From NCBI RefSeq assembly GCF_014396165.1, contig NZ_CP060715.1:2040001-2072000 (forward strand): a DNA stretch of 32,000 bases. The letters are read 5' to 3'. Position 1 is the first letter of the stretch. Each line of letters opens with the position of its first letter. Source of the stretch: Erysipelothrix inopinata. Lineage in GTDB: Bacteria > Bacillota_I > Bacilli_A > Erysipelotrichales > Erysipelotrichaceae. The notes below the pieces were generated by a model that was not told where the DNA came from, did not search any database, and saw nothing but the letters and a program-made list of their open reading frames with translations. Of this stretch, positions 1 to 32,000 are shown one piece after another. The position numbers were made by a program, and so were the translations under genes.

Positions 1-1
1 T

Positions 2-310
2 TATTTGGAACAAGTTTTCTCAAGCCTAAAACAAGCAAACCTAGTAGATGCTATTAAAGGCCCTACAGGTGGATACTTTCTCAAGTCAAAAGAATGTAAC
101 ATGTACAACATTCTTAATGCTTTAGAGCCTTCTATGTTTGAAAAAACACCGCCATCAACTGATGACGATATTATAAACTCAGCATTATGTACACATTTGT
201 ATACACCACTTGATGAAGCATTAAAAGCAGAACTTAAAGAGATTAAACTAAAAGATATCGCCGAAATCATTAAAACTGAATCCGGCGACAATCATATGTA
301 TTATATTTAA
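2..310 (+). CDS. Rrf2-family transcriptional regulator, C-terminal part (5' end lies outside the window)
   Basis: The frame is open from the window edge. The segment LEQVFSSLKQANLVDAIKGPTGGYFL matches the wing/recognition region typical of Rrf2 (IscR/CymR-like) wHTH proteins. The stop TAA is at 308-310. Confidence 0.72.
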   Translation, partial: YLEQVFSSLKQANLVDAIKGPTGGYFLKSKECNMYNILNALEPSMFEKTPPSTDDDIINSALCTHLYTPLDEALKAELKEIKLKDIAEIIKTESGDNHMYYI

Positions 311-1641
311 TTTTCTTCAGACAAGGCATCTTCGATGTCTTGTTTTTCTTTGGTTACGCGTACCTTTGCAATCACTTTCTCATCCAAATCAATAATTGAG
401 AAACGATAATCGCCAAAGACTACATCCGATTCATCAGACTGTACGTCTTCTGCATTCGGAATTCTTCCCAGCTCACCAACAATAAAGCCACTCACGGTGT
501 CGTAATCATCTACAGGTAAATCAATTTCCAGGATATCTTCGAGATCTTCAAGATCTGCATTCCCTTCAACCAAGTATTCTCCAGGATGAACAAGAAGAAT
601 ATCTTCAATCTCTTCATCATCATACTCATCCATGATATTACCCATAATTTCTTCAATTAAATCTTCCAATGTTACGATACCAGCCGTTCCACCATATTCA
701 TCAATAACAACAGCAAAGTGTGTTTTCGCAAGTTGTAATTCTCTAAAGAGTTCATCGGTGCGTTTTGAATCAGGCACGAAGATTGGTTCACGCATAACTT
801 CTTTAATATTAAAGAGTTTTGGATTCTTCTCTTCGTTGATGAAGCGTAAAATATCTCGTAAATGAATCACACCAATGATATCATCAATGTTTTCTTCATA
901 AACTGGATAACGTGTAAAGCGTTCCTCATCAATCAAATCGAGTATTTCATCAAAGGTTGTATCAACATCGATACCAATGACATCCGTACGGTGTGTCATA
1001 ATATCCGATACATCTTGATTATCGAAATCAAAAATATTGTTGATCATTTCTTTTTCATTAATATCAATTTCACCCGCATCAACCATGATACGAATTTCTT
1101 CTTCTGTAACTTCGTCTTCAGTCTTATTCGGATCGATACCAATTATTCGTAAAACAACATTGGTTGAGAACGATAAGAATCGAACGAGAGGTTTCGTAAT
1201 AATTGACATAATCCAAATTGGATACACAACAAAGAATGCAAACTTCTCTGGGTTTGTCATGGCAATTCGTTTCGGAACGAGTTCTCCAAATACCAACATT
1301 AAATATGCGGTAATCAAAGAAATGATTAACATTGATATTGGTTTAACCATCGCAGATGTCATCCATCCATTATTGACAACCCAATCCGTAATCAATTGCG
1401 CAAACGCCTCGGAAGCAAACATCCCTGATAAAATACTTGCTAATGAAACACCAATTTGTATCGTAGATAAAAATCGGTTAGGAACTTCTTTAAGTTGTAG
1501 TACGATCGTTGCCTTGCGGTTTCCATCTTCAGCCATGCTCTTTAGTTTATTATTATTGATTGATACAAATGCTAATTCACTTCCTGCAAAAAATGCATTT
1601 AAAAGAATTAACACTAGTAATGTAATTACTTGACTTAACAT
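307..1641 (-). CDS. HlyC/CorC-family transporter (CNNM/DUF21 membrane domain + tandem CBS + CorC_HlyC C-terminal domain)
   Basis: 444-aa ORF with an N-terminal 4-TM DUF21-like region (LNAFFAGSELAF), a CBS pair (DIMTHRTDV, PVYEENIDDIIGVIHLRDIL), then FAVVIDEYGGTAGIVTLEDLIEEI and a C-terminal transporter-associated domain. RBS GAGGTGA lies upstream of the ATG at 1641. Confidence 0.9.
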   Translation of the reverse strand: MLSQVITLLVLILLNAFFAGSELAFVSINNNKLKSMAEDGNRKATIVLQLKEVPNRFLSTIQIGVSLASILSGMFASEAFAQLITDWVVNNGWMTSAMVKPISMLIISLITAYLMLVFGELVPKRIAMTNPEKFAFFVVYPIWIMSIITKPLVRFLSFSTNVVLRIIGIDPNKTEDEVTEEEIRIMVDAGEIDINEKEMINNIFDFDNQDVSDIMTHRTDVIGIDVDTTFDEILDLIDEERFTRYPVYEENIDDIIGVIHLRDILRFINEEKNPKLFNIKEVMREPIFVPDSKRTDELFRELQLAKTHFAVVIDEYGGTAGIVTLEDLIEEIMGNIMDEYDDEEIEDILLVHPGEYLVEGNADLEDLEDILEIDLPVDDYDTVSGFIVGELGRIPNAEDVQSDESDVVFGDYRFSIIDLDEKVIAKVRVTKEKQDIEDALSEEN

Positions 1642-1784
1642 AGTACATCACCTCGTAGAGCATCTTCTATTCTGCTGTTTATATTCATAGTAGGGTTAGG
1701 TAAACTACCCTCGTCACTGTTTTCCACAAACAATCCTCCGTTTATATATATCAAATATTTTACAAACTTCCCCAAATAAAGTCA

Positions 1785-1808
1785 ATAGGGTGACCTCTGT
1801 CACCCTAT
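1785..1808 (-). terminator. Rho-independent terminator after the ABC permease gene
   Basis: Perfect 10-bp stem ATAGGGTGAC / GTCACCCTAT with a 4-nt loop, 6 nt downstream of the permease stop, followed by a T-rich tract on the minus strand. Confidence 0.7.
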
Positions 1809-1813
1809 CTGAA

Positions 1814-4800
1814 TTAATCATCAAATGTCTTTAAAGCTTCACTCATATTGACATGATTGGTTCTTCGAGCCATCAATAAATTTATGATAATTGAAATAAT
1901 AAATGTTAGTGCAATTGAAGTCGCAACACTGGTCCATAAGAGCTCACGGTTAAACATAACCGCATCAATTTCAGCTTGTAAGATTACAAATTTATGGAGA
2001 TAATATCCAAAGAATACACCAAAGAAAAGGCTGAGTATGGTCAGGACAATATTTTCCCTCAAAATATATTGAGCAAGTTCTTTCGGATAAAATCCGAGAA
2101 CTTTAAGGGTTGCAAGTTCTTTTTGTCGCTCTGAAAGATTCATTGAAATTAAGTTTAATAATACAATAAGTTCTAATGCAAACGCAGCTCCGACTACAAC
2201 ATAGATGACAATATCAAAGTTACCCATTGCGTCTTGATAACTATCACGCATTTCTCTTAAAAACGATACTGAGAATACATCTGATTGTTCTAGCAAGGTT
2301 GTTTTAAATGTATCAGATGCTTCATCAGTTTGAAACAAGATGACATTATCTTTAACTTCATTGCCAGTAACACGTTGATACGTTTCATCACTCATATAAG
2401 CATAGTGCATTACATAGTTTTCAACAACTCCTGTAATTGGAACTTGATACTCACGGTCCAAAATTTCGAATGTGAATGAATCCCCCACATTTAAATCCTC
2501 TAGAATTGCGAGTTTTTCAGATATAATAACACCACTGTTATCAACTACGATATCATCATGTGATTTACGATCCTTAAAGTTAATAAATTGGTTAAGATTT
2601 TTGAGATCATCCGCCACAAACAGTTGCGCATCTCGTGTTCCTACAGTAATACCTTCAGACATGATTTCAATGCTGCCATCTAATTCTACTTTTGTTAAAT
2701 CAACGGAACCATTATAAGTAATCATTCCATCATAATTGATGACTTGATCGAAATGCTTATCAATAATAGAGTAGATTGAATGGCGTAATCCAAATCCTGT
2801 AATGAGAAGTCCACAACAACCACCAATACCAATTACTGTCATTAAGAATCGCGTCTTATTTCTAAAGAGATTTCGCATACTTACTTTATAAAGAAAACTC
2901 ATTCGTTCCCATAAGAATGTGATTCTTTCTAAGAAAATACGTTGACCTGACTTTGGAAGTGGCGGTCTTAGTAAATTCGCAGTCATTTCGCGACTAACTT
3001 TCATTGATCGAACCATCGCAATTCCAACTGAAGAAAGGAAACTTACCAATAAGGGTAACCAAGCATAAGACAGAATAATACCTGTTTCTAATTCTGGTGT
3101 TAAGTACATAATCCGATAGGCATCATAAATTAGAGTAGGTATAAAATAAAATCCTAATGCAATACCGAGAATTGATCCCAAAAACCAAGCAATGAATGCA
3201 AATCCAACAAATTTCAATGAGGTCTTAAACCAAGAGTATCCTAAGGCTTTATAAACTCCGATTTGCATTCTCGATTCGTCAACCATTCTGGACACAGTAC
3301 TTAAAGTTACAAGTATCGCAACACCAAAGAAGATAAGCGGGAATACTTGGCCTATCGCTTCAATTCGGTCACTGTCTTGATAAAATTCACGATAACCAAT
3401 TAAGACATCTTCACGCCCAAGTACGAATGCCTTACCTGTTCGGTTTGCCTCAATTTCTCCATAACCTTCATCAATTTTCTGTTGTGCTTCATCTATTTTT
3501 GAAAATGCATTGGCACGCTCCGAGCGATAGGTTTCTTCTTGTTTCGTATAAGTTGCAAGTCCTTCATCATATGTTTTTGACACATCCAATAACACAGCTG
3601 AGTTTGTTCTGATTTCTCCAAAGAGTGTATCAATTTCAGTTTGTTTAGCGTCAATTTGAGCAAGAACATCGGTAAGCTTTGTTTGAGCTTCAATCAAAGG
3701 TTGTTCTTTTTTTTCTATTTCTGCAAGTCCAGCTTTAACCATTTCGAATTGTTTTACTAATTCTGGATAGGCAGGTGACGACGGATCAGTACTTTCAATT
3801 GCTTGTTCCAATTCATCATATTGTTTTTGAAGCGGATCTTTTTGCGCTTTAATTTGAGCTAATCCTGCTTCAACTTCAGTTTGTTTCTTAGTTAACTCAC
3901 CACGTTGCTTATCTAATTCAGCCTGTGCAGTGACTTGTTTTTCTTGAGAAACTCTCAAGACATCACCAATTTGTTTTTCGAAAGATCCTGCAGCCAGTTC
4001 CATATCAAGGCCTTGTGCCATTTTATAGATACCATCATCAATCGTTGTATAGAGTCCATCTAGTTTAGATTTTCCCTCATTTAATTGCTTTTTTGCGTCT
4101 GCAAATTGCGTTTCAGCTTCTTCGCGTGCAGTTTTTAATTCTGCTTCAGCATCTTTCAGTTTTTCAAGTTCAGGAGCTATCGCTCTTTCATAACGTGCTT
4201 GTGTTAAAACATCTTCCGAAGCTTTAACTTTCTTAATTTCCGCATCAACATCTGCACCTTCGTTTAAGTAAAAACGAGCACTGGTGTAGATATCATGCTT
4301 AGCTACTGGTTCATTTATATATAGAAAGCCAAGAATGTTACCCGAACCAATTTGTGAATTACCACGTTCTAAATTCATATAACGACTTGATTCTACAAAG
4401 CCAACGACTTTATAAGACTCCGCTTCAAATACATCGTTATCTTTAATCTCAACAATATCACCAAGTTTTAGTCCACGTTGGTCCTTAAGGATGTGGTCAG
4501 CCACCAATTCATGTGATTGTTTTGGAAGTTCTCCTTCAATTAAGGTGGTGTCTTGACCTGTTAGTTCCGTATATTCAATGAGTTTCATCACACCATCAAA
4601 CGAGTTTGACTTAACAAAGCTATCGGTATCATTAACACCTACTGCTTTTCCATCTACAAGTTCACTTAACGATTCAATCATGGCATCATCAATTCCTAAA
4701 GTATGACGAAATTCCATGTTTAAAACATCGTGAGTTTCCATGTATAGGTCTGCCGTTTTACGCATGTCATAGCCTGTTACACGGATTCCCACAAAGAAAC

Positions 4801-4882
4801 CAACACCCAGACATGTAATTAAAAGGATGGCTACAAACTGCAGCCATTTTGCTTTAATTTCACGAAGTATATCCTTTACCAT
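1814..4882 (-). CDS. MacB/FtsX-type ABC transporter permease, 1022 aa, with two FtsX 4-TM modules and a long coiled-coil insertion in the first extracytoplasmic domain
   Basis: An N-terminal TM is followed by a MacB_PCD-like domain, about 270 aa of heptad-rich sequence (residues ~212-480), an FtsX-like TM bundle, a second extracytoplasmic domain and a second FtsX bundle. The start overlaps the ATPase stop by 7 nt (ATGGTAA). Confidence 0.9.
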   Translation of the reverse strand: MVKDILREIKAKWLQFVAILLITCLGVGFFVGIRVTGYDMRKTADLYMETHDVLNMEFRHTLGIDDAMIESLSELVDGKAVGVNDTDSFVKSNSFDGVMKLIEYTELTGQDTTLIEGELPKQSHELVADHILKDQRGLKLGDIVEIKDNDVFEAESYKVVGFVESSRYMNLERGNSQIGSGNILGFLYINEPVAKHDIYTSARFYLNEGADVDAEIKKVKASEDVLTQARYERAIAPELEKLKDAEAELKTAREEAETQFADAKKQLNEGKSKLDGLYTTIDDGIYKMAQGLDMELAAGSFEKQIGDVLRVSQEKQVTAQAELDKQRGELTKKQTEVEAGLAQIKAQKDPLQKQYDELEQAIESTDPSSPAYPELVKQFEMVKAGLAEIEKKEQPLIEAQTKLTDVLAQIDAKQTEIDTLFGEIRTNSAVLLDVSKTYDEGLATYTKQEETYRSERANAFSKIDEAQQKIDEGYGEIEANRTGKAFVLGREDVLIGYREFYQDSDRIEAIGQVFPLIFFGVAILVTLSTVSRMVDESRMQIGVYKALGYSWFKTSLKFVGFAFIAWFLGSILGIALGFYFIPTLIYDAYRIMYLTPELETGIILSYAWLPLLVSFLSSVGIAMVRSMKVSREMTANLLRPPLPKSGQRIFLERITFLWERMSFLYKVSMRNLFRNKTRFLMTVIGIGGCCGLLITGFGLRHSIYSIIDKHFDQVINYDGMITYNGSVDLTKVELDGSIEIMSEGITVGTRDAQLFVADDLKNLNQFINFKDRKSHDDIVVDNSGVIISEKLAILEDLNVGDSFTFEILDREYQVPITGVVENYVMHYAYMSDETYQRVTGNEVKDNVILFQTDEASDTFKTTLLEQSDVFSVSFLREMRDSYQDAMGNFDIVIYVVVGAAFALELIVLLNLISMNLSERQKELATLKVLGFYPKELAQYILRENIVLTILSLFFGVFFGYYLHKFVILQAEIDAVMFNRELLWTSVATSIALTFIISIIINLLMARRTNHVNMSEALKTFDD

Positions 4883-5577
4883 ACAATTTCATCTACATCT
4901 TTCACATCATTATTAAGACGATCTGATTCAACACGACCATTCTTAATTTCGATAACGCGATCTGCGAGTTGTGTAATGGTTTGATTATGAGTAATGACAA
5001 CAACTGTCATGCGATAGATATCCGAACACTCTCTCAATACTTTAAGAATTTGTTGCCCTGTTTCTGTATCTAATGCCCCTGTTGGTTCATCACATAGTAA
5101 CAACTTTGGGTTTTTAGCAATTGCCCGAGCAATCGCAACACGTTGTTGTTCCCCACCGCTCATCTGTGCTGGGAAGTTATTCATTCGATCTTTTAATCCC
5201 ACTTGTTCAAGAACCTCTTGGGGATTCATAGCATCTTTACAAATTTGTGTCGCAAGTTCGACATTTTCAATCGCCGTTAAGTTAGGAATTAAATTATACG
5301 ATTGGAATACAAAGCCAACATCATCACGACGATACTGTGTCATTTCTTTATCATTCAGATTCGAGATTTCTTTACCTGATATTTTCACTGATCCAGATGT
5401 TGGCTTGTCCATGCCACCCAGGATATTCATGACGGTTGTCTTACCAGCTCCCGAAGGACCGACAATCACGACAAACTCACCTTCATCGATTGCGAGAGAA
5501 ACACCATCTGAGGCTTTTATCTCAACATTTCCGACTTGGTATACTTTTTTCATATCATTAATTTGAATATAACTCAT
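4876..5577 (-). CDS. ABC transporter ATP-binding protein (MacB/LolD-like)
   Basis: Walker [11 protein letters not shown]-loop, signature [14 protein letters not shown], Walker [13 protein letters not shown] and an H-loop ITHN. RBS GGAGAAG is 5 nt upstream. The start overlaps the cca stop (ATGA). Confidence 0.95.
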
Positions 5578-6893
5578 TGATACTTCTCCTTTACATAACG
5601 AATGAGAGCCTTATGATCATTTTCAACTTTCTGATAGATTACTTGTTCTAAGAGTTCGTTTAAAACTTTATTAATCATTTCTAGTTTGATTCCCATTTTC
5701 TTAAGTAAGTTTCCATTAATTGCAAGGTCTGTTACTTCAGTTGGGTCCTCATTCACTTCAATTTCTTCTAAAATACGCATGAAATGGTTGCAACGTTCCA
5801 ATTGATAATTAGCTTGGAATGACTTCGCCATATTATCTGCACGCTTAAATAAAACCAAATCTTTAGCATATTCCATATTACTGTTTTTAACTAAGAGTTG
5901 TAAATCTTCTTTTGTTGGTTGTAGTTTCAAACCATGATTTTCAATCAGCCACAACATCTTTTGTTTTTCTTTCTTTGCAAAACCATAACGACTTAAGATT
6001 TTGTTAGCCTTAATACTGCTAAGCTTTGCATGCTCTGGGTAATGCGCAATGCCTTCATCATCAAAGACTTGCGTCTCGATTTTTCCAAGATCATGGAATA
6101 ATGCAACCCAACGATAGTTCGCTTCTTTGGGTAAATAGTTCATACAGATTACTGTATGTTTGTATAAATCATATTCGTGATACGGATTGTGTTGATCAAA
6201 ACCAATCATTGTATTCACATCTTTAAAGATTGATCCTAAAAATTCAGGATAACCCATCGCTGTTTCTAAAAAATAACACCCTACGAAGTAACGGTCCAAT
6301 TCTTGACGAATCAAACTCTTGGAAAGCCCCTTCATAAGCTTGGTTAACTTTAAAGCAGCACTTTCCGTTTCCGGTTCAAGTGCAAATCCAGTTTCAGAGC
6401 GGAATCGAAACAGTCGTGCAACACGAATTGGATCTTCTCTAAACCGAATCATTGGATCGCCAATACATCTTAAAATTTGATCTTTAAGATCTTGATATCC
6501 ATTATAAGGATCAATCAATCCTTCATCTAAATCATAATAAAGTGCATTAATTGTGAAGTCACGTCGCTTTGCATCCTCATATACGTCGTCAACAAAAGTA
6601 ACAGTATCCGGATGACGTACTGTTTTATCATAACTTTCGACACGCATGGTAGTGATTTCTACATTGTAGGGTTCAACTGTAAATTGAACACCATACTGAT
6701 TCTTTTTATAATTATTATAATCTTTAAATATTTTATCGAGCAGTTCGGGTGTCGCACTGGTAGCAATATCCAGATCATCCGAAGTATATCCTAGTAGTGC
6801 ATCTCTAACAAATCCACCCACTATATATGCTTGGTAAGACTGACTGTGTAATGCTTGGAAAACATCTTGAATTTCGGGTTCTAAGTTTATCAT
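5574..6893 (-). CDS. cca: CCA tRNA nucleotidyltransferase / poly(A) polymerase family protein with HD domain
   Basis: Motifs GGFVRD, DLDIAT, RRDFTINA and a later HD motif (LFHDLGK). The start is assigned to the ATG at 6891-6893 (MINLEPEIQ) because a GGAGGTG RBS sits 4 nt upstream. The longer ORF to 6971 has no RBS. Confidence 0.85.
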   Translation of the reverse strand: MINLEPEIQDVFQALHSQSYQAYIVGGFVRDALLGYTSDDLDIATSATPELLDKIFKDYNNYKKNQYGVQFTVEPYNVEITTMRVESYDKTVRHPDTVTFVDDVYEDAKRRDFTINALYYDLDEGLIDPYNGYQDLKDQILRCIGDPMIRFREDPIRVARLFRFRSETGFALEPETESAALKLTKLMKGLSKSLIRQELDRYFVGCYFLETAMGYPEFLGSIFKDVNTMIGFDQHNPYHEYDLYKHTVICMNYLPKEANYRWVALFHDLGKIETQVFDDEGIAHYPEHAKLSSIKANKILSRYGFAKKEKQKMLWLIENHGLKLQPTKEDLQLLVKNSNMEYAKDLVLFKRADNMAKSFQANYQLERCNHFMRILEEIEVNEDPTEVTDLAINGNLLKKMGIKLEMINKVLNELLEQVIYQKVENDHKALIRYVKEKYQ

Positions 6894-7077
6894 AAGACAC
6901 CTCCGCGTAATTATTGTAACATAACAATGTTTTAGTGTAACTTGAATCTCTTTAAATATGAGTGATTTCATGGTGTCATATGTTTACAGATTCACACGTA
7001 GTCCACTTTTGGTTCATATTATACACCTTTTACAAAAAGATTGAAGATAATATATAAAGATTCAAAACTTATCTCTA

Positions 7078-7086
7078 TGGTATAAT
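7078..7086 (+). promoter_or_regulatory. Candidate extended -10 promoter element (TGgTATAAT) upstream of the XRE regulator gene
   Basis: This is an exact TGnTATAAT with a weak -35. An alternative TTGACA (7141-7146) with GATAGT/TAGTAT 17-19 nt downstream also exists. This is a motif-only call. Confidence 0.3.
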
Positions 7087-7218
7087 TAAATTCTGAAAAC
7101 CATCATAATCTACACTGTTTACGTCTTTTGCAACCCTCAGTTGACATATTATACGGTACAGATGATAGTATGCAACAGCACGGATTGGTAGAATTAAATC
7201 ATCAGAAGGAGGACGTTT

Positions 7219-8181
7219 ATGATATTAGCAGATAAGATTATTAAACATCGAAAACAATTAGGTTATAGCCAGGAAGAATTAGCAGATAAGCTCGGAGTCT
7301 CACGACAAGCCGTGTCGAAATGGGAGAGTACACTTTCTATTCCTGACTTGGATAAAATTATTAAAATGAGTCAATTATTTGGAGTTAGCACGGACTATTT
7401 AGTTCTAGATGATGTAGAGGATGCAACACCATCCATCGAAGCAGATGATTTAACTCCAACATTAAATCTTGATGAAACGAATCATTATATGGATACGGTA
7501 GCACGTGCAGCCATTAAGATTGCATTTGGAACGCTACTTTGTATTATCTCACCCATTCCATTGATTGTATTAACAAGTATGGTTGAAAATAAAAGCACTC
7601 AGATTTCTGAATCGGTTGCCTCAGGAATCGGTCTCATATTCTTAATTGTAGTTGTCGCGATTGCAGTTGGTCACTTTATTTATTACGGAATGCAACTTAG
7701 TGAGTTCCAATACTTAGATCAAGAGCCGTTTAATTTAGCCTATGGTGTTGAAGGTATTGTTAGACAACGTAAAAAAAGCTTCGAACAGAAATATCGGATA
7801 ACACTGATTATCGGAATTGGCTTATGCATTTTATCCGTATTACCAATCTTTTTTATGATGATGTTGAATCGTCCTGAAGATGAGTATTTCATTGCCATTG
7901 CTTTACTTCTAATTTTAGTTTCAATTGGTGTCTCATTTATTATTAAAGTAGGGATGGTTTATGGAAGTTATAAAAAACTTCTTCAAGAAGGTGACTATCA
8001 AGTTGCTCGAAAAACAAATCGCAAGAAAATGGATCGTATCAGTGGTGCTTACTGGTGTACCATCACCGCAATTTATTTAGCAGTTAGCTTCTTAACCTTT
8101 GCATGGCATATCACATGGGTTATCTGGGTCGTTGCTGGTGTTTTATATGGCGCCATTGAAGCTTTATTTGGTGATAACTAA
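7219..8181 (+). CDS. XRE-family HTH transcriptional regulator fused to a multi-pass membrane domain
   Basis: The N-terminus KHRKQLGYSQEELADKLGVSRQAVSKWESTLSIPDLDKIIKMSQLFGVSTDYL is a canonical Cro/C1 HTH. It is followed by about 6 hydrophobic helices. RBS AAGGAGG lies upstream. Confidence 0.88.
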   Translation: MILADKIIKHRKQLGYSQEELADKLGVSRQAVSKWESTLSIPDLDKIIKMSQLFGVSTDYLVLDDVEDATPSIEADDLTPTLNLDETNHYMDTVARAAIKIAFGTLLCIISPIPLIVLTSMVENKSTQISESVASGIGLIFLIVVVAIAVGHFIYYGMQLSEFQYLDQEPFNLAYGVEGIVRQRKKSFEQKYRITLIIGIGLCILSVLPIFFMMMLNRPEDEYFIAIALLLILVSIGVSFIIKVGMVYGSYKKLLQEGDYQVARKTNRKKMDRISGAYWCTITAIYLAVSFLTFAWHITWVIWVVAGVLYGAIEALFGDN

Positions 8182-8187
8182 GACTTA

Positions 8188-8213
8188 GGGTCAGAAACTT
8201 TGGTTTCTGACCC
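8188..8213. terminator. Stem-loop between convergent genes (bidirectional terminator candidate)
   Basis: Perfect 11-bp stem GGGTCAGAAAC / GTTTCTGACCC with loop TTTG, lying 7 nt after the + gene stop and 3 nt after the - gene stop. The flanking T-runs are weak. Confidence 0.6.
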
Positions 8214-8215
8214 TA

Positions 8216-8836
8216 TTATATCCATTGATATTGATGACACCAGTGGTCATCTCTTTTTATATACTCAAGACATTCTGGCATGTCGTCTTTTGATGTCACG
8301 ATAAATTCAAATTTATGTGGCTTAATGATAAATAATGTCCAATTTGGATTTATTTCTTGATCCCGATTTTCAATTTCTTGTTTTTTCCATGCAAAACGAG
8401 CACATGCTTCAAACTTTGAAACTACAGGCTGGGGGTAGTCACTGATTAACGAATAAGCTCTCACACTACTATCTTGCTTTAAATAATTCCTAAGACTATC
8501 TTGAACACGTGTTATTTCAATAGTACCTTGTAGGTTTGCTTGTTGATAGGTATCATAATTATTAAAACTCAAACTAACACTTTGAGACTCTGTTAAGTCC
8601 ATCCAGAAACTATCTATGTTCATGGCAATATAGAAATTACCGAATGCATCAATAGATTCAATCTTGAGTGATCGAGATTTTAACGCTCCATCTCTATCAA
8701 GCATTGACAGTGTACCCACGAGTTCAGATTCTTCATGATGGTAAAACCACTTTTCTAACAAATCACTGGGATAATTCGGTAGCGATTTCCAATAATTACG
8801 TACTGTATTTTCGTTTGAGTTCCTATGTTGAGTCAT
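8216..8836 (-). CDS. Pyridoxamine 5'-phosphate oxidase-like (FMN-binding split-barrel) protein, divergent
   Basis: The layout resembles PdxH. There is a central split-barrel region (VGTLSMLDRDGALKSRSLKI ... VSLSF ... QANLQGTIEI). The C-terminal segment NWTLFIIKPHKFEFI ... YIKRDDHWCHQYQWI resembles the PNPOx C-terminal dimerisation motif (W..f.i.P..iEFW ... Y.r....W). The start is set to the second ATG (8836), which is 7 nt from GGAGG. The first ATG (8842) is only 1 nt from the RBS. Confidence 0.55.
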   Translation of the reverse strand: MTQHRNSNENTVRNYWKSLPNYPSDLLEKWFYHHEESELVGTLSMLDRDGALKSRSLKIESIDAFGNFYIAMNIDSFWMDLTESQSVSLSFNNYDTYQQANLQGTIEITRVQDSLRNYLKQDSSVRAYSLISDYPQPVVSKFEACARFAWKKQEIENRDQEINPNWTLFIIKPHKFEFIVTSKDDMPECLEYIKRDDHWCHQYQWI

Positions 8837-8880
8837 ATTCATACCTCCTAAGAATGACGTTGTAAATCAATTACAAAATC

Positions 8881-8911
8881 ATTGTAGGGTATGGAACGCG
8901 TTTCATGTCAA
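8881..8911 (-). promoter_or_regulatory. Sigma-A-type promoter for the PNPOx-like gene (TTGACA - 19 nt - TACAAT)
   Basis: The minus strand reads TTGACAtgaaacgcgttccatacccTACAAT. The -35 is perfect and the -10 matches 5 of 6. The spacer is slightly long at 19 nt. Confidence 0.6.
8891..8906. promoter_or_regulatory. LacI/CcpA-type palindromic operator ATGGAACGCGTTTCAT
   Basis: 16-bp near-perfect inverted repeat (14 of 16 symmetric) with the central CG typical of LacI-family operators and cre sites. It lies entirely inside the promoter spacer and touches the -35 hexamer. The position is 15 nt downstream of the LacI-family gene stop. Confidence 0.6.
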
Positions 8912-8922
8912 CACTCAATTAT

Positions 8923-9882
8923 TCATATTTTTTTAATTTCTATCATTTCATAGTCAATAGCAACAGATGTAGGATTATCAGTAAATAAATATTGATAGAG
9001 TTTCTTACCTACCGTTATTAAATTATAATCAATACTTGTGAAATTCATTAATGTGCTCATATACGTATTCCCTTCACTAATAATGAAGAAGTTTTGGTGA
9101 TGAACAAAACCTTTTTTCTTTGCCTCTACGATGAGGCTTGCACCTACTTCATCTGAATCCACAAAAATACCGACAATAGCATTATTATTTACTTGATCAT
9201 GAATTTTATTCATAACCCCACCTGTGTTTTTGTCGGAAAAAACTGCATGAAAAAACTGACTTTCTGCAGGTTTTTTAAGTGTTTCCTCATATGCCCGCCA
9301 TTTGGCTTGCGTACTTCGGCTCAGTTCAACGGATTTATTCGTTGTTGTGAAGATATCAGTACATCCATAATCCAATAAATGTTGGTAGATTTCATAATAC
9401 GAGGCAATTCTTCTTGGATACACATTGGTAGCACCCGTAACAACCTTCTCTCGACAGATAGTGATTGGACCATATTTAGAGTATTCTGTTAAGTAATGAT
9501 CCTCACATGCCTTCGAAATAAAGATAAGTCCATCCAACTCTTTCTTACGCAGCATTTCTAAGAAAACAAGTTCTCTTTCTATCTCATAGTTAGAACATAA
9601 CAACATCACATTGTAACCATCTTGATTGGCAGCATCAATAATACCCTTTGAGACGGTATCATAGCCATAATAATCTACTTCAGGAACAACAAGTCCCACA
9701 CACTGAGTTTTTCCTTTACTTAATTTAACGGCATTAGAGTTACTTACATAGTTATACTCATCCACAATTTCTAGAACACGACTTCGAACCGCATCAGAAA
9801 CATAGGGATGATTATTAAGAACTCGTGACACTGTTGATACAGATACATTCGCCTCTTTCGCAATATCTCGAATATTAACCAT
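8923..9882 (-). CDS. LacI-family transcriptional regulator
   Basis: N-terminus MVNIRDIAKEANVSVSTVSRVLNNHPYVSDAVRSRV is the LacI HTH signature, followed by a periplasmic-binding-protein-like sugar-binding fold. RBS AAGGAG lies upstream. Confidence 0.95.
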   Translation of the reverse strand: MVNIRDIAKEANVSVSTVSRVLNNHPYVSDAVRSRVLEIVDEYNYVSNSNAVKLSKGKTQCVGLVVPEVDYYGYDTVSKGIIDAANQDGYNVMLLCSNYEIERELVFLEMLRKKELDGLIFISKACEDHYLTEYSKYGPITICREKVVTGATNVYPRRIASYYEIYQHLLDYGCTDIFTTTNKSVELSRSTQAKWRAYEETLKKPAESQFFHAVFSDKNTGGVMNKIHDQVNNNAIVGIFVDSDEVGASLIVEAKKKGFVHHQNFFIISEGNTYMSTLMNFTSIDYNLITVGKKLYQYLFTDNPTSVAIDYEMIEIKKI

Positions 9883-9901
9883 AGCACGCTCCTTTAGAAA
9901 C

Positions 9902-9910
9902 AGTATACCA
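9902..9910 (-). promoter_or_regulatory. Candidate extended -10 (TGgTATACT) for the LacI-family gene
   Basis: The minus strand reads aaaaTGgTATACTgtttctaaaggagcgtgctATG. This is an extended -10 with a short leader. This is a motif-only call. Confidence 0.35.
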
Positions 9911-10129
9911 TTTTATGACTCTAACCGATGGCTTTGAACTTGGTATTATTTTTACGCAATCCCATTATCTTCACAGACTAAGTTGTGAAAATATAGGCAT
10001 GATTAACTGTGAAATACAGCTTTGGGAGTGGGTTTGTTAAAAGTGTGTAAATTTGTGAATTTCGAGTTGAATTTATTATTGAAATATGAAATTATAGTCT
10101 TGTCCAAATTAAACACACAGGAGGGGACA

Positions 10130-11146
10130 ATGAAAAAAAATCTATTAGTATTCCTAGTCATGATTTTGTTTTTAACAGGTTGTAGCGCAAAAGGTAATGA
10201 TAAAGCATCAAAAAATATTGATGAATTAACGGTCTTTTTCGTTCCAAGCCGTGATCCAAAAGAAATCGCAGCCAAAACTGAACCACTTAAAGCATTGATT
10301 ACTGATCAATTAAAAGAAGAAGGTTACACAATTGGTAATGTGAAGATTGAGATTTCACCAAACTACGAAGCAGCTGGAGAAGCACTTGATGCTGGAAAAG
10401 CACATATTGGTTTCATCCCTGCAAGTACATATGCTTTATACTCAGAAGATAAGAATGTCGATGTTATCTTGGCAGCTTCTAGAGATGGTTTAAACAAAGA
10501 TTCAGAAAATGCTAAAGATTGGAATGATGGTCAACCAACACTTCCAGTTACTGACCAAGTTACATTCTATCGTTCATTAATTTATGCAGGAACATCTTCA
10601 AAAGGACGTGAACTTGCAGAAATCGTAAACAGTGGTAAAAAATTAAGTTGGGACGATTTAAATGGTGCTACATGGTGTCATTCAAATACAACCTCATCTG
10701 CTGGTTATGTATACCCTTCATTATGGTTATCAGAAAACTATGATGGAAAAATGATTGCTGATTTAACAAACAAAGTAGAAGTTACAGGCTACCCAGATAC
10801 TGCAGCACGTCTTGCTACAGGACAATGTGATGTTGGTGTCGGATATGCAGATATTCGCCGTGACTACGAGAAAAACTGGACTGAAGAATGGAAAAAAGAA
10901 AATATCTGGACTGAAGTTGATGTTATCGGAGTTACTGAAGGAATCATGAATGATACAATTTCAGTATCGAACAAACTTGTTGATGATGAATTCAAAAAAG
11001 CACTTCAAAAAACATTTATCGAAATTGCTAAAACAGAAGATGGTAAAAAAGCAATTGAGATTTATAACCACACTGGATATAAAGAAGTCACAGACAAAGA
11101 CTATGACTCATCACGTAAAGTACTCGAGTTATTAAAGAAACAGTAA
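10130..11146 (+). CDS. phnD: PhnD-family (phosphonate/phosphite/phosphate) ABC transporter substrate-binding lipoprotein
   Basis: The start is set at MKKNLLVFLVMILFLTGCSA, which carries a signal peptide with lipobox LTGC and is preceded by AGGAGGGG. The body (VFFVPSRDP ... GKAHIGFIPASTY ... TSSAGYVYP) is PhnD-like. The gene is followed by phnC/E-type genes. Confidence 0.85.
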   Translation: MKKNLLVFLVMILFLTGCSAKGNDKASKNIDELTVFFVPSRDPKEIAAKTEPLKALITDQLKEEGYTIGNVKIEISPNYEAAGEALDAGKAHIGFIPASTYALYSEDKNVDVILAASRDGLNKDSENAKDWNDGQPTLPVTDQVTFYRSLIYAGTSSKGRELAEIVNSGKKLSWDDLNGATWCHSNTTSSAGYVYPSLWLSENYDGKMIADLTNKVEVTGYPDTAARLATGQCDVGVGYADIRRDYEKNWTEEWKKENIWTEVDVIGVTEGIMNDTISVSNKLVDDEFKKALQKTFIEIAKTEDGKKAIEIYNHTGYKEVTDKDYDSSRKVLELLKKQ

Positions 11147-11161
11147 TAGTATTCAGTTCTT

Positions 11162-11183
11162 AAGCGGGGTGACCCGCTTTTTT
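11162..11183 (+). terminator. Intra-operon stem-loop with T-run between phnD and phnC (partial terminator or attenuator)
   Basis: 7-bp GC-rich stem AAGCGGG / CCCGCTT with loop GTGA, followed by TTTTTT. It lies 16 nt after the phnD stop and 18 nt before the phnC ATG. Confidence 0.6.
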
Positions 11184-11200
11184 AAAGTAGGAGAGTTTTT

Positions 11201-11968
11201 ATGATTAAATTTAATAATGTTAGTAAAGTATATCCTAACGGTGTAAAAGCCTTGGATGGTGTTAATTTAGAAATTGAACAAGGTGAGTTTGTCGCAATCA
11301 TCGGCCTATCAGGTGCTGGTAAGTCTACATTACTTCGAAGCATTAATCAGATGCATCCAATCACTGGAGGAGAACTGATCGTAAATGGTCAAGATGTTTC
11401 TTCACTTAGCGGTAAATCACTTCGTAAGTTTCGTCGTCAAATTGGAATGGTATTTCAATCATTTAATCTTGTAAAGCGTACAACAGTTATTAAGAATGTT
11501 CTTACAGCACGTGTCGCGGAAATGCCTTGGTTCAAAAGTTTATTAGGCCTCTATTCAAAAGAAGATACACTTTCTGCTCTTGAGAGCTTGGATCAAGTCG
11601 GAATCCTCGATAAAGCATACAGTCGTGCAGACGAACTTAGTGGTGGTCAACAGCAACGTGTTGCTCTTGCAAGATGTTTGGCGCAGAAACCTCAAATTAT
11701 TCTTGCTGATGAACCAGTTGCTTCATTGGATCCAATTACAGCCCAACAAGTTATGGCAGACTTCGTGAAGATTAATGAGAAAACAAACATTACTGTTATC
11801 GTTAACATGCATCACGTTGATTTAGCACTAAATTATGCCAAACGTGTCATTGGTATCAAGGCAGGTCAAATTGTCTTTGATGGCCCCAGTTCTGAAGTAA
11901 ATGAAGAAGTATTGGAACTTGTGTATGGTCGTTCTCTCAATGATGATGAAATGATGGGAGTGAAGTAA
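11201..11968 (+). CDS. phnC: Phosphonate-type ABC transporter ATP-binding protein
   Basis: Walker A GLSGAGKSTLLR, signature LSGGQQQRVALARCL, Walker B ILADEPVASLDP. The overall PhnC-like N-terminus is IKFNNVSKVYPNGVKALDGV. Confidence 0.9.
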   Translation: MIKFNNVSKVYPNGVKALDGVNLEIEQGEFVAIIGLSGAGKSTLLRSINQMHPITGGELIVNGQDVSSLSGKSLRKFRRQIGMVFQSFNLVKRTTVIKNVLTARVAEMPWFKSLLGLYSKEDTLSALESLDQVGILDKAYSRADELSGGQQQRVALARCLAQKPQIILADEPVASLDPITAQQVMADFVKINEKTNITVIVNMHHVDLALNYAKRVIGIKAGQIVFDGPSSEVNEEVLELVYGRSLNDDEMMGVK

Positions 11969-11969
11969 G

Positions 11970-12791
11970 ATGTCCTTTCTTAAGTCGATACTCTATCCTA
12001 AAAGTATCACTTTAGATAATGGAAAGGTTGTGAAACCACCCATCAGAATGAATGTCATCATTTCAATCATTCTGATTATTCTAATTTATCTAAGTGCAAA
12101 AATTACAGGTTTTAACTTTTCAATGCTTATTCAAGGTGGGAGTGAATTCTTTAAATTCTTAACACGAATGATGCCACCCAACCTCGGGTTTGCTAAAGAC
12201 GTTATGAATCCAATGCTACAAACTTTCGCAATGTCATTTCTCGGTACATTGCTTGCAGCTATCTTTGCCCTTCCTGTGGCATACCTTTCTGCAACCAATA
12301 TGAATCAAAATACCGTTACTCGTACAATTATACGATTTATCATGAGTATTTTTAGAACGATTCCAGTTCTGATTATTGCCTTGATCATGACTTATATTTT
12401 TGGTTTGGGAACCTTTGCCGGAATGATAGCAATCTTCTTATTTACTTTTTCAATTGTTACCAAAATGACTTACGAACAAATTGAAATGGTAGATATGGGA
12501 CCCTTTGAAGCAAGTATTTCTACAGGTGCTTCGCGATTTCAATCATTTATTGCTTCTGTAATACCTCAAATTAGCGGTCTTTACCTTTCGACCATCCTCT
12601 ATAACTTGGAGATGAATATTCGTTCTGCCGCTGTTTTAGGGTATGTAGGTGCTGGTGGAATTGGTACTCTAATGAATCAAAGCATTGGATGGCGTCAATA
12701 TCAAAACCTTGCAACAATTCTACTTATCTTATTGGTAAGTGTCGTCTGCATTGAAGCTTTGAGTCGTCAAATTAGAAAGAGGTTATCGTAA
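11970..12791 (+). CDS. phnE: Phosphonate-type ABC transporter permease (PhnE family)
   Basis: 273-aa polytopic membrane protein with a BPD_transp_1 fold and a PhnE-type C-terminal motif (RSAAVLGYVGAGGIG). The ATG is 1 nt after the phnC stop. Confidence 0.9.
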   Translation: MSFLKSILYPKSITLDNGKVVKPPIRMNVIISIILIILIYLSAKITGFNFSMLIQGGSEFFKFLTRMMPPNLGFAKDVMNPMLQTFAMSFLGTLLAAIFALPVAYLSATNMNQNTVTRTIIRFIMSIFRTIPVLIIALIMTYIFGLGTFAGMIAIFLFTFSIVTKMTYEQIEMVDMGPFEASISTGASRFQSFIASVIPQISGLYLSTILYNLEMNIRSAAVLGYVGAGGIGTLMNQSIGWRQYQNLATILLILLVSVVCIEALSRQIRKRLS

Positions 12792-13594
12792 TGAATCCAA
12801 CAGTTCAAACGGTTTATGATAACCGTCCCAAAAAATACAAAAGAATCATTTTTATTTCTTTAATCGTAGTAGGTATTACCTTATTATCTGTTCCCTATGT
12901 TGATTATAATGGTATTGTTGAAAATGGAATGGATATTGTAAATAGTATTCTTATGGGAATACTCAAACCCAACTGGGAAGTACTCTTCACACTTTCAAAA
13001 GAAGGTGTTCCATATCTCGTATTCGAAACAGTAGCGATTGCATTCTTAGGAACCTTTGTAGGACTTGTCCTTTCAATTCCTATTGCATTTCTATCATCAG
13101 AGAATATTGTCTCTAAGAAATTTTCTTGGATTGGAACTTTCGTAATTACAGTAATCCGTACATTCCCACCTTTTGTTTATGGTCTTATGCTAATAAGAGT
13201 ATCTGGCCCTGGTGCCTTTACAGGTGTTCTTACTCTCGCGATTACTTCAATCGGAATGATATCTAAAATGTTTGTGGAAGTCATTGAAGATTTAGATCAA
13301 GGTATTATTGAATCTTTAGATGCTTCAGGATGTAACACCATTCAAAAAATCCGTTATGGTATAATTCCTCAGTTAATGGGAAACTTTGCTTCAATTTCTA
13401 TCTATCGATTTGAAATTAATGTTAAGAACGCATCAATTTTAGGCCTTGTTGGTGCTGGCGGTATTGGTGCTCCATTACTCTTCGCAATGTCTGGTTTTAG
13501 ATGGGCAGATGCTGGTGCATTACTTTGGGGTCTCATTATCTTAGTTGTTGTTGTTGAAGCATTGTCTTCACGCATCAGATCCAAATTATCATAG
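12791..13594 (+). CDS. phnE: Second PhnE-family ABC transporter permease
   Basis: Paralogous to the preceding gene (KNASILGLVGAGGIG). The start overlaps the upstream stop (TAATG). Confidence 0.9.
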   Translation: MNPTVQTVYDNRPKKYKRIIFISLIVVGITLLSVPYVDYNGIVENGMDIVNSILMGILKPNWEVLFTLSKEGVPYLVFETVAIAFLGTFVGLVLSIPIAFLSSENIVSKKFSWIGTFVITVIRTFPPFVYGLMLIRVSGPGAFTGVLTLAITSIGMISKMFVEVIEDLDQGIIESLDASGCNTIQKIRYGIIPQLMGNFASISIYRFEINVKNASILGLVGAGGIGAPLLFAMSGFRWADAGALLWGLIILVVVVEALSSRIRSKLS

Positions 13595-13601
13595 AAAAAT
13601 T

Positions 13602-13650
13602 AAAAACTCTCTTTACTATCAGAATCAAATACGATAGTTGGAGAGTTTTT
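13602..13650. terminator. Long bidirectional terminator hairpin between phnE2 (+) and the DUF3137 gene (-)
   Basis: The outer 10-bp stem AAAAACTCTC / GAGAGTTTTT and inner 6-bp stem ACTATC / GATAGT give an A-tract, stem, T-tract architecture. That arrangement works in both directions. Confidence 0.75.
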
Positions 13651-14594
13651 TAGTTTCTTTGTTTAAATAAATCAGAATCCAATCCCAAGTCAGTTATTAA
13701 TTCAGATATTATATTAGCCTCGGATATTACATCTTGGATGAATGTATCTGTTACTTCTTGATTGTTTTTTATCTCAAATGCATCACCACCAGTATTCGCA
13801 GCAATATAAATAACTCCTTCTGTTACAACCACACTCAACCTTGCGTGGAATTTATCTTTCAGATTCATTACTTTTTCCATAAAATGAGGTGTAAAAACAT
13901 AAAAAGACTCTTCTTCATCGTTAGTATAGACATCAAAACGTTCATTAAAACGGTCATCCTCAAACGTAATTTTATGAACATTTGGAAGTTTGTGACCTTT
14001 AAAGATACCACTGAGGAATTTCTTATCTTTAATTTGTACATAATTTATTGTATCTTTATGAAAATTAAATTTGTATACCTGTCCCTTGAAATCAGTGTTT
14101 GTAGTTGTATTACCATCACTATCTGTTCTTTCGGTATATGTCCAAACATCAGCACGTGAAAAATCCACACCATCTTTTCTTCCTTTCAGAAGATCATTAC
14201 TACTATATCGATTTCCAAAAGGAATGAGTTCAATTGTTTTTAACTCAGTTCTTGATATTCCTGTCTCAGGTGCAAACGATACATTCTCAAACATTTTTTC
14301 AAATACAAGGCTATTTATTACCTTCTTTACACTGTCTTTGTATTTTTTTGTTTTGGGCACGACGTATAAGTATCGAACCATAGAAGTAGCAATGAGTGCA
14401 ATTATCGTGGGTAATACAATATCCACCATAGATGCATCACCTGGATCGTTAAGAATTTTTAATGATCCAGCTATTGGAAACATTAAAAATACAACAAGTA
14501 GGAACATGTTAATTGTGGTGGCCTTAGATGATGCTTCATATTCTTTTGAGAGTTCATTTCTTATTTTCGCAATTTCTTCCTTGTTAATTTCCAT
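13650..14594 (-). CDS. DUF3137-like membrane protein (frequent LemA partner), function unknown
   Basis: 314 aa with two N-terminal TM helices and a soluble domain whose pattern I recognise as DUF3137 (NRYSSNDLLKGRKDGVDFSRADV ... FKGQVYKF ... RFNERFDVYTNDEEESFYVFTPHFMEKV). It is translationally coupled to lemA, with its RBS GAGAGG overlapping the lemA stop. Confidence 0.7.
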   Translation of the reverse strand: MEINKEEIAKIRNELSKEYEASSKATTINMFLLVVFLMFPIAGSLKILNDPGDASMVDIVLPTIIALIATSMVRYLYVVPKTKKYKDSVKKVINSLVFEKMFENVSFAPETGISRTELKTIELIPFGNRYSSNDLLKGRKDGVDFSRADVWTYTERTDSDGNTTTNTDFKGQVYKFNFHKDTINYVQIKDKKFLSGIFKGHKLPNVHKITFEDDRFNERFDVYTNDEEESFYVFTPHFMEKVMNLKDKFHARLSVVVTEGVIYIAANTGGDAFEIKNNQEVTDTFIQDVISEANIISELITDLGLDSDLFKQRN

Positions 14595-14596
14595 AC

Positions 14597-15139
14597 TTAC
14601 CTCTCTATTACGTCAAAGGATATACTTGGTAAAATACGTTCTTCGTACTGTGCTTCATAAAATGATGCAGGTTTCGCTTTAGCAAGACCATTTATCATAC
14701 TACCAGGAAACATTGAGATACTTTGATTTAATTGGCTCACATTATGATTATAAAGGCGCCTTGCAGCCTGCAGATGCTCCTCAGTGTCCGCTAACGCTCT
14801 TTGCAGCATTAAGTATTGTTCGCTACTCTTAAGCTCGGGATAGTTCTCAGAAAGAGCTAATAATTGAGATACCGTTTGATTAAGTTGATATTCATACTCA
14901 CTTCGACTCACTAGGAGGTCATTGCGTGCTTTAATCACAAGTTCCAATGTATCTCGTTCATGCTTTGAATAACCCTTAACTACCTCAACTAAATTAATAA
15001 TAACATTGTATCTTTTGGATAATGCGACATCAATCCCAGAATAACCTTCTTGAACTTTAATTTCATTTGTTTTGATTTTATTATAATACCCAATCGTAAA
15101 TACTAAAAATACAACTACAACTCCAACAACTACCCACAT
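14597..15139 (-). CDS. lemA: LemA-family membrane protein
   Basis: An N-terminal TM is followed by YNKIKTNEIKVQEGYSGIDVALSKRYNVIINLVEVVKGYSKHERDTLELV and SENYPELKSSEQYLMLQRALADTE, which are canonical LemA motifs. Confidence 0.9.
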   Translation of the reverse strand: MWVVVGVVVVFLVFTIGYYNKIKTNEIKVQEGYSGIDVALSKRYNVIINLVEVVKGYSKHERDTLELVIKARNDLLVSRSEYEYQLNQTVSQLLALSENYPELKSSEQYLMLQRALADTEEHLQAARRLYNHNVSQLNQSISMFPGSMINGLAKAKPASFYEAQYEERILPSISFDVIER

Positions 15140-15279
15140 ACTTTCACCTTCTTTATTTAAAGGTATCGAATTCCATACTTGATGTCAATGATATCCCAGT
15201 GAGACTTTGTGATAGTTTTATTACACTTTAAATTAACCACTTTGAGACGATTCATCTGTTTTGACTTATTAACATAAGA

Positions 15280-15307
15280 AAACCTCTTCCTATTAATGAA
15301 GAGGTTT
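15280..15307 (-). terminator. Rho-independent terminator after the aldolase gene
   Basis: Perfect 10-bp stem AAACCTCTTC / GAAGAGGTTT with an 8-nt loop, 5 nt after the stop, with a T-rich tail on the minus strand. Confidence 0.75.
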
Positions 15308-15312
15308 AAATA

Positions 15313-16197
15313 TTAAGATTCAGATGCTTTAGCAATTGCATCAATTGATGTTTGAAGTTTTTTATCAAATTCTTCATCCGTCAATTGAACTGTGATACCT
15401 TCGACTAACGCACGAGAGAAACTTGCAATCAATCCATGATTACGAGCAAGTCGACGATCAGCTTCTTCTTGTGAATACCCACCAGAAAGAGCAACAACTC
15501 TCACGACATGTTTGTCCTTCATAAGAGATTCATAGAAATTATCAACACTAGGAATACTCAATTTAAACATTACTTGTTCATCATCAAGGAGTGCTAAATG
15601 TCTTAGTAATGCTCCCTTTAAAAGAACTTCAGCTTCTGCTTTATCTTCAATAGTAATATCTACTTCAGGTTCGATGATAGGAACTAAACCATAAGAAGCA
15701 ATTATCTTCGCAACTTCAAATTGCTGTGCAACAATTCTTTCGATACCTTCTGCAGATGCCTTCTTGATGACCGATCGCATCTTCGTACCAAAAATATTTC
15801 TCTCTACTGCATGTTTAAGGAGCGTTTCAAGTTCAGTCATCGGTTTCATGAGTTGAACCCCATCTACCTCATCCGCCAATCCTTTATCTACCTTTAAGAA
15901 TGGTAAAATCCCTTTTACATTCCAGAGATAGTCAGCAGTATACTTATCATAAATCATTCGGTCCATTGTTTGTTCAAACAGAATGGCACCCAGTATTTTA
16001 TTCGAATTAAAAGCAGGTGACGTAATAATACGCGTTCTCATCTCATGTACTTTATCAAACATTTCAGTTTCATTGTGATAATCTGTTTCCATGACACCAT
16101 ACTGTCTTAATGCCTTAGGCGTACTTCCACCACTTTGATCCAATGCTGCAATAAATCCTTGATCATTTCTCATTCGCGATAATTTAACATTATCCAT
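15313..16197 (-). CDS. fda: Class I fructose-bisphosphate aldolase
   Basis: Strong colinear similarity to staphylococcal-type class I Fda (GFIAALDQSGGSTPKAL, ILGAILFEQTMDR, PFLKVDKGL, GTKMRS, VPIIEPEV, VVALSGGYS). The start is placed at MDNVKLS (16197), giving 294 aa. This matches the family length and sits behind GGAAGGAAGTGA. Confidence 0.93.
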   Translation of the reverse strand: MDNVKLSRMRNDQGFIAALDQSGGSTPKALRQYGVMETDYHNETEMFDKVHEMRTRIITSPAFNSNKILGAILFEQTMDRMIYDKYTADYLWNVKGILPFLKVDKGLADEVDGVQLMKPMTELETLLKHAVERNIFGTKMRSVIKKASAEGIERIVAQQFEVAKIIASYGLVPIIEPEVDITIEDKAEAEVLLKGALLRHLALLDDEQVMFKLSIPSVDNFYESLMKDKHVVRVVALSGGYSQEEADRRLARNHGLIASFSRALVEGITVQLTDEEFDKKLQTSIDAIAKASES

Positions 16198-16281
16198 ACT
16201 TTCACTTCCTTCCATAGATATATTATATACCCTCAAACATAATCATTAAAGCAAATCAATATTTTTTATTTGAGCATAAAA

Positions 16282-16305
16282 AGAGTATCTCTTACGAGAC
16301 ACTCT
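16282..16305 (-). terminator. Rho-independent terminator after the large surface-enzyme gene
   Basis: 10-bp stem with one G-U pair on the minus-strand RNA (AGAGUGUCUC / GAGAUACUCU) and loop GUAA, followed by UUUU. It lies 6 nt after the stop. Confidence 0.75.
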
Positions 16306-16310
16306 AGAAA

Positions 16311-19300
16311 TTACGATTTTTTAACTTTAATAAATAGAAATCCTAGGAGTATAAATCCAATTCCTATTATATATATTCCACTTGTACTCATTCCGGTCCC
16401 AGGTAATTTACCATTAGGGTATTCAGTTTCTGGAACTTTACCATTATCTCGGACTTTGAGATTGTTCATAGCACTCTTTAAATTTGAATACATCAAATCA
16501 ACCATCTCTTGCGTTGTTTCTTCATTTATATTTTTAATAAAGTCATGTGCTTCTTTTCGAGCGGTTTCAAAAGGAATCCAAGTCAATTCTGTATAATAAT
16601 CTTTATGTTTTAAATCAGATTCCTGAATAAGTTGAATTAAAGAATTCAAATCTATTTGATCAACTTCATTTTGTTTTATTGTAACAATCCGAGTATTACT
16701 TGCTTTAGAATAATTACCAGCCGTATCTTCCGCAACTACCCAGTATTGATAGTTATGTTCTGAGCTAAGATTGGAATCGAGATAATAGAGATTTTCCGTC
16801 GACGCAATTTCGACACCATCGCGATATACATGATATAGCTTGATACCCATATTATCCTCTGATTTGAGCCATTCAATTTGTACACTACTTTGCGATACAA
16901 TATCTACCTTATCTATAACTGGTGCTGTGGGGGCTAGTGTATCTTTGACAGTTGGGGTGAACCAGTTCCCAGATACAACAATCATACTTAACAATCTTAA
17001 ATTATTTCCAAAATATACTTCATCTTGAGTATCTGCAGAAGCATTTAAATCCCACAGGTCATTTAACCATGTCTGATGATCTGCGTGCATCATTGCGCTC
17101 ACCATGAATGGCGCCGTAAAGGTTAAATCTTGCCAATCACCTACAACTTCTCCATTTAATGTAAATCCCGATTTAATTTCGTTTACATCATCACTTGTTG
17201 ATTCTCTTAGCCATCTATTCAGAGTTTCCAGTTGACTATATGCACGTTTTTCTCCTGTAACTAAATAATCAGTTGCTAGTCTCCATGGAGTTCGAGCTGA
17301 GTTGTAGTAATAATTTCCATCATTTTCAGATTCTAAAAATTCCGAAGGCGCAGGAATATGTTTTCCCTCATCTAAAACAATAAAATCCGGTAACAGACCT
17401 GTATCTGTACTATATTCTTTATAAATAGTTTCAGATAGTTCGTAGGTATTATTAATCACGTTATCCCAACGCACATCTCCACTCACTATTCTAAAATCTT
17501 TAAGATGTTGCATCATCCAATCAGATGGACGTGTTGCTCCAAGATACTTATCACTATTTGCCCAATCAGCAAGATTAAGGGTCCACCTTTCATGGTCTAC
17601 TTCGCTTTCCATAATAGCATCAATAACTTTTCTAGCTTCCGTTAAGTAATTAATATTACCCAAGCTTCCCCACTGTTCATGGGCAAGTATTAGTGAATAA
17701 GCGATATCCATATCACCATCAATTGCTGAATCAGCGCCATTGATATCTACAATAACTCCATCAACTAACCCTTGTTGCCAAGCCATTAGATTAGAGTTTA
17801 TTTCTGATGGATGTGCCTTAAAATATCTAAACATCGCATCATAATCAGATTGAGTATGATTATATTGATTTGCCATCATCGCTAATATTATCATTCCATA
17901 ACCATGAGCTTCCGAAACCGTAATTTCATTGTCCTCATAGTCATCGGGATTTCCGTCAGAATACCAAACATACTTCTGATCAATATTATTTGGATCTACT
18001 TTTAAATACTTTTGCTTCCACTCAGTGAATAGTCTTTGTACTGTCTGATCCATTTCTTCCTGACTAATATGATTTGGTCTAATTGAATCCGATACGTAGC
18101 GAGTATGCTGAGGAAAACTTCGTCCAATATGTCCTTCAAGAGTCATAATGATAACTTTATCTGATTTTTGAGATTCGATGTCCTCATCGTTCACTGCTGA
18201 TACCTCGTAATTATAATTGGTTTTCTGAAGCAGTCCTGAATCTCTAAAGCTCGTAGAACGCGAAATTCCAATGAAAACATTATCTCTATATATTTTATAA
18301 TACTTAATGCCTGTATCACTAATACTAGATTCCCAAGAAATTTCAACTTCATACTGACTTATTGCTTTTCCTATAACATTTTTAGGTGTCGTAGGAGGTT
18401 CATTTCCCTCTTGCTGTGAATTAATAATAATACTTGATACCTGTCCATTCGTACGGATTCCAACCGGTACGACATTGAACGAGTACTTAATATTCGGATT
18501 TATTTTATCAATTTTCAAATGAATATTATCTTCATCAGTCTCAATATACTGAGACCAGTGAGTTCCCATTTTATCGTTACTTTCATACACTCTATATCCA
18601 CGAACCGGAGCACCTTTATCTGGTTTACTCCAACTTAGTTCCAGCTCATCATTATTCGCGGTATAAGTAAGGTTAGAGATTTGATTAGGAGCTTCGTCTG
18701 TTCTGACAATTCCATATTTATCATATTCAACCAAACCATCACCAACCGTATTTGCTTTCCCCTCGTCCTCAACGGCTGCTGTATAAGAAGTCATTGTTAG
18801 GATGTTTTCACTAATTCCCATATCTGTAAACATTTTTTTAAATGGTTGTTCATCGATAGCAGCAAAGAAATCGTCATAAGGAATTGGTTTTCCATCTTCT
18901 CCAATTATTTCGACTGCATCCCAATTTTCATCCAAATAGTGTTGGTTATTTTTTGTATAAAATTTATTCCCCAATGCATTTGGCATTAAATAGACAGTTC
19001 CCTTTGGATTAATATAATTACCGTCTGAATCTTTCTCAATACTTTCGAATGGAATTACTTCATTTCCGAGCATTTGAAAAGATCTCATGTACATATGGTC
19101 ATGTGCTTCAAAAACCATATCTATAGCCAGCTCATCAAATACAGGAATAAGATGCTTTCGATAGAATTGAACGCGTTCATCTTCCCATTGAGCCGAGTTA
19201 TCGCCTGCTGCATAAGGGGACTTATGGAATGTTACAAACTTCCATTTCTTTTCTGACTTAGCTACTGTATGCCGCATCCAGTCAACTTGTGCCCTAAACT

Positions 19301-20510
19301 CTGAATCTTCCCAAGCTATATATTCGCCATTTTCAGCAAGACCACCTTCAAATTGAGAGTTAAAAACCATGAAAAGAGCATCTCCATATTCGTATGAGTA
19401 AACGGAACCATCATGAGTTCCCTCTACTACATTTCTTTCCAAGTTAAAGTGGTTATAAAAATTATTATTTTCAGTAGTAACATCCCCATCATAATCGTTT
19501 ACCTCGTGTCCTCCTAAAACAGGAACAAAAGGAACATTTAGAAGCGAATCTTCTGCGACACTTAACATATATTGCCAATGTGATTCTAAATCACCATTAT
19601 CTACAAGATCTCCCGCAAGAATTAAAAACTTAGGGTCGTCAATATGATTTCGTGCTTTTCTAAAAGTATCTGCCCATGGTTTAAAGTTTTCAAGAGATGA
19701 AGCTTGGGAATCTGCTCCTACAATAAAATGAAAGCTTGAGTTTTCTTCTGTATCAGTGGTGAAAGAACCGATTTTTGACCATTCAAAACCATTTCCCAGA
19801 CGGAATCGGTATTGTGTTCCAGGCTTTAAATCTAGAGCATCAACTTTATGAGAATAAAAAACATGCTTATTATCAGTTTTTCGATCATTTTCGTCAAGAT
19901 ACGTCTCTACTCTATCACTAATCCCTTTGTAAACTTGATATGAATCAAGAGGAAACTTCTCATCAATAACTTGAGACGCTTCTACTATTTGAACGATTGA
20001 TTCAGTATTTGAGTCAGTATACCACGCAAATCCCATTGATGTTTTCGGAGATTTTGCAAAGGTCATATTCATGAGTTTAGGAATAAAAGGTGAAACCTGT
20101 GTTTCGAACGACCAGATTACATCCCGCACTAATTTTTGATTATCCGTTCCCTCCAATGACTCCTTATTAATTCTAACTGTATACTCTTCTCCAAAATTCA
20201 ATGTTTCGTGATTGATTTTAATTTTGTTATTTTCAATTTCAAAAGTTATATTTGGGATATGTCCTTTATTTCCGATCATCGTGATATTATCTGATACTAA
20301 TTTTATATCATAATTAAATGTTGCTTCTATCTTTGTATCTTCCGATACTTTTTTTGCACCATTAACTGGAAGAACATTAAGATCGCGGATAGGCTCAGAA
20401 ATTTCTGAGTCATTGATTCGTAATCCTTCTATTTTAACTTCTTTAATTCGATTTGAACCATAACCTCCAATGTCTCCCCGCTCGTACTTACTGCAGTGTG
20501 TTTCTTCCAT
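16311..20510 (-). CDS. Body of an LPXTG-anchored multi-domain surface enzyme with no signal peptide in this frame. Domain order: Ig-like domain, purple-acid-phosphatase N-domain, calcineurin-like metallophosphoesterase, 2x FN3, glycoside hydrolase family 8, FN3, FIVAR-like helical domain, LPGTG anchor
   Basis: - Metallophosphoesterase motifs: GADSQ, GDLVDNGD, GGHE, FHKSPY, AHDHMY (about 19071-19736).
- GH8: catalytic-acid context TVSEAHGYGM and the family signature ADSAIDGDMDIAYSLILAHEQW (domain about 16956-18116).
- Three FN3-like modules with W..S and Y.Y.V patterns.
- The FIVAR-like segment reads YYTELTWIPFETARKEAHDFI ... TQEMVDLMYSNLKSAMNNL.
- The sortase signal LPGTG is at 16392-16406, followed by a TM helix and a KVKKS tail. 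Confidence 0.85.
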   Translation of the reverse strand: MEETHCSKYERGDIGGYGSNRIKEVKIEGLRINDSEISEPIRDLNVLPVNGAKKVSEDTKIEATFNYDIKLVSDNITMIGNKGHIPNITFEIENNKIKINHETLNFGEEYTVRINKESLEGTDNQKLVRDVIWSFETQVSPFIPKLMNMTFAKSPKTSMGFAWYTDSNTESIVQIVEASQVIDEKFPLDSYQVYKGISDRVETYLDENDRKTDNKHVFYSHKVDALDLKPGTQYRFRLGNGFEWSKIGSFTTDTEENSSFHFIVGADSQASSLENFKPWADTFRKARNHIDDPKFLILAGDLVDNGDLESHWQYMLSVAEDSLLNVPFVPVLGGHEVNDYDGDVTTENNNFYNHFNLERNVVEGTHDGSVYSYEYGDALFMVFNSQFEGGLAENGEYIAWEDSEFRAQVDWMRHTVAKSEKKWKFVTFHKSPYAAGDNSAQWEDERVQFYRKHLIPVFDELAIDMVFEAHDHMYMRSFQMLGNEVIPFESIEKDSDGNYINPKGTVYLMPNALGNKFYTKNNQHYLDENWDAVEIIGEDGKPIPYDDFFAAIDEQPFKKMFTDMGISENILTMTSYTAAVEDEGKANTVGDGLVEYDKYGIVRTDEAPNQISNLTYTANNDELELSWSKPDKGAPVRGYRVYESNDKMGTHWSQYIETDEDNIHLKIDKINPNIKYSFNVVPVGIRTNGQVSSIIINSQQEGNEPPTTPKNVIGKAISQYEVEISWESSISDTGIKYYKIYRDNVFIGISRSTSFRDSGLLQKTNYNYEVSAVNDEDIESQKSDKVIIMTLEGHIGRSFPQHTRYVSDSIRPNHISQEEMDQTVQRLFTEWKQKYLKVDPNNIDQKYVWYSDGNPDDYEDNEITVSEAHGYGMIILAMMANQYNHTQSDYDAMFRYFKAHPSEINSNLMAWQQGLVDGVIVDINGADSAIDGDMDIAYSLILAHEQWGSLGNINYLTEARKVIDAIMESEVDHERWTLNLADWANSDKYLGATRPSDWMMQHLKDFRIVSGDVRWDNVINNTYELSETIYKEYSTDTGLLPDFIVLDEGKHIPAPSEFLESENDGNYYYNSARTPWRLATDYLVTGEKRAYSQLETLNRWLRESTSDDVNEIKSGFTLNGEVVGDWQDLTFTAPFMVSAMMHADHQTWLNDLWDLNASADTQDEVYFGNNLRLLSMIVVSGNWFTPTVKDTLAPTAPVIDKVDIVSQSSVQIEWLKSEDNMGIKLYHVYRDGVEIASTENLYYLDSNLSSEHNYQYWVVAEDTAGNYSKASNTRIVTIKQNEVDQIDLNSLIQLIQESDLKHKDYYTELTWIPFETARKEAHDFIKNINEETTQEMVDLMYSNLKSAMNNLKVRDNGKVPETEYPNGKLPGTGMSTSGIYIIGIGFILLGFLFIKVKKS

Positions 20511-21025
20511 CGAATATAGACTAATGATTCATTATCGAAAATTGATGGCAACTCTTTCTGGTTCAATCTTGATTCATTTGTATATTTTTCTTTGCTCATT
20601 ACTAACGTTTCATCATCAATATTTTCCCAATTTGTACCATCTAAACTTGCCTGAATTTTAAAATCTTTAGGTCCTGATCCTGAAGAAGTTTGACTCGAAG
20701 ATAGTTTCAAATTTTTATATCCAAGTGTTGGAACAATCATTAACCAGTATTGTTCTACTTCTTCATCAGCACTCCAACCCCAATAGCTTAGAGTTCCTTG
20801 AGAATCTACACCTTCCAAATAAGGACCTCCCTTCGCTTCAAACGTCGCGGAGCTTCGGTATTGTCCATTTTGTGCTCGATAGACACCATGCTTGCTCTCT
20901 TCTTTAAAAGTAAACTCGGCAATTAAATCTGATTTTGCCTCATCTGCATGTGCAATCGGAATGCTTGCAACGCTTAAAGCTACAATCAACAATAAAACTC
21001 TCAATTTTTTGAGAATGTATTTCAT
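20429..21025 (-). CDS. Signal-peptide-bearing N-terminal module of the same surface protein, in a different reading frame (frameshifted 5' segment)
   Basis: - MKYILKKLRVLLLIVALSVASIPIAHADE is a Sec signal peptide behind RBS AGGAGGG.
- It is followed by a roughly 150-aa beta-rich module (GPKDFKIQASLDGTNWENI).
- The ORF overlaps the 16311-20510 ORF by 82 nt in another frame.
- Its last 15 codons look like out-of-frame read-through. Confidence 0.7.
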   Translation of the reverse strand: MKYILKKLRVLLLIVALSVASIPIAHADEAKSDLIAEFTFKEESKHGVYRAQNGQYRSSATFEAKGGPYLEGVDSQGTLSYWGWSADEEVEQYWLMIVPTLGYKNLKLSSSQTSSGSGPKDFKIQASLDGTNWENIDDETLVMSKEKYTNESRLNQKELPSIFDNESLVYIRWKKHTAVSTSGETLEVMVQIELKKLK

Positions 21026-21107
21026 AATTCCCTCCTACGGACTGATAGCCCTTTCTTCACTAGCCTATCAAACCTTAACTCTTTCAACAATCTTCTCAAC
21101 CATCGTT

Positions 21108-21119
21108 TGAACTAGTACA
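21108..21119. promoter_or_regulatory. Operator-like site TGAACTAGTACA (11 of 12 match to the TGTACTAGTACA palindrome) upstream of the surface-enzyme gene
   Basis: Located 83 nt upstream of the ATG at 21025 and immediately downstream of the MocR-gene terminator. It shares ACTAGTACA with the perfect palindrome at 22533-22544. Confidence 0.45.
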
Positions 21120-21123
21120 AAAA

Positions 21124-21144
21124 AACATCACCTAAAGTGATGTT
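21124..21144 (-). terminator. Rho-independent terminator of the MocR-type regulator gene
   Basis: 8-bp stem AACATCAC / GTGATGTT with a 5-nt loop that includes the stop codon, followed on the minus strand by TTTTTTT. Confidence 0.7.
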
Positions 21145-22484
21145 AAATAAACCTCATTAATAATTTCATAGAGTAGTGTCAGCGCTTTAGAAACCTGTTT
21201 AATCTTAATTCGAGACATTGAGATACGTATCGAGTTGTCATAATCGTCTTTATTGTAAAATGCCATTCTATTAGAAGAAACAATAATCGAGTTTTTTTCA
21301 CATTCACGAATCAGTTGTTCAACATCGATTACTTTTGATAATCTAATTGTTGAGTAGTATCCACAGTCCCCACCTATATGTTCTGCTATTTTTGAGTCCC
21401 ATTTTCGTGTAACTTCACGAGCAATTTTAAGTTTTTGTGTTAAACTATCTGACACTGATTGAGCATTTGTGACTAAAATATCTGATCTTACTGCTGCCTC
21501 TAATGTCGCTTGCGATACTAAATCCGGCATATGATATGATAAAAAATAGTTTTCATCTGCTGCTTCGGAAAACGAATCCGTTAAATCATCTGGGACTACA
21601 ACATACCCAATTCTAATATATGGAAATAACTTAGAATATGATTTCATATAAATACAATTTTTAAAATCAGAAAAATAATATAGTGGCGAATATTTCGGAA
21701 TTGCATAAGAATCATTGAAGTAATCATCCTCAACAATATACACTTCATATTGATGTGCAAGTCGAACAATTTCTTTTCGTTGTGAATGACTCAGAGCAGT
21801 TCCTAATGGATTGTGATTTCGAGGGACAATATAGAAAAACTTTATAGATTCTTCTTTAAATATACGTTCTAACTCAACTAAGTCAATACCCTCTTCGTTG
21901 CGGTTAATTGTAACAACGTCTAATCCGAGTGAATGCATCATTTCATTACAAAATGTATATGTTGGAGATTCTAAAAGAACTCGTGTATTACCGTTTGGAA
22001 ATTCCATTCTTGATAATACAGATACGGTTTGTATTACGCCTTGAGTTAAGAAAAAATTCTCGGTTTTGCAGTAGATATCATAATTTTCAAGATGATCAAC
22101 CATCAGTTCATTTAAGGATGACATTCCACGAACATCTGATTCCAACGAATTATTTCTATATAAATCAACAGCAATATTTAAAACATGTTTTGCTTCGATA
22201 ATAGAAAAAGTATCAACGGTAGGATTCCCTGTTCCTAAATCCATTATATTTCCATTCTCTTCTTCATCCCTTAATAAATCGTCCGCAACGTAGAATCCGC
22301 TATTTGCTTTGGAGTACACTATATGTTCGTAGCGCAATATATCAAATGCTTTTATCACTGTTCCCTTACTACAATTATACTCTTTCGAAAGAAATCGTAT
22401 TGATTCAAATCGCTCTCCAGGTAAAATTTCTCCATTAAGTATCTTATTTTTTAAGTCGTGTGCTATTTTCTCATACTTTAACAT
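21132..22484 (-). CDS. MocR-subfamily GntR transcriptional regulator (N-terminal wHTH fused to a fold-type I aminotransferase-like PLP domain)
   Basis: - GntR HTH: KYEKIAHDLKNKILNGEILPGERFESIRFLSKEYNCSKGTVIKAFDILRYEHIVYSKANSGFYV.
- The aminotransferase-fold part retains the PLP-binding landmarks: NHNPLG, VEDDY, and SYSK with K285 (21630-21632), followed by IRIGYVV. Confidence 0.9.
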   Translation of the reverse strand: MLKYEKIAHDLKNKILNGEILPGERFESIRFLSKEYNCSKGTVIKAFDILRYEHIVYSKANSGFYVADDLLRDEEENGNIMDLGTGNPTVDTFSIIEAKHVLNIAVDLYRNNSLESDVRGMSSLNELMVDHLENYDIYCKTENFFLTQGVIQTVSVLSRMEFPNGNTRVLLESPTYTFCNEMMHSLGLDVVTINRNEEGIDLVELERIFKEESIKFFYIVPRNHNPLGTALSHSQRKEIVRLAHQYEVYIVEDDYFNDSYAIPKYSPLYYFSDFKNCIYMKSYSKLFPYIRIGYVVVPDDLTDSFSEAADENYFLSYHMPDLVSQATLEAAVRSDILVTNAQSVSDSLTQKLKIAREVTRKWDSKIAEHIGGDCGYYSTIRLSKVIDVEQLIRECEKNSIIVSSNRMAFYNKDDYDNSIRISMSRIKIKQVSKALTLLYEIINEVYLTSL

Positions 22485-22532
22485 AACTCACCTCTTTTTA
22501 CAGTTTAACATATTGTAGACCATTTCATAGCG

Positions 22533-22544
22533 TGTACTAGTACA
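22533..22544. promoter_or_regulatory. Perfect 12-bp palindrome TGTACTAGTACA in the divergent MocR / PTS IIC intergenic region (candidate operator)
   Basis: All 6 positions are self-complementary. The site lies 49 nt upstream of the regulator ATG and overlaps the -35 position of a minus-strand TACAAT box (22512-22517). It is 92 nt upstream of the IIC ATG. Confidence 0.55.
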
Positions 22545-22635
22545 AACGCTTGTTGATGCAATTGCTTGTAAGTTGCTTTCACGTTAACTTATAGGTGTAA
22601 GGGCTAACAGCTCATTAGAGGAGGAGAAATATTAC

Positions 22636-23961
22636 ATGACAAATCTCATGGAGAAATTTGCATCATGGCTTGAAGAACACTTCTTGCCTATAGCAAGTGC
22701 AATTGGTAACCAGAGACATTTAGTAGCATTACGTGATGGTTTTATTGCAACAATGCCAGTAAGTATGTCTGGTGCATTAGTTGTTATGTTTAAAGAAGTA
22801 ATTTTTACTTCTGAATCGTTATTCGGAACTATGCTTAACAAACTAAGCTTTTATGCCGAAAATATTCAACCCGTGCTTGACCGAACACTTGTACCGGTAT
22901 TGGAGCAAATGTGGTGGGGAACACTTGCTCTTGGTATTATATTTAGTGTGTTTACGATTGCTTATAAACTTGCTGAGCATTATAAACAAGATGCACTATC
23001 TGCTGGTGTTCTCGCAGTGGTATCTTATTTAATACTATTACCACAAGCAGTCGAAGGCGGAGAATGGGGTACAATTTCTTGGACATCATTCAACTCGGAA
23101 GCTATATTTACCGGATTAATTGTTGCCATGATTTCTACAGAAATCTTTAACTGGGTAGTAAACAAGGGCTGGACGATAAAAATGCCAGACAAAGTACCAC
23201 CAGCAGTATCAAAAGCATTCTCTGCTATGATTCCAGCATTCTTTGTATTAACCTTCTTTGGTATCGTTTCAGTATGTTTCCAAGAAGGTCTTGGAATACC
23301 AATGCAACAGTTCATCAATAATGCTATTCAGGTTCCACTAACAAAATTAGGTCAGTCACCATTTACATTTATATTGCTAGTATTTATTGCCCAAATATTA
23401 TGGTTCTTTGGTCTTCATGGAATCACAATTATCGGTCCTGTTTTAGACACAATGTATTCACCAGCTCTTGCAGCAAATGCAGAAGCTATTATGATTAAAG
23501 GAGTCGCTCCTACAAATGCAATCACACGTAACATGTTAGACTTATATGGTATGCATGGCGGCAGTGGTGCAACACTAGCTCTGATTATTGCTATATTCTT
23601 AGTATCAAAAAGAACCGAATACAAATCATTGGCTAAGATGTCTTTAATGCCAGGGGTTTTCCAAATTAATGAACCAATTATTTATGGATTGCCAATTGTA
23701 TTAAATCCAATTTTAGCAATTCCATTTATTATTATTCCACCAATAACAGTATTTATTGGTTGGTTATTTACTGCTGTAATACCGTTTGCCGGTTTCGTTT
23801 ACATTGATCCACCTTGGGTCGTTCCACCTGTACTTAATGCATTCCTTGCAACAGGAGGAGATATAAAAGCTGCAATTCTAGCATTCGCCACTTTAGTTAT
23901 AGCAATACTAATTTACATGCCATTTATTATGATTGCTAACAAAATGGAAGATTCTATCTAA
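22636..23961 (+). CDS. PTS sugar transporter subunit IIC, lactose/cellobiose/chitobiose (Lac) family
   Basis: 441-aa polytopic protein. The N-terminus LPIASAIGNQRHLVALRDGFIATMP and the later FFGLHG and NEPIIYGLPIVLNP are hallmark motifs of CelB/LicC/ChbC-type IIC. RBS GAGGAGGAG lies upstream. Confidence 0.93.
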   Translation: MTNLMEKFASWLEEHFLPIASAIGNQRHLVALRDGFIATMPVSMSGALVVMFKEVIFTSESLFGTMLNKLSFYAENIQPVLDRTLVPVLEQMWWGTLALGIIFSVFTIAYKLAEHYKQDALSAGVLAVVSYLILLPQAVEGGEWGTISWTSFNSEAIFTGLIVAMISTEIFNWVVNKGWTIKMPDKVPPAVSKAFSAMIPAFFVLTFFGIVSVCFQEGLGIPMQQFINNAIQVPLTKLGQSPFTFILLVFIAQILWFFGLHGITIIGPVLDTMYSPALAANAEAIMIKGVAPTNAITRNMLDLYGMHGGSGATLALIIAIFLVSKRTEYKSLAKMSLMPGVFQINEPIIYGLPIVLNPILAIPFIIIPPITVFIGWLFTAVIPFAGFVYIDPPWVVPPVLNAFLATGGDIKAAILAFATLVIAILIYMPFIMIANKMEDSI

Positions 23962-23963
23962 TG

Positions 23964-23993
23964 AAAACCCATCTCGAATGAGATGGGTTTTTT
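23964..23993. terminator. Bidirectional rho-independent terminator between PTS IIC (+) and the GH4 gene (-)
   Basis: Perfect 12-bp stem AAAACCCATCTC / GAGATGGGTTTT with loop GAAT. The T-run lies on the + strand and the A-tract gives a T-run on the - strand. Confidence 0.85.
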
Positions 23994-24009
23994 GTAATAA
24001 TAGCGATTA

Positions 24010-25326
24010 TTAGTTATGAAACTGTGGTAAGAAATCTTTATGTGCTTCCATCAATTCTGATACTACTCGATTTGCCAATGCATCACTGGGGCATAATGGA
24101 TTCGAACTCAATGCAGTAACAGCTAAATCATAATCACCTGTAACCGCAGCTTCACAAACCATTCTTTCAAATGATTTGATTGTTTGAATTGTACCATTAA
24201 TCTTGGGATTTAATTCCCCAACTGCAATCGGTTTTGGACCATCTGAAGTGATGACACACGCTACCTCAATTGCACTATCAAGTGGCAAGTTAGTGATTGC
24301 CCCATTGTTACGTACATTTACATATTGAATGTCACAGGAATTATTATGAATTGAATGAATCAAACTACAGGCTGCATCAGAGTAATGTGCCCCGCCACGT
24401 TGTTCTAGTTGTTTTGGTTTAACTTTAAGAGATTGATCTTTATAAAGTTCAAAAAGTTCATCTTCAAGTTTTTTTACAACTTCCCCTCTTACTGTGCCTG
24501 TTTTAAACTCTTCGAGTTGAGTATTGAGTTGTTCTTCAGTGAAGTAATAGTAGTTATGGTAAGGACAAGGTATCGCACCAAGACCTCTTAAAAATTCTGG
24601 CGAATAAGAGAGTGCTTCAAAGTTTTTCATAGCCAGCGCTTTTTCACTCTCTTCAGTATATTTATCAATCACTTTATCTAGAATAGATGCCCCTTTATGA
24701 TAGACATCAGTAACGAATACATGATGGTTTACACCACTAAGCTCCATTGAAATTTCCTCAGGATCTAATTCTAACATATCTGCGAAAGTGTGTTTCATAT
24801 CAAAAGGAACGTTACATAAACCAATGACCTTTTTAAAATTTGTATACCTCAAGACTGCTTCCGTAACCATACCTGCAGGATTCGTAAAATTAATCAACCA
24901 TGCATCAGGACAAAGCTCCTCCATGTCTTTAACAATTTCCAAAATGACAGGAATAGTTCTAAATGCTTTGAACATTCCCCCCGCCCCATTTGTTTCTTGA
25001 CCAATCATACCATGTGATATTGGAATTCTCTCATCTAGTATTCTTGCTTGAAGCTGCCCCACTCGCATTTGCGTTGTTACATAGTCTGCATCTTTTAAAG
25101 CTTCTTTTCGGTCATAGCTTAAGTGAATTGTCATATTTACACCAGCTTCTTCAACCATCCGCTTTGCTAACGCTCCTACAATCTCTAATTTTTCCCTACC
25201 CTCTTCTATATCAACCAGCCACAATTCACTAATTGGTAACTCTCTATGTCTTAAAATGAATCCCTCAACCAATTCTGGAGTATATGAACTACCTCCACCA
25301 ATAGTAACTACTTTAATTTTTTTCAT
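24010..25326 (-). CDS. GH4 6-phospho-beta-glucosidase (LicH/CelF/ChbF-like, NAD+/Mn2+-dependent)
   Basis: It is near-colinear with LicH-type enzymes (KVVTIGGGSSYTPELVEGFI, GQETNGAGG, NFTNPAGMVTEA, GLCNVP, GVNHHVF, RGGAHYSDAA). The start is set at MKKIKVV (25326) behind GGAGGAAAAACA, immediately after the ROK stop codon. Confidence 0.95.
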   Translation of the reverse strand: MKKIKVVTIGGGSSYTPELVEGFILRHRELPISELWLVDIEEGREKLEIVGALAKRMVEEAGVNMTIHLSYDRKEALKDADYVTTQMRVGQLQARILDERIPISHGMIGQETNGAGGMFKAFRTIPVILEIVKDMEELCPDAWLINFTNPAGMVTEAVLRYTNFKKVIGLCNVPFDMKHTFADMLELDPEEISMELSGVNHHVFVTDVYHKGASILDKVIDKYTEESEKALAMKNFEALSYSPEFLRGLGAIPCPYHNYYYFTEEQLNTQLEEFKTGTVRGEVVKKLEDELFELYKDQSLKVKPKQLEQRGGAHYSDAACSLIHSIHNNSCDIQYVNVRNNGAITNLPLDSAIEVACVITSDGPKPIAVGELNPKINGTIQTIKSFERMVCEAAVTGDYDLAVTALSSNPLCPSDALANRVVSELMEAHKDFLPQFHN

Positions 25327-26213
25327 TGTTTTTCCTCCGTTTTCATACAATAATAGGCTGCACCAATCTTGCCAGCATCATTATGATGTTTACAAACATC
25401 AATATTCCATATTTTATAATATGGGGTCATTTTCTGAAGTGCACTTTTAACATCTTGAATTAGTTTAGATGATGCACTGACACCACCACCCAATAAAATT
25501 GTATCGGGATCTATTGAAAACGCGATGTTGTAAATTCCTGTACTGAGACAACGTATCCATTCATCGTATATTTGGAGCAATGGTTCGTTTTCTGAGCTTA
25601 ATAGTTCAAATACATTCCTCCCTGAAAATTCGCCATCGGAAATACCAAATAATTTAGATACTTTATTCACCAATGCCTCAGTTGCACTATTCTCGCTCAT
25701 AATTTCATAGTCAGTATAATTACTAAATTCTTTTGTTATCATATATCCAAACTCGCCTGCCATAAAATTACTCCCATGATATAATTGGTTGTTGATGATT
25801 ATTCCTCCACCAATTCCACTTCCAATTGTGATACAAACTAAATTGCTACTTCCTACACCATTACCCGTCCAGTGTTCAGCTAAGGTGGCACAGTTCGCAT
25901 CATTTTCGAGAACAGTACGGATTCCAGTACGTTGTTCAATGATTTCTCCTAGATATTTATTTGATAGAGTTGGAATTGCTCCTCCCTCTATAATTATTCC
26001 AGAATCAGTATTTACAGCTCCCGGAATACTTAATCCTATTCCGTCTAAATCTGAATATTTGGATACTATTGTATCAATAATGTCTAGTATTTCTTCAAAG
26101 TTATCTCGAACACTTTTAATCGGTCTCGGGTCGTGAACGAGTGAATTTCCAAGTTCATCATACAGCCCATGTTTGATTTCAGTTCCACCGATATCAATTC
26201 CTAAATATCTCAT
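25323..26213 (-). CDS. ROK-family sugar kinase (no N-terminal HTH, so a kinase rather than a repressor)
   Basis: The protein begins directly with the ATP-binding motif MRYLGIDIGGTEIK, and has ROK glycine-rich motifs (LENDANCATLAE, GSGIGGGIII) and GEFGY. It is 296 aa. Confidence 0.9.
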   Translation of the reverse strand: MRYLGIDIGGTEIKHGLYDELGNSLVHDPRPIKSVRDNFEEILDIIDTIVSKYSDLDGIGLSIPGAVNTDSGIIIEGGAIPTLSNKYLGEIIEQRTGIRTVLENDANCATLAEHWTGNGVGSSNLVCITIGSGIGGGIIINNQLYHGSNFMAGEFGYMITKEFSNYTDYEIMSENSATEALVNKVSKLFGISDGEFSGRNVFELLSSENEPLLQIYDEWIRCLSTGIYNIAFSIDPDTILLGGGVSASSKLIQDVKSALQKMTPYYKIWNIDVCKHHNDAGKIGAAYYCMKTEEKQ

Positions 26214-26282
26214 TATTCTATCACCTTTCCACTTTTATGATACATCCTCAAATCTGTCTCTACAACAGAACCAAATCATCAA

Positions 26283-26294
26283 TGTACCAGTACA
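26283..26294. promoter_or_regulatory. Operator-like site TGTACCAGTACA (TGTAC-NN-GTACA) upstream of the ROK-GH4 operon
   Basis: Both 5-bp arms are identical to the palindrome at 22533-22544. It lies 70 nt upstream of the ROK ATG, upstream of a TTGTAG-17-TATCAT promoter candidate on the minus strand. Confidence 0.5.
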
Positions 26295-26314
26295 AATCAA
26301 CTACACCTATAGAA

Positions 26315-26348
26315 AAAAGAACAAGTCTAAATGTCAACTTGTTCTTTT
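26315..26348 (-). terminator. Terminator after the YolD-like gene
   Basis: Perfect 12-bp AT-rich stem AAAAGAACAAGT / ACTTGTTCTTTT with a 10-nt loop. The minus-strand RNA ends in a U-run. Confidence 0.65.
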
Positions 26349-26369
26349 ATTATTTTTCAGAATTATCAT

Positions 26370-26747
26370 TTAATCTACTTTCACGATTGCAATATTTCGA
26401 ATACTCTCCCAAGCAATTTCAGTTTCTCCAAGATACAAGTATTCATCATCAGCAATACCTTCAAATTTTCCGACAATACTTTCCAAAAGATTTTGGTTAT
26501 CATCTCTTATATTTAACTGTATTGAGATGGTTTTTGATTTCAAAAATGCATATTGTAGTACTTCATCAATTTCTAAACGACTCATAATCGGTAATTCTTT
26601 AACTTGATTTAAAGCTTCATCTTGTCCTTCTGTAATCACTTTAGTTAATTCCGCCAGTGAAAAAGCAGTTCCCCATTTTAGTCCAAAAGGACGATCGTGA
26701 TAATCATTGTAATCAACGAATACTTTTTTTGTTCTTTTTCGTTCCAT
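26370..26747 (-). CDS. YolD-like protein (accessory partner of Y-family polymerases)
   Basis: It is a small protein directly downstream of a UvrX/YqjW-type polymerase. The central segment DRPFGLKWGTAFSLAEL resembles the YolD-family W..F motif. The start is chosen at MERKRTKK (26747) behind GTGAGGAAG. The ORF is open to 26801, so the start is uncertain. Confidence 0.65.
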   Translation of the reverse strand: MERKRTKKVFVDYNDYHDRPFGLKWGTAFSLAELTKVITEGQDEALNQVKELPIMSRLEIDEVLQYAFLKSKTISIQLNIRDDNQNLLESIVGKFEGIADDEYLYLGETEIAWESIRNIAIVKVD

Positions 26748-28101
26748 GATTTGCTTCCTCACTTCCGATTCCTTCCAAACCACCCGCATGTCCTCCGACA
26801 AGAGAGCTTCGAGCTATTGCACGACCCCCATCCGTAAGACTGCTAGCATAAACCATTGTTTTAAAACCATACTTATTTCTCACAAGATCAACTGCTGCAT
26901 CGAGTTTTTTTTCTTTGTCTTTCAATTCAACAGGTTCAAACAAATTAATCTGTTCTTGGCGACAATGATCTAATTTTGTACAATTCACTGCTATATTTCT
27001 CACAATTTGGATATCATAATACTTATCAAAAATAGACAGCAATGTTTCCGCAATGCGATGACTATTATTGGTTGCTTCGATATTCACTTGTTTATGAAAT
27101 CCTGTTTTACCCTCATCGTCAACATAACTTAGAGAGTAACCTACCCATAGACTAACACATCGTGTTTGAACATTTTCTTTCCGTAAACGTGTGGCGACTT
27201 GATCAGCCATCTCACGAATTACCACTTCGATTTGTTTTTTATCATAATAATCACGATTCAAGACTTGTGAGTTCCCAATTGTTTTAGACTTAGGAGTGTA
27301 GTGCTCACCAAGAAATGTACGATCTATTCCCCATGCATGTGCATAAAGTTGTGTACCCAGAATACCCATTTCTTTTTTTAGCATATAGTAATCTGCTTGC
27401 GCTAAATCATATACAGAATGTATACCCAATTTTTCCAATCTCTTTGCTGTTCTTTTTCCAATACCCCAAATATCAGTTATTTCCTTCACAGGCCACAATT
27501 TAGTACAAACATCTTCATATCGCCACTCAGCTTTCATATCTTTATTATGCTTAGCTTCAATGTCCAGAGCTAATTTTGCTAATAGTGGGTTATCACCAAT
27601 ACCGACAGTCGTATAGATCCCTGTTTCCTCATATACAGTGATTTGAATCAACTTTGCAAGTTCATATGGGGTACTACAATTAAAATAAGACAACGAATCC
27701 GTTACATCTAAAAATGTTTCATCAACCGAATATGTCGCAACATTTTCATCATCAACAAATCTTCGATATATATTATTAATTTGTTTATGAATTTTCATAT
27801 AAAGGTGCATTCGTGGCGGTGCAATAAAAAGATCATCCGGATAGGGAAATGGTAAATCTCGAGCTCTACTTACGTTGCTAATATTGTATGCTTTCTTCGC
27901 TTCAGGGCTTGAAGCAAGAATGAGACCACTTCCTCGTTCTTCAGGACTATCACTTGGATAACTCATAACGACCAACTTTGCCTTCAAAGGATTTAAATTT
28001 AAGGCTACTGCTTCGCATGAAGCATAGAAACTCTTACAATCAATGCACAAGATATCTCGTGAGGGCTCTTTTTGATAATCAAACTCAAGTCTTTCTTCCA
28101 T
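26713..28101 (-). CDS. Y-family (translesion) DNA polymerase, UvrX/YqjW/ImpB-like
   Basis: ILCIDCKSFYASCEAV (catalytic Asp in IDCKSFY), YSVDETFLDVT (DE catalytic pair), a helix-hairpin-helix ITDIWGIGKRTAKRLEKLGI and a little-finger domain. RBS AAGGAGGTGG lies upstream. Confidence 0.9.
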   Translation of the reverse strand: MEERLEFDYQKEPSRDILCIDCKSFYASCEAVALNLNPLKAKLVVMSYPSDSPEERGSGLILASSPEAKKAYNISNVSRARDLPFPYPDDLFIAPPRMHLYMKIHKQINNIYRRFVDDENVATYSVDETFLDVTDSLSYFNCSTPYELAKLIQITVYEETGIYTTVGIGDNPLLAKLALDIEAKHNKDMKAEWRYEDVCTKLWPVKEITDIWGIGKRTAKRLEKLGIHSVYDLAQADYYMLKKEMGILGTQLYAHAWGIDRTFLGEHYTPKSKTIGNSQVLNRDYYDKKQIEVVIREMADQVATRLRKENVQTRCVSLWVGYSLSYVDDEGKTGFHKQVNIEATNNSHRIAETLLSIFDKYYDIQIVRNIAVNCTKLDHCRQEQINLFEPVELKDKEKKLDAAVDLVRNKYGFKTMVYASSLTDGGRAIARSSLVGGHAGGLEGIGSEEANHGTKKNKKSIR

Positions 28102-28187
28102 AACACCACCTCCTTTTCTTCTTATATTATAACTTAAATATGAGACAAATTACGGCATCTATTTTGTAATAAAATAAGAATATATTA

Positions 28188-28220
28188 AAAGACTCTACCA
28201 CTTCATGTGATAGAGTCTTT
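28188..28220 (-). terminator. Rho-independent terminator after the CnaB-repeat surface protein gene
   Basis: 10-bp stem AAAGACTCTA / TAGAGTCTTT plus 3 further inner pairs. It lies 19 nt after the stop and has a U-rich tail on the minus strand. Confidence 0.7.
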
Positions 28221-28239
28221 CAGAATTTTTATAAATTAG

Positions 28240-31200
28240 CTATGCTTCCTCTTCTTCTTTCTTACGGCTTTTTGATCTTAATTTCAAGCCTCCTATGATT
28301 GAAGCGAGTCCTGCAAGTACCAAGGTCCCATCACTTGCCACTCCAGTACCTGGAAGTGTTGGTTTTGGTTTCTCTGGATTTGGTTTTTCTGGATCAACTG
28401 TTTCTTTCACTGTATTGGTAATTGTAAATCCATCAATTGCGGATTCATAATTCGCTACAGCTTCTTCGTCGACTGTATAGATGATTTTCGCTCCAGCTTT
28501 AAACTCTGGTAATGATTTGAATGTATAGTTCCATGTATCATTTCCCTTAGTCCATTCTGGTTTCACATCTACCTTCTCGCCATTCGCATAAAGATTTACG
28601 GTAATGCTTTCTGGTCGTTTGTTCTCTTTATTCGAATTATCGTCCCATATTTTTTGACCTTCAAGATCAATAAGGGATACTTCGTGTGTATTTACGAGAT
28701 TCAATCCATTTACTACTGAGCTATAGCCTGCCACAGCTTCTTCTGTAATGGTGTATACAAGTTTCTCTCCATTTTCATATTCTGGAAGTTCTCCAAATGT
28801 ATAACTCCATGTGTTTTCTGCTTTGGTCCATTGTGCTTTCACATCTTGAGCTTCTCCATTTTTGAAGAGTGTCACTGTGATTGCTTCTGGACGAAGTCCA
28901 TCTTGATTGGATTCATCAACCCATTCTTTTTGTCCTTTTATTTCAACTACAGATGGTTTGTGAGTGTTGGTAATACTGTATCCTTCGATTCCCTTAACAT
29001 AACCAGCTACTTCTGTTTCATCTACTGTATATGTTATTTTTTCTCCAGCTTTAAATTCTGGTTGGTTTTCAAAGACATAATGCCATACATCACCTTCTGT
29101 TTGAGTCCAAACTGGTTTCACATCCACTTTTTCGCCATTTGCATAAAGTGCTACTTCCACAGCTTCTGGGCGGATACCATCTTGGTTCTTATGATCATCC
29201 CATGTCTTCGTTCCTTCAATATTGATTAATGAAACTTCATGAGTATTCACAAGATTGTAATCTGTTATTTTTGCGGTATAACCATCAACACCAAGCTCTT
29301 CAATCACGTAATTAATGATTTCTTTATTTGCATACTTAGGTAGGTTCGCAAATTTGTAACTCCATGTATTACCATTCTTAATCCATTCTGGTTTTACTTC
29401 GAGTTTCTTACCATTCGCAATTAACTTAACGACAATATTTTCTGGTCGGATACCATCTTGGTTATCATTATCATTCCATACTTTCGTTCCGGTAATTGTT
29501 CTAACTTCAGTTGCTCGGGAGTTTGTGATATTGAGGCCTTCAATCTTAGTTGTATAGCCTACAACGTCATCTTCTTTAACTGTATATTCAATCAGTTCGC
29601 CACCTTTATACTCAGGTTGATCTGCGAATACATAGTTCCAAACATCTTCATCTGTTTGACTCCAAACTGCATCGGTATCTACTTTTTCACCATTTGCGTA
29701 AAGTGTTACTACAATTGTCTCTGGTCGTTTTCCGTCTTGATCCGAGGAATCCTTCCATGTTTTTGTTCCTTCGACATTAATCTTACTTGGTGTATGACTG
29801 TTTGTGATATTGAGTCCTTGAATATCTGTTGTATAGTGCTCGACAGCTTCTTCAGTTACGGTATATTCAATATCCACACCATTTTCTTTTACATCAAGAT
29901 TCGCAAATTCATAGGTCCAAGTATTTTCTGCTTTGGTCCATGTTGGTTCTGCATTTACTTTTTCACCATTAGCGTAAAGGGTAATCTTGATTTCTTCAGG
30001 TCTGAATCCTGCGATATTACTTGCATCATCCCATGTCTTAACGCCGGTTACCACTTTCGTATCAGCTTTATGAGTATTTGTGATATCTAAGCCTGTAATC
30101 TTAGGTGTATACCCTGGCACTGTATCTTCAGTCACAGTATAGGTAATCAATTGGCCACCTTTGTATTCAGGTTGTCCTGCAAAGGTATAGATCCATGAGT
30201 GTTCACCTTTAACCCATGTTGGTTCTGCCGTTACTTCTTCGCCATTTGCATGGAGTGTAATTTTGATTTCTTCAGGTCGAATACCATCTTGGTTCTTATT
30301 ATCGTCCCATGTCTTCGTACCTGTCACATCAATCTTACTTGGTGTATGACTGTTTGTGATATTGAGTCCTTGAATATCTGTTGTATAGTGCTCGACAGCT
30401 TCTTCAGTTACGGTATATTCAATATCGACACCATTTTCTTTCACTTCAAGATTCGCAAATTCATAGGTCCAAGTATTTTCAGCTTTGGTCCATGTTGGTT
30501 CTGCGTTTACTTTTTCACCATTAGCGTAAAGGGTAATCTCAATTTCTGCTGGTCTGAATCCTGCGATATTACTTGCATCATCCCATGTCTTAATGCCGGT
30601 TACCACTTTCGTATCAGCTTTATGACTGTTTGTGATATCTAAGCCTGTAATCTTAGGTGTGTATCCTGGTACTGTATCTTCAGTCACTGTATAAGTGATC
30701 AATTGGCCACCTTTGAATTCAGGTTGTCCTGCAAAGGTATAGCTCCATGAGTGTTCACCTTTAACCCATGTAGGTTCTGCCGTTACTTCTTCGCCATTTG
30801 CATAGAGTGTAATTTTGATTTCTTCAGGTCGGATACCATCTTGGTTCTTATTATCGTCCCATGTCTTCGTACCTATCACATCAATCTTACTTGGTGTGTG
30901 ACTGTTTGTAATATTGAGTCCTTGAATATCTGTAGTGTAGTGCTCGACAGCTTCTTCAGTTACGGTATATTCAATATCGACACCATTTTCTTTCACTTCA
31001 AGATTCGCAAATTCATAGGTCCAAGTATTTTCAGCTTTGGTCCATGAAGGTTCTGCGTTTACTTTTTCACCATTAGCGTAAAGGGTAATCTCAATTTCTT
31101 CGGGTCTGAATCCTGCGATATTGCTTGCATCATCCCATGTCTTAACCCCTGTTACGGATCGTGTATCAGCCTTATGACTGTTTGTGATATCTAAACCTGT

Positions 31201-32000
31201 AATCTCAGGTGTATACCCTGGTACTGTATCTTCAGTCACAGTATAGGTAATCAATTGACCACCTTTGTATTCAGGTTGATTTGCAAAGGTATAGCTCCAT
31301 GAGTGTTCACCTTTAATCCATGTAGGTTCTGCCGTTACTTCTTCGCCATTTGCATAGAGTGTAATTTTGATTTCTTCAGGTCGGATGCCATCTTGGTTCT
31401 TATTATCGTCCCATGTCTTCGTACCTGTCACATCAATCTTACTTGGTGTATGACTGTTTGTAATGTTGAGTCCTTGAATATCTGTTGTGTAGTGTTCGAC
31501 AGCTTCTTCAGTTACGGTATATTCAATATCCACACCATTTTCTTTTTCAGGTAAATTTTCAAATGTATAGGTCCAAGTATTTTCTGCCTTGGTCCATGTT
31601 GGTTTAAGATTAAGCTCTGCACCATTGGCATGAAGTTTAACTGTAATCTCTTCGGGTCTGAATCCTGCGATATTGCTTGCATCATCCCATGTCTTAACCC
31701 CTGTTACGGATCGTGTATCAGCTTTATGACTGTTTGTGATATCTAAGCCTGTAATCTTAGGTGTATAGCCTGGCACTGTATCTTCAGTCACAGTATAGGT
31801 AATCAATTGACCACCTTTGTATTCAGGTTGTCCTGCAAAGGTATAGCTCCATGAGTGTTCACCTTTAACCCATGTTGGTTCTGCCGTTACTTTTTCACCA
31901 TTTGCATAGAGTGTAATTTTGATTTCTTCAGGTCGGATGCCATCTTGGTTCTTATTATCGTCCCATGTCTTCGTTCCTGTCACATCAATCTTACTTGGTG
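28240..32000 (-). CDS. Very large LPXTG-anchored surface protein made of CnaB-type (collagen-adhesin B-repeat) domains. Only the C-terminal part, more than 1250 aa, is in the window
   Basis: - Thirteen consecutive 92-aa modules follow the pattern GTKTWDD.N.DG.RP..I.V.LYANGE ... W.Y.F..LP ... YTVTE..V.GY ... ITN.
- The modules are followed by a PEKPNPEKPKP linker.
- The anchor is LPGTG (28342-28356), a TM helix and a charged tail.
- The frame stays open to the window edge. The M at 31983 in the ORF track is a GTG inside the repeat (..PSKIDVTGTKTW). Confidence 0.92.
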   Translation of the reverse strand, partial: PSKIDVTGTKTWDDNKNQDGIRPEEIKITLYANGEKVTAEPTWVKGEHSWSYTFAGQPEYKGGQLITYTVTEDTVPGYTPKITGLDITNSHKADTRSVTGVKTWDDASNIAGFRPEEITVKLHANGAELNLKPTWTKAENTWTYTFENLPEKENGVDIEYTVTEEAVEHYTTDIQGLNITNSHTPSKIDVTGTKTWDDNKNQDGIRPEEIKITLYANGEEVTAEPTWIKGEHSWSYTFANQPEYKGGQLITYTVTEDTVPGYTPEITGLDITNSHKADTRSVTGVKTWDDASNIAGFRPEEIEITLYANGEKVNAEPSWTKAENTWTYEFANLEVKENGVDIEYTVTEEAVEHYTTDIQGLNITNSHTPSKIDVIGTKTWDDNKNQDGIRPEEIKITLYANGEEVTAEPTWVKGEHSWSYTFAGQPEFKGGQLITYTVTEDTVPGYTPKITGLDITNSHKADTKVVTGIKTWDDASNIAGFRPAEIEITLYANGEKVNAEPTWTKAENTWTYEFANLEVKENGVDIEYTVTEEAVEHYTTDIQGLNITNSHTPSKIDVTGTKTWDDNKNQDGIRPEEIKITLHANGEEVTAEPTWVKGEHSWIYTFAGQPEYKGGQLITYTVTEDTVPGYTPKITGLDITNTHKADTKVVTGVKTWDDASNIAGFRPEEIKITLYANGEKVNAEPTWTKAENTWTYEFANLDVKENGVDIEYTVTEEAVEHYTTDIQGLNITNSHTPSKINVEGTKTWKDSSDQDGKRPETIVVTLYANGEKVDTDAVWSQTDEDVWNYVFADQPEYKGGELIEYTVKEDDVVGYTTKIEGLNITNSRATEVRTITGTKVWNDNDNQDGIRPENIVVKLIANGKKLEVKPEWIKNGNTWSYKFANLPKYANKEIINYVIEELGVDGYTAKITDYNLVNTHEVSLINIEGTKTWDDHKNQDGIRPEAVEVALYANGEKVDVKPVWTQTEGDVWHYVFENQPEFKAGEKITYTVDETEVAGYVKGIEGYSITNTHKPSVVEIKGQKEWVDESNQDGLRPEAITVTLFKNGEAQDVKAQWTKAENTWSYTFGELPEYENGEKLVYTITEEAVAGYSSVVNGLNLVNTHEVSLIDLEGQKIWDDNSNKENKRPESITVNLYANGEKVDVKPEWTKGNDTWNYTFKSLPEFKAGAKIIYTVDEEAVANYESAIDGFTITNTVKETVDPEKPNPEKPKPTLPGTGVASDGTLVLAGLASIIGGLKLRSKSRKKEEEEA
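29776..32000. repeat. Tandem DNA repeat, 552-bp unit (two alternating CnaB module types, A and B), at least 4 copies and continuing beyond the window
   Basis: Protein modules A1-B1 to A4-B4 are nearly identical. Spurious plus-strand ORFs recur at 30199, 30751 and 31303, which is exactly 552-nt spacing. Long identical nucleotide strings recur, for example ggtcgaataccatcttggttcttattatcgtcccatgtcttcgtacc. Confidence 0.9.

Follow-up and report, generated by a model that had tools for sequence, protein, structure and literature searches.

Two catalytic domains, a purple acid phosphatase (PAP)-like metallophosphoesterase and a glycoside hydrolase of family 8 (GH8), appeared to lie on one cell-wall-anchored polypeptide of Erysipelothrix inopinata. 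This raised the questions of whether the gene is real and intact, where it came from, and what the two domains might do together. The window is the whole 32,000-nucleotide stretch of DNA that was analyzed. We conclude from its sequence that it holds a real gene, predicted to encode a large cell-wall-anchored enzyme with both domains (Table 1). Our joint reading, which we regard as probable, is that this is a sortase-anchored multidomain exoenzyme whose gene was transferred into the genome and set beside a resident MocR cassette, with a phosphoesterase that is probably active and a frame break that is an assembly error.

Domain architecture

The locus had been described as one reading unit, which did not hold in this assembly, where two overlapping open reading frames (ORFs) cover it. 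All of the motifs quoted in that sequence-only reading were found (GADSQ, GDLVDNGD, GGHE, FHKSPY, AHDHMY, SEAHGYGM, ADSAIDGDMDIAYSLILAHEQW, and LPGTG), and its domains were borne out by Pfam profiles for Big_5, Pur_ac_phosph_N, Metallophos, two FN3 domains, and GH8. The fn3 profile scored a total of 65.8 bits in two stretches of the 1399-aa ORF, and a subthreshold RGI_lyase beta-sheet match lies over the second (residues 722 to 783). At the C-terminal end, LPGTG stood as described, while the profile scores for a third FN3 and a FIVAR-like domain fell below their cutoffs; the NCBIfam CbhB model covers the stretch of FN3 domain 3 too.

The signal peptide and the Ig-like domain were both present, but a beta sandwich of 190 residues of the carbohydrate-binding module (CBM) type had been overlooked between them. 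The AF2 model of this N-terminal module was a confident beta sandwich (pLDDT, 93.1; pTM, 0.90) with weak Foldseek matches to many carbohydrate-binding modules (E values of 4e-5 to 1e-3; TM, 0.4 to 0.5). Against the Pfam F5/8 type C profile (CBM32/discoidin), the module scored 19.7 to 23.8 bits, under the cutoff of 28.2.

Table 1. Features of the surface enzyme locus, in window positions
Feature	Position	Strand	Basis or remark
Terminator-like hairpin 3' of enzyme gene	16282..16305	-	
Whole gene for 1571-aa surface enzyme	16311..21025	-	ORF list; intact P0003 100% identical
Downstream ORF, enzyme body, 1399 aa, overlapping upstream ORF	16311-20510	-	ORF list
Sorting signal: LPGTG, hydrophobic stretch, KVKKS tail, stop codon	16311..16406	-	Read by eye
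LPGTG motif	16392-16406	-	Read by eye
FIVAR-like helical domain	16458..16643	-	Subthreshold Pfam FIVAR; paralogous tail
FN3 domain 3	16704..16934	-	Pfam fn3_2, 25.1 bits, just below cutoff of 27
GH8 catalytic domain	16956..18122	-	Pfam PF01270; PDB sequence matches
GH8 base Glu, FLESEND	17319-17339	-	
GH8 signature block ADSAIDGDMD	17706-17735	-	
GH8 acid Glu, SEAHGYGM	17892-17915	-	
FN3 domain 2, approximate limits	18138..18377	-	Second fn3 stretch
FN3 domain 1	18432..18680	-	Pfam PF00041; best stretch, residues 611-693 of 1399-aa ORF
PAP-like metallophosphoesterase module	18693..20093	-	Pfam PF16656 and PF00149, AF2, Foldseek
Beta-rich C-terminal extension of phosphoesterase module	reaches 18693	-	
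Metallophosphoesterase catalytic core	19089-19688	-	Pfam PF00149, 45.6 bits, cutoff 21.5
AHDHMY motif	19089-19106	-	
FHKSPY motif	19212-19229	-	
GGHE motif	19503-19514	-	
GDLVDNGD motif	19590-19613	-	
GADSQ motif	19704-19718	-	
PAP N-domain	19755-20075	-	Pfam PF16656 (Pur_ac_phosph_N), 57.5 bits, cutoff 30
Big_5 bacterial Ig-like domain	20100..20375	-	Pfam PF13205, 35.3 bits, cutoff 23.6
CBM-type N-terminal beta sandwich, ~190 residues, across frame break	20382..20944	-	AF2 model and Foldseek
Upstream ORF, signal peptide and N-terminal module, 198 aa	20429-21025	-	ORF list
Frame break, G4 on coding strand, G5 in other assemblies	20476..20479	-	Sequence and assembly alignment
Signal peptide MKYILKKLRVLLLIVALSVASIPIAHA	20945..21025	-	Translation by eye: basic N terminus, hydrophobic core, AHA motif
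Operator-like site upstream of enzyme gene, TGTACTAGTTCA palindrome	21096..21119		One mismatch; conserved flank
MocR-type regulator, GntR HTH and aminotransferase-like domain	21132..22484	-	Pfam; NCBIfam MocR-like matches all subthreshold
Perfect palindrome TGTACTAGTACA between MocR and PTS EIIC genes	22533..22556		Flank as at enzyme gene
PTS EIIC, lactose/cellobiose family	22636..23961	+	Pfam; NCBIfam TIGR00410, 362 bits, cutoff 236
GH4 glycosidase	24010-25350	-	Pfam
ROK sugar kinase without HTH	25323-26213	-	Pfam; best NCBIfam match beta-glucoside kinase BglK, subthreshold
Third palindrome TGTACCAGTACA upstream of ROK-GH4 operon	26283..26294		

On a profile check, both catalytic assignments, GH8 and metallophosphoesterase, exceeded their Pfam cutoffs. 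The GH8 catalytic domain was complete, as had been claimed: Glyco_hydro_8 (PF01270) matched the 1399-aa ORF with 82.5 bits (E value, 3.7e-23; cutoff, 24), both catalytic Glu residues were intact, and solved GH8 structures matched by sequence over the whole domain, residues 6 to 395 of the 396-residue query (5xd0, E value of 2.6e-117; 7cju and 1v5c, ~1e-80; 1cem, 3e-37). With positions counted from the alignment, the SEAHGYGM Glu corresponds to ChoK Glu122, the proton donor, and the first Glu in FLESEND to ChoK Glu309, the base of the chitosanase/lichenase branch (PMC9615241).

Judged by sequence, the GH8 domain is nearest to the broad-specificity endo-beta-1,4-glucanases. The 5XD0 structure is that of BGlc8H from Paenibacillus sp. 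X4. Cel8Pa of P. xylanivorans, which is 95.6% identical to BGlc8H, has its top activity on barley beta-glucan, followed by lichenan, PASC, and CMC, and is far less active on chitosan and xylan (PMC7490527). Chitosanase activity of the window GH8 domain is a possibility. An identity of 55 to 60% is insufficient to predict GH8 substrate specificity, which counts against the glucan assignment.

Wall anchor

The proposal of a sortase-anchored protein was supported. The sorting signal is complete: after LPGTG come 21 residues, most of them hydrophobic, and then KVKKS. A genome profile search located a sortase gene (C1:600631-601008; PF04203, 86.5 bits). The protein thus has the features of an LPXTG surface protein, with its signal peptide falling into the upstream frame of this assembly; the match to an NCBIfam LPXTG subfamily was subthreshold. 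The C-terminal helical stretch matched FIVAR over profile positions 4 to 70 of 71 with an E value of 0.025 (15.6 bits; cutoff, 29.2). This helical tail shares 39% identity with that of a second LPXTG protein encoded in the genome, in which two FIVAR repeats are recognized (E value, 1.4e-14; 54.9 bits). We infer that the usual SLH anchor was exchanged for a FIVAR and LPXTG tail that resembles the one on this second surface protein.

Regulatory cassette and operator-like palindromes

The operator-like site upstream of the enzyme gene, said earlier to tie it to the PTS/GH4/ROK genes, proved to be real and common to both. TGTAC-NN-GTACA occurs at 21108-21119 (with one mismatch), 22533-22544, and 26283-26294, placing a GT..AC-type palindrome before each unit beside the MocR-type regulator. 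A longer, 22-nt version of the operator has exactly two copies in the 2.2-Mb genome. In both enzyme-carrying species, the upstream region of the enzyme gene aligns over ~100 nt with that of the EIIC gene, and the site upstream of the enzyme gene is kept in a MAG relative (L006). The MocR-EIIC-ROK-GH4 cassette occurs without the enzyme gene in genomes G130 and G122, which belong to two other species of the genus and each of which has the MocR/EIIC intergenic palindrome as one perfect copy at the same place.

The MocR-type regulator likely binds these palindromes, a regulatory link suggested by position and palindrome shape. The gene itself appears to have been inserted beside the MocR gene of an older beta-glucoside uptake cassette, whose operator and 5' leader have a copy in front of it. 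The amine-sensing-type domain of MocR could favor chitosan over glucan.

Family distribution and origin of the gene

The architecture had been presented as undescribed. A literature search for a characterization of the PAP-GH8 fusion found no paper, and to that extent the statement stood, but the fusion is widespread in sequence databases and is no rarity. A search of other genomes showed PAP-like and GH8 domains together in 54 of 79 related loci, mostly in Paenibacillus and usually with SLH anchors; the other 25 loci had the phosphoesterase module with no GH8 within 8 to 10 kb. The fusion is present in dozens of Paenibacillus, Cohnella, Lederbergia, and Microbacterium species (>50 species in three phyla-level groups), under database labels of "glycosyl hydrolase family 8" or "licheninase."

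Within the genus, the full-length gene was found in 2 of 28 species genomes (only G000 and G136), and it was absent from all 120 of the further genomes that were sampled in the family. In a midpoint-rooted tree of a single module, on whose rooting the direction of transfer depends, the Erysipelothrix pair stood next to Lederbergia and a subclade of Paenibacillus with 100/100 support, inside the Paenibacillus radiation. Because of this placement, the gene, which belongs to a family found widely among Paenibacillaceae, was most likely acquired by horizontal transfer, although its GC content equals that of its surroundings, which counts against transfer.

How the two activities might work together

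In the scheme that we propose, switching on the MocR regulon would lead to export of the protein and its fixation to the wall. Going by its close relatives, the GH8 domain would cut soluble beta-1,4 or mixed-linkage beta-glucan near the cell, or possibly chitosan. The oligosaccharides would enter through the Lac/Cel-type EIIC or be phosphorylated by the BglK-like kinase, and the GH4 enzyme would then split them. The phosphoesterase module should be able to work alone, since 25 of the 79 loci have it without GH8, and the recurrent PAP-GH8 linkage favors some coupling. The N-terminal CBM-like module is kept across the family and occurs in 20 of those 25 loci; it probably steers the phosphoesterase to a glycan-associated phosphate ester or anhydride.

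Phosphate scavenging and glucan depolymerization might simply be displayed on one anchored scaffold, with no common substrate. Stand-alone versions of the phosphoesterase are common, it shares its fold with the plant PAPs and phytases, enzymes that scavenge phosphate broadly, and FN3 spacers set the domains apart like beads on a string. We nevertheless consider simple codisplay somewhat unlikely: retention of the GH8 fusion in so many species and groups exceeds chance expectation, and the gene here lies under a sugar regulon with no evident phosphate regulon.

Concerted attack, in which the phosphoesterase strips a phosphodiester or phosphate group, or a polyphosphate counterion, from a polymer that GH8 then cleaves, had been suggested earlier and seems to us unlikely. 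Candidate substrates would be bacterial cellulose substituted with phosphoethanolamine, beta-glucan that carries phosphate, and the complexes of chitosan with polyphosphate in Mucorales walls. Such cooperation would suit the 54 loci with both domains on one polypeptide, the one or two additional GH8 genes directly upstream in several Paenibacillus loci, the CBM-like module beside the phosphoesterase in nearly every locus, and the restriction of the GGHE variant to the clade holding all GH8 fusions. Sugar-specific phosphodiesterases which detach zwitterionic phosphate groups from glycans also exist, with a different fold (PMC10704324). However, the loci without GH8 argue against it, two FN3 spacers of ~200 residues separate the catalytic domains, and neither a phospho-glycan gene nor a Pho-type signal turned up in the Paenibacillus neighborhoods, where AraC, LacI, sugar ABC permeases, and two-component systems are found. 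If the catalytic domains do cooperate, they would represent a new way to degrade phosphate-decorated or -complexed beta-glycans in >50 species.

Integrity of the gene

We compared ~62 kb of this genome with Logan assemblies of two separate runs of the same strain and found no substitutions and two small indels, both of which disrupt a reading frame; a different strain showed 151 substitutions in 14.6 kb. The first indel is the frame break in the enzyme gene, where G4/G5 is the sole difference in alignments of 20.7 kb (L004) and 17.3 kb (L005). Both Logan assemblies encode an intact 1571-aa protein (P0003, 100% identical) with matching neighbor genes. Because so long a comparison yielded only two small indels and no substitutions, an assembly error is likelier, and the frame break is most probably of this kind. 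The pseudogene caveat of the sequence-only reading therefore probably reflects an artifact. The completeness of this closed genome was 94.6%, compared with 99% in five of six other single-contig genomes of the genus and 94% in the sixth.

The second indel is a 2-nt loss in a nearby cysteine-synthase-like gene. It lies outside a homopolymer and is a less typical sequencing error, which counts against the artifact reading. That reading rests on the assembly comparison, and there may have been a recent true mutation in the sequenced stock.

We consider it distinctly unlikely that G4 is real and that the locus is a true pseudogene or phase-variable gene, yielding a secreted 198-aa fragment and an enzyme body that is not exported for want of a signal peptide. 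The break is present in the window as given, homopolymers are classical slippage sites, and the indel in the cysteine-synthase-like gene could equally mark decay of a laboratory stock. Against this, G5 is present in two independent assemblies that have no substitutions relative to this genome, and indels without any substitution are the signature of consensus errors. Moreover, a run of 4 to 5 G is short for phase variation, the rest of the 4.7-kb coding sequence is undamaged, and an orthologue at 76% identity is intact. Probable small indel errors in this closed assembly call for caution with every "pseudogene" call made on it.

The metal site of the phosphoesterase module

The AF2 model of the phosphoesterase module (pLDDT, 89.7; pTM, 0.91) had plant purple acid phytase and phosphatases as its best Foldseek matches (E value, ~1e-23; TM, 0.68 to 0.73), and a PDB sequence search with the module matched no solved structure. 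All five metallophosphoesterase motif blocks were present, with GGHE at block III versus the expected GNH[DE]. About 120 of the best 146 superfamily representatives had a scorable motif III, and in 108 of these it was GNH[DE] and nothing else; GGHE was invariant in the closest clade only.

PAPs have seven invariant metal ligands (Asp135, Asp164, Tyr167, Asn201, His286, His323, and His325 in kidney bean numbering), of which Asn201 binds the second metal and also touches the substrate (PMC2267794). We mapped these positions by motif register. Five ligands are kept (the D of GADSQ, the first D of GDLVD, the H of FHKSPY, and both H residues of AHDHMY), whereas the Tyr167 position is Asp and the Asn201 position is Gly in the window and in all close homologues. 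The claim that all metal-ligand motifs were there thus held for the five blocks but failed for these two ligands, and of the critical residues checked for substitution, the GH8 Glu pair was intact and two of the seven PAP ligands were substituted. The module has the two-part PAP fold with its N-domain and departs from the strict-sense PAP ligand set. The five kept positions and many flanking residues were invariant across 35 sequences that are 50 to 87% identical to the window's module.

With Asp in place of Tyr, the module is therefore not expected to be "purple." It could be weakly active, mononuclear, or a nonphosphatase, because the change of Asn to Gly drops the substrate-contacting ligand of the second metal. 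Asp at the PAP Tyr position is normal in many non-PAP metallophosphoesterases, which counts against loss of hydrolase function. It is very improbable that the module is no longer a hydrolase and has taken on a binding or structural role: two of the canonical seven ligands have changed (PMC2267794) and no solved structure matches at the sequence level, but the family shows no variation in the other five ligands, in the His beside the missing Asn, or in many residues around them, the pattern expected for an active site under selection. We conclude from these sequence comparisons that the module is a conserved phosphoesterase of the plant-PAP fold with an altered metal site and is probably active. 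The conserved change of Asn to Gly would make it a natural test of the tolerance of binuclear metallophosphoesterases for ligand loss.

A more specific proposal, which we regard as doubtful, is that the GGHE-type module is a CBM-guided glycan phosphodiesterase/phosphoanhydridase with a mononuclear or retuned metal site that would rid a beta-1,4-glycan of phosphate-containing decorations or counterions and so open it to the fused GH8. Candidate decorations are phosphoethanolamine on cellulose of bacterial biofilms and polyphosphate on fungal chitosan. If true, this would define a two-step "dephosphorylate then depolymerize" enzyme class.

Comparison with known systems

The PAP-GH8 family, for which we found no paper, is relevant to the turnover of biofilm matrix, the degradation of fungal walls, and enzyme discovery. 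The present locus shows the apparent entry of a foreign gene for a surface enzyme into a MocR-type regulon; it would be a clean example of such an enzyme reanchored from SLH to LPXTG and, by way of a copied operator and leader, brought under a resident regulator.

Among the closest known proteins are the Paenibacillaceae "GH8/licheninase" proteins of 1400 to 2300 aa (such as those of P. pinisoli, P. etheri, and Lederbergia panacisoli), true family members that share the module order and 50 to 60% identity over ~90% of the length; we found no characterized members among them. They end in SLH repeats or without an anchor, whereas the window protein ends in FIVAR and LPGTG, and they lie near AraC/LacI regulators, ABC permeases, and extra GH8 genes rather than in a MocR/PTS cassette.

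Plant-type PAPs and phytases (kidney bean PAP, wheat PAPhy b2, and lupin PPD1) likewise combine an N-terminal FN3-like domain with a metallophosphoesterase core. However, identity to them is ~15%, their chromophoric Tyr is Asp and their Zn/Mn-binding Asn is Gly in the window module, and the latter has an added beta-rich C-terminal extension. Unlike the plant enzymes, the window protein is bacterial and surface anchored, and its phosphoesterase is joined to modules of the CBM, Ig, FN3, and GH8 types.

For the GH8 domain, BGlc8H/Cel8Pa is the best solved-structure match (389 residues), with a shared catalytic Glu pair and signature block, in which the Thr of the SATDGD block of this type is Ile in the window GH8 and Val in the sister species. 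BGlc8H and Cel8Pa are secreted single-domain proteins of ~400 residues (PMC7490527), whereas the window GH8 lies inside an anchored protein of 1571 aa that also has a phosphoesterase. Second among its structural relatives (E value, ~1e-80) are ChoK, the chitosanase of Bacillus sp. K17 (1V5C/1V5D), and GH8 chitosanases related to it; the acid and base Glu residues align, but the window GH8 is less similar to them than to the glucanases. Cello-oligosaccharides, the predicted product as for BGlc8H/Cel8Pa, would suit the adjoining Lac/Cel EIIC, BglK-like kinase, and GH4 enzyme.

Gene anatomy and the frame break

In the window as assembled, the ORF list splits minus-strand positions 16311 to 21025 into two open reading frames (ORFs) that overlap by 82 nt, and not into the one reading unit that the sequence-only reading had described. 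Its domain anatomy was confirmed, since Pfam placed the domains in the 1399-residue ORF and every motif that it had quoted is present. The protein ends in LPGTG, followed by a hydrophobic stretch and KVKKS. We consider that reading right for the most part in what it observed and partly right in how it interpreted this.

Coordinates of the features discussed, in the window unless another sequence is named (G000:C1, contig of the closed genome; L, compared locus or contig)
Feature	Position	Strand	Remark
ABC importer, phosphonate/phosphate type	10022-13594	+	PhnD-like binding protein, ATPase, two permeases
Long ORF	16311-20510	-	1399 aa
Big_5	residues 46-137 of 1399-aa ORF		Pfam
Pur_ac_phosph_N	residues 146-252 of 1399-aa ORF		Pfam
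Metallophos	residues 275-474 of 1399-aa ORF		Pfam
fn3, two stretches	best at residues 611-693 of 1399-aa ORF		Pfam
Glyco_hydro_8	residues 856-1177 of 1399-aa ORF		Pfam, E 3.7e-23
fn3_2	residues 1193-1269 of 1399-aa ORF		Pfam
GH8 signature block	17706-17735	-	
Short ORF	20429-21025	-	198 aa: start, signal peptide, beta-rich module
Shortened G run	20476-20479		one G short of G5
Second box, enzyme gene	21033-21060	-	just 5' of RBS
Second box, EIIC gene	22595-22625	+	just 5' of RBS
Surface-protein gene	28240-31983	-	13 Cna_B repeats (Pfam 987.7 bits); runs past window end
LPXTG protein with common tail	G000:C1:about 995,900-1,001,330 (L003)		open frame 1817 aa
Two-piece alignment	G000:C1:1227205-1227228		against L108:7294-7460
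AT missing in PALP gene	G000:C1:2038931		against L096:12771-12772
GH8 gene clusters	L043:4737-15676, L011:7866-14791		fusion gene after 1-2 separate GH8 genes

A protein collection search recovered a 1571-aa protein (P0003) that is 100% identical to the enzyme and whose sequence continues across the junction as ...AVSTSGGDIGGYGSNRIKEVKIEG. Two Logan assemblies, each from its own run (L004, SRR11123319; L005, ERR14335473), encode it among the same neighboring genes, and the window aligned to them over 20.7 kb and 17.3 kb with 0 mismatches and a single gap, at the shortened G run. A further 19.9 kb (L096, from ERR14335473) showed 0 mismatches and a single 2-nt indel, an AT that the genome lacks inside a cysteine-synthase-like (PALP) gene, ~1.07 kb ahead of where the window starts. 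Because this second frame-breaking indel has no substitution near it, small indel errors seem to be present in the closed assembly. The genome is identical to both runs across ~22 kb around fusA, while a third run, SRR11123321, differs from it by 151 substitutions in 14.6 kb, so we assign the two runs to the genome's own strain. Over the ~62 kb compared, the genome thus differs from the assemblies of these runs by two small frame-breaking indels only. Consensus errors typically appear as indels without substitutions. The completeness of the closed genome is 94.6%; the genus has six other single-contig genomes, of which five reach 99% and one 94%.

Judged by this assembly-to-assembly comparison, the frame break is very probably an assembly artifact, and a genuine mutation in the sequenced stock is distinctly unlikely. 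We rejected a programmed frameshift or phase variation, given a run of merely 4 to 5 G, the unrelated 2-nt indel nearby and G5 in both other assemblies. Elsewhere in the genome, a contig of the ERR14335473 assembly (L108) aligned in two pieces; these share 167 nt on the contig side and are separated by 22 nt on the genome side, which suggests a tandem-repeat copy-number difference of ~190 nt.

The two catalytic domains

By sequence, the closest solved structure to the GH8 domain is the glucanase 5XD0 (E 2.6e-117), followed by the chitosanases 7CJU and 1V5C (about 1e-80) and by CelA 1CEM (3e-37). The 5XD0 enzyme, BGlc8H, comes from Paenibacillus sp. X4; Cel8Pa, 95.6% identical to it, is an endo-beta-1,4-glucanase whose activity is highest on barley beta-glucan, decreases through lichenan, PASC and CMC and is low on chitosan and xylan (PMC7490527). 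ChoK-type enzymes have Glu122 and Glu309 as catalytic residues (PMC9615241); their counterparts in the alignment are the Glu of SEAHGYGM and the first of the two in FLESEND. With this pair kept, the domain seems catalytically competent. Beta-1,4 or mixed-linkage glucans are its likeliest substrates, and chitosan is possible. Where 5XD0, ChoK and the Paenibacillus consensus have the Thr of SATDGD in the signature block, this domain has Ile and the sister Erysipelothrix sequence has Val.

For the phosphoesterase module, a sequence search of the PDB gave no match, and the matches to a profile of full-length homologues were dominated by GH8, FN3 and SLH. We therefore identified its relatives by fold search, using an AlphaFold2 model built on 35 homologues (pLDDT 89.7, pTM 0.91). 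The best matches were a plant purple acid phytase and phosphatases (E about 1e-23, TM 0.68-0.73, ~15% identity), followed by PhoD and mammalian purple acid phosphatases (PAPs). We mapped the PAP metal ligands, in kidney bean numbering (PMC2267794), onto the window motifs by motif register. Asp135 (GADSQ), Asp164 (first D of GDLVD), His286 (FHKSPY) and both His323 and His325 (AHDHMY) are kept. All metal-ligand motifs had been reported as present, and the motif blocks are, but Tyr167 is replaced by Asp (last D of GDLVD) and Asn201 by Gly (GGHE). The module is thus PAP-like by its modeled fold but, on this ligand test, is no purple acid phosphatase.

GGHE is invariant across all close homologues, whether GH8 is fused or absent, and GNHE is the form in a sister clade at ~53% identity. 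When 1.84 billion representatives were scanned, 7351 related clusters emerged; among the best 146 of these, motif III was scorable in ~120, of which 108 had GNH[DE] only, and GGHE was confined to the closest clade. Since the retained ligands and many neighboring residues are invariant in the homologue alignment, we read the active site as being under selection and its metal centre as re-tuned.

Terminal modules and anchoring

The 190 residues after the signal peptide are modeled as a beta-sandwich (pLDDT 93.1) that is conserved throughout the family and has weak structural matches to many carbohydrate-binding modules, with F5/8 type C below threshold. No firm family name emerged for this module or for the C-terminal helix, as both scored below threshold. 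The helix had been called FIVAR-like. Its own score falls short (E 0.025), but a second LPXTG protein of the genome has a tail with 39% identity to it that contains two FIVAR repeats (1.4e-14), so the name appears to hold transitively only. That very large protein ends in the two repeats and LPGTG, a tail it has in common with the enzyme. The complete sorting signal and a sortase gene in the genome support, at the sequence level, the proposed sortase anchoring. The window holds another surface-protein gene, with Cna_B repeats (table).

Regulatory context

The operator-like site TGTACTAGTTCA lies upstream of the enzyme gene, the perfect palindrome TGTACTAGTACA between the MocR gene and the PTS EIIC gene, and TGTACCAGTACA upstream of ROK-GH4. 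Palindromes before all three units bear out the tie to the PTS/GH4/ROK genes that had been proposed. The genome has exactly two copies of a 22-nt extended form, one preceding the enzyme gene and one preceding EIIC, and both are retained in place in the 76% relative, a metagenome-assembled genome (MAG) labeled Erysipelothrix sp. The ~100 nt before these two genes align with each other and include a second box (AAGGGCTAWCAG / AAGGGCTA(T/A)CAG), also conserved in the relative, which might act as another protein site or, at the RNA level, as a leader element.

The MocR-EIIC-ROK-GH4 cassette also occurs in two further species of the genus that lack the enzyme gene, and in both a single perfect palindrome lies between MocR and EIIC; the cassette is therefore the older element. 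EIIC belongs to the Lac/Cel family. The ROK protein has no HTH and is most like the beta-glucoside kinase BglK, below threshold; profile searches gave no subtype for the GH4 enzyme.

Distribution and origin

The PAP and GH8 architecture is common in Paenibacillus, and Cohnella, Lederbergia and a single Bacillus sp. record have it as well. More distant versions, at about 40% identity, come from Microbacterium and Propionibacteriaceae. Members usually end in SLH repeats and are annotated as "glycosyl hydrolase family 8" or "licheninase." The two domains occur together in 54 of 79 species loci; the other 25 have the phosphoesterase module with no GH8 within the flanks, 20 of them with the N-terminal module. 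Some Paenibacillus loci have one or two extra GH8 genes directly upstream of the fusion gene, with up to three GH8 catalytic domains per cluster (L043 and L011), and in the P. pinisoli cluster a LacI regulator lies between the separate GH8 gene(s) and the fusion gene.

The full gene was found in 2 of 28 species genomes of the genus, and a sample of 120 other genomes of the family had none. Among named relatives, the Erysipelothrix sp. MAG is closest, with 76% identity and the same gene order. A maximum-likelihood tree of the phosphoesterase module placed both Erysipelothrix sequences beside Lederbergia and a Paenibacillus subclade (support 100/100), deep inside the Paenibacillus radiation. We infer that the gene was horizontally acquired; the direction of transfer is likewise our inference, because the tree is midpoint-rooted and limited to one module. 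The foreign gene would have been inserted beside MocR with a copied EIIC control region, and after its acquisition its SLH anchor would have been swapped for a host-type FIVAR-LPXTG tail.

Proposed function

We take as established from sequence the anatomy, the intact GH8 catalytic residues, the conserved but altered phosphoesterase site, the complete sorting signal, the shared operator and the patchy distribution. With the MocR regulon on, the enzyme would be displayed on the wall, where GH8 would release beta-linked oligosaccharides; these would be taken up by EIIC or phosphorylated by the kinase, and GH4 would then split them.

The repeated linkage of the PAP-like module with GH8 argues for some functional coupling, and the 25 loci without GH8 indicate that the module also works alone. 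The neighborhoods of the 79 related loci held no recurring phosphate-related partner, only AraC, LacI, sugar ABC permeases, two-component systems and other GH8 genes. In the window, the phosphonate/phosphate-type ABC importer lies ~3 kb beyond the enzyme gene. We weighed three roles for the module, which are not mutually exclusive with this core account. Independent phosphate scavenging is a tentative possibility, somewhat on the unlikely side. A concerted attack of both domains on a phosphate-decorated or phosphate-complexed beta-glycan fits the recurring linkage but not the 25 loci that carry the phosphoesterase without GH8, and we think it unlikely. Candidate substrates would be phosphoethanolamine cellulose, the chitosan-polyphosphate walls of Mucorales or phosphorylated glucans. 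A sugar-specific phosphodiesterase that removes such phosphate groups is known and has a different fold (PMC10704324). That the module is non-catalytic is improbable. Experiment would be worthwhile on the GGHE metal site and on the conserved coupling of PAP with GH8.

We found no relevant paper in which GH8 is joined with a metallophosphoesterase or purple acid phosphatase, and nothing relevant on Erysipelothrix. The architecture had been put forward as not described, which stands insofar as no characterizing paper was found, but the fusion itself is common in databases. The family is widespread, annotated and, as far as we found, uncharacterized, and the enzyme is a new LPXTG-anchored, MocR-wired variant of it.

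Follow-up and report, generated by a model that had tools for sequence, protein, structure and literature searches.

A compact palindrome as the predicted site of MocR control over three sugar-utilisation units in Erysipelothrix inopinata

Operons that encode cellobiose or chitobiose PTS components together with GH4 enzymes can be controlled by the PRD-containing regulators LicR/CelR or by ChbR/NagC, with catabolite control on top. HutC-type GntR regulators with compact palindromes similar to that described here are usually repressors, with sites that overlap promoters. The sites of the MocR-type regulator GabR (Bacillus subtilis) are ATACCA direct repeats located ~34 bp apart, and the linker of the protein is ~29 residues long. 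GabR represses its own gene and activates a divergent operon, acting at two cognate sites separated by bendable DNA (PMC6522883). PdxR (Bacillus clausii and other Gram-positives; structures 7PQ9, 7ZLA and others) also combines autorepression with activation of a divergent operon, pdxST, and has three recognition motifs, of which two are direct and one is inverted (PMC10450172). Suvorova and Rodionov (2016; PMC5320631, supplement) list a MocR group 'Ycd' (BSU03560 = YcxD) with COG697 transporters as targets, and a GH4 enzyme (COG1486 CelF) as predicted target for C. beijerinckii Cbei_4035; two inverted boxes occur in 20% of their predicted MocR regulons, with a conserved TGT. YcxD itself is uncharacterised (PMC6522883).

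The locus analysed here is contained within a 32,000-nt stretch of the E. inopinata genome (the window), and its features are itemized in Table 1. The gene identities proposed from the DNA (MocR, PTS IIC, GH4, ROK and GH8/metallophosphoesterase) are confirmed by Pfam and NCBIfam. In the mocR product a linker of ~11 residues joins a GntR wHTH (residues 3–66) to an aminotransferase-like PLP domain. Its Schiff-base lysine, Lys285, is shared by all 23 homologues compared and lines up with the FSK lysine in GabR and PdxR; the best NCBIfam match of the protein is PdxR, whose cut-off of 320 bits is not reached by the score of 201.7 bits. No transcription factor other than MocR lies near the locus, as had been claimed: the LacI-type (8923–9882) and XRE-type (7219–8181) genes are both >11 kb away, and no PRD or AraC-type regulator is found at the locus by gene and domain annotation. 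The ROK and GH4 genes overlap and form one operon (24010..26213, minus strand). The GH4 protein matches the solved 6-phospho-beta-glucosidases 1s6y and 5c3m at 608–611 bits, while the ROK protein is devoid of an HTH and has the BglK kinase as its best NCBIfam match, below cut-off. The GH8 enzyme has a signal peptide, Big_5, a purple-acid-phosphatase N domain with metallophosphoesterase, FN3, GH8 and an LPGTG anchor. Its gene is frameshifted near 20468–20474, from a tblastn comparison with the intact 1573-aa ORF of the Erysipelothrix MAG L001.

Table 1. Coordinates of the genes and of the observed and predicted elements of the locus, numbered from the first nucleotide of the window.
Feature	Position	Strand	Basis or detail
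GH8/metallophosphoesterase cell-wall-anchored multidomain enzyme	16311..21025	-	Pfam
cre-like box	21043..21056	-	AGAAAGGGCTATCA; 5 nt past predicted GH8 -10
Predicted GH8-gene promoter	21062..21090	-	-35 TTGTTG 21090-21085; 17-nt spacer; -10 TAGGCT 21067-21062
Operator O3 (predicted)	21108..21119		TGAACTAGTACA; 1 mismatch; 5' of GH8 surface-enzyme gene
Intrinsic terminator of mocR	21124..21144	-	O3 directly after
mocR	21132..22484	-	Pfam PF00392 and PF00155
Predicted mocR -10 TACAAT	22512..22517	-	Read directly
Operator O1 (predicted)	22533..22544		TGTACTAGTACA; perfect palindrome; between divergent mocR and PTS IIC
Predicted IIC promoter	22562..22590	+	-35 TTGCTT 22562-22567; 17-nt spacer; -10 TAACTT 22585-22590; from family-wide layout
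cre-like box	22596..22609	+	TGTAAGGGCTAACA; 5 nt past predicted IIC -10
PTS lactose/cellobiose-family IIC permease	22636..23961	+	PF02378; TIGR00410 362 bits, above cut-off
GH4 6-phospho-beta-glucosidase	24010-25350	-	Pfam
ROK sugar kinase	25323-26213	-	Pfam
Predicted ROK-GH4 promoter	26237..26265	-	-35 TTGTAG 26265-26260; 17-nt spacer; -10 TATCAT 26242-26237
Operator O2 (predicted)	26283..26294		TGTACCAGTACA; 5' of ROK-GH4 operon

Searching the whole window for TGTACNNGTACA with at most one mismatch gives exactly three matches, O1 to O3, which are the copies described in the earlier note. All are intergenic as described there, although intergenic DNA makes up just 6.1% of the window (p ~2e-4). 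The recomputed distances to the start codons agree with those given for O2 (69–70 nt to the ROK ATG) and O3 (82–83 nt to the ATG of the GH8 gene), and O1 lies 91 nt ahead of the IIC ATG. Taken alone, the count of three is only marginally above chance; over 100 dinucleotide shuffles of the window the mean number of matches is 0.76, and three are reached in 6 of them. When a weight matrix built from foreign loci alone is scored on the window, O1–O3 are the top three (14.3, 10.5 and 9.9 bits) and the fourth best scores 3.8 bits. The best score in mononucleotide shuffles has a median of 8.6 bits, compared with 9.9–14.3 for the real sites. O3 is the weakest of the three: its mismatch falls where 50 of 54 sites have A, and the GH8 gene is found in two closely related genomes only. 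The degenerate copy claimed within the IIC gene is present, but it is 12 nt in length (22890–22901, ending one nucleotide later than stated) with two mismatches, and is probably noise because two-mismatch matches in the window are at chance level (14 observed, 12.6 expected).

The case for an operator is made by the related loci, rather than by the window count. In 44 of 73 non-redundant homologous loci (30–85% identity in the MocR protein) the 150 bp upstream of mocR contain the site with at most one mismatch, the background being 0.003–0.009 per 150 bp. The fraction is 22/43 for the loci at ≥37% identity (background 0.0085) and 22/30 for those at 30–37% (background 0.0026). The loci that carry it derive from numerous sources, human gut and further metagenomes, with two different target sets, GH4/PTS genes and EamA transporters. 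Such a position in 44 diverse loci is what would be expected if the cognate factor is autoregulated. In the relatives at 30–37% identity mocR is divergent from EamA (COG697-type) transporters, and in most EamA-linked loci the palindrome starts 23–44 nt ahead of the mocR ATG, typically at ~35. GH4 adjoins mocR in 34 loci of a set that combines 80 from metagenomes with L001, L005 and L006; in ~30 of these 34 the palindrome lies ahead of GH4, PTS IIC, the ROK kinase or mocR, and a recognisable site is absent from ~4. The palindrome also occurs ahead of GH4, IIC or ROK away from the mocR promoter, for example in L008, L011-13, L015, L023, L031 and L047. The observation of the earlier note is confirmed, and its reading supported.

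The MAG L001 (85% identical) keeps all three sites, with the same mismatch in O3. The O2 region is 76% identical overall between the two genomes, and within it TTTGTACnnGTACATT forms a conserved island in which the central dinucleotide differs. O1 is kept in L001, L005 and L006 despite diverging flanks; in L005 (56% MocR identity) and L006 (52%) mocR is divergent from an IIC–ROK–GH4 operon, with a perfect TGTACTGGTACA between them. The proposal of a single regulon holds in that the palindrome tracks the regulator, GH4, IIC and ROK, while membership of the GH8 enzyme would depend on a one-mismatch site in two closely related genomes.

The sites share a common layout, in which the palindrome is followed by 17 nt, TTG (-35), a further 17 nt and TAnnnT (-10). 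TTG is located exactly 17 nt from the palindrome at 54 of 83 sites (54/166 flanks), with counts of 17 or fewer at all other offsets, and at 51 of the 83 a TAnnnT after a spacer of 16–18 nt is also present. O1–O3 all fit this layout, with TTG at exactly 17 nt. With this spacing the palindrome is centred near -59 in the target promoters, which is an activator-like location. The -35 and -10 of the ROK–GH4 promoter are conserved in L001 as TTGTCG and TATCAT. The IIC promoter can alternatively be read as TTGTAA (22569-74) with TTATAG (22592-97), the site then being 21 nt from the -35. On the GH8 side of O3 a TT is also found 8–9 nt away; the predicted GH8-gene promoter is weak, matching expectation if it is activator-dependent. 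None of the proposed promoters, the mocR TACAAT included, is listed in a consensus promoter scan of the window, so that the -35 and -10 assignments are based on cross-locus conservation only.

On the mocR side the TACAAT is present where it had been reported, and the -35 position, given a 17-nt spacer, falls inside O1. This overlap with the -35 and spacer suggests autorepression, consistent with the autoregulation proposed earlier. In L001 a TATAAT stands 14 nt away from the palindrome on this side, and across loci -10-like boxes are found at distances of 4–15 nt, with no constant phasing.

It is very likely, judging from these comparisons, that the palindrome is the site for MocR control of mocR and the three sugar-utilisation units. 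To the fuller reading, that it is the operator of a PLP-dependent MocR activating the IIC, ROK–GH4 and GH8 units and repressing mocR, we assign a probability of roughly 0.7. MocR would bind the extended consensus aaC-TGTAC-YR-GTACA-Gtt and most likely activate the weak sigma-A promoters of the three units when an effector is present, presumably PLP plus a metabolite linked to the beta-glucoside substrate. Bound at O1, it would most likely repress the divergent mocR promoter. Activation of the target promoters, to which the position of the site points, is absent from the proposal of the earlier note.

Alternatively MocR might bind the palindrome and purely repress all the promoters, with an inducer relieving repression. 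Pure repressors of the family are known, EnuR (PMC8739950) and PtsJ (cited in PMC6522883); O1 overlaps the mocR promoter, and L002 and L003 combine a TGTACCGGTTCA site with a HutC-type protein whose wHTH is related. Yet a pure repressor does not usually need strict phasing, or a site placed clear of the -35 and -10, and here the 17-nt spacing recurs in very diverged loci with the site outside the core promoter. The weakness of the window's target promoters also speaks against it, and we consider pure repression unlikely. It is less probable again, and indeed doubtful, that the palindrome is bound by a regulator encoded elsewhere, such as a HutC-type GntR protein with a similar wHTH, and that its association with mocR is indirect. 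The wHTH of a Staphylococcus HutC/UTRA regulator is 42% identical to that of the window MocR, and a near-identical site lies beside a GH1 6-phospho-beta-glucosidase gene, but the site is directly upstream of mocR homologues in the majority of loci, from many sources and with both target sets. Chance or non-regulatory palindromes without function, for example restriction-type GTAC/CTAG, might give three copies as in the few shuffles that reach this number, but the exclusively intergenic placing speaks against this reading, and it is effectively refuted by the conserved islands in diverged intergenic DNA and by the recurrence, at homologous positions of dozens of unrelated loci, of palindromes that keep a fixed distance from promoter elements.

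Read as an activator and autorepressor, the window MocR resembles GabR and PdxR. With GabR it shares the GntR wHTH and AAT-like PLP domain, the aligned lysine and a gene divergent from a target operon; with PdxR it aligns over the whole length. In these characterised proteins the boxes are one or more helical turns apart and the linkers long, whereas here the half-sites abut in one compact palindrome and the linker is short. Moreover, a beta-glucoside pathway offers no evident equivalent of GABA, the effector of GabR, and PdxR targets vitamin B6 synthesis rather than sugar catabolism genes. The HutC-type GntR regulators of sugar/PTS operons (for example that of Staphylococcus beside GH1 bglA in L002 and L003) have a compact GT..AC palindrome, a related recognition helix (SK-x-T-[VI]-IKA) and an association with 6-phospho-beta-glucosidase genes in common with the window MocR, but their sensor is UTRA in place of the PLP domain. 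LicR/CelR and ChbR/NagC control the same type of gene set, a cellobiose-family PTS component with a GH4 6-phospho-beta-glucosidase, and are entirely unlike MocR in family and sensing principle.

The nearest described group is probably 'Ycd', a link that depends on the 30–37% relatives matching the published group. It is of MocR type and from Firmicutes, COG697 transporters are divergent from those relatives as listed for the group, and one member has a predicted GH4 target. The description of the regulon as undescribed is therefore only partly upheld: the group and one GH4 target in one genome had been predicted, whereas the GH4/IIC/ROK association is found here in ~34 loci, and the window adds the GH8 surface enzyme as a third unit.

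Catabolite repression of the CcpA type may be added through cre-like boxes, which have identical geometry relative to the -10 at the IIC and GH8 promoters. They agree with the cre consensus TGWAANCGNTNWCA at 13/14 (IIC) and 12/14 (GH8) positions. The IIC box is identical in L005 and L006, with a close variant TGTAAGGGGTACCA in L010, and clearer cre boxes are found in L023 and L031.

Overall the regulon appears well supported, if fairly ordinary, and comparative genomics has already catalogued its regulator group. For the organism it would connect the steps of one pathway. The cell-wall-anchored GH8 enzyme would release oligosaccharides, and a beta-linked disaccharide would be imported and phosphorylated via the cellobiose-family PTS IIC. 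The resulting 6-phospho-beta-glucoside would be cut by GH4, and the released hexose phosphorylated by the ROK kinase.

The gene calls of the earlier note are confirmed by Pfam and NCBIfam. The protein encoded by mocR comprises an N-terminal GntR-type winged helix-turn-helix (wHTH; PF00392, residues 3–66, E = 2.1e-9, above the gathering score) and a C-terminal fold-type I aminotransferase-like domain (PF00155, residues 79–435, E = 2.6e-23), and aligns with the structures of GabR and PdxR. The Schiff-base lysine, K285 in the sequence YMKSYSK, is aligned with the FSK lysine of these two proteins and is invariant among 23 homologues. The wHTH, the aminotransferase-like domain and the PLP Schiff-base lysine together place the protein in the MocR subfamily, whose members form head-to-tail dimers in which PLP and an effector modulate DNA binding. 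As the PLP lysine is retained, the regulator is likely to respond to an effector through PLP. The other DNA-binding proteins of the window are limited to one LacI-type and one XRE-type gene, both >11 kb away. The ROK protein can be rejected as the regulator since neither Pfam nor NCBIfam finds an HTH.

The GH4 enzyme scores 608–611 bits against the solved 6-phospho-beta-glucosidases 1s6y and 5c3m. The large enzyme contains Big_5, purple-acid-phosphatase N, metallophosphoesterase, FN3 and GH8 domains, with a signal peptide and an LPGTG anchor. Its gene is split in the window by a frame shift near 20468–20474, beside a GGGG run; in L001 (the locus of an Erysipelothrix MAG, with 85% MocR identity) it is a single intact ORF of 1573 residues. 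The frame change is either a pseudogene, a phase variant or a sequencing error. Identity to L001 across 21132–26213 is mosaic (IIC 99%, GH4 92%, MocR 85%, GH8 enzyme 73–76% and ROK 72%), which suggests recombination inside the locus.

Searching the whole window with the palindrome (TGTACNNGTACA, ≤1 mismatch allowed) returns three matches in total, and these are precisely the three sites that the earlier note had picked out by eye. O1 is located in the intergenic region between mocR and the IIC gene, O2 upstream of ROK–GH4 and O3 upstream of the GH8 gene. All are listed in the table together with the genes and the predicted promoter elements.

Genes, palindrome sites and predicted promoter-associated elements of the locus (window positions)
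Feature	Position	Strand	Sequence or description	Basis
mocR	21132–22484	-	MocR-type protein, GntR wHTH + aminotransferase-like	Pfam, NCBIfam
IIC gene	22636–23961	+	PTS IIC, lactose/cellobiose family	Pfam, NCBIfam
GH4 gene	24010–25350	-	GH4 enzyme	Pfam, NCBIfam
ROK gene	25323–26213	-	ROK kinase without HTH; overlaps GH4 gene	Pfam, NCBIfam
GH8 gene	16311–21025	-	large multidomain enzyme	Pfam, NCBIfam
O3	21108–21119		TGAACTAGTACA	palindrome search, ≤1 mismatch
O1	22533–22544		TGTACTAGTACA	palindrome search, ≤1 mismatch
O2	26283–26294		TGTACCAGTACA	palindrome search, ≤1 mismatch
Predicted IIC promoter	-35 22562–67; -10 22585–90		TTGCTT; TAACTT	cross-locus layout
Predicted ROK–GH4 promoter	-35 26265–60; -10 26242–37		TTGTAG; TATCAT	cross-locus layout
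Predicted GH8-gene promoter	-35 21090–85; -10 21067–62		TTGTTG; TAGGCT	cross-locus layout
cre-like box, IIC	22596–22609	+	TGTAAGGGCTAACA; 5 nt past predicted -10	13/14 positions vs cre consensus
cre-like box, GH8	21056–21043	-	AGAAAGGGCTATCA; 5 nt past predicted -10	12/14 positions vs cre consensus

The bare count of three palindromes is poor evidence by itself; dinucleotide shuffles of the window contain a mean of 0.76 matches, with three or more in 6 of 100. It is by their placement that O1–O3 stand above chance within the window. All three are intergenic, where the intergenic share of the window is 6.1% (p ~2e-4), and with a weight matrix built from 43 sites of foreign loci only they occupy ranks 1–3 at 14.3, 10.5 and 9.9 bits, the fourth position scoring 3.8. 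The matrix score alone is not decisive, because flank penalties leave these values near the maxima that mononucleotide shuffles attain (median 8.6 bits, 95th percentile 14.9). At the level of two mismatches the window has 14 matches against 12.6 expected, so that the degenerate copy at 22890–22901 inside the IIC gene is most likely noise. O3 is a one-mismatch copy, known from two closely related genomes. The palindrome cannot be read as a hairpin or terminator, since a stem of 5 bp around a loop of 2 nt would be unstable; the intrinsic terminator of mocR is clear at 21144–21124, and O3 comes directly after it.

On the other side of the locus a terminator-like hairpin (26317–26346) lies between O2 and a small ORF (26370–26801, minus strand) that has no Pfam match. 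This ORF overlaps the 3′ end of a Y-family (DinB/IMS) polymerase gene (26713–28101, minus strand) and is conserved in L001. Downstream of the locus, 28240–31983 (minus strand) encodes an adhesin-like surface protein of 1247 aa, with LPXTG and 13 Cna-B repeats; the window search finds no palindrome near this gene.

All three window sites are present in L001. The region upstream of ROK is 76% identical between the two, and within it the palindrome (TTTGTACnnGTACATT) forms a conserved island with a changed central dinucleotide. In L005 (Erysipelothrix sp. HDW6C, 56% identity) and L006 (52%) mocR is divergent from a single IIC–ROK–GH4 operon, and a perfect TGTACTGGTACA persists in an intergenic region that has otherwise diverged. 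A metagenome scan with an alignment of the 23 homologues gave 80 further loci at 30–49% identity. A GH4 gene adjoins mocR in 34 loci (tblastn), often with IIC and/or ROK, while L041 has a GH1 enzyme in place of GH4. If copies with ≤1 mismatch in the 150 bp ahead of mocR are counted, the palindrome is found in 22 of the 43 non-redundant loci at ≥37% identity and in 22 of the 30 at 30–37% identity. The rate in the rest of the same loci is 0.0085 and 0.0026 per 150 bp for the two sets, respectively, and in these loci the promoter bias that the earlier note set as a test is borne out. Some of the loci missed at this threshold carry the symmetric variants TATACCGGTATA and TGTATCGATACA. Targets located away from the mocR promoter are also preceded by the palindrome: GH4 in L008, L009, L011–13, L047 and L048, and IIC in L015, L023 and L031. 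By our own count, a site stands ahead of mocR, GH4, IIC or ROK in ~30 of the 34 loci with a linked GH4 gene; the motif is mostly kept where the same genes are kept. As a pattern of sequence conservation, this distribution is that expected for an autoregulated factor and its cognate operator. Some palindrome-bearing mocR homologues are also divergent from the GH1 enzyme (L041 4304–5776) or from a family-5 solute-binding protein (L022 3880–5832), and the target set of the clade may be wider than GH4/PTS.

The sites were oriented toward their target genes, and 83 non-redundant sites were profiled. The layout is (aaC)TGTAC-YR-GTACA(Gtt), N8, TT, N7, (A)TTG, 17 nt, TAnnnT. A TTG starts precisely 17 nt past the palindrome in 54 flanks of the 83 sites, compared with 17 at the next most frequent offset and ~3 expected from base composition, and at 51 of the 83 it is followed after a 16–18 nt spacer by TAnnnT as well. 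All three window sites conform. A consensus promoter scan found none of the target promoters, so these were assigned through their conservation across loci. The position profile contains only the palindrome, the TT dinucleotide and the -35/-10 elements; additional repeated boxes of the kind that GabR or PdxR have do not show up in it. The TT dinucleotide is 8–9 nt past the palindrome on the promoter side, its two positions being kept in 45 and 42 of 54 diverged sites. It is present at all three window sites (22553–22554, and 21099–21098 and 26274–26273 on the minus strand), and could serve as a contact for alpha-CTD, as a bend or as one more contact for a regulator.

The centre of the palindrome falls near -59 of the predicted target promoters, beyond the core promoter and at a strictly kept distance from it. 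Because of this position, and because the window promoters are weak, we infer activation: regulator bound at -59 would activate the target promoters, probably by contacting RNA polymerase. On the mocR side O1 overlaps the -35/spacer of the predicted promoter (TACAAT, 22512–17). Across loci the mocR-side -10 lies 4–15 nt from the palindrome with no fixed phasing, and in most loci of the EamA-linked relatives the palindrome starts only 23–44 nt (typically ~35) ahead of the mocR ATG. This placement fits autorepression by occlusion, in which regulator bound at O1 would cover the mocR promoter. The earlier note had proposed autoregulation from the overlap with the mocR -35; the overlap is seen, and the short distance to the ATG in relatives is consistent with it. 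Its broader interpretation, that one palindrome is the predicted operator of the MocR-type regulator ahead of three transcription units, is likewise supported by the comparison. On these grounds we take the operator to be real; most likely the targets are activated through it and mocR is repressed.

Boxes resembling the cre consensus (TGWAANCGNTNWCA, at or after the promoter) follow the predicted IIC and GH8 promoters. Both are without the central C of CG. The IIC box is kept in L005 and L006, with a close variant in L010, and clearer boxes of the TGTAAGCG type are found in L023 and L031. The boxes are candidate CcpA sites; this reading is probable, at moderate confidence.

Suvorova & Rodionov 2016 (PMC5320631) reconstructed 761 MocR regulons, with two inverted boxes in 20% and TGT or TGG in most motifs. 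Since inverted boxes with TGT are already listed there, the operator grammar is not new. TGTAC/GTACA are inverted boxes with the conserved TGT, but the boxes of that class are one or several helical turns apart, whereas here they are separated by 2 bp (7 bp centre-to-centre). Compared with characterised MocR operators the half-sites abut and the linker is only ~11 residues, a real departure. The supplement of the same paper describes a 'Ycd' group (BSU03560 = YcxD) targeting COG697 transporters in Bacillales and C. botulinum, and COG1486/CelF (GH4) for C. beijerinckii Cbei_4035; YcxD itself is uncharacterised (PMC6522883). The relatives at 30–37% identity that are divergent from EamA transporters match this group. 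In place of a divergent COG697/EamA transporter, GH4/IIC/ROK are found in the window and in most of the relatives with ≥37% identity. The GH4 target, found beside mocR in the 34 loci, is shared with Cbei_4035. The affiliation of the window regulator with the YcxD group is inferred only from the shared context of the 30–37% relatives. Given the 'Ycd' listing and the EamA match, in silico work had therefore already catalogued this clade of regulators together with one GH4 target. The YczR/YczE MocR group (PMC4944035) was rejected as an identity because its motifs differ. Autorepression combined with activation of a neighbour is documented for GabR and PdxR (PMC6522883; PMC10450172), and at the level of sequence the arrangement here is alike, the operator overlapping the regulator's own predicted promoter and lying upstream of the target -35. 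Literature searches returned no paper linking MocR with 6-phospho-beta-glucosidases, and the literal sequences of the sites turned up in no relevant context either.

A different sensor domain is also seen with this DNA-binding module and operator. The Staphylococcus loci L002 (7987–8276, S. intermedius) and L003 (9911–10705, S. pseudintermedius) encode HutC/UTRA-type GntR proteins with a wHTH 42% identical to that of MocR and the same LKYEKIAHD start, and TGTACCGGTTCA is located ~80 nt upstream of the start of each regulator. In L003 the regulator is divergent from a GH1 6-phospho-beta-glucosidase.

New here are the wide spread of the GH4/IIC/ROK association, a predicted regulon of three promoters that takes in a surface GH8 enzyme, and the placement of the site at a fixed -59. 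We tentatively propose, with a probability of about 0.4, that PTS beta-glucoside catabolism is switched on by a whole branch of PLP-dependent MocR regulators recruited to this role, with members in Erysipelothrix and in metagenomes from the human gut and elsewhere. The targets would be IIC, ROK kinase and a GH4 or GH1 6-phospho-beta-glucosidase, joined in this organism by the cell-wall-anchored GH8/phosphoesterase. Bound at -59 to a compact palindrome of HutC-like form, the regulator would activate in a class-I-like manner; with its ~11-residue linker, its DNA-binding geometry would be unlike that of GabR and PdxR. As effector, the proposal envisages a metabolite derived from a sugar, which may bear an amine and would react with PLP.

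For characterised MocR regulators, the sensed compound is PLP, GABA, taurine, an ectoine derivative or rhizopine. If the proposal is true this would be the first carbohydrate-sensing MocR, and a branch devoted to PTS-dependent beta-glucoside catabolism would widen the range sensed by PLP-dependent regulators. For the YcxD-like group, which is uncharacterised, it would also open a first route to function. With a strictly fixed layout (palindrome, 17 nt, -35) and a very short linker, this is a simple system in which to study how a MocR dimer of head-to-tail arrangement reads a compact palindrome and contacts RNA polymerase, and the motif can be used to annotate such regulons in gut and other metagenomic Firmicutes.

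Follow-up and report, generated by a model that had tools for sequence, protein, structure and literature searches.

A MocR-type regulator of a predicted phosphotransferase and phospho-beta-glycosidase regulon in Erysipelothrix inopinata, with an amino sugar as candidate effector

The regulators of the MocR subfamily that have been characterised act on the metabolism of vitamin B6, GABA, taurine or ectoine, and for most of the subfamily no effector is known. The namesake is a putative rhizopine-utilisation regulator, a precedent that the original prediction for the locus described here overlooked in its framing. Divergent activation together with autorepression is the usual pattern in the subfamily (PMC5320631). 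The nearest described relatives belong to the YcxD group, of which B. subtilis YcxD itself (BSU03560) is uncharacterised (PMC6522883). In the supplement of Suvorova and Rodionov (2016; PMC5320631), C. beijerinckii Cbei_4035 is placed in this group with CelF (GH4, COG1486) as its single target and the other group members are assigned RhaT/EamA exporters; a sugar regulon is not taken up in the main text of that paper. The regulator analysed here and Cbei_4035 are probably orthologues, as strain HUN142 has the same mocR–GH4 pair (L013). The searchable literature, outside which most subscription papers lie, yielded no characterisation of sugar-linked MocR proteins, of a MocR regulator with cellobiose/PTS or chitobiose genes, or of Cbei_4035-4037. 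The regulon has been predicted once, in a table, and as a clade is so far undescribed.

We analysed a 32,000-nucleotide stretch of E. inopinata DNA (assembly GCF_014396165.1, contig NZ_CP060715.1, positions 2,040,001 to 2,072,000), referred to below as the window. A MocR-type regulator (21132-22484, minus strand) is divergent from a PTS IIC gene, a ROK–GH4 gene pair is convergent with the IIC gene, and an LPGTG-anchored GH8 protein is encoded downstream of mocR. Profile and structure-sequence matches agreed with the original prediction on the identity of these neighbours (Lac/Cel IIC, GH4, ROK and a GH8 surface protein). That prediction went on to propose that the regulator senses an amino sugar. 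For its first part, control of the sugar PTS/GH4 locus, conserved adjacency and operators at three promoters now provide strong sequence evidence, while the part concerning the effector stays plausible. We propose, with a probability of about one half, that this MocR protein is dedicated to a small regulon for beta-linked oligosaccharides, which it activates while repressing its own gene, and that it senses a glucosamine-bearing phospho-sugar through PLP.

The regulator and its clade

The regulator is encoded by an intact 450-amino-acid reading frame with the MocR/GabR-subfamily architecture, an N-terminal GntR winged helix–turn–helix (residues 3-66) fused to a class I aminotransferase-like domain (Aminotran_1_2, residues 79-435; Pfam). 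The PLP landmarks claimed for it earlier are all in place, namely NHNPLG (223-228), VEDDY (251-255) and SYSK (282-285, including K285), as are R291 and R420. The Schiff-base lysine K285 is accompanied by the PLP-contact residues D253, Y176, Y255, S282, S284 and R291, and position 150 is valine rather than serine or threonine; in a comparison of 66 sequences this phosphate-binding Ser/Thr position is Ile/Val, K285 and R420 are present in 100% of the sequences and Y255, D253, R291 and S282 are nearly invariant. Residues K285, R420, Y255, D253 and R291 correspond to GabR K312, R430, Y281, D279 and R319, R420 being taken as the equivalent of R430 by position. An AlphaFold model of the protein (pLDDT 90) found its best fold matches in GabR (Foldseek E 3e-30) and PdxR; the roles of the PLP-anchor residues of GabR have been described (PMC11669113). 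None of the named MocR equivalogs in NCBIfam reached its curated cut-off with the window protein (bits/cut-off: PdxR 202/320, EhuR 127/480, rhizopine MocR 123/650, YczR 106/487, GabR 92/600, PtsJ 64/573), and its closest named relatives are Erysipelothrix proteins. A homodimer formed through the PLP domain is predicted with a score of 0.90 against 0.00 for the best control (20 of 30 true pairs and 1 of 23 monomers pass; contact agreement across runs at least 94%, pLDDT at least 91), a score that may reflect the expected resemblance to solved dimers.

In a tree that did not include BSU03560 and Cbei_4035, the sugar-linked MocR proteins formed a clade (support 100) that is sister to YcxD-like MocRs. 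These sisters have the same palindromic operator, but their genes adjoin EamA, MATE or enzyme genes, and in none of 10 sister loci viewed was a GH4, GH1, PTS or ROK gene directly beside mocR. Regulation of RhaT/EamA exporters, the trait of the YcxD group, is replaced in the window by GH8, IIC and ROK–GH4 targets. The clade is distinguished by G86-N87, loss of a conserved tyrosine near 116, F256 and Y377, and it is marked by a short tyrosine-rich insertion with Y313 and Y317 (aspartate in 89% of the sisters). Nine of 15 clade-specific positions fall in the interface of the predicted dimer, the region that forms the active site in fold-type-I proteins. The pattern is consistent with a new, aromatic-rich ligand site at this interface, which would suit a sugar and names none. 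For one YcxD-like sister regulator, that of Ca. Clostridium helianthi, a single contig carries five or more sites of full geometry (L103 4475; L104 6187-12848; L107 4386), which precede genes that by sequence appearance resemble KDPG-type aldolase, aminotransferase, serC, phosphatidylserine decarboxylase and ABC exporter genes, a putative larger regulon.

Conservation of the gene neighbourhood was surveyed in 80 GTDB loci chosen by protein similarity alone (36-85% identity) which, with the window, gave 81 loci from Erysipelotrichia, Clostridia, Enterococcaceae and Negativicutes. A glycosidase (GH4/GH1), PTS or ROK gene directly adjoins mocR in 56 of the 81, despite many gene orders, with 36/40 in clade A, which holds the window, and 20/41 in clade B. 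The original prediction had set conserved adjacency in related genomes against chance juxtaposition peculiar to one genome; the linkage spans four classes and is far from chance. GH4 genes occur within 10 kb in 45 of the loci, Lac-family IIC genes in 28, GH1 in 10 and ChbG in 8, and C. paraputrificum and other Erysipelothrix also have the IIC–ROK–GH4 core. Eight of 19 ROK neighbours were rejected as orthologues on account of their distance (20-32% identity). The distribution of mocR is patchy (8 of 27 same-genus genomes). Clade B is often paired with GH1 or MFS exporters, and several of its members have no sugar neighbours. A clade-B subgroup (L043, L044, L047, L050, L053, L059, L073) has lost its sugar neighbours and adjoins thiC-like or adhE genes; C. 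paraputrificum carries both a clade-A copy of mocR and a copy from this subgroup.

Operators and promoters

All three neighbouring units, the surface GH8 gene, the PTS IIC gene and the ROK–GH4 pair, are preceded by a palindrome placed exactly 17 bp before a predicted -35 element, and after each site come 17 nt, a -35 beginning with TTG, a further 17 nt and a -10 of the form TA...T. In the mocR/IIC divergon the palindrome TGTAC-N2-GTACA (22533-22544, plus strand) lies upstream of a predicted non-consensus sigma-A promoter for IIC (22562-22590, plus; -35 TTGCTT, -10 TAACTT), positioned from the conserved spacing, and overlaps the likely mocR -35 region. A second predicted operator (26283-26294, minus strand) serves the putative ROK–GH4 promoter (26237-26265, minus; -35 TTGTAG, -10 TATCAT). 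The third, with one mismatch (21108-21119, minus) and kept in loci L007 and L184, precedes the predicted promoter of the GH8 surface protein (21062-21090, minus; -35 TTGTTG, -10 TAGGCT), and a terminator-like hairpin at the end of mocR (21124-21144, minus) separates mocR from this unit. Exact intergenic copies of the palindrome number only two in the 2.2-Mb genome, at 22533 and 26283. The pattern count in the window (3 against 0.01) was obtained post hoc and its independent support comes from other genomes: the 81 loci contain 68 intergenic palindrome sites, where 60 permuted palindromes gave a median of 7.5. Of 47 target-side sites in these loci, 44 have TTG at exactly +17 nt and 46 are followed by a -10-like box.

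The conserved 17-bp spacing to the -35 suggests that the regulator acts as an activator, and a palindrome centred at about -58.5 before weak, non-consensus promoters would have the geometry expected of an activator site. On the mocR side the palindrome overlaps or follows the likely mocR promoter, so autorepression is expected. Binding at the three promoters is very probably regulatory and, with somewhat less assurance, probably activating; that the MocR regulon for PTS beta-glycoside catabolism is conserved and real, and probably activating, we regard as highly likely. A generic promoter scan did no better than chance and failed to pick up these weak promoters.

One could argue that MocR is a bystander and that the sugar genes are under another regulator. 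The same palindrome is used by YcxD-like paralogues in other genomes, so the site alone cannot identify its regulator, and two close GH4 orthologues were found without the MocR gene. Set against this, the window genome has no close MocR paralogue able to use the site (the next match is 22% identical), the linkage outlasts many gene rearrangements in four classes, and in Enterococcaceae the operator and the helix–turn–helix drift together; a bystander role is therefore very improbable.

The regulon appears to be small. No operator was found at nagA/nagB or at the GH18 chitinase gene in the window genome, which does encode a GH18 enzyme. A motif scan of 50 genomes for a wider regulon gave match counts close to those of a reversed-pattern control; the additional true sites were mostly those of YcxD-like paralogues or stood before GH1 and transporter genes, and in none of 20 regions examined did a site of conserved geometry directly precede a chitinase or nag gene.

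Substrate and candidate effector

The IIC gene (22636-23961, plus strand) encodes an orphan Lac/Cel/Chb-family protein that scores above the TIGR00410 cut-off. IIA and IIB are absent from the locus and are encoded elsewhere in the genome, which has at least 12 Lac-family IIC genes against only 2 IIA and 3 IIB. The orphan IICs of this genome may draw on the orphan IIA/IIB pair at 1299458-1300749. Comparison of the IIC pocket with that of ChbC gave no substrate discrimination. A likely bidirectional terminator hairpin (23964-23991), read from the sequence and unflagged in the scan, lies between the convergent IIC and GH4 genes. The GH4 gene (24010-25326, minus) encodes a 6-phospho-beta-glycosidase of the ChbF/LicH type with about 610 bits to 5c3m/1s6y (6-phospho-beta-glucosidase), and the closest solved GH4 enzymes are Geobacillus 6-phospho-beta-glucosidases. 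Its most likely start codon is an ATG at 25326 that shares bases with the stop codon of ROK, a correction to the earlier assignment. The ROK sugar kinase (25323-26213, minus) is closest among named families to the beta-glucoside kinase BglK, its best NCBIfam match, and to NanK, both below cut-off. The window genome also has a solitary ROK at 1508446, with about 65% identity to the L007 orthologue of the locus kinase. The region immediately preceding the ROK promoter contains a DNA polymerase IV/UmuC-like gene and a small overlapping ORF (26370-28101), in an order also seen in L007. Elsewhere in Bacilli-class genomes (L153, L160, L165, L168, L175, L179, L183) a GH4 gene recurs in an RpiR–AnmK–BadFG–GH4 operon, tied to anhydro-MurNAc recycling genes and often followed by a protein of about 1300-1800 amino acids.

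The amino-sugar proposal originally leaned on the GH8 surface protein (16311-21025, minus), which proved a weak basis for it. The gene is broken into two frames near 20477 by a one-base deletion in a G run, judged against an intact 1571-amino-acid copy in a 96.7%-identical relative, and the frameshift could stem either from the assembly or from a lesion in this strain. The 5' frame (20429-21025) encodes a signal peptide and a domain with a sub-threshold F5/8-type C match, and the 3' frame (16311-20510) encodes Big_5, purple-acid-phosphatase/metallophosphoesterase, fn3 and GH8 (about 16980-17945) domains and the LPGTG anchor. The N-terminal domain was considered as a chitosan-binding CBM32 and this was left unsupported (sub-threshold Pfam match; Atlas 0.87 with 31% of members). 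The combination of a purple-acid-phosphatase-type metallophosphoesterase with GH8 in one sortase-anchored protein is unusual and was seen only here and in L184 and L007. The GH8 domain scores higher with the Paenibacillus glucanase 5xd0 (386 bits) than with the chitosanase 1v5c (269 bits). Aligned to both, the domain shows the catalytic acid Glu together with the Glu/Asn pair that marks the chitosanase/lichenase subgroup, residues that both enzyme types share. The GH8 group to which it belongs acts on chitosan as well as on beta-glucan (PMC9705894). A close relative of the GH8 chitosanase ChoK (K17) cuts chitosan and beta-glucan equally (PMC9705894, Table 1), and GH8 is linked to mocR in only 2 of the 81 loci and present in only 6 of 26 genomes searched. 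Two further features of the window are the 3' end of a 2981-amino-acid Cna_B-repeat surface protein (28240-32000 and beyond; at least 13 repeats in the window) and a phosphonate-type ABC transporter operon (10022-13594) divergent from a LacI regulator.

Better, if indirect, support for an amino sugar comes from the ChbG and GH170 genes of regulated operons and from the chemistry of ChbF. In Clostridium, Erysipelothrix and Oscillospiraceae the regulated operon itself includes ChbG (8 of 40 clade-A loci have ChbG and 5 of 40 GH170 near mocR), an IIC–GH170 unit with GH170 in place of GH4 lies under a variant operator in Enterococcaceae, and in C. neonatale GH4 heads a NagA–PTS–GH170–NagB cluster. 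E. coli ChbF cleaves glycosides of GlcN-6-P after ChbG action, both GH170 enzymes that have been studied serve amino-sugar disaccharides (PMC12791066), and the ChbG product is the chb inducer (PMC9402603). In the GH4 tree, the group with ChbF and most MocR-linked GH4s (support 87) has amino-sugar neighbours in 15 of 18 control loci against 3 of 17 in the other group, although kin among these control loci are not independent. The GH18 enzyme encoded in the window genome is also in keeping with an amino sugar. Cleavage of chitosan by GH8 and deacetylation of chitobiose phosphate by ChbG would both lead to a GlcN-6-P glycoside, and the alternative gene sets could be understood in this way.

We propose that a MocR dimer binds TGTAC-N2-GTACA about 58-59 bp upstream of the three weak sigma-A promoters and covers its own promoter. 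The surface GH8 enzyme would free oligomers from chitosan or beta-glucan, a route that in other lineages would be replaced by deacetylation of chitobiose phosphate by ChbG, and the Lac-family IIC, with IIA and IIB borrowed from elsewhere, would import and phosphorylate the oligomer. GH4 would then split it into GlcN-6-P and a free sugar, which the ROK kinase would phosphorylate. The free C2 amine of GlcN-6-P or its glycoside could displace K285 and join PLP as an external aldimine within a Tyr-rich pocket between the subunits, leading to activation; a primary amine is required for such an aldimine (PMC8739950). The aldimine step at K285 has roughly even odds. Against the proposal count the missing enrichment of amino-sugar genes near mocR, the weak GH8 link, the beta-glucoside affinities of GH4 and ROK, the clade-B loci that pair with GH1 or exporters or have lost sugar neighbours, the lack of operators at nagA/nagB and the GH18 gene, the change at position 150 and the use of the palindrome by YcxD-like paralogues. 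That a widespread Bacillota clade has turned an amino-acid pocket into a covalent sensor of GlcN-6-P or a GlcN-6-P glycoside, through which PLP-dependent activators control the use of chitin/chitosan oligomers in anaerobes of gut and soil, is a tentative extension with a little less than an even chance; the searchable literature yielded no description of cofactor-based sugar sensing by a PLP aldimine.

Another explanation is that the substrates are cellobiose or beta-glucan oligomers and that an effector such as cellobiose-6-P is bound non-covalently in the aromatic pocket, PLP being structural or permissive. The closest relatives of the GH8, GH4 and ROK proteins, as given above, would all fit this, and GH1 takes the place of GH4 in about 10 clade-B loci. 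Amino-sugar neighbours were not enriched (13/40 in clade A and 0/41 in clade B, against 18/35 non-MocR control GH4 loci), and DUF3284, found in three loci, is ambiguous, as it serves chitobiose and cellodextrin systems alike (PMC12791066). Against it, K285 and R420 are invariant, characterised MocR-type inducers work via a primary amine or PLP is itself the effector (PMC8739950), and ChbG and GH170 of the regulated operons have no role in cellobiose use. We consider this explanation rather unlikely.

Less likely still is that vitamin B6 status or an amine-bearing aglycone is sensed, with the PTS and phospho-beta-glucosidase scavenging pyridoxine-5'-beta-glucoside or a similar plant glucoside and the clade-B exporters expelling the aglycone. 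This would suit the many loci that consist of only mocR and one phospho-beta-glucosidase, the operators at MFS and AEC transporters in C. polyendosporum, the control of exporters by sister regulators and the lack of a pdxST match in the window genome. It is weakened as the sites upstream of pdxS have another motif and another geometry and as the presence of pdxS varies, the regulator being found with and without it (15 of 44 genomes). Furthermore, the recurring neighbours included no recognisable pdxK or pdxU, and a secreted polysaccharide hydrolase, ChbG and GH170 fit poorly. Among the pdxS sites, that before pdxST in C. zeae was rejected as a MocR target on finding a different, PdxR-type motif; the motif TGTAT-N2-ATACA-TTTG, conserved some 100 bp before pdxS in most of the Clostridium genomes examined (L123-L135), is probably the clostridial PdxR site.

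An amino-sugar effector is the best single guess, ahead of both alternatives, and stands at about an even chance. A gene switch from a vitamin-B6-binding family that normally senses amino acids appears, in many Firmicutes of gut and soil, to turn on genes for taking up and degrading sugars, possibly in response to an amino sugar derived from chitin or chitosan, and the operator, the three-promoter regulon, a short list of ligands and the pocket signature (Y313/Y317, G86-N87, Y377) make the effector testable by one UV-vis titration. If amino-sugar sensing is true, PLP chemistry extends to sugar sensing, many PTS IIC and GH4 genes that are orphans in Erysipelotrichia and Clostridia of the gut could be given substrates, and deacetylated chito-oligosaccharides might be measured with a biosensor built on the regulator; if it is false, a new type of MocR regulon is still defined.

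Comparison with described systems

The YcxD group comes nearest, YcxD-like proteins forming the sister clade with the same palindrome and spacing, but its other listed members are assigned RhaT/EamA exporters as targets, and the sugar clade stands apart (support 100) with a remodelled pocket. B. subtilis GabR is alike in architecture, fold, PLP anchors and the logic of divergon activation with autorepression, whereas its identity to the window MocR is only about 19%, it binds direct repeats, it senses GABA, and its F250 is Asn225 in the window protein. S. meliloti MocR, EnuR/EhuR, PdxR and PtsJ belong to the same subfamily, and two of them offer parallels, MocR being tied to an amino-cyclitol pathway and EnuR sensing an amine made inside the cell. 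However, their NCBIfam models score well below cut-off with the window protein and none has PTS or phospho-glycosidase targets; PtsJ, despite its name, is a regulator of B6 salvage.

Among sugar operons, E. coli chbBCARFG and L. paracasei chbRCDE similarly join a Lac-family PTS to GH4 (with ChbG) or to GH170, and the E. coli inducer is mono-deacetylated chitobiose-phosphate. Operons of this type unite IIA, IIB, IIC and GH4 with ChbG or GH170 in one locus, whereas the window locus is without IIA, IIB and ChbG and adds ROK and GH8. Their regulators also differ, as ChbR of L. paracasei is GntR-type without PLP and the E. coli chb regulator is AraC-type, likewise without PLP. The Streptomyces csnR-K chitosan operon is alike in its chitosanase, oligomer transporter, GH4 enzyme and sugar kinase, and unlike in that it is controlled by a ROK-family repressor and relies on an ABC transporter.
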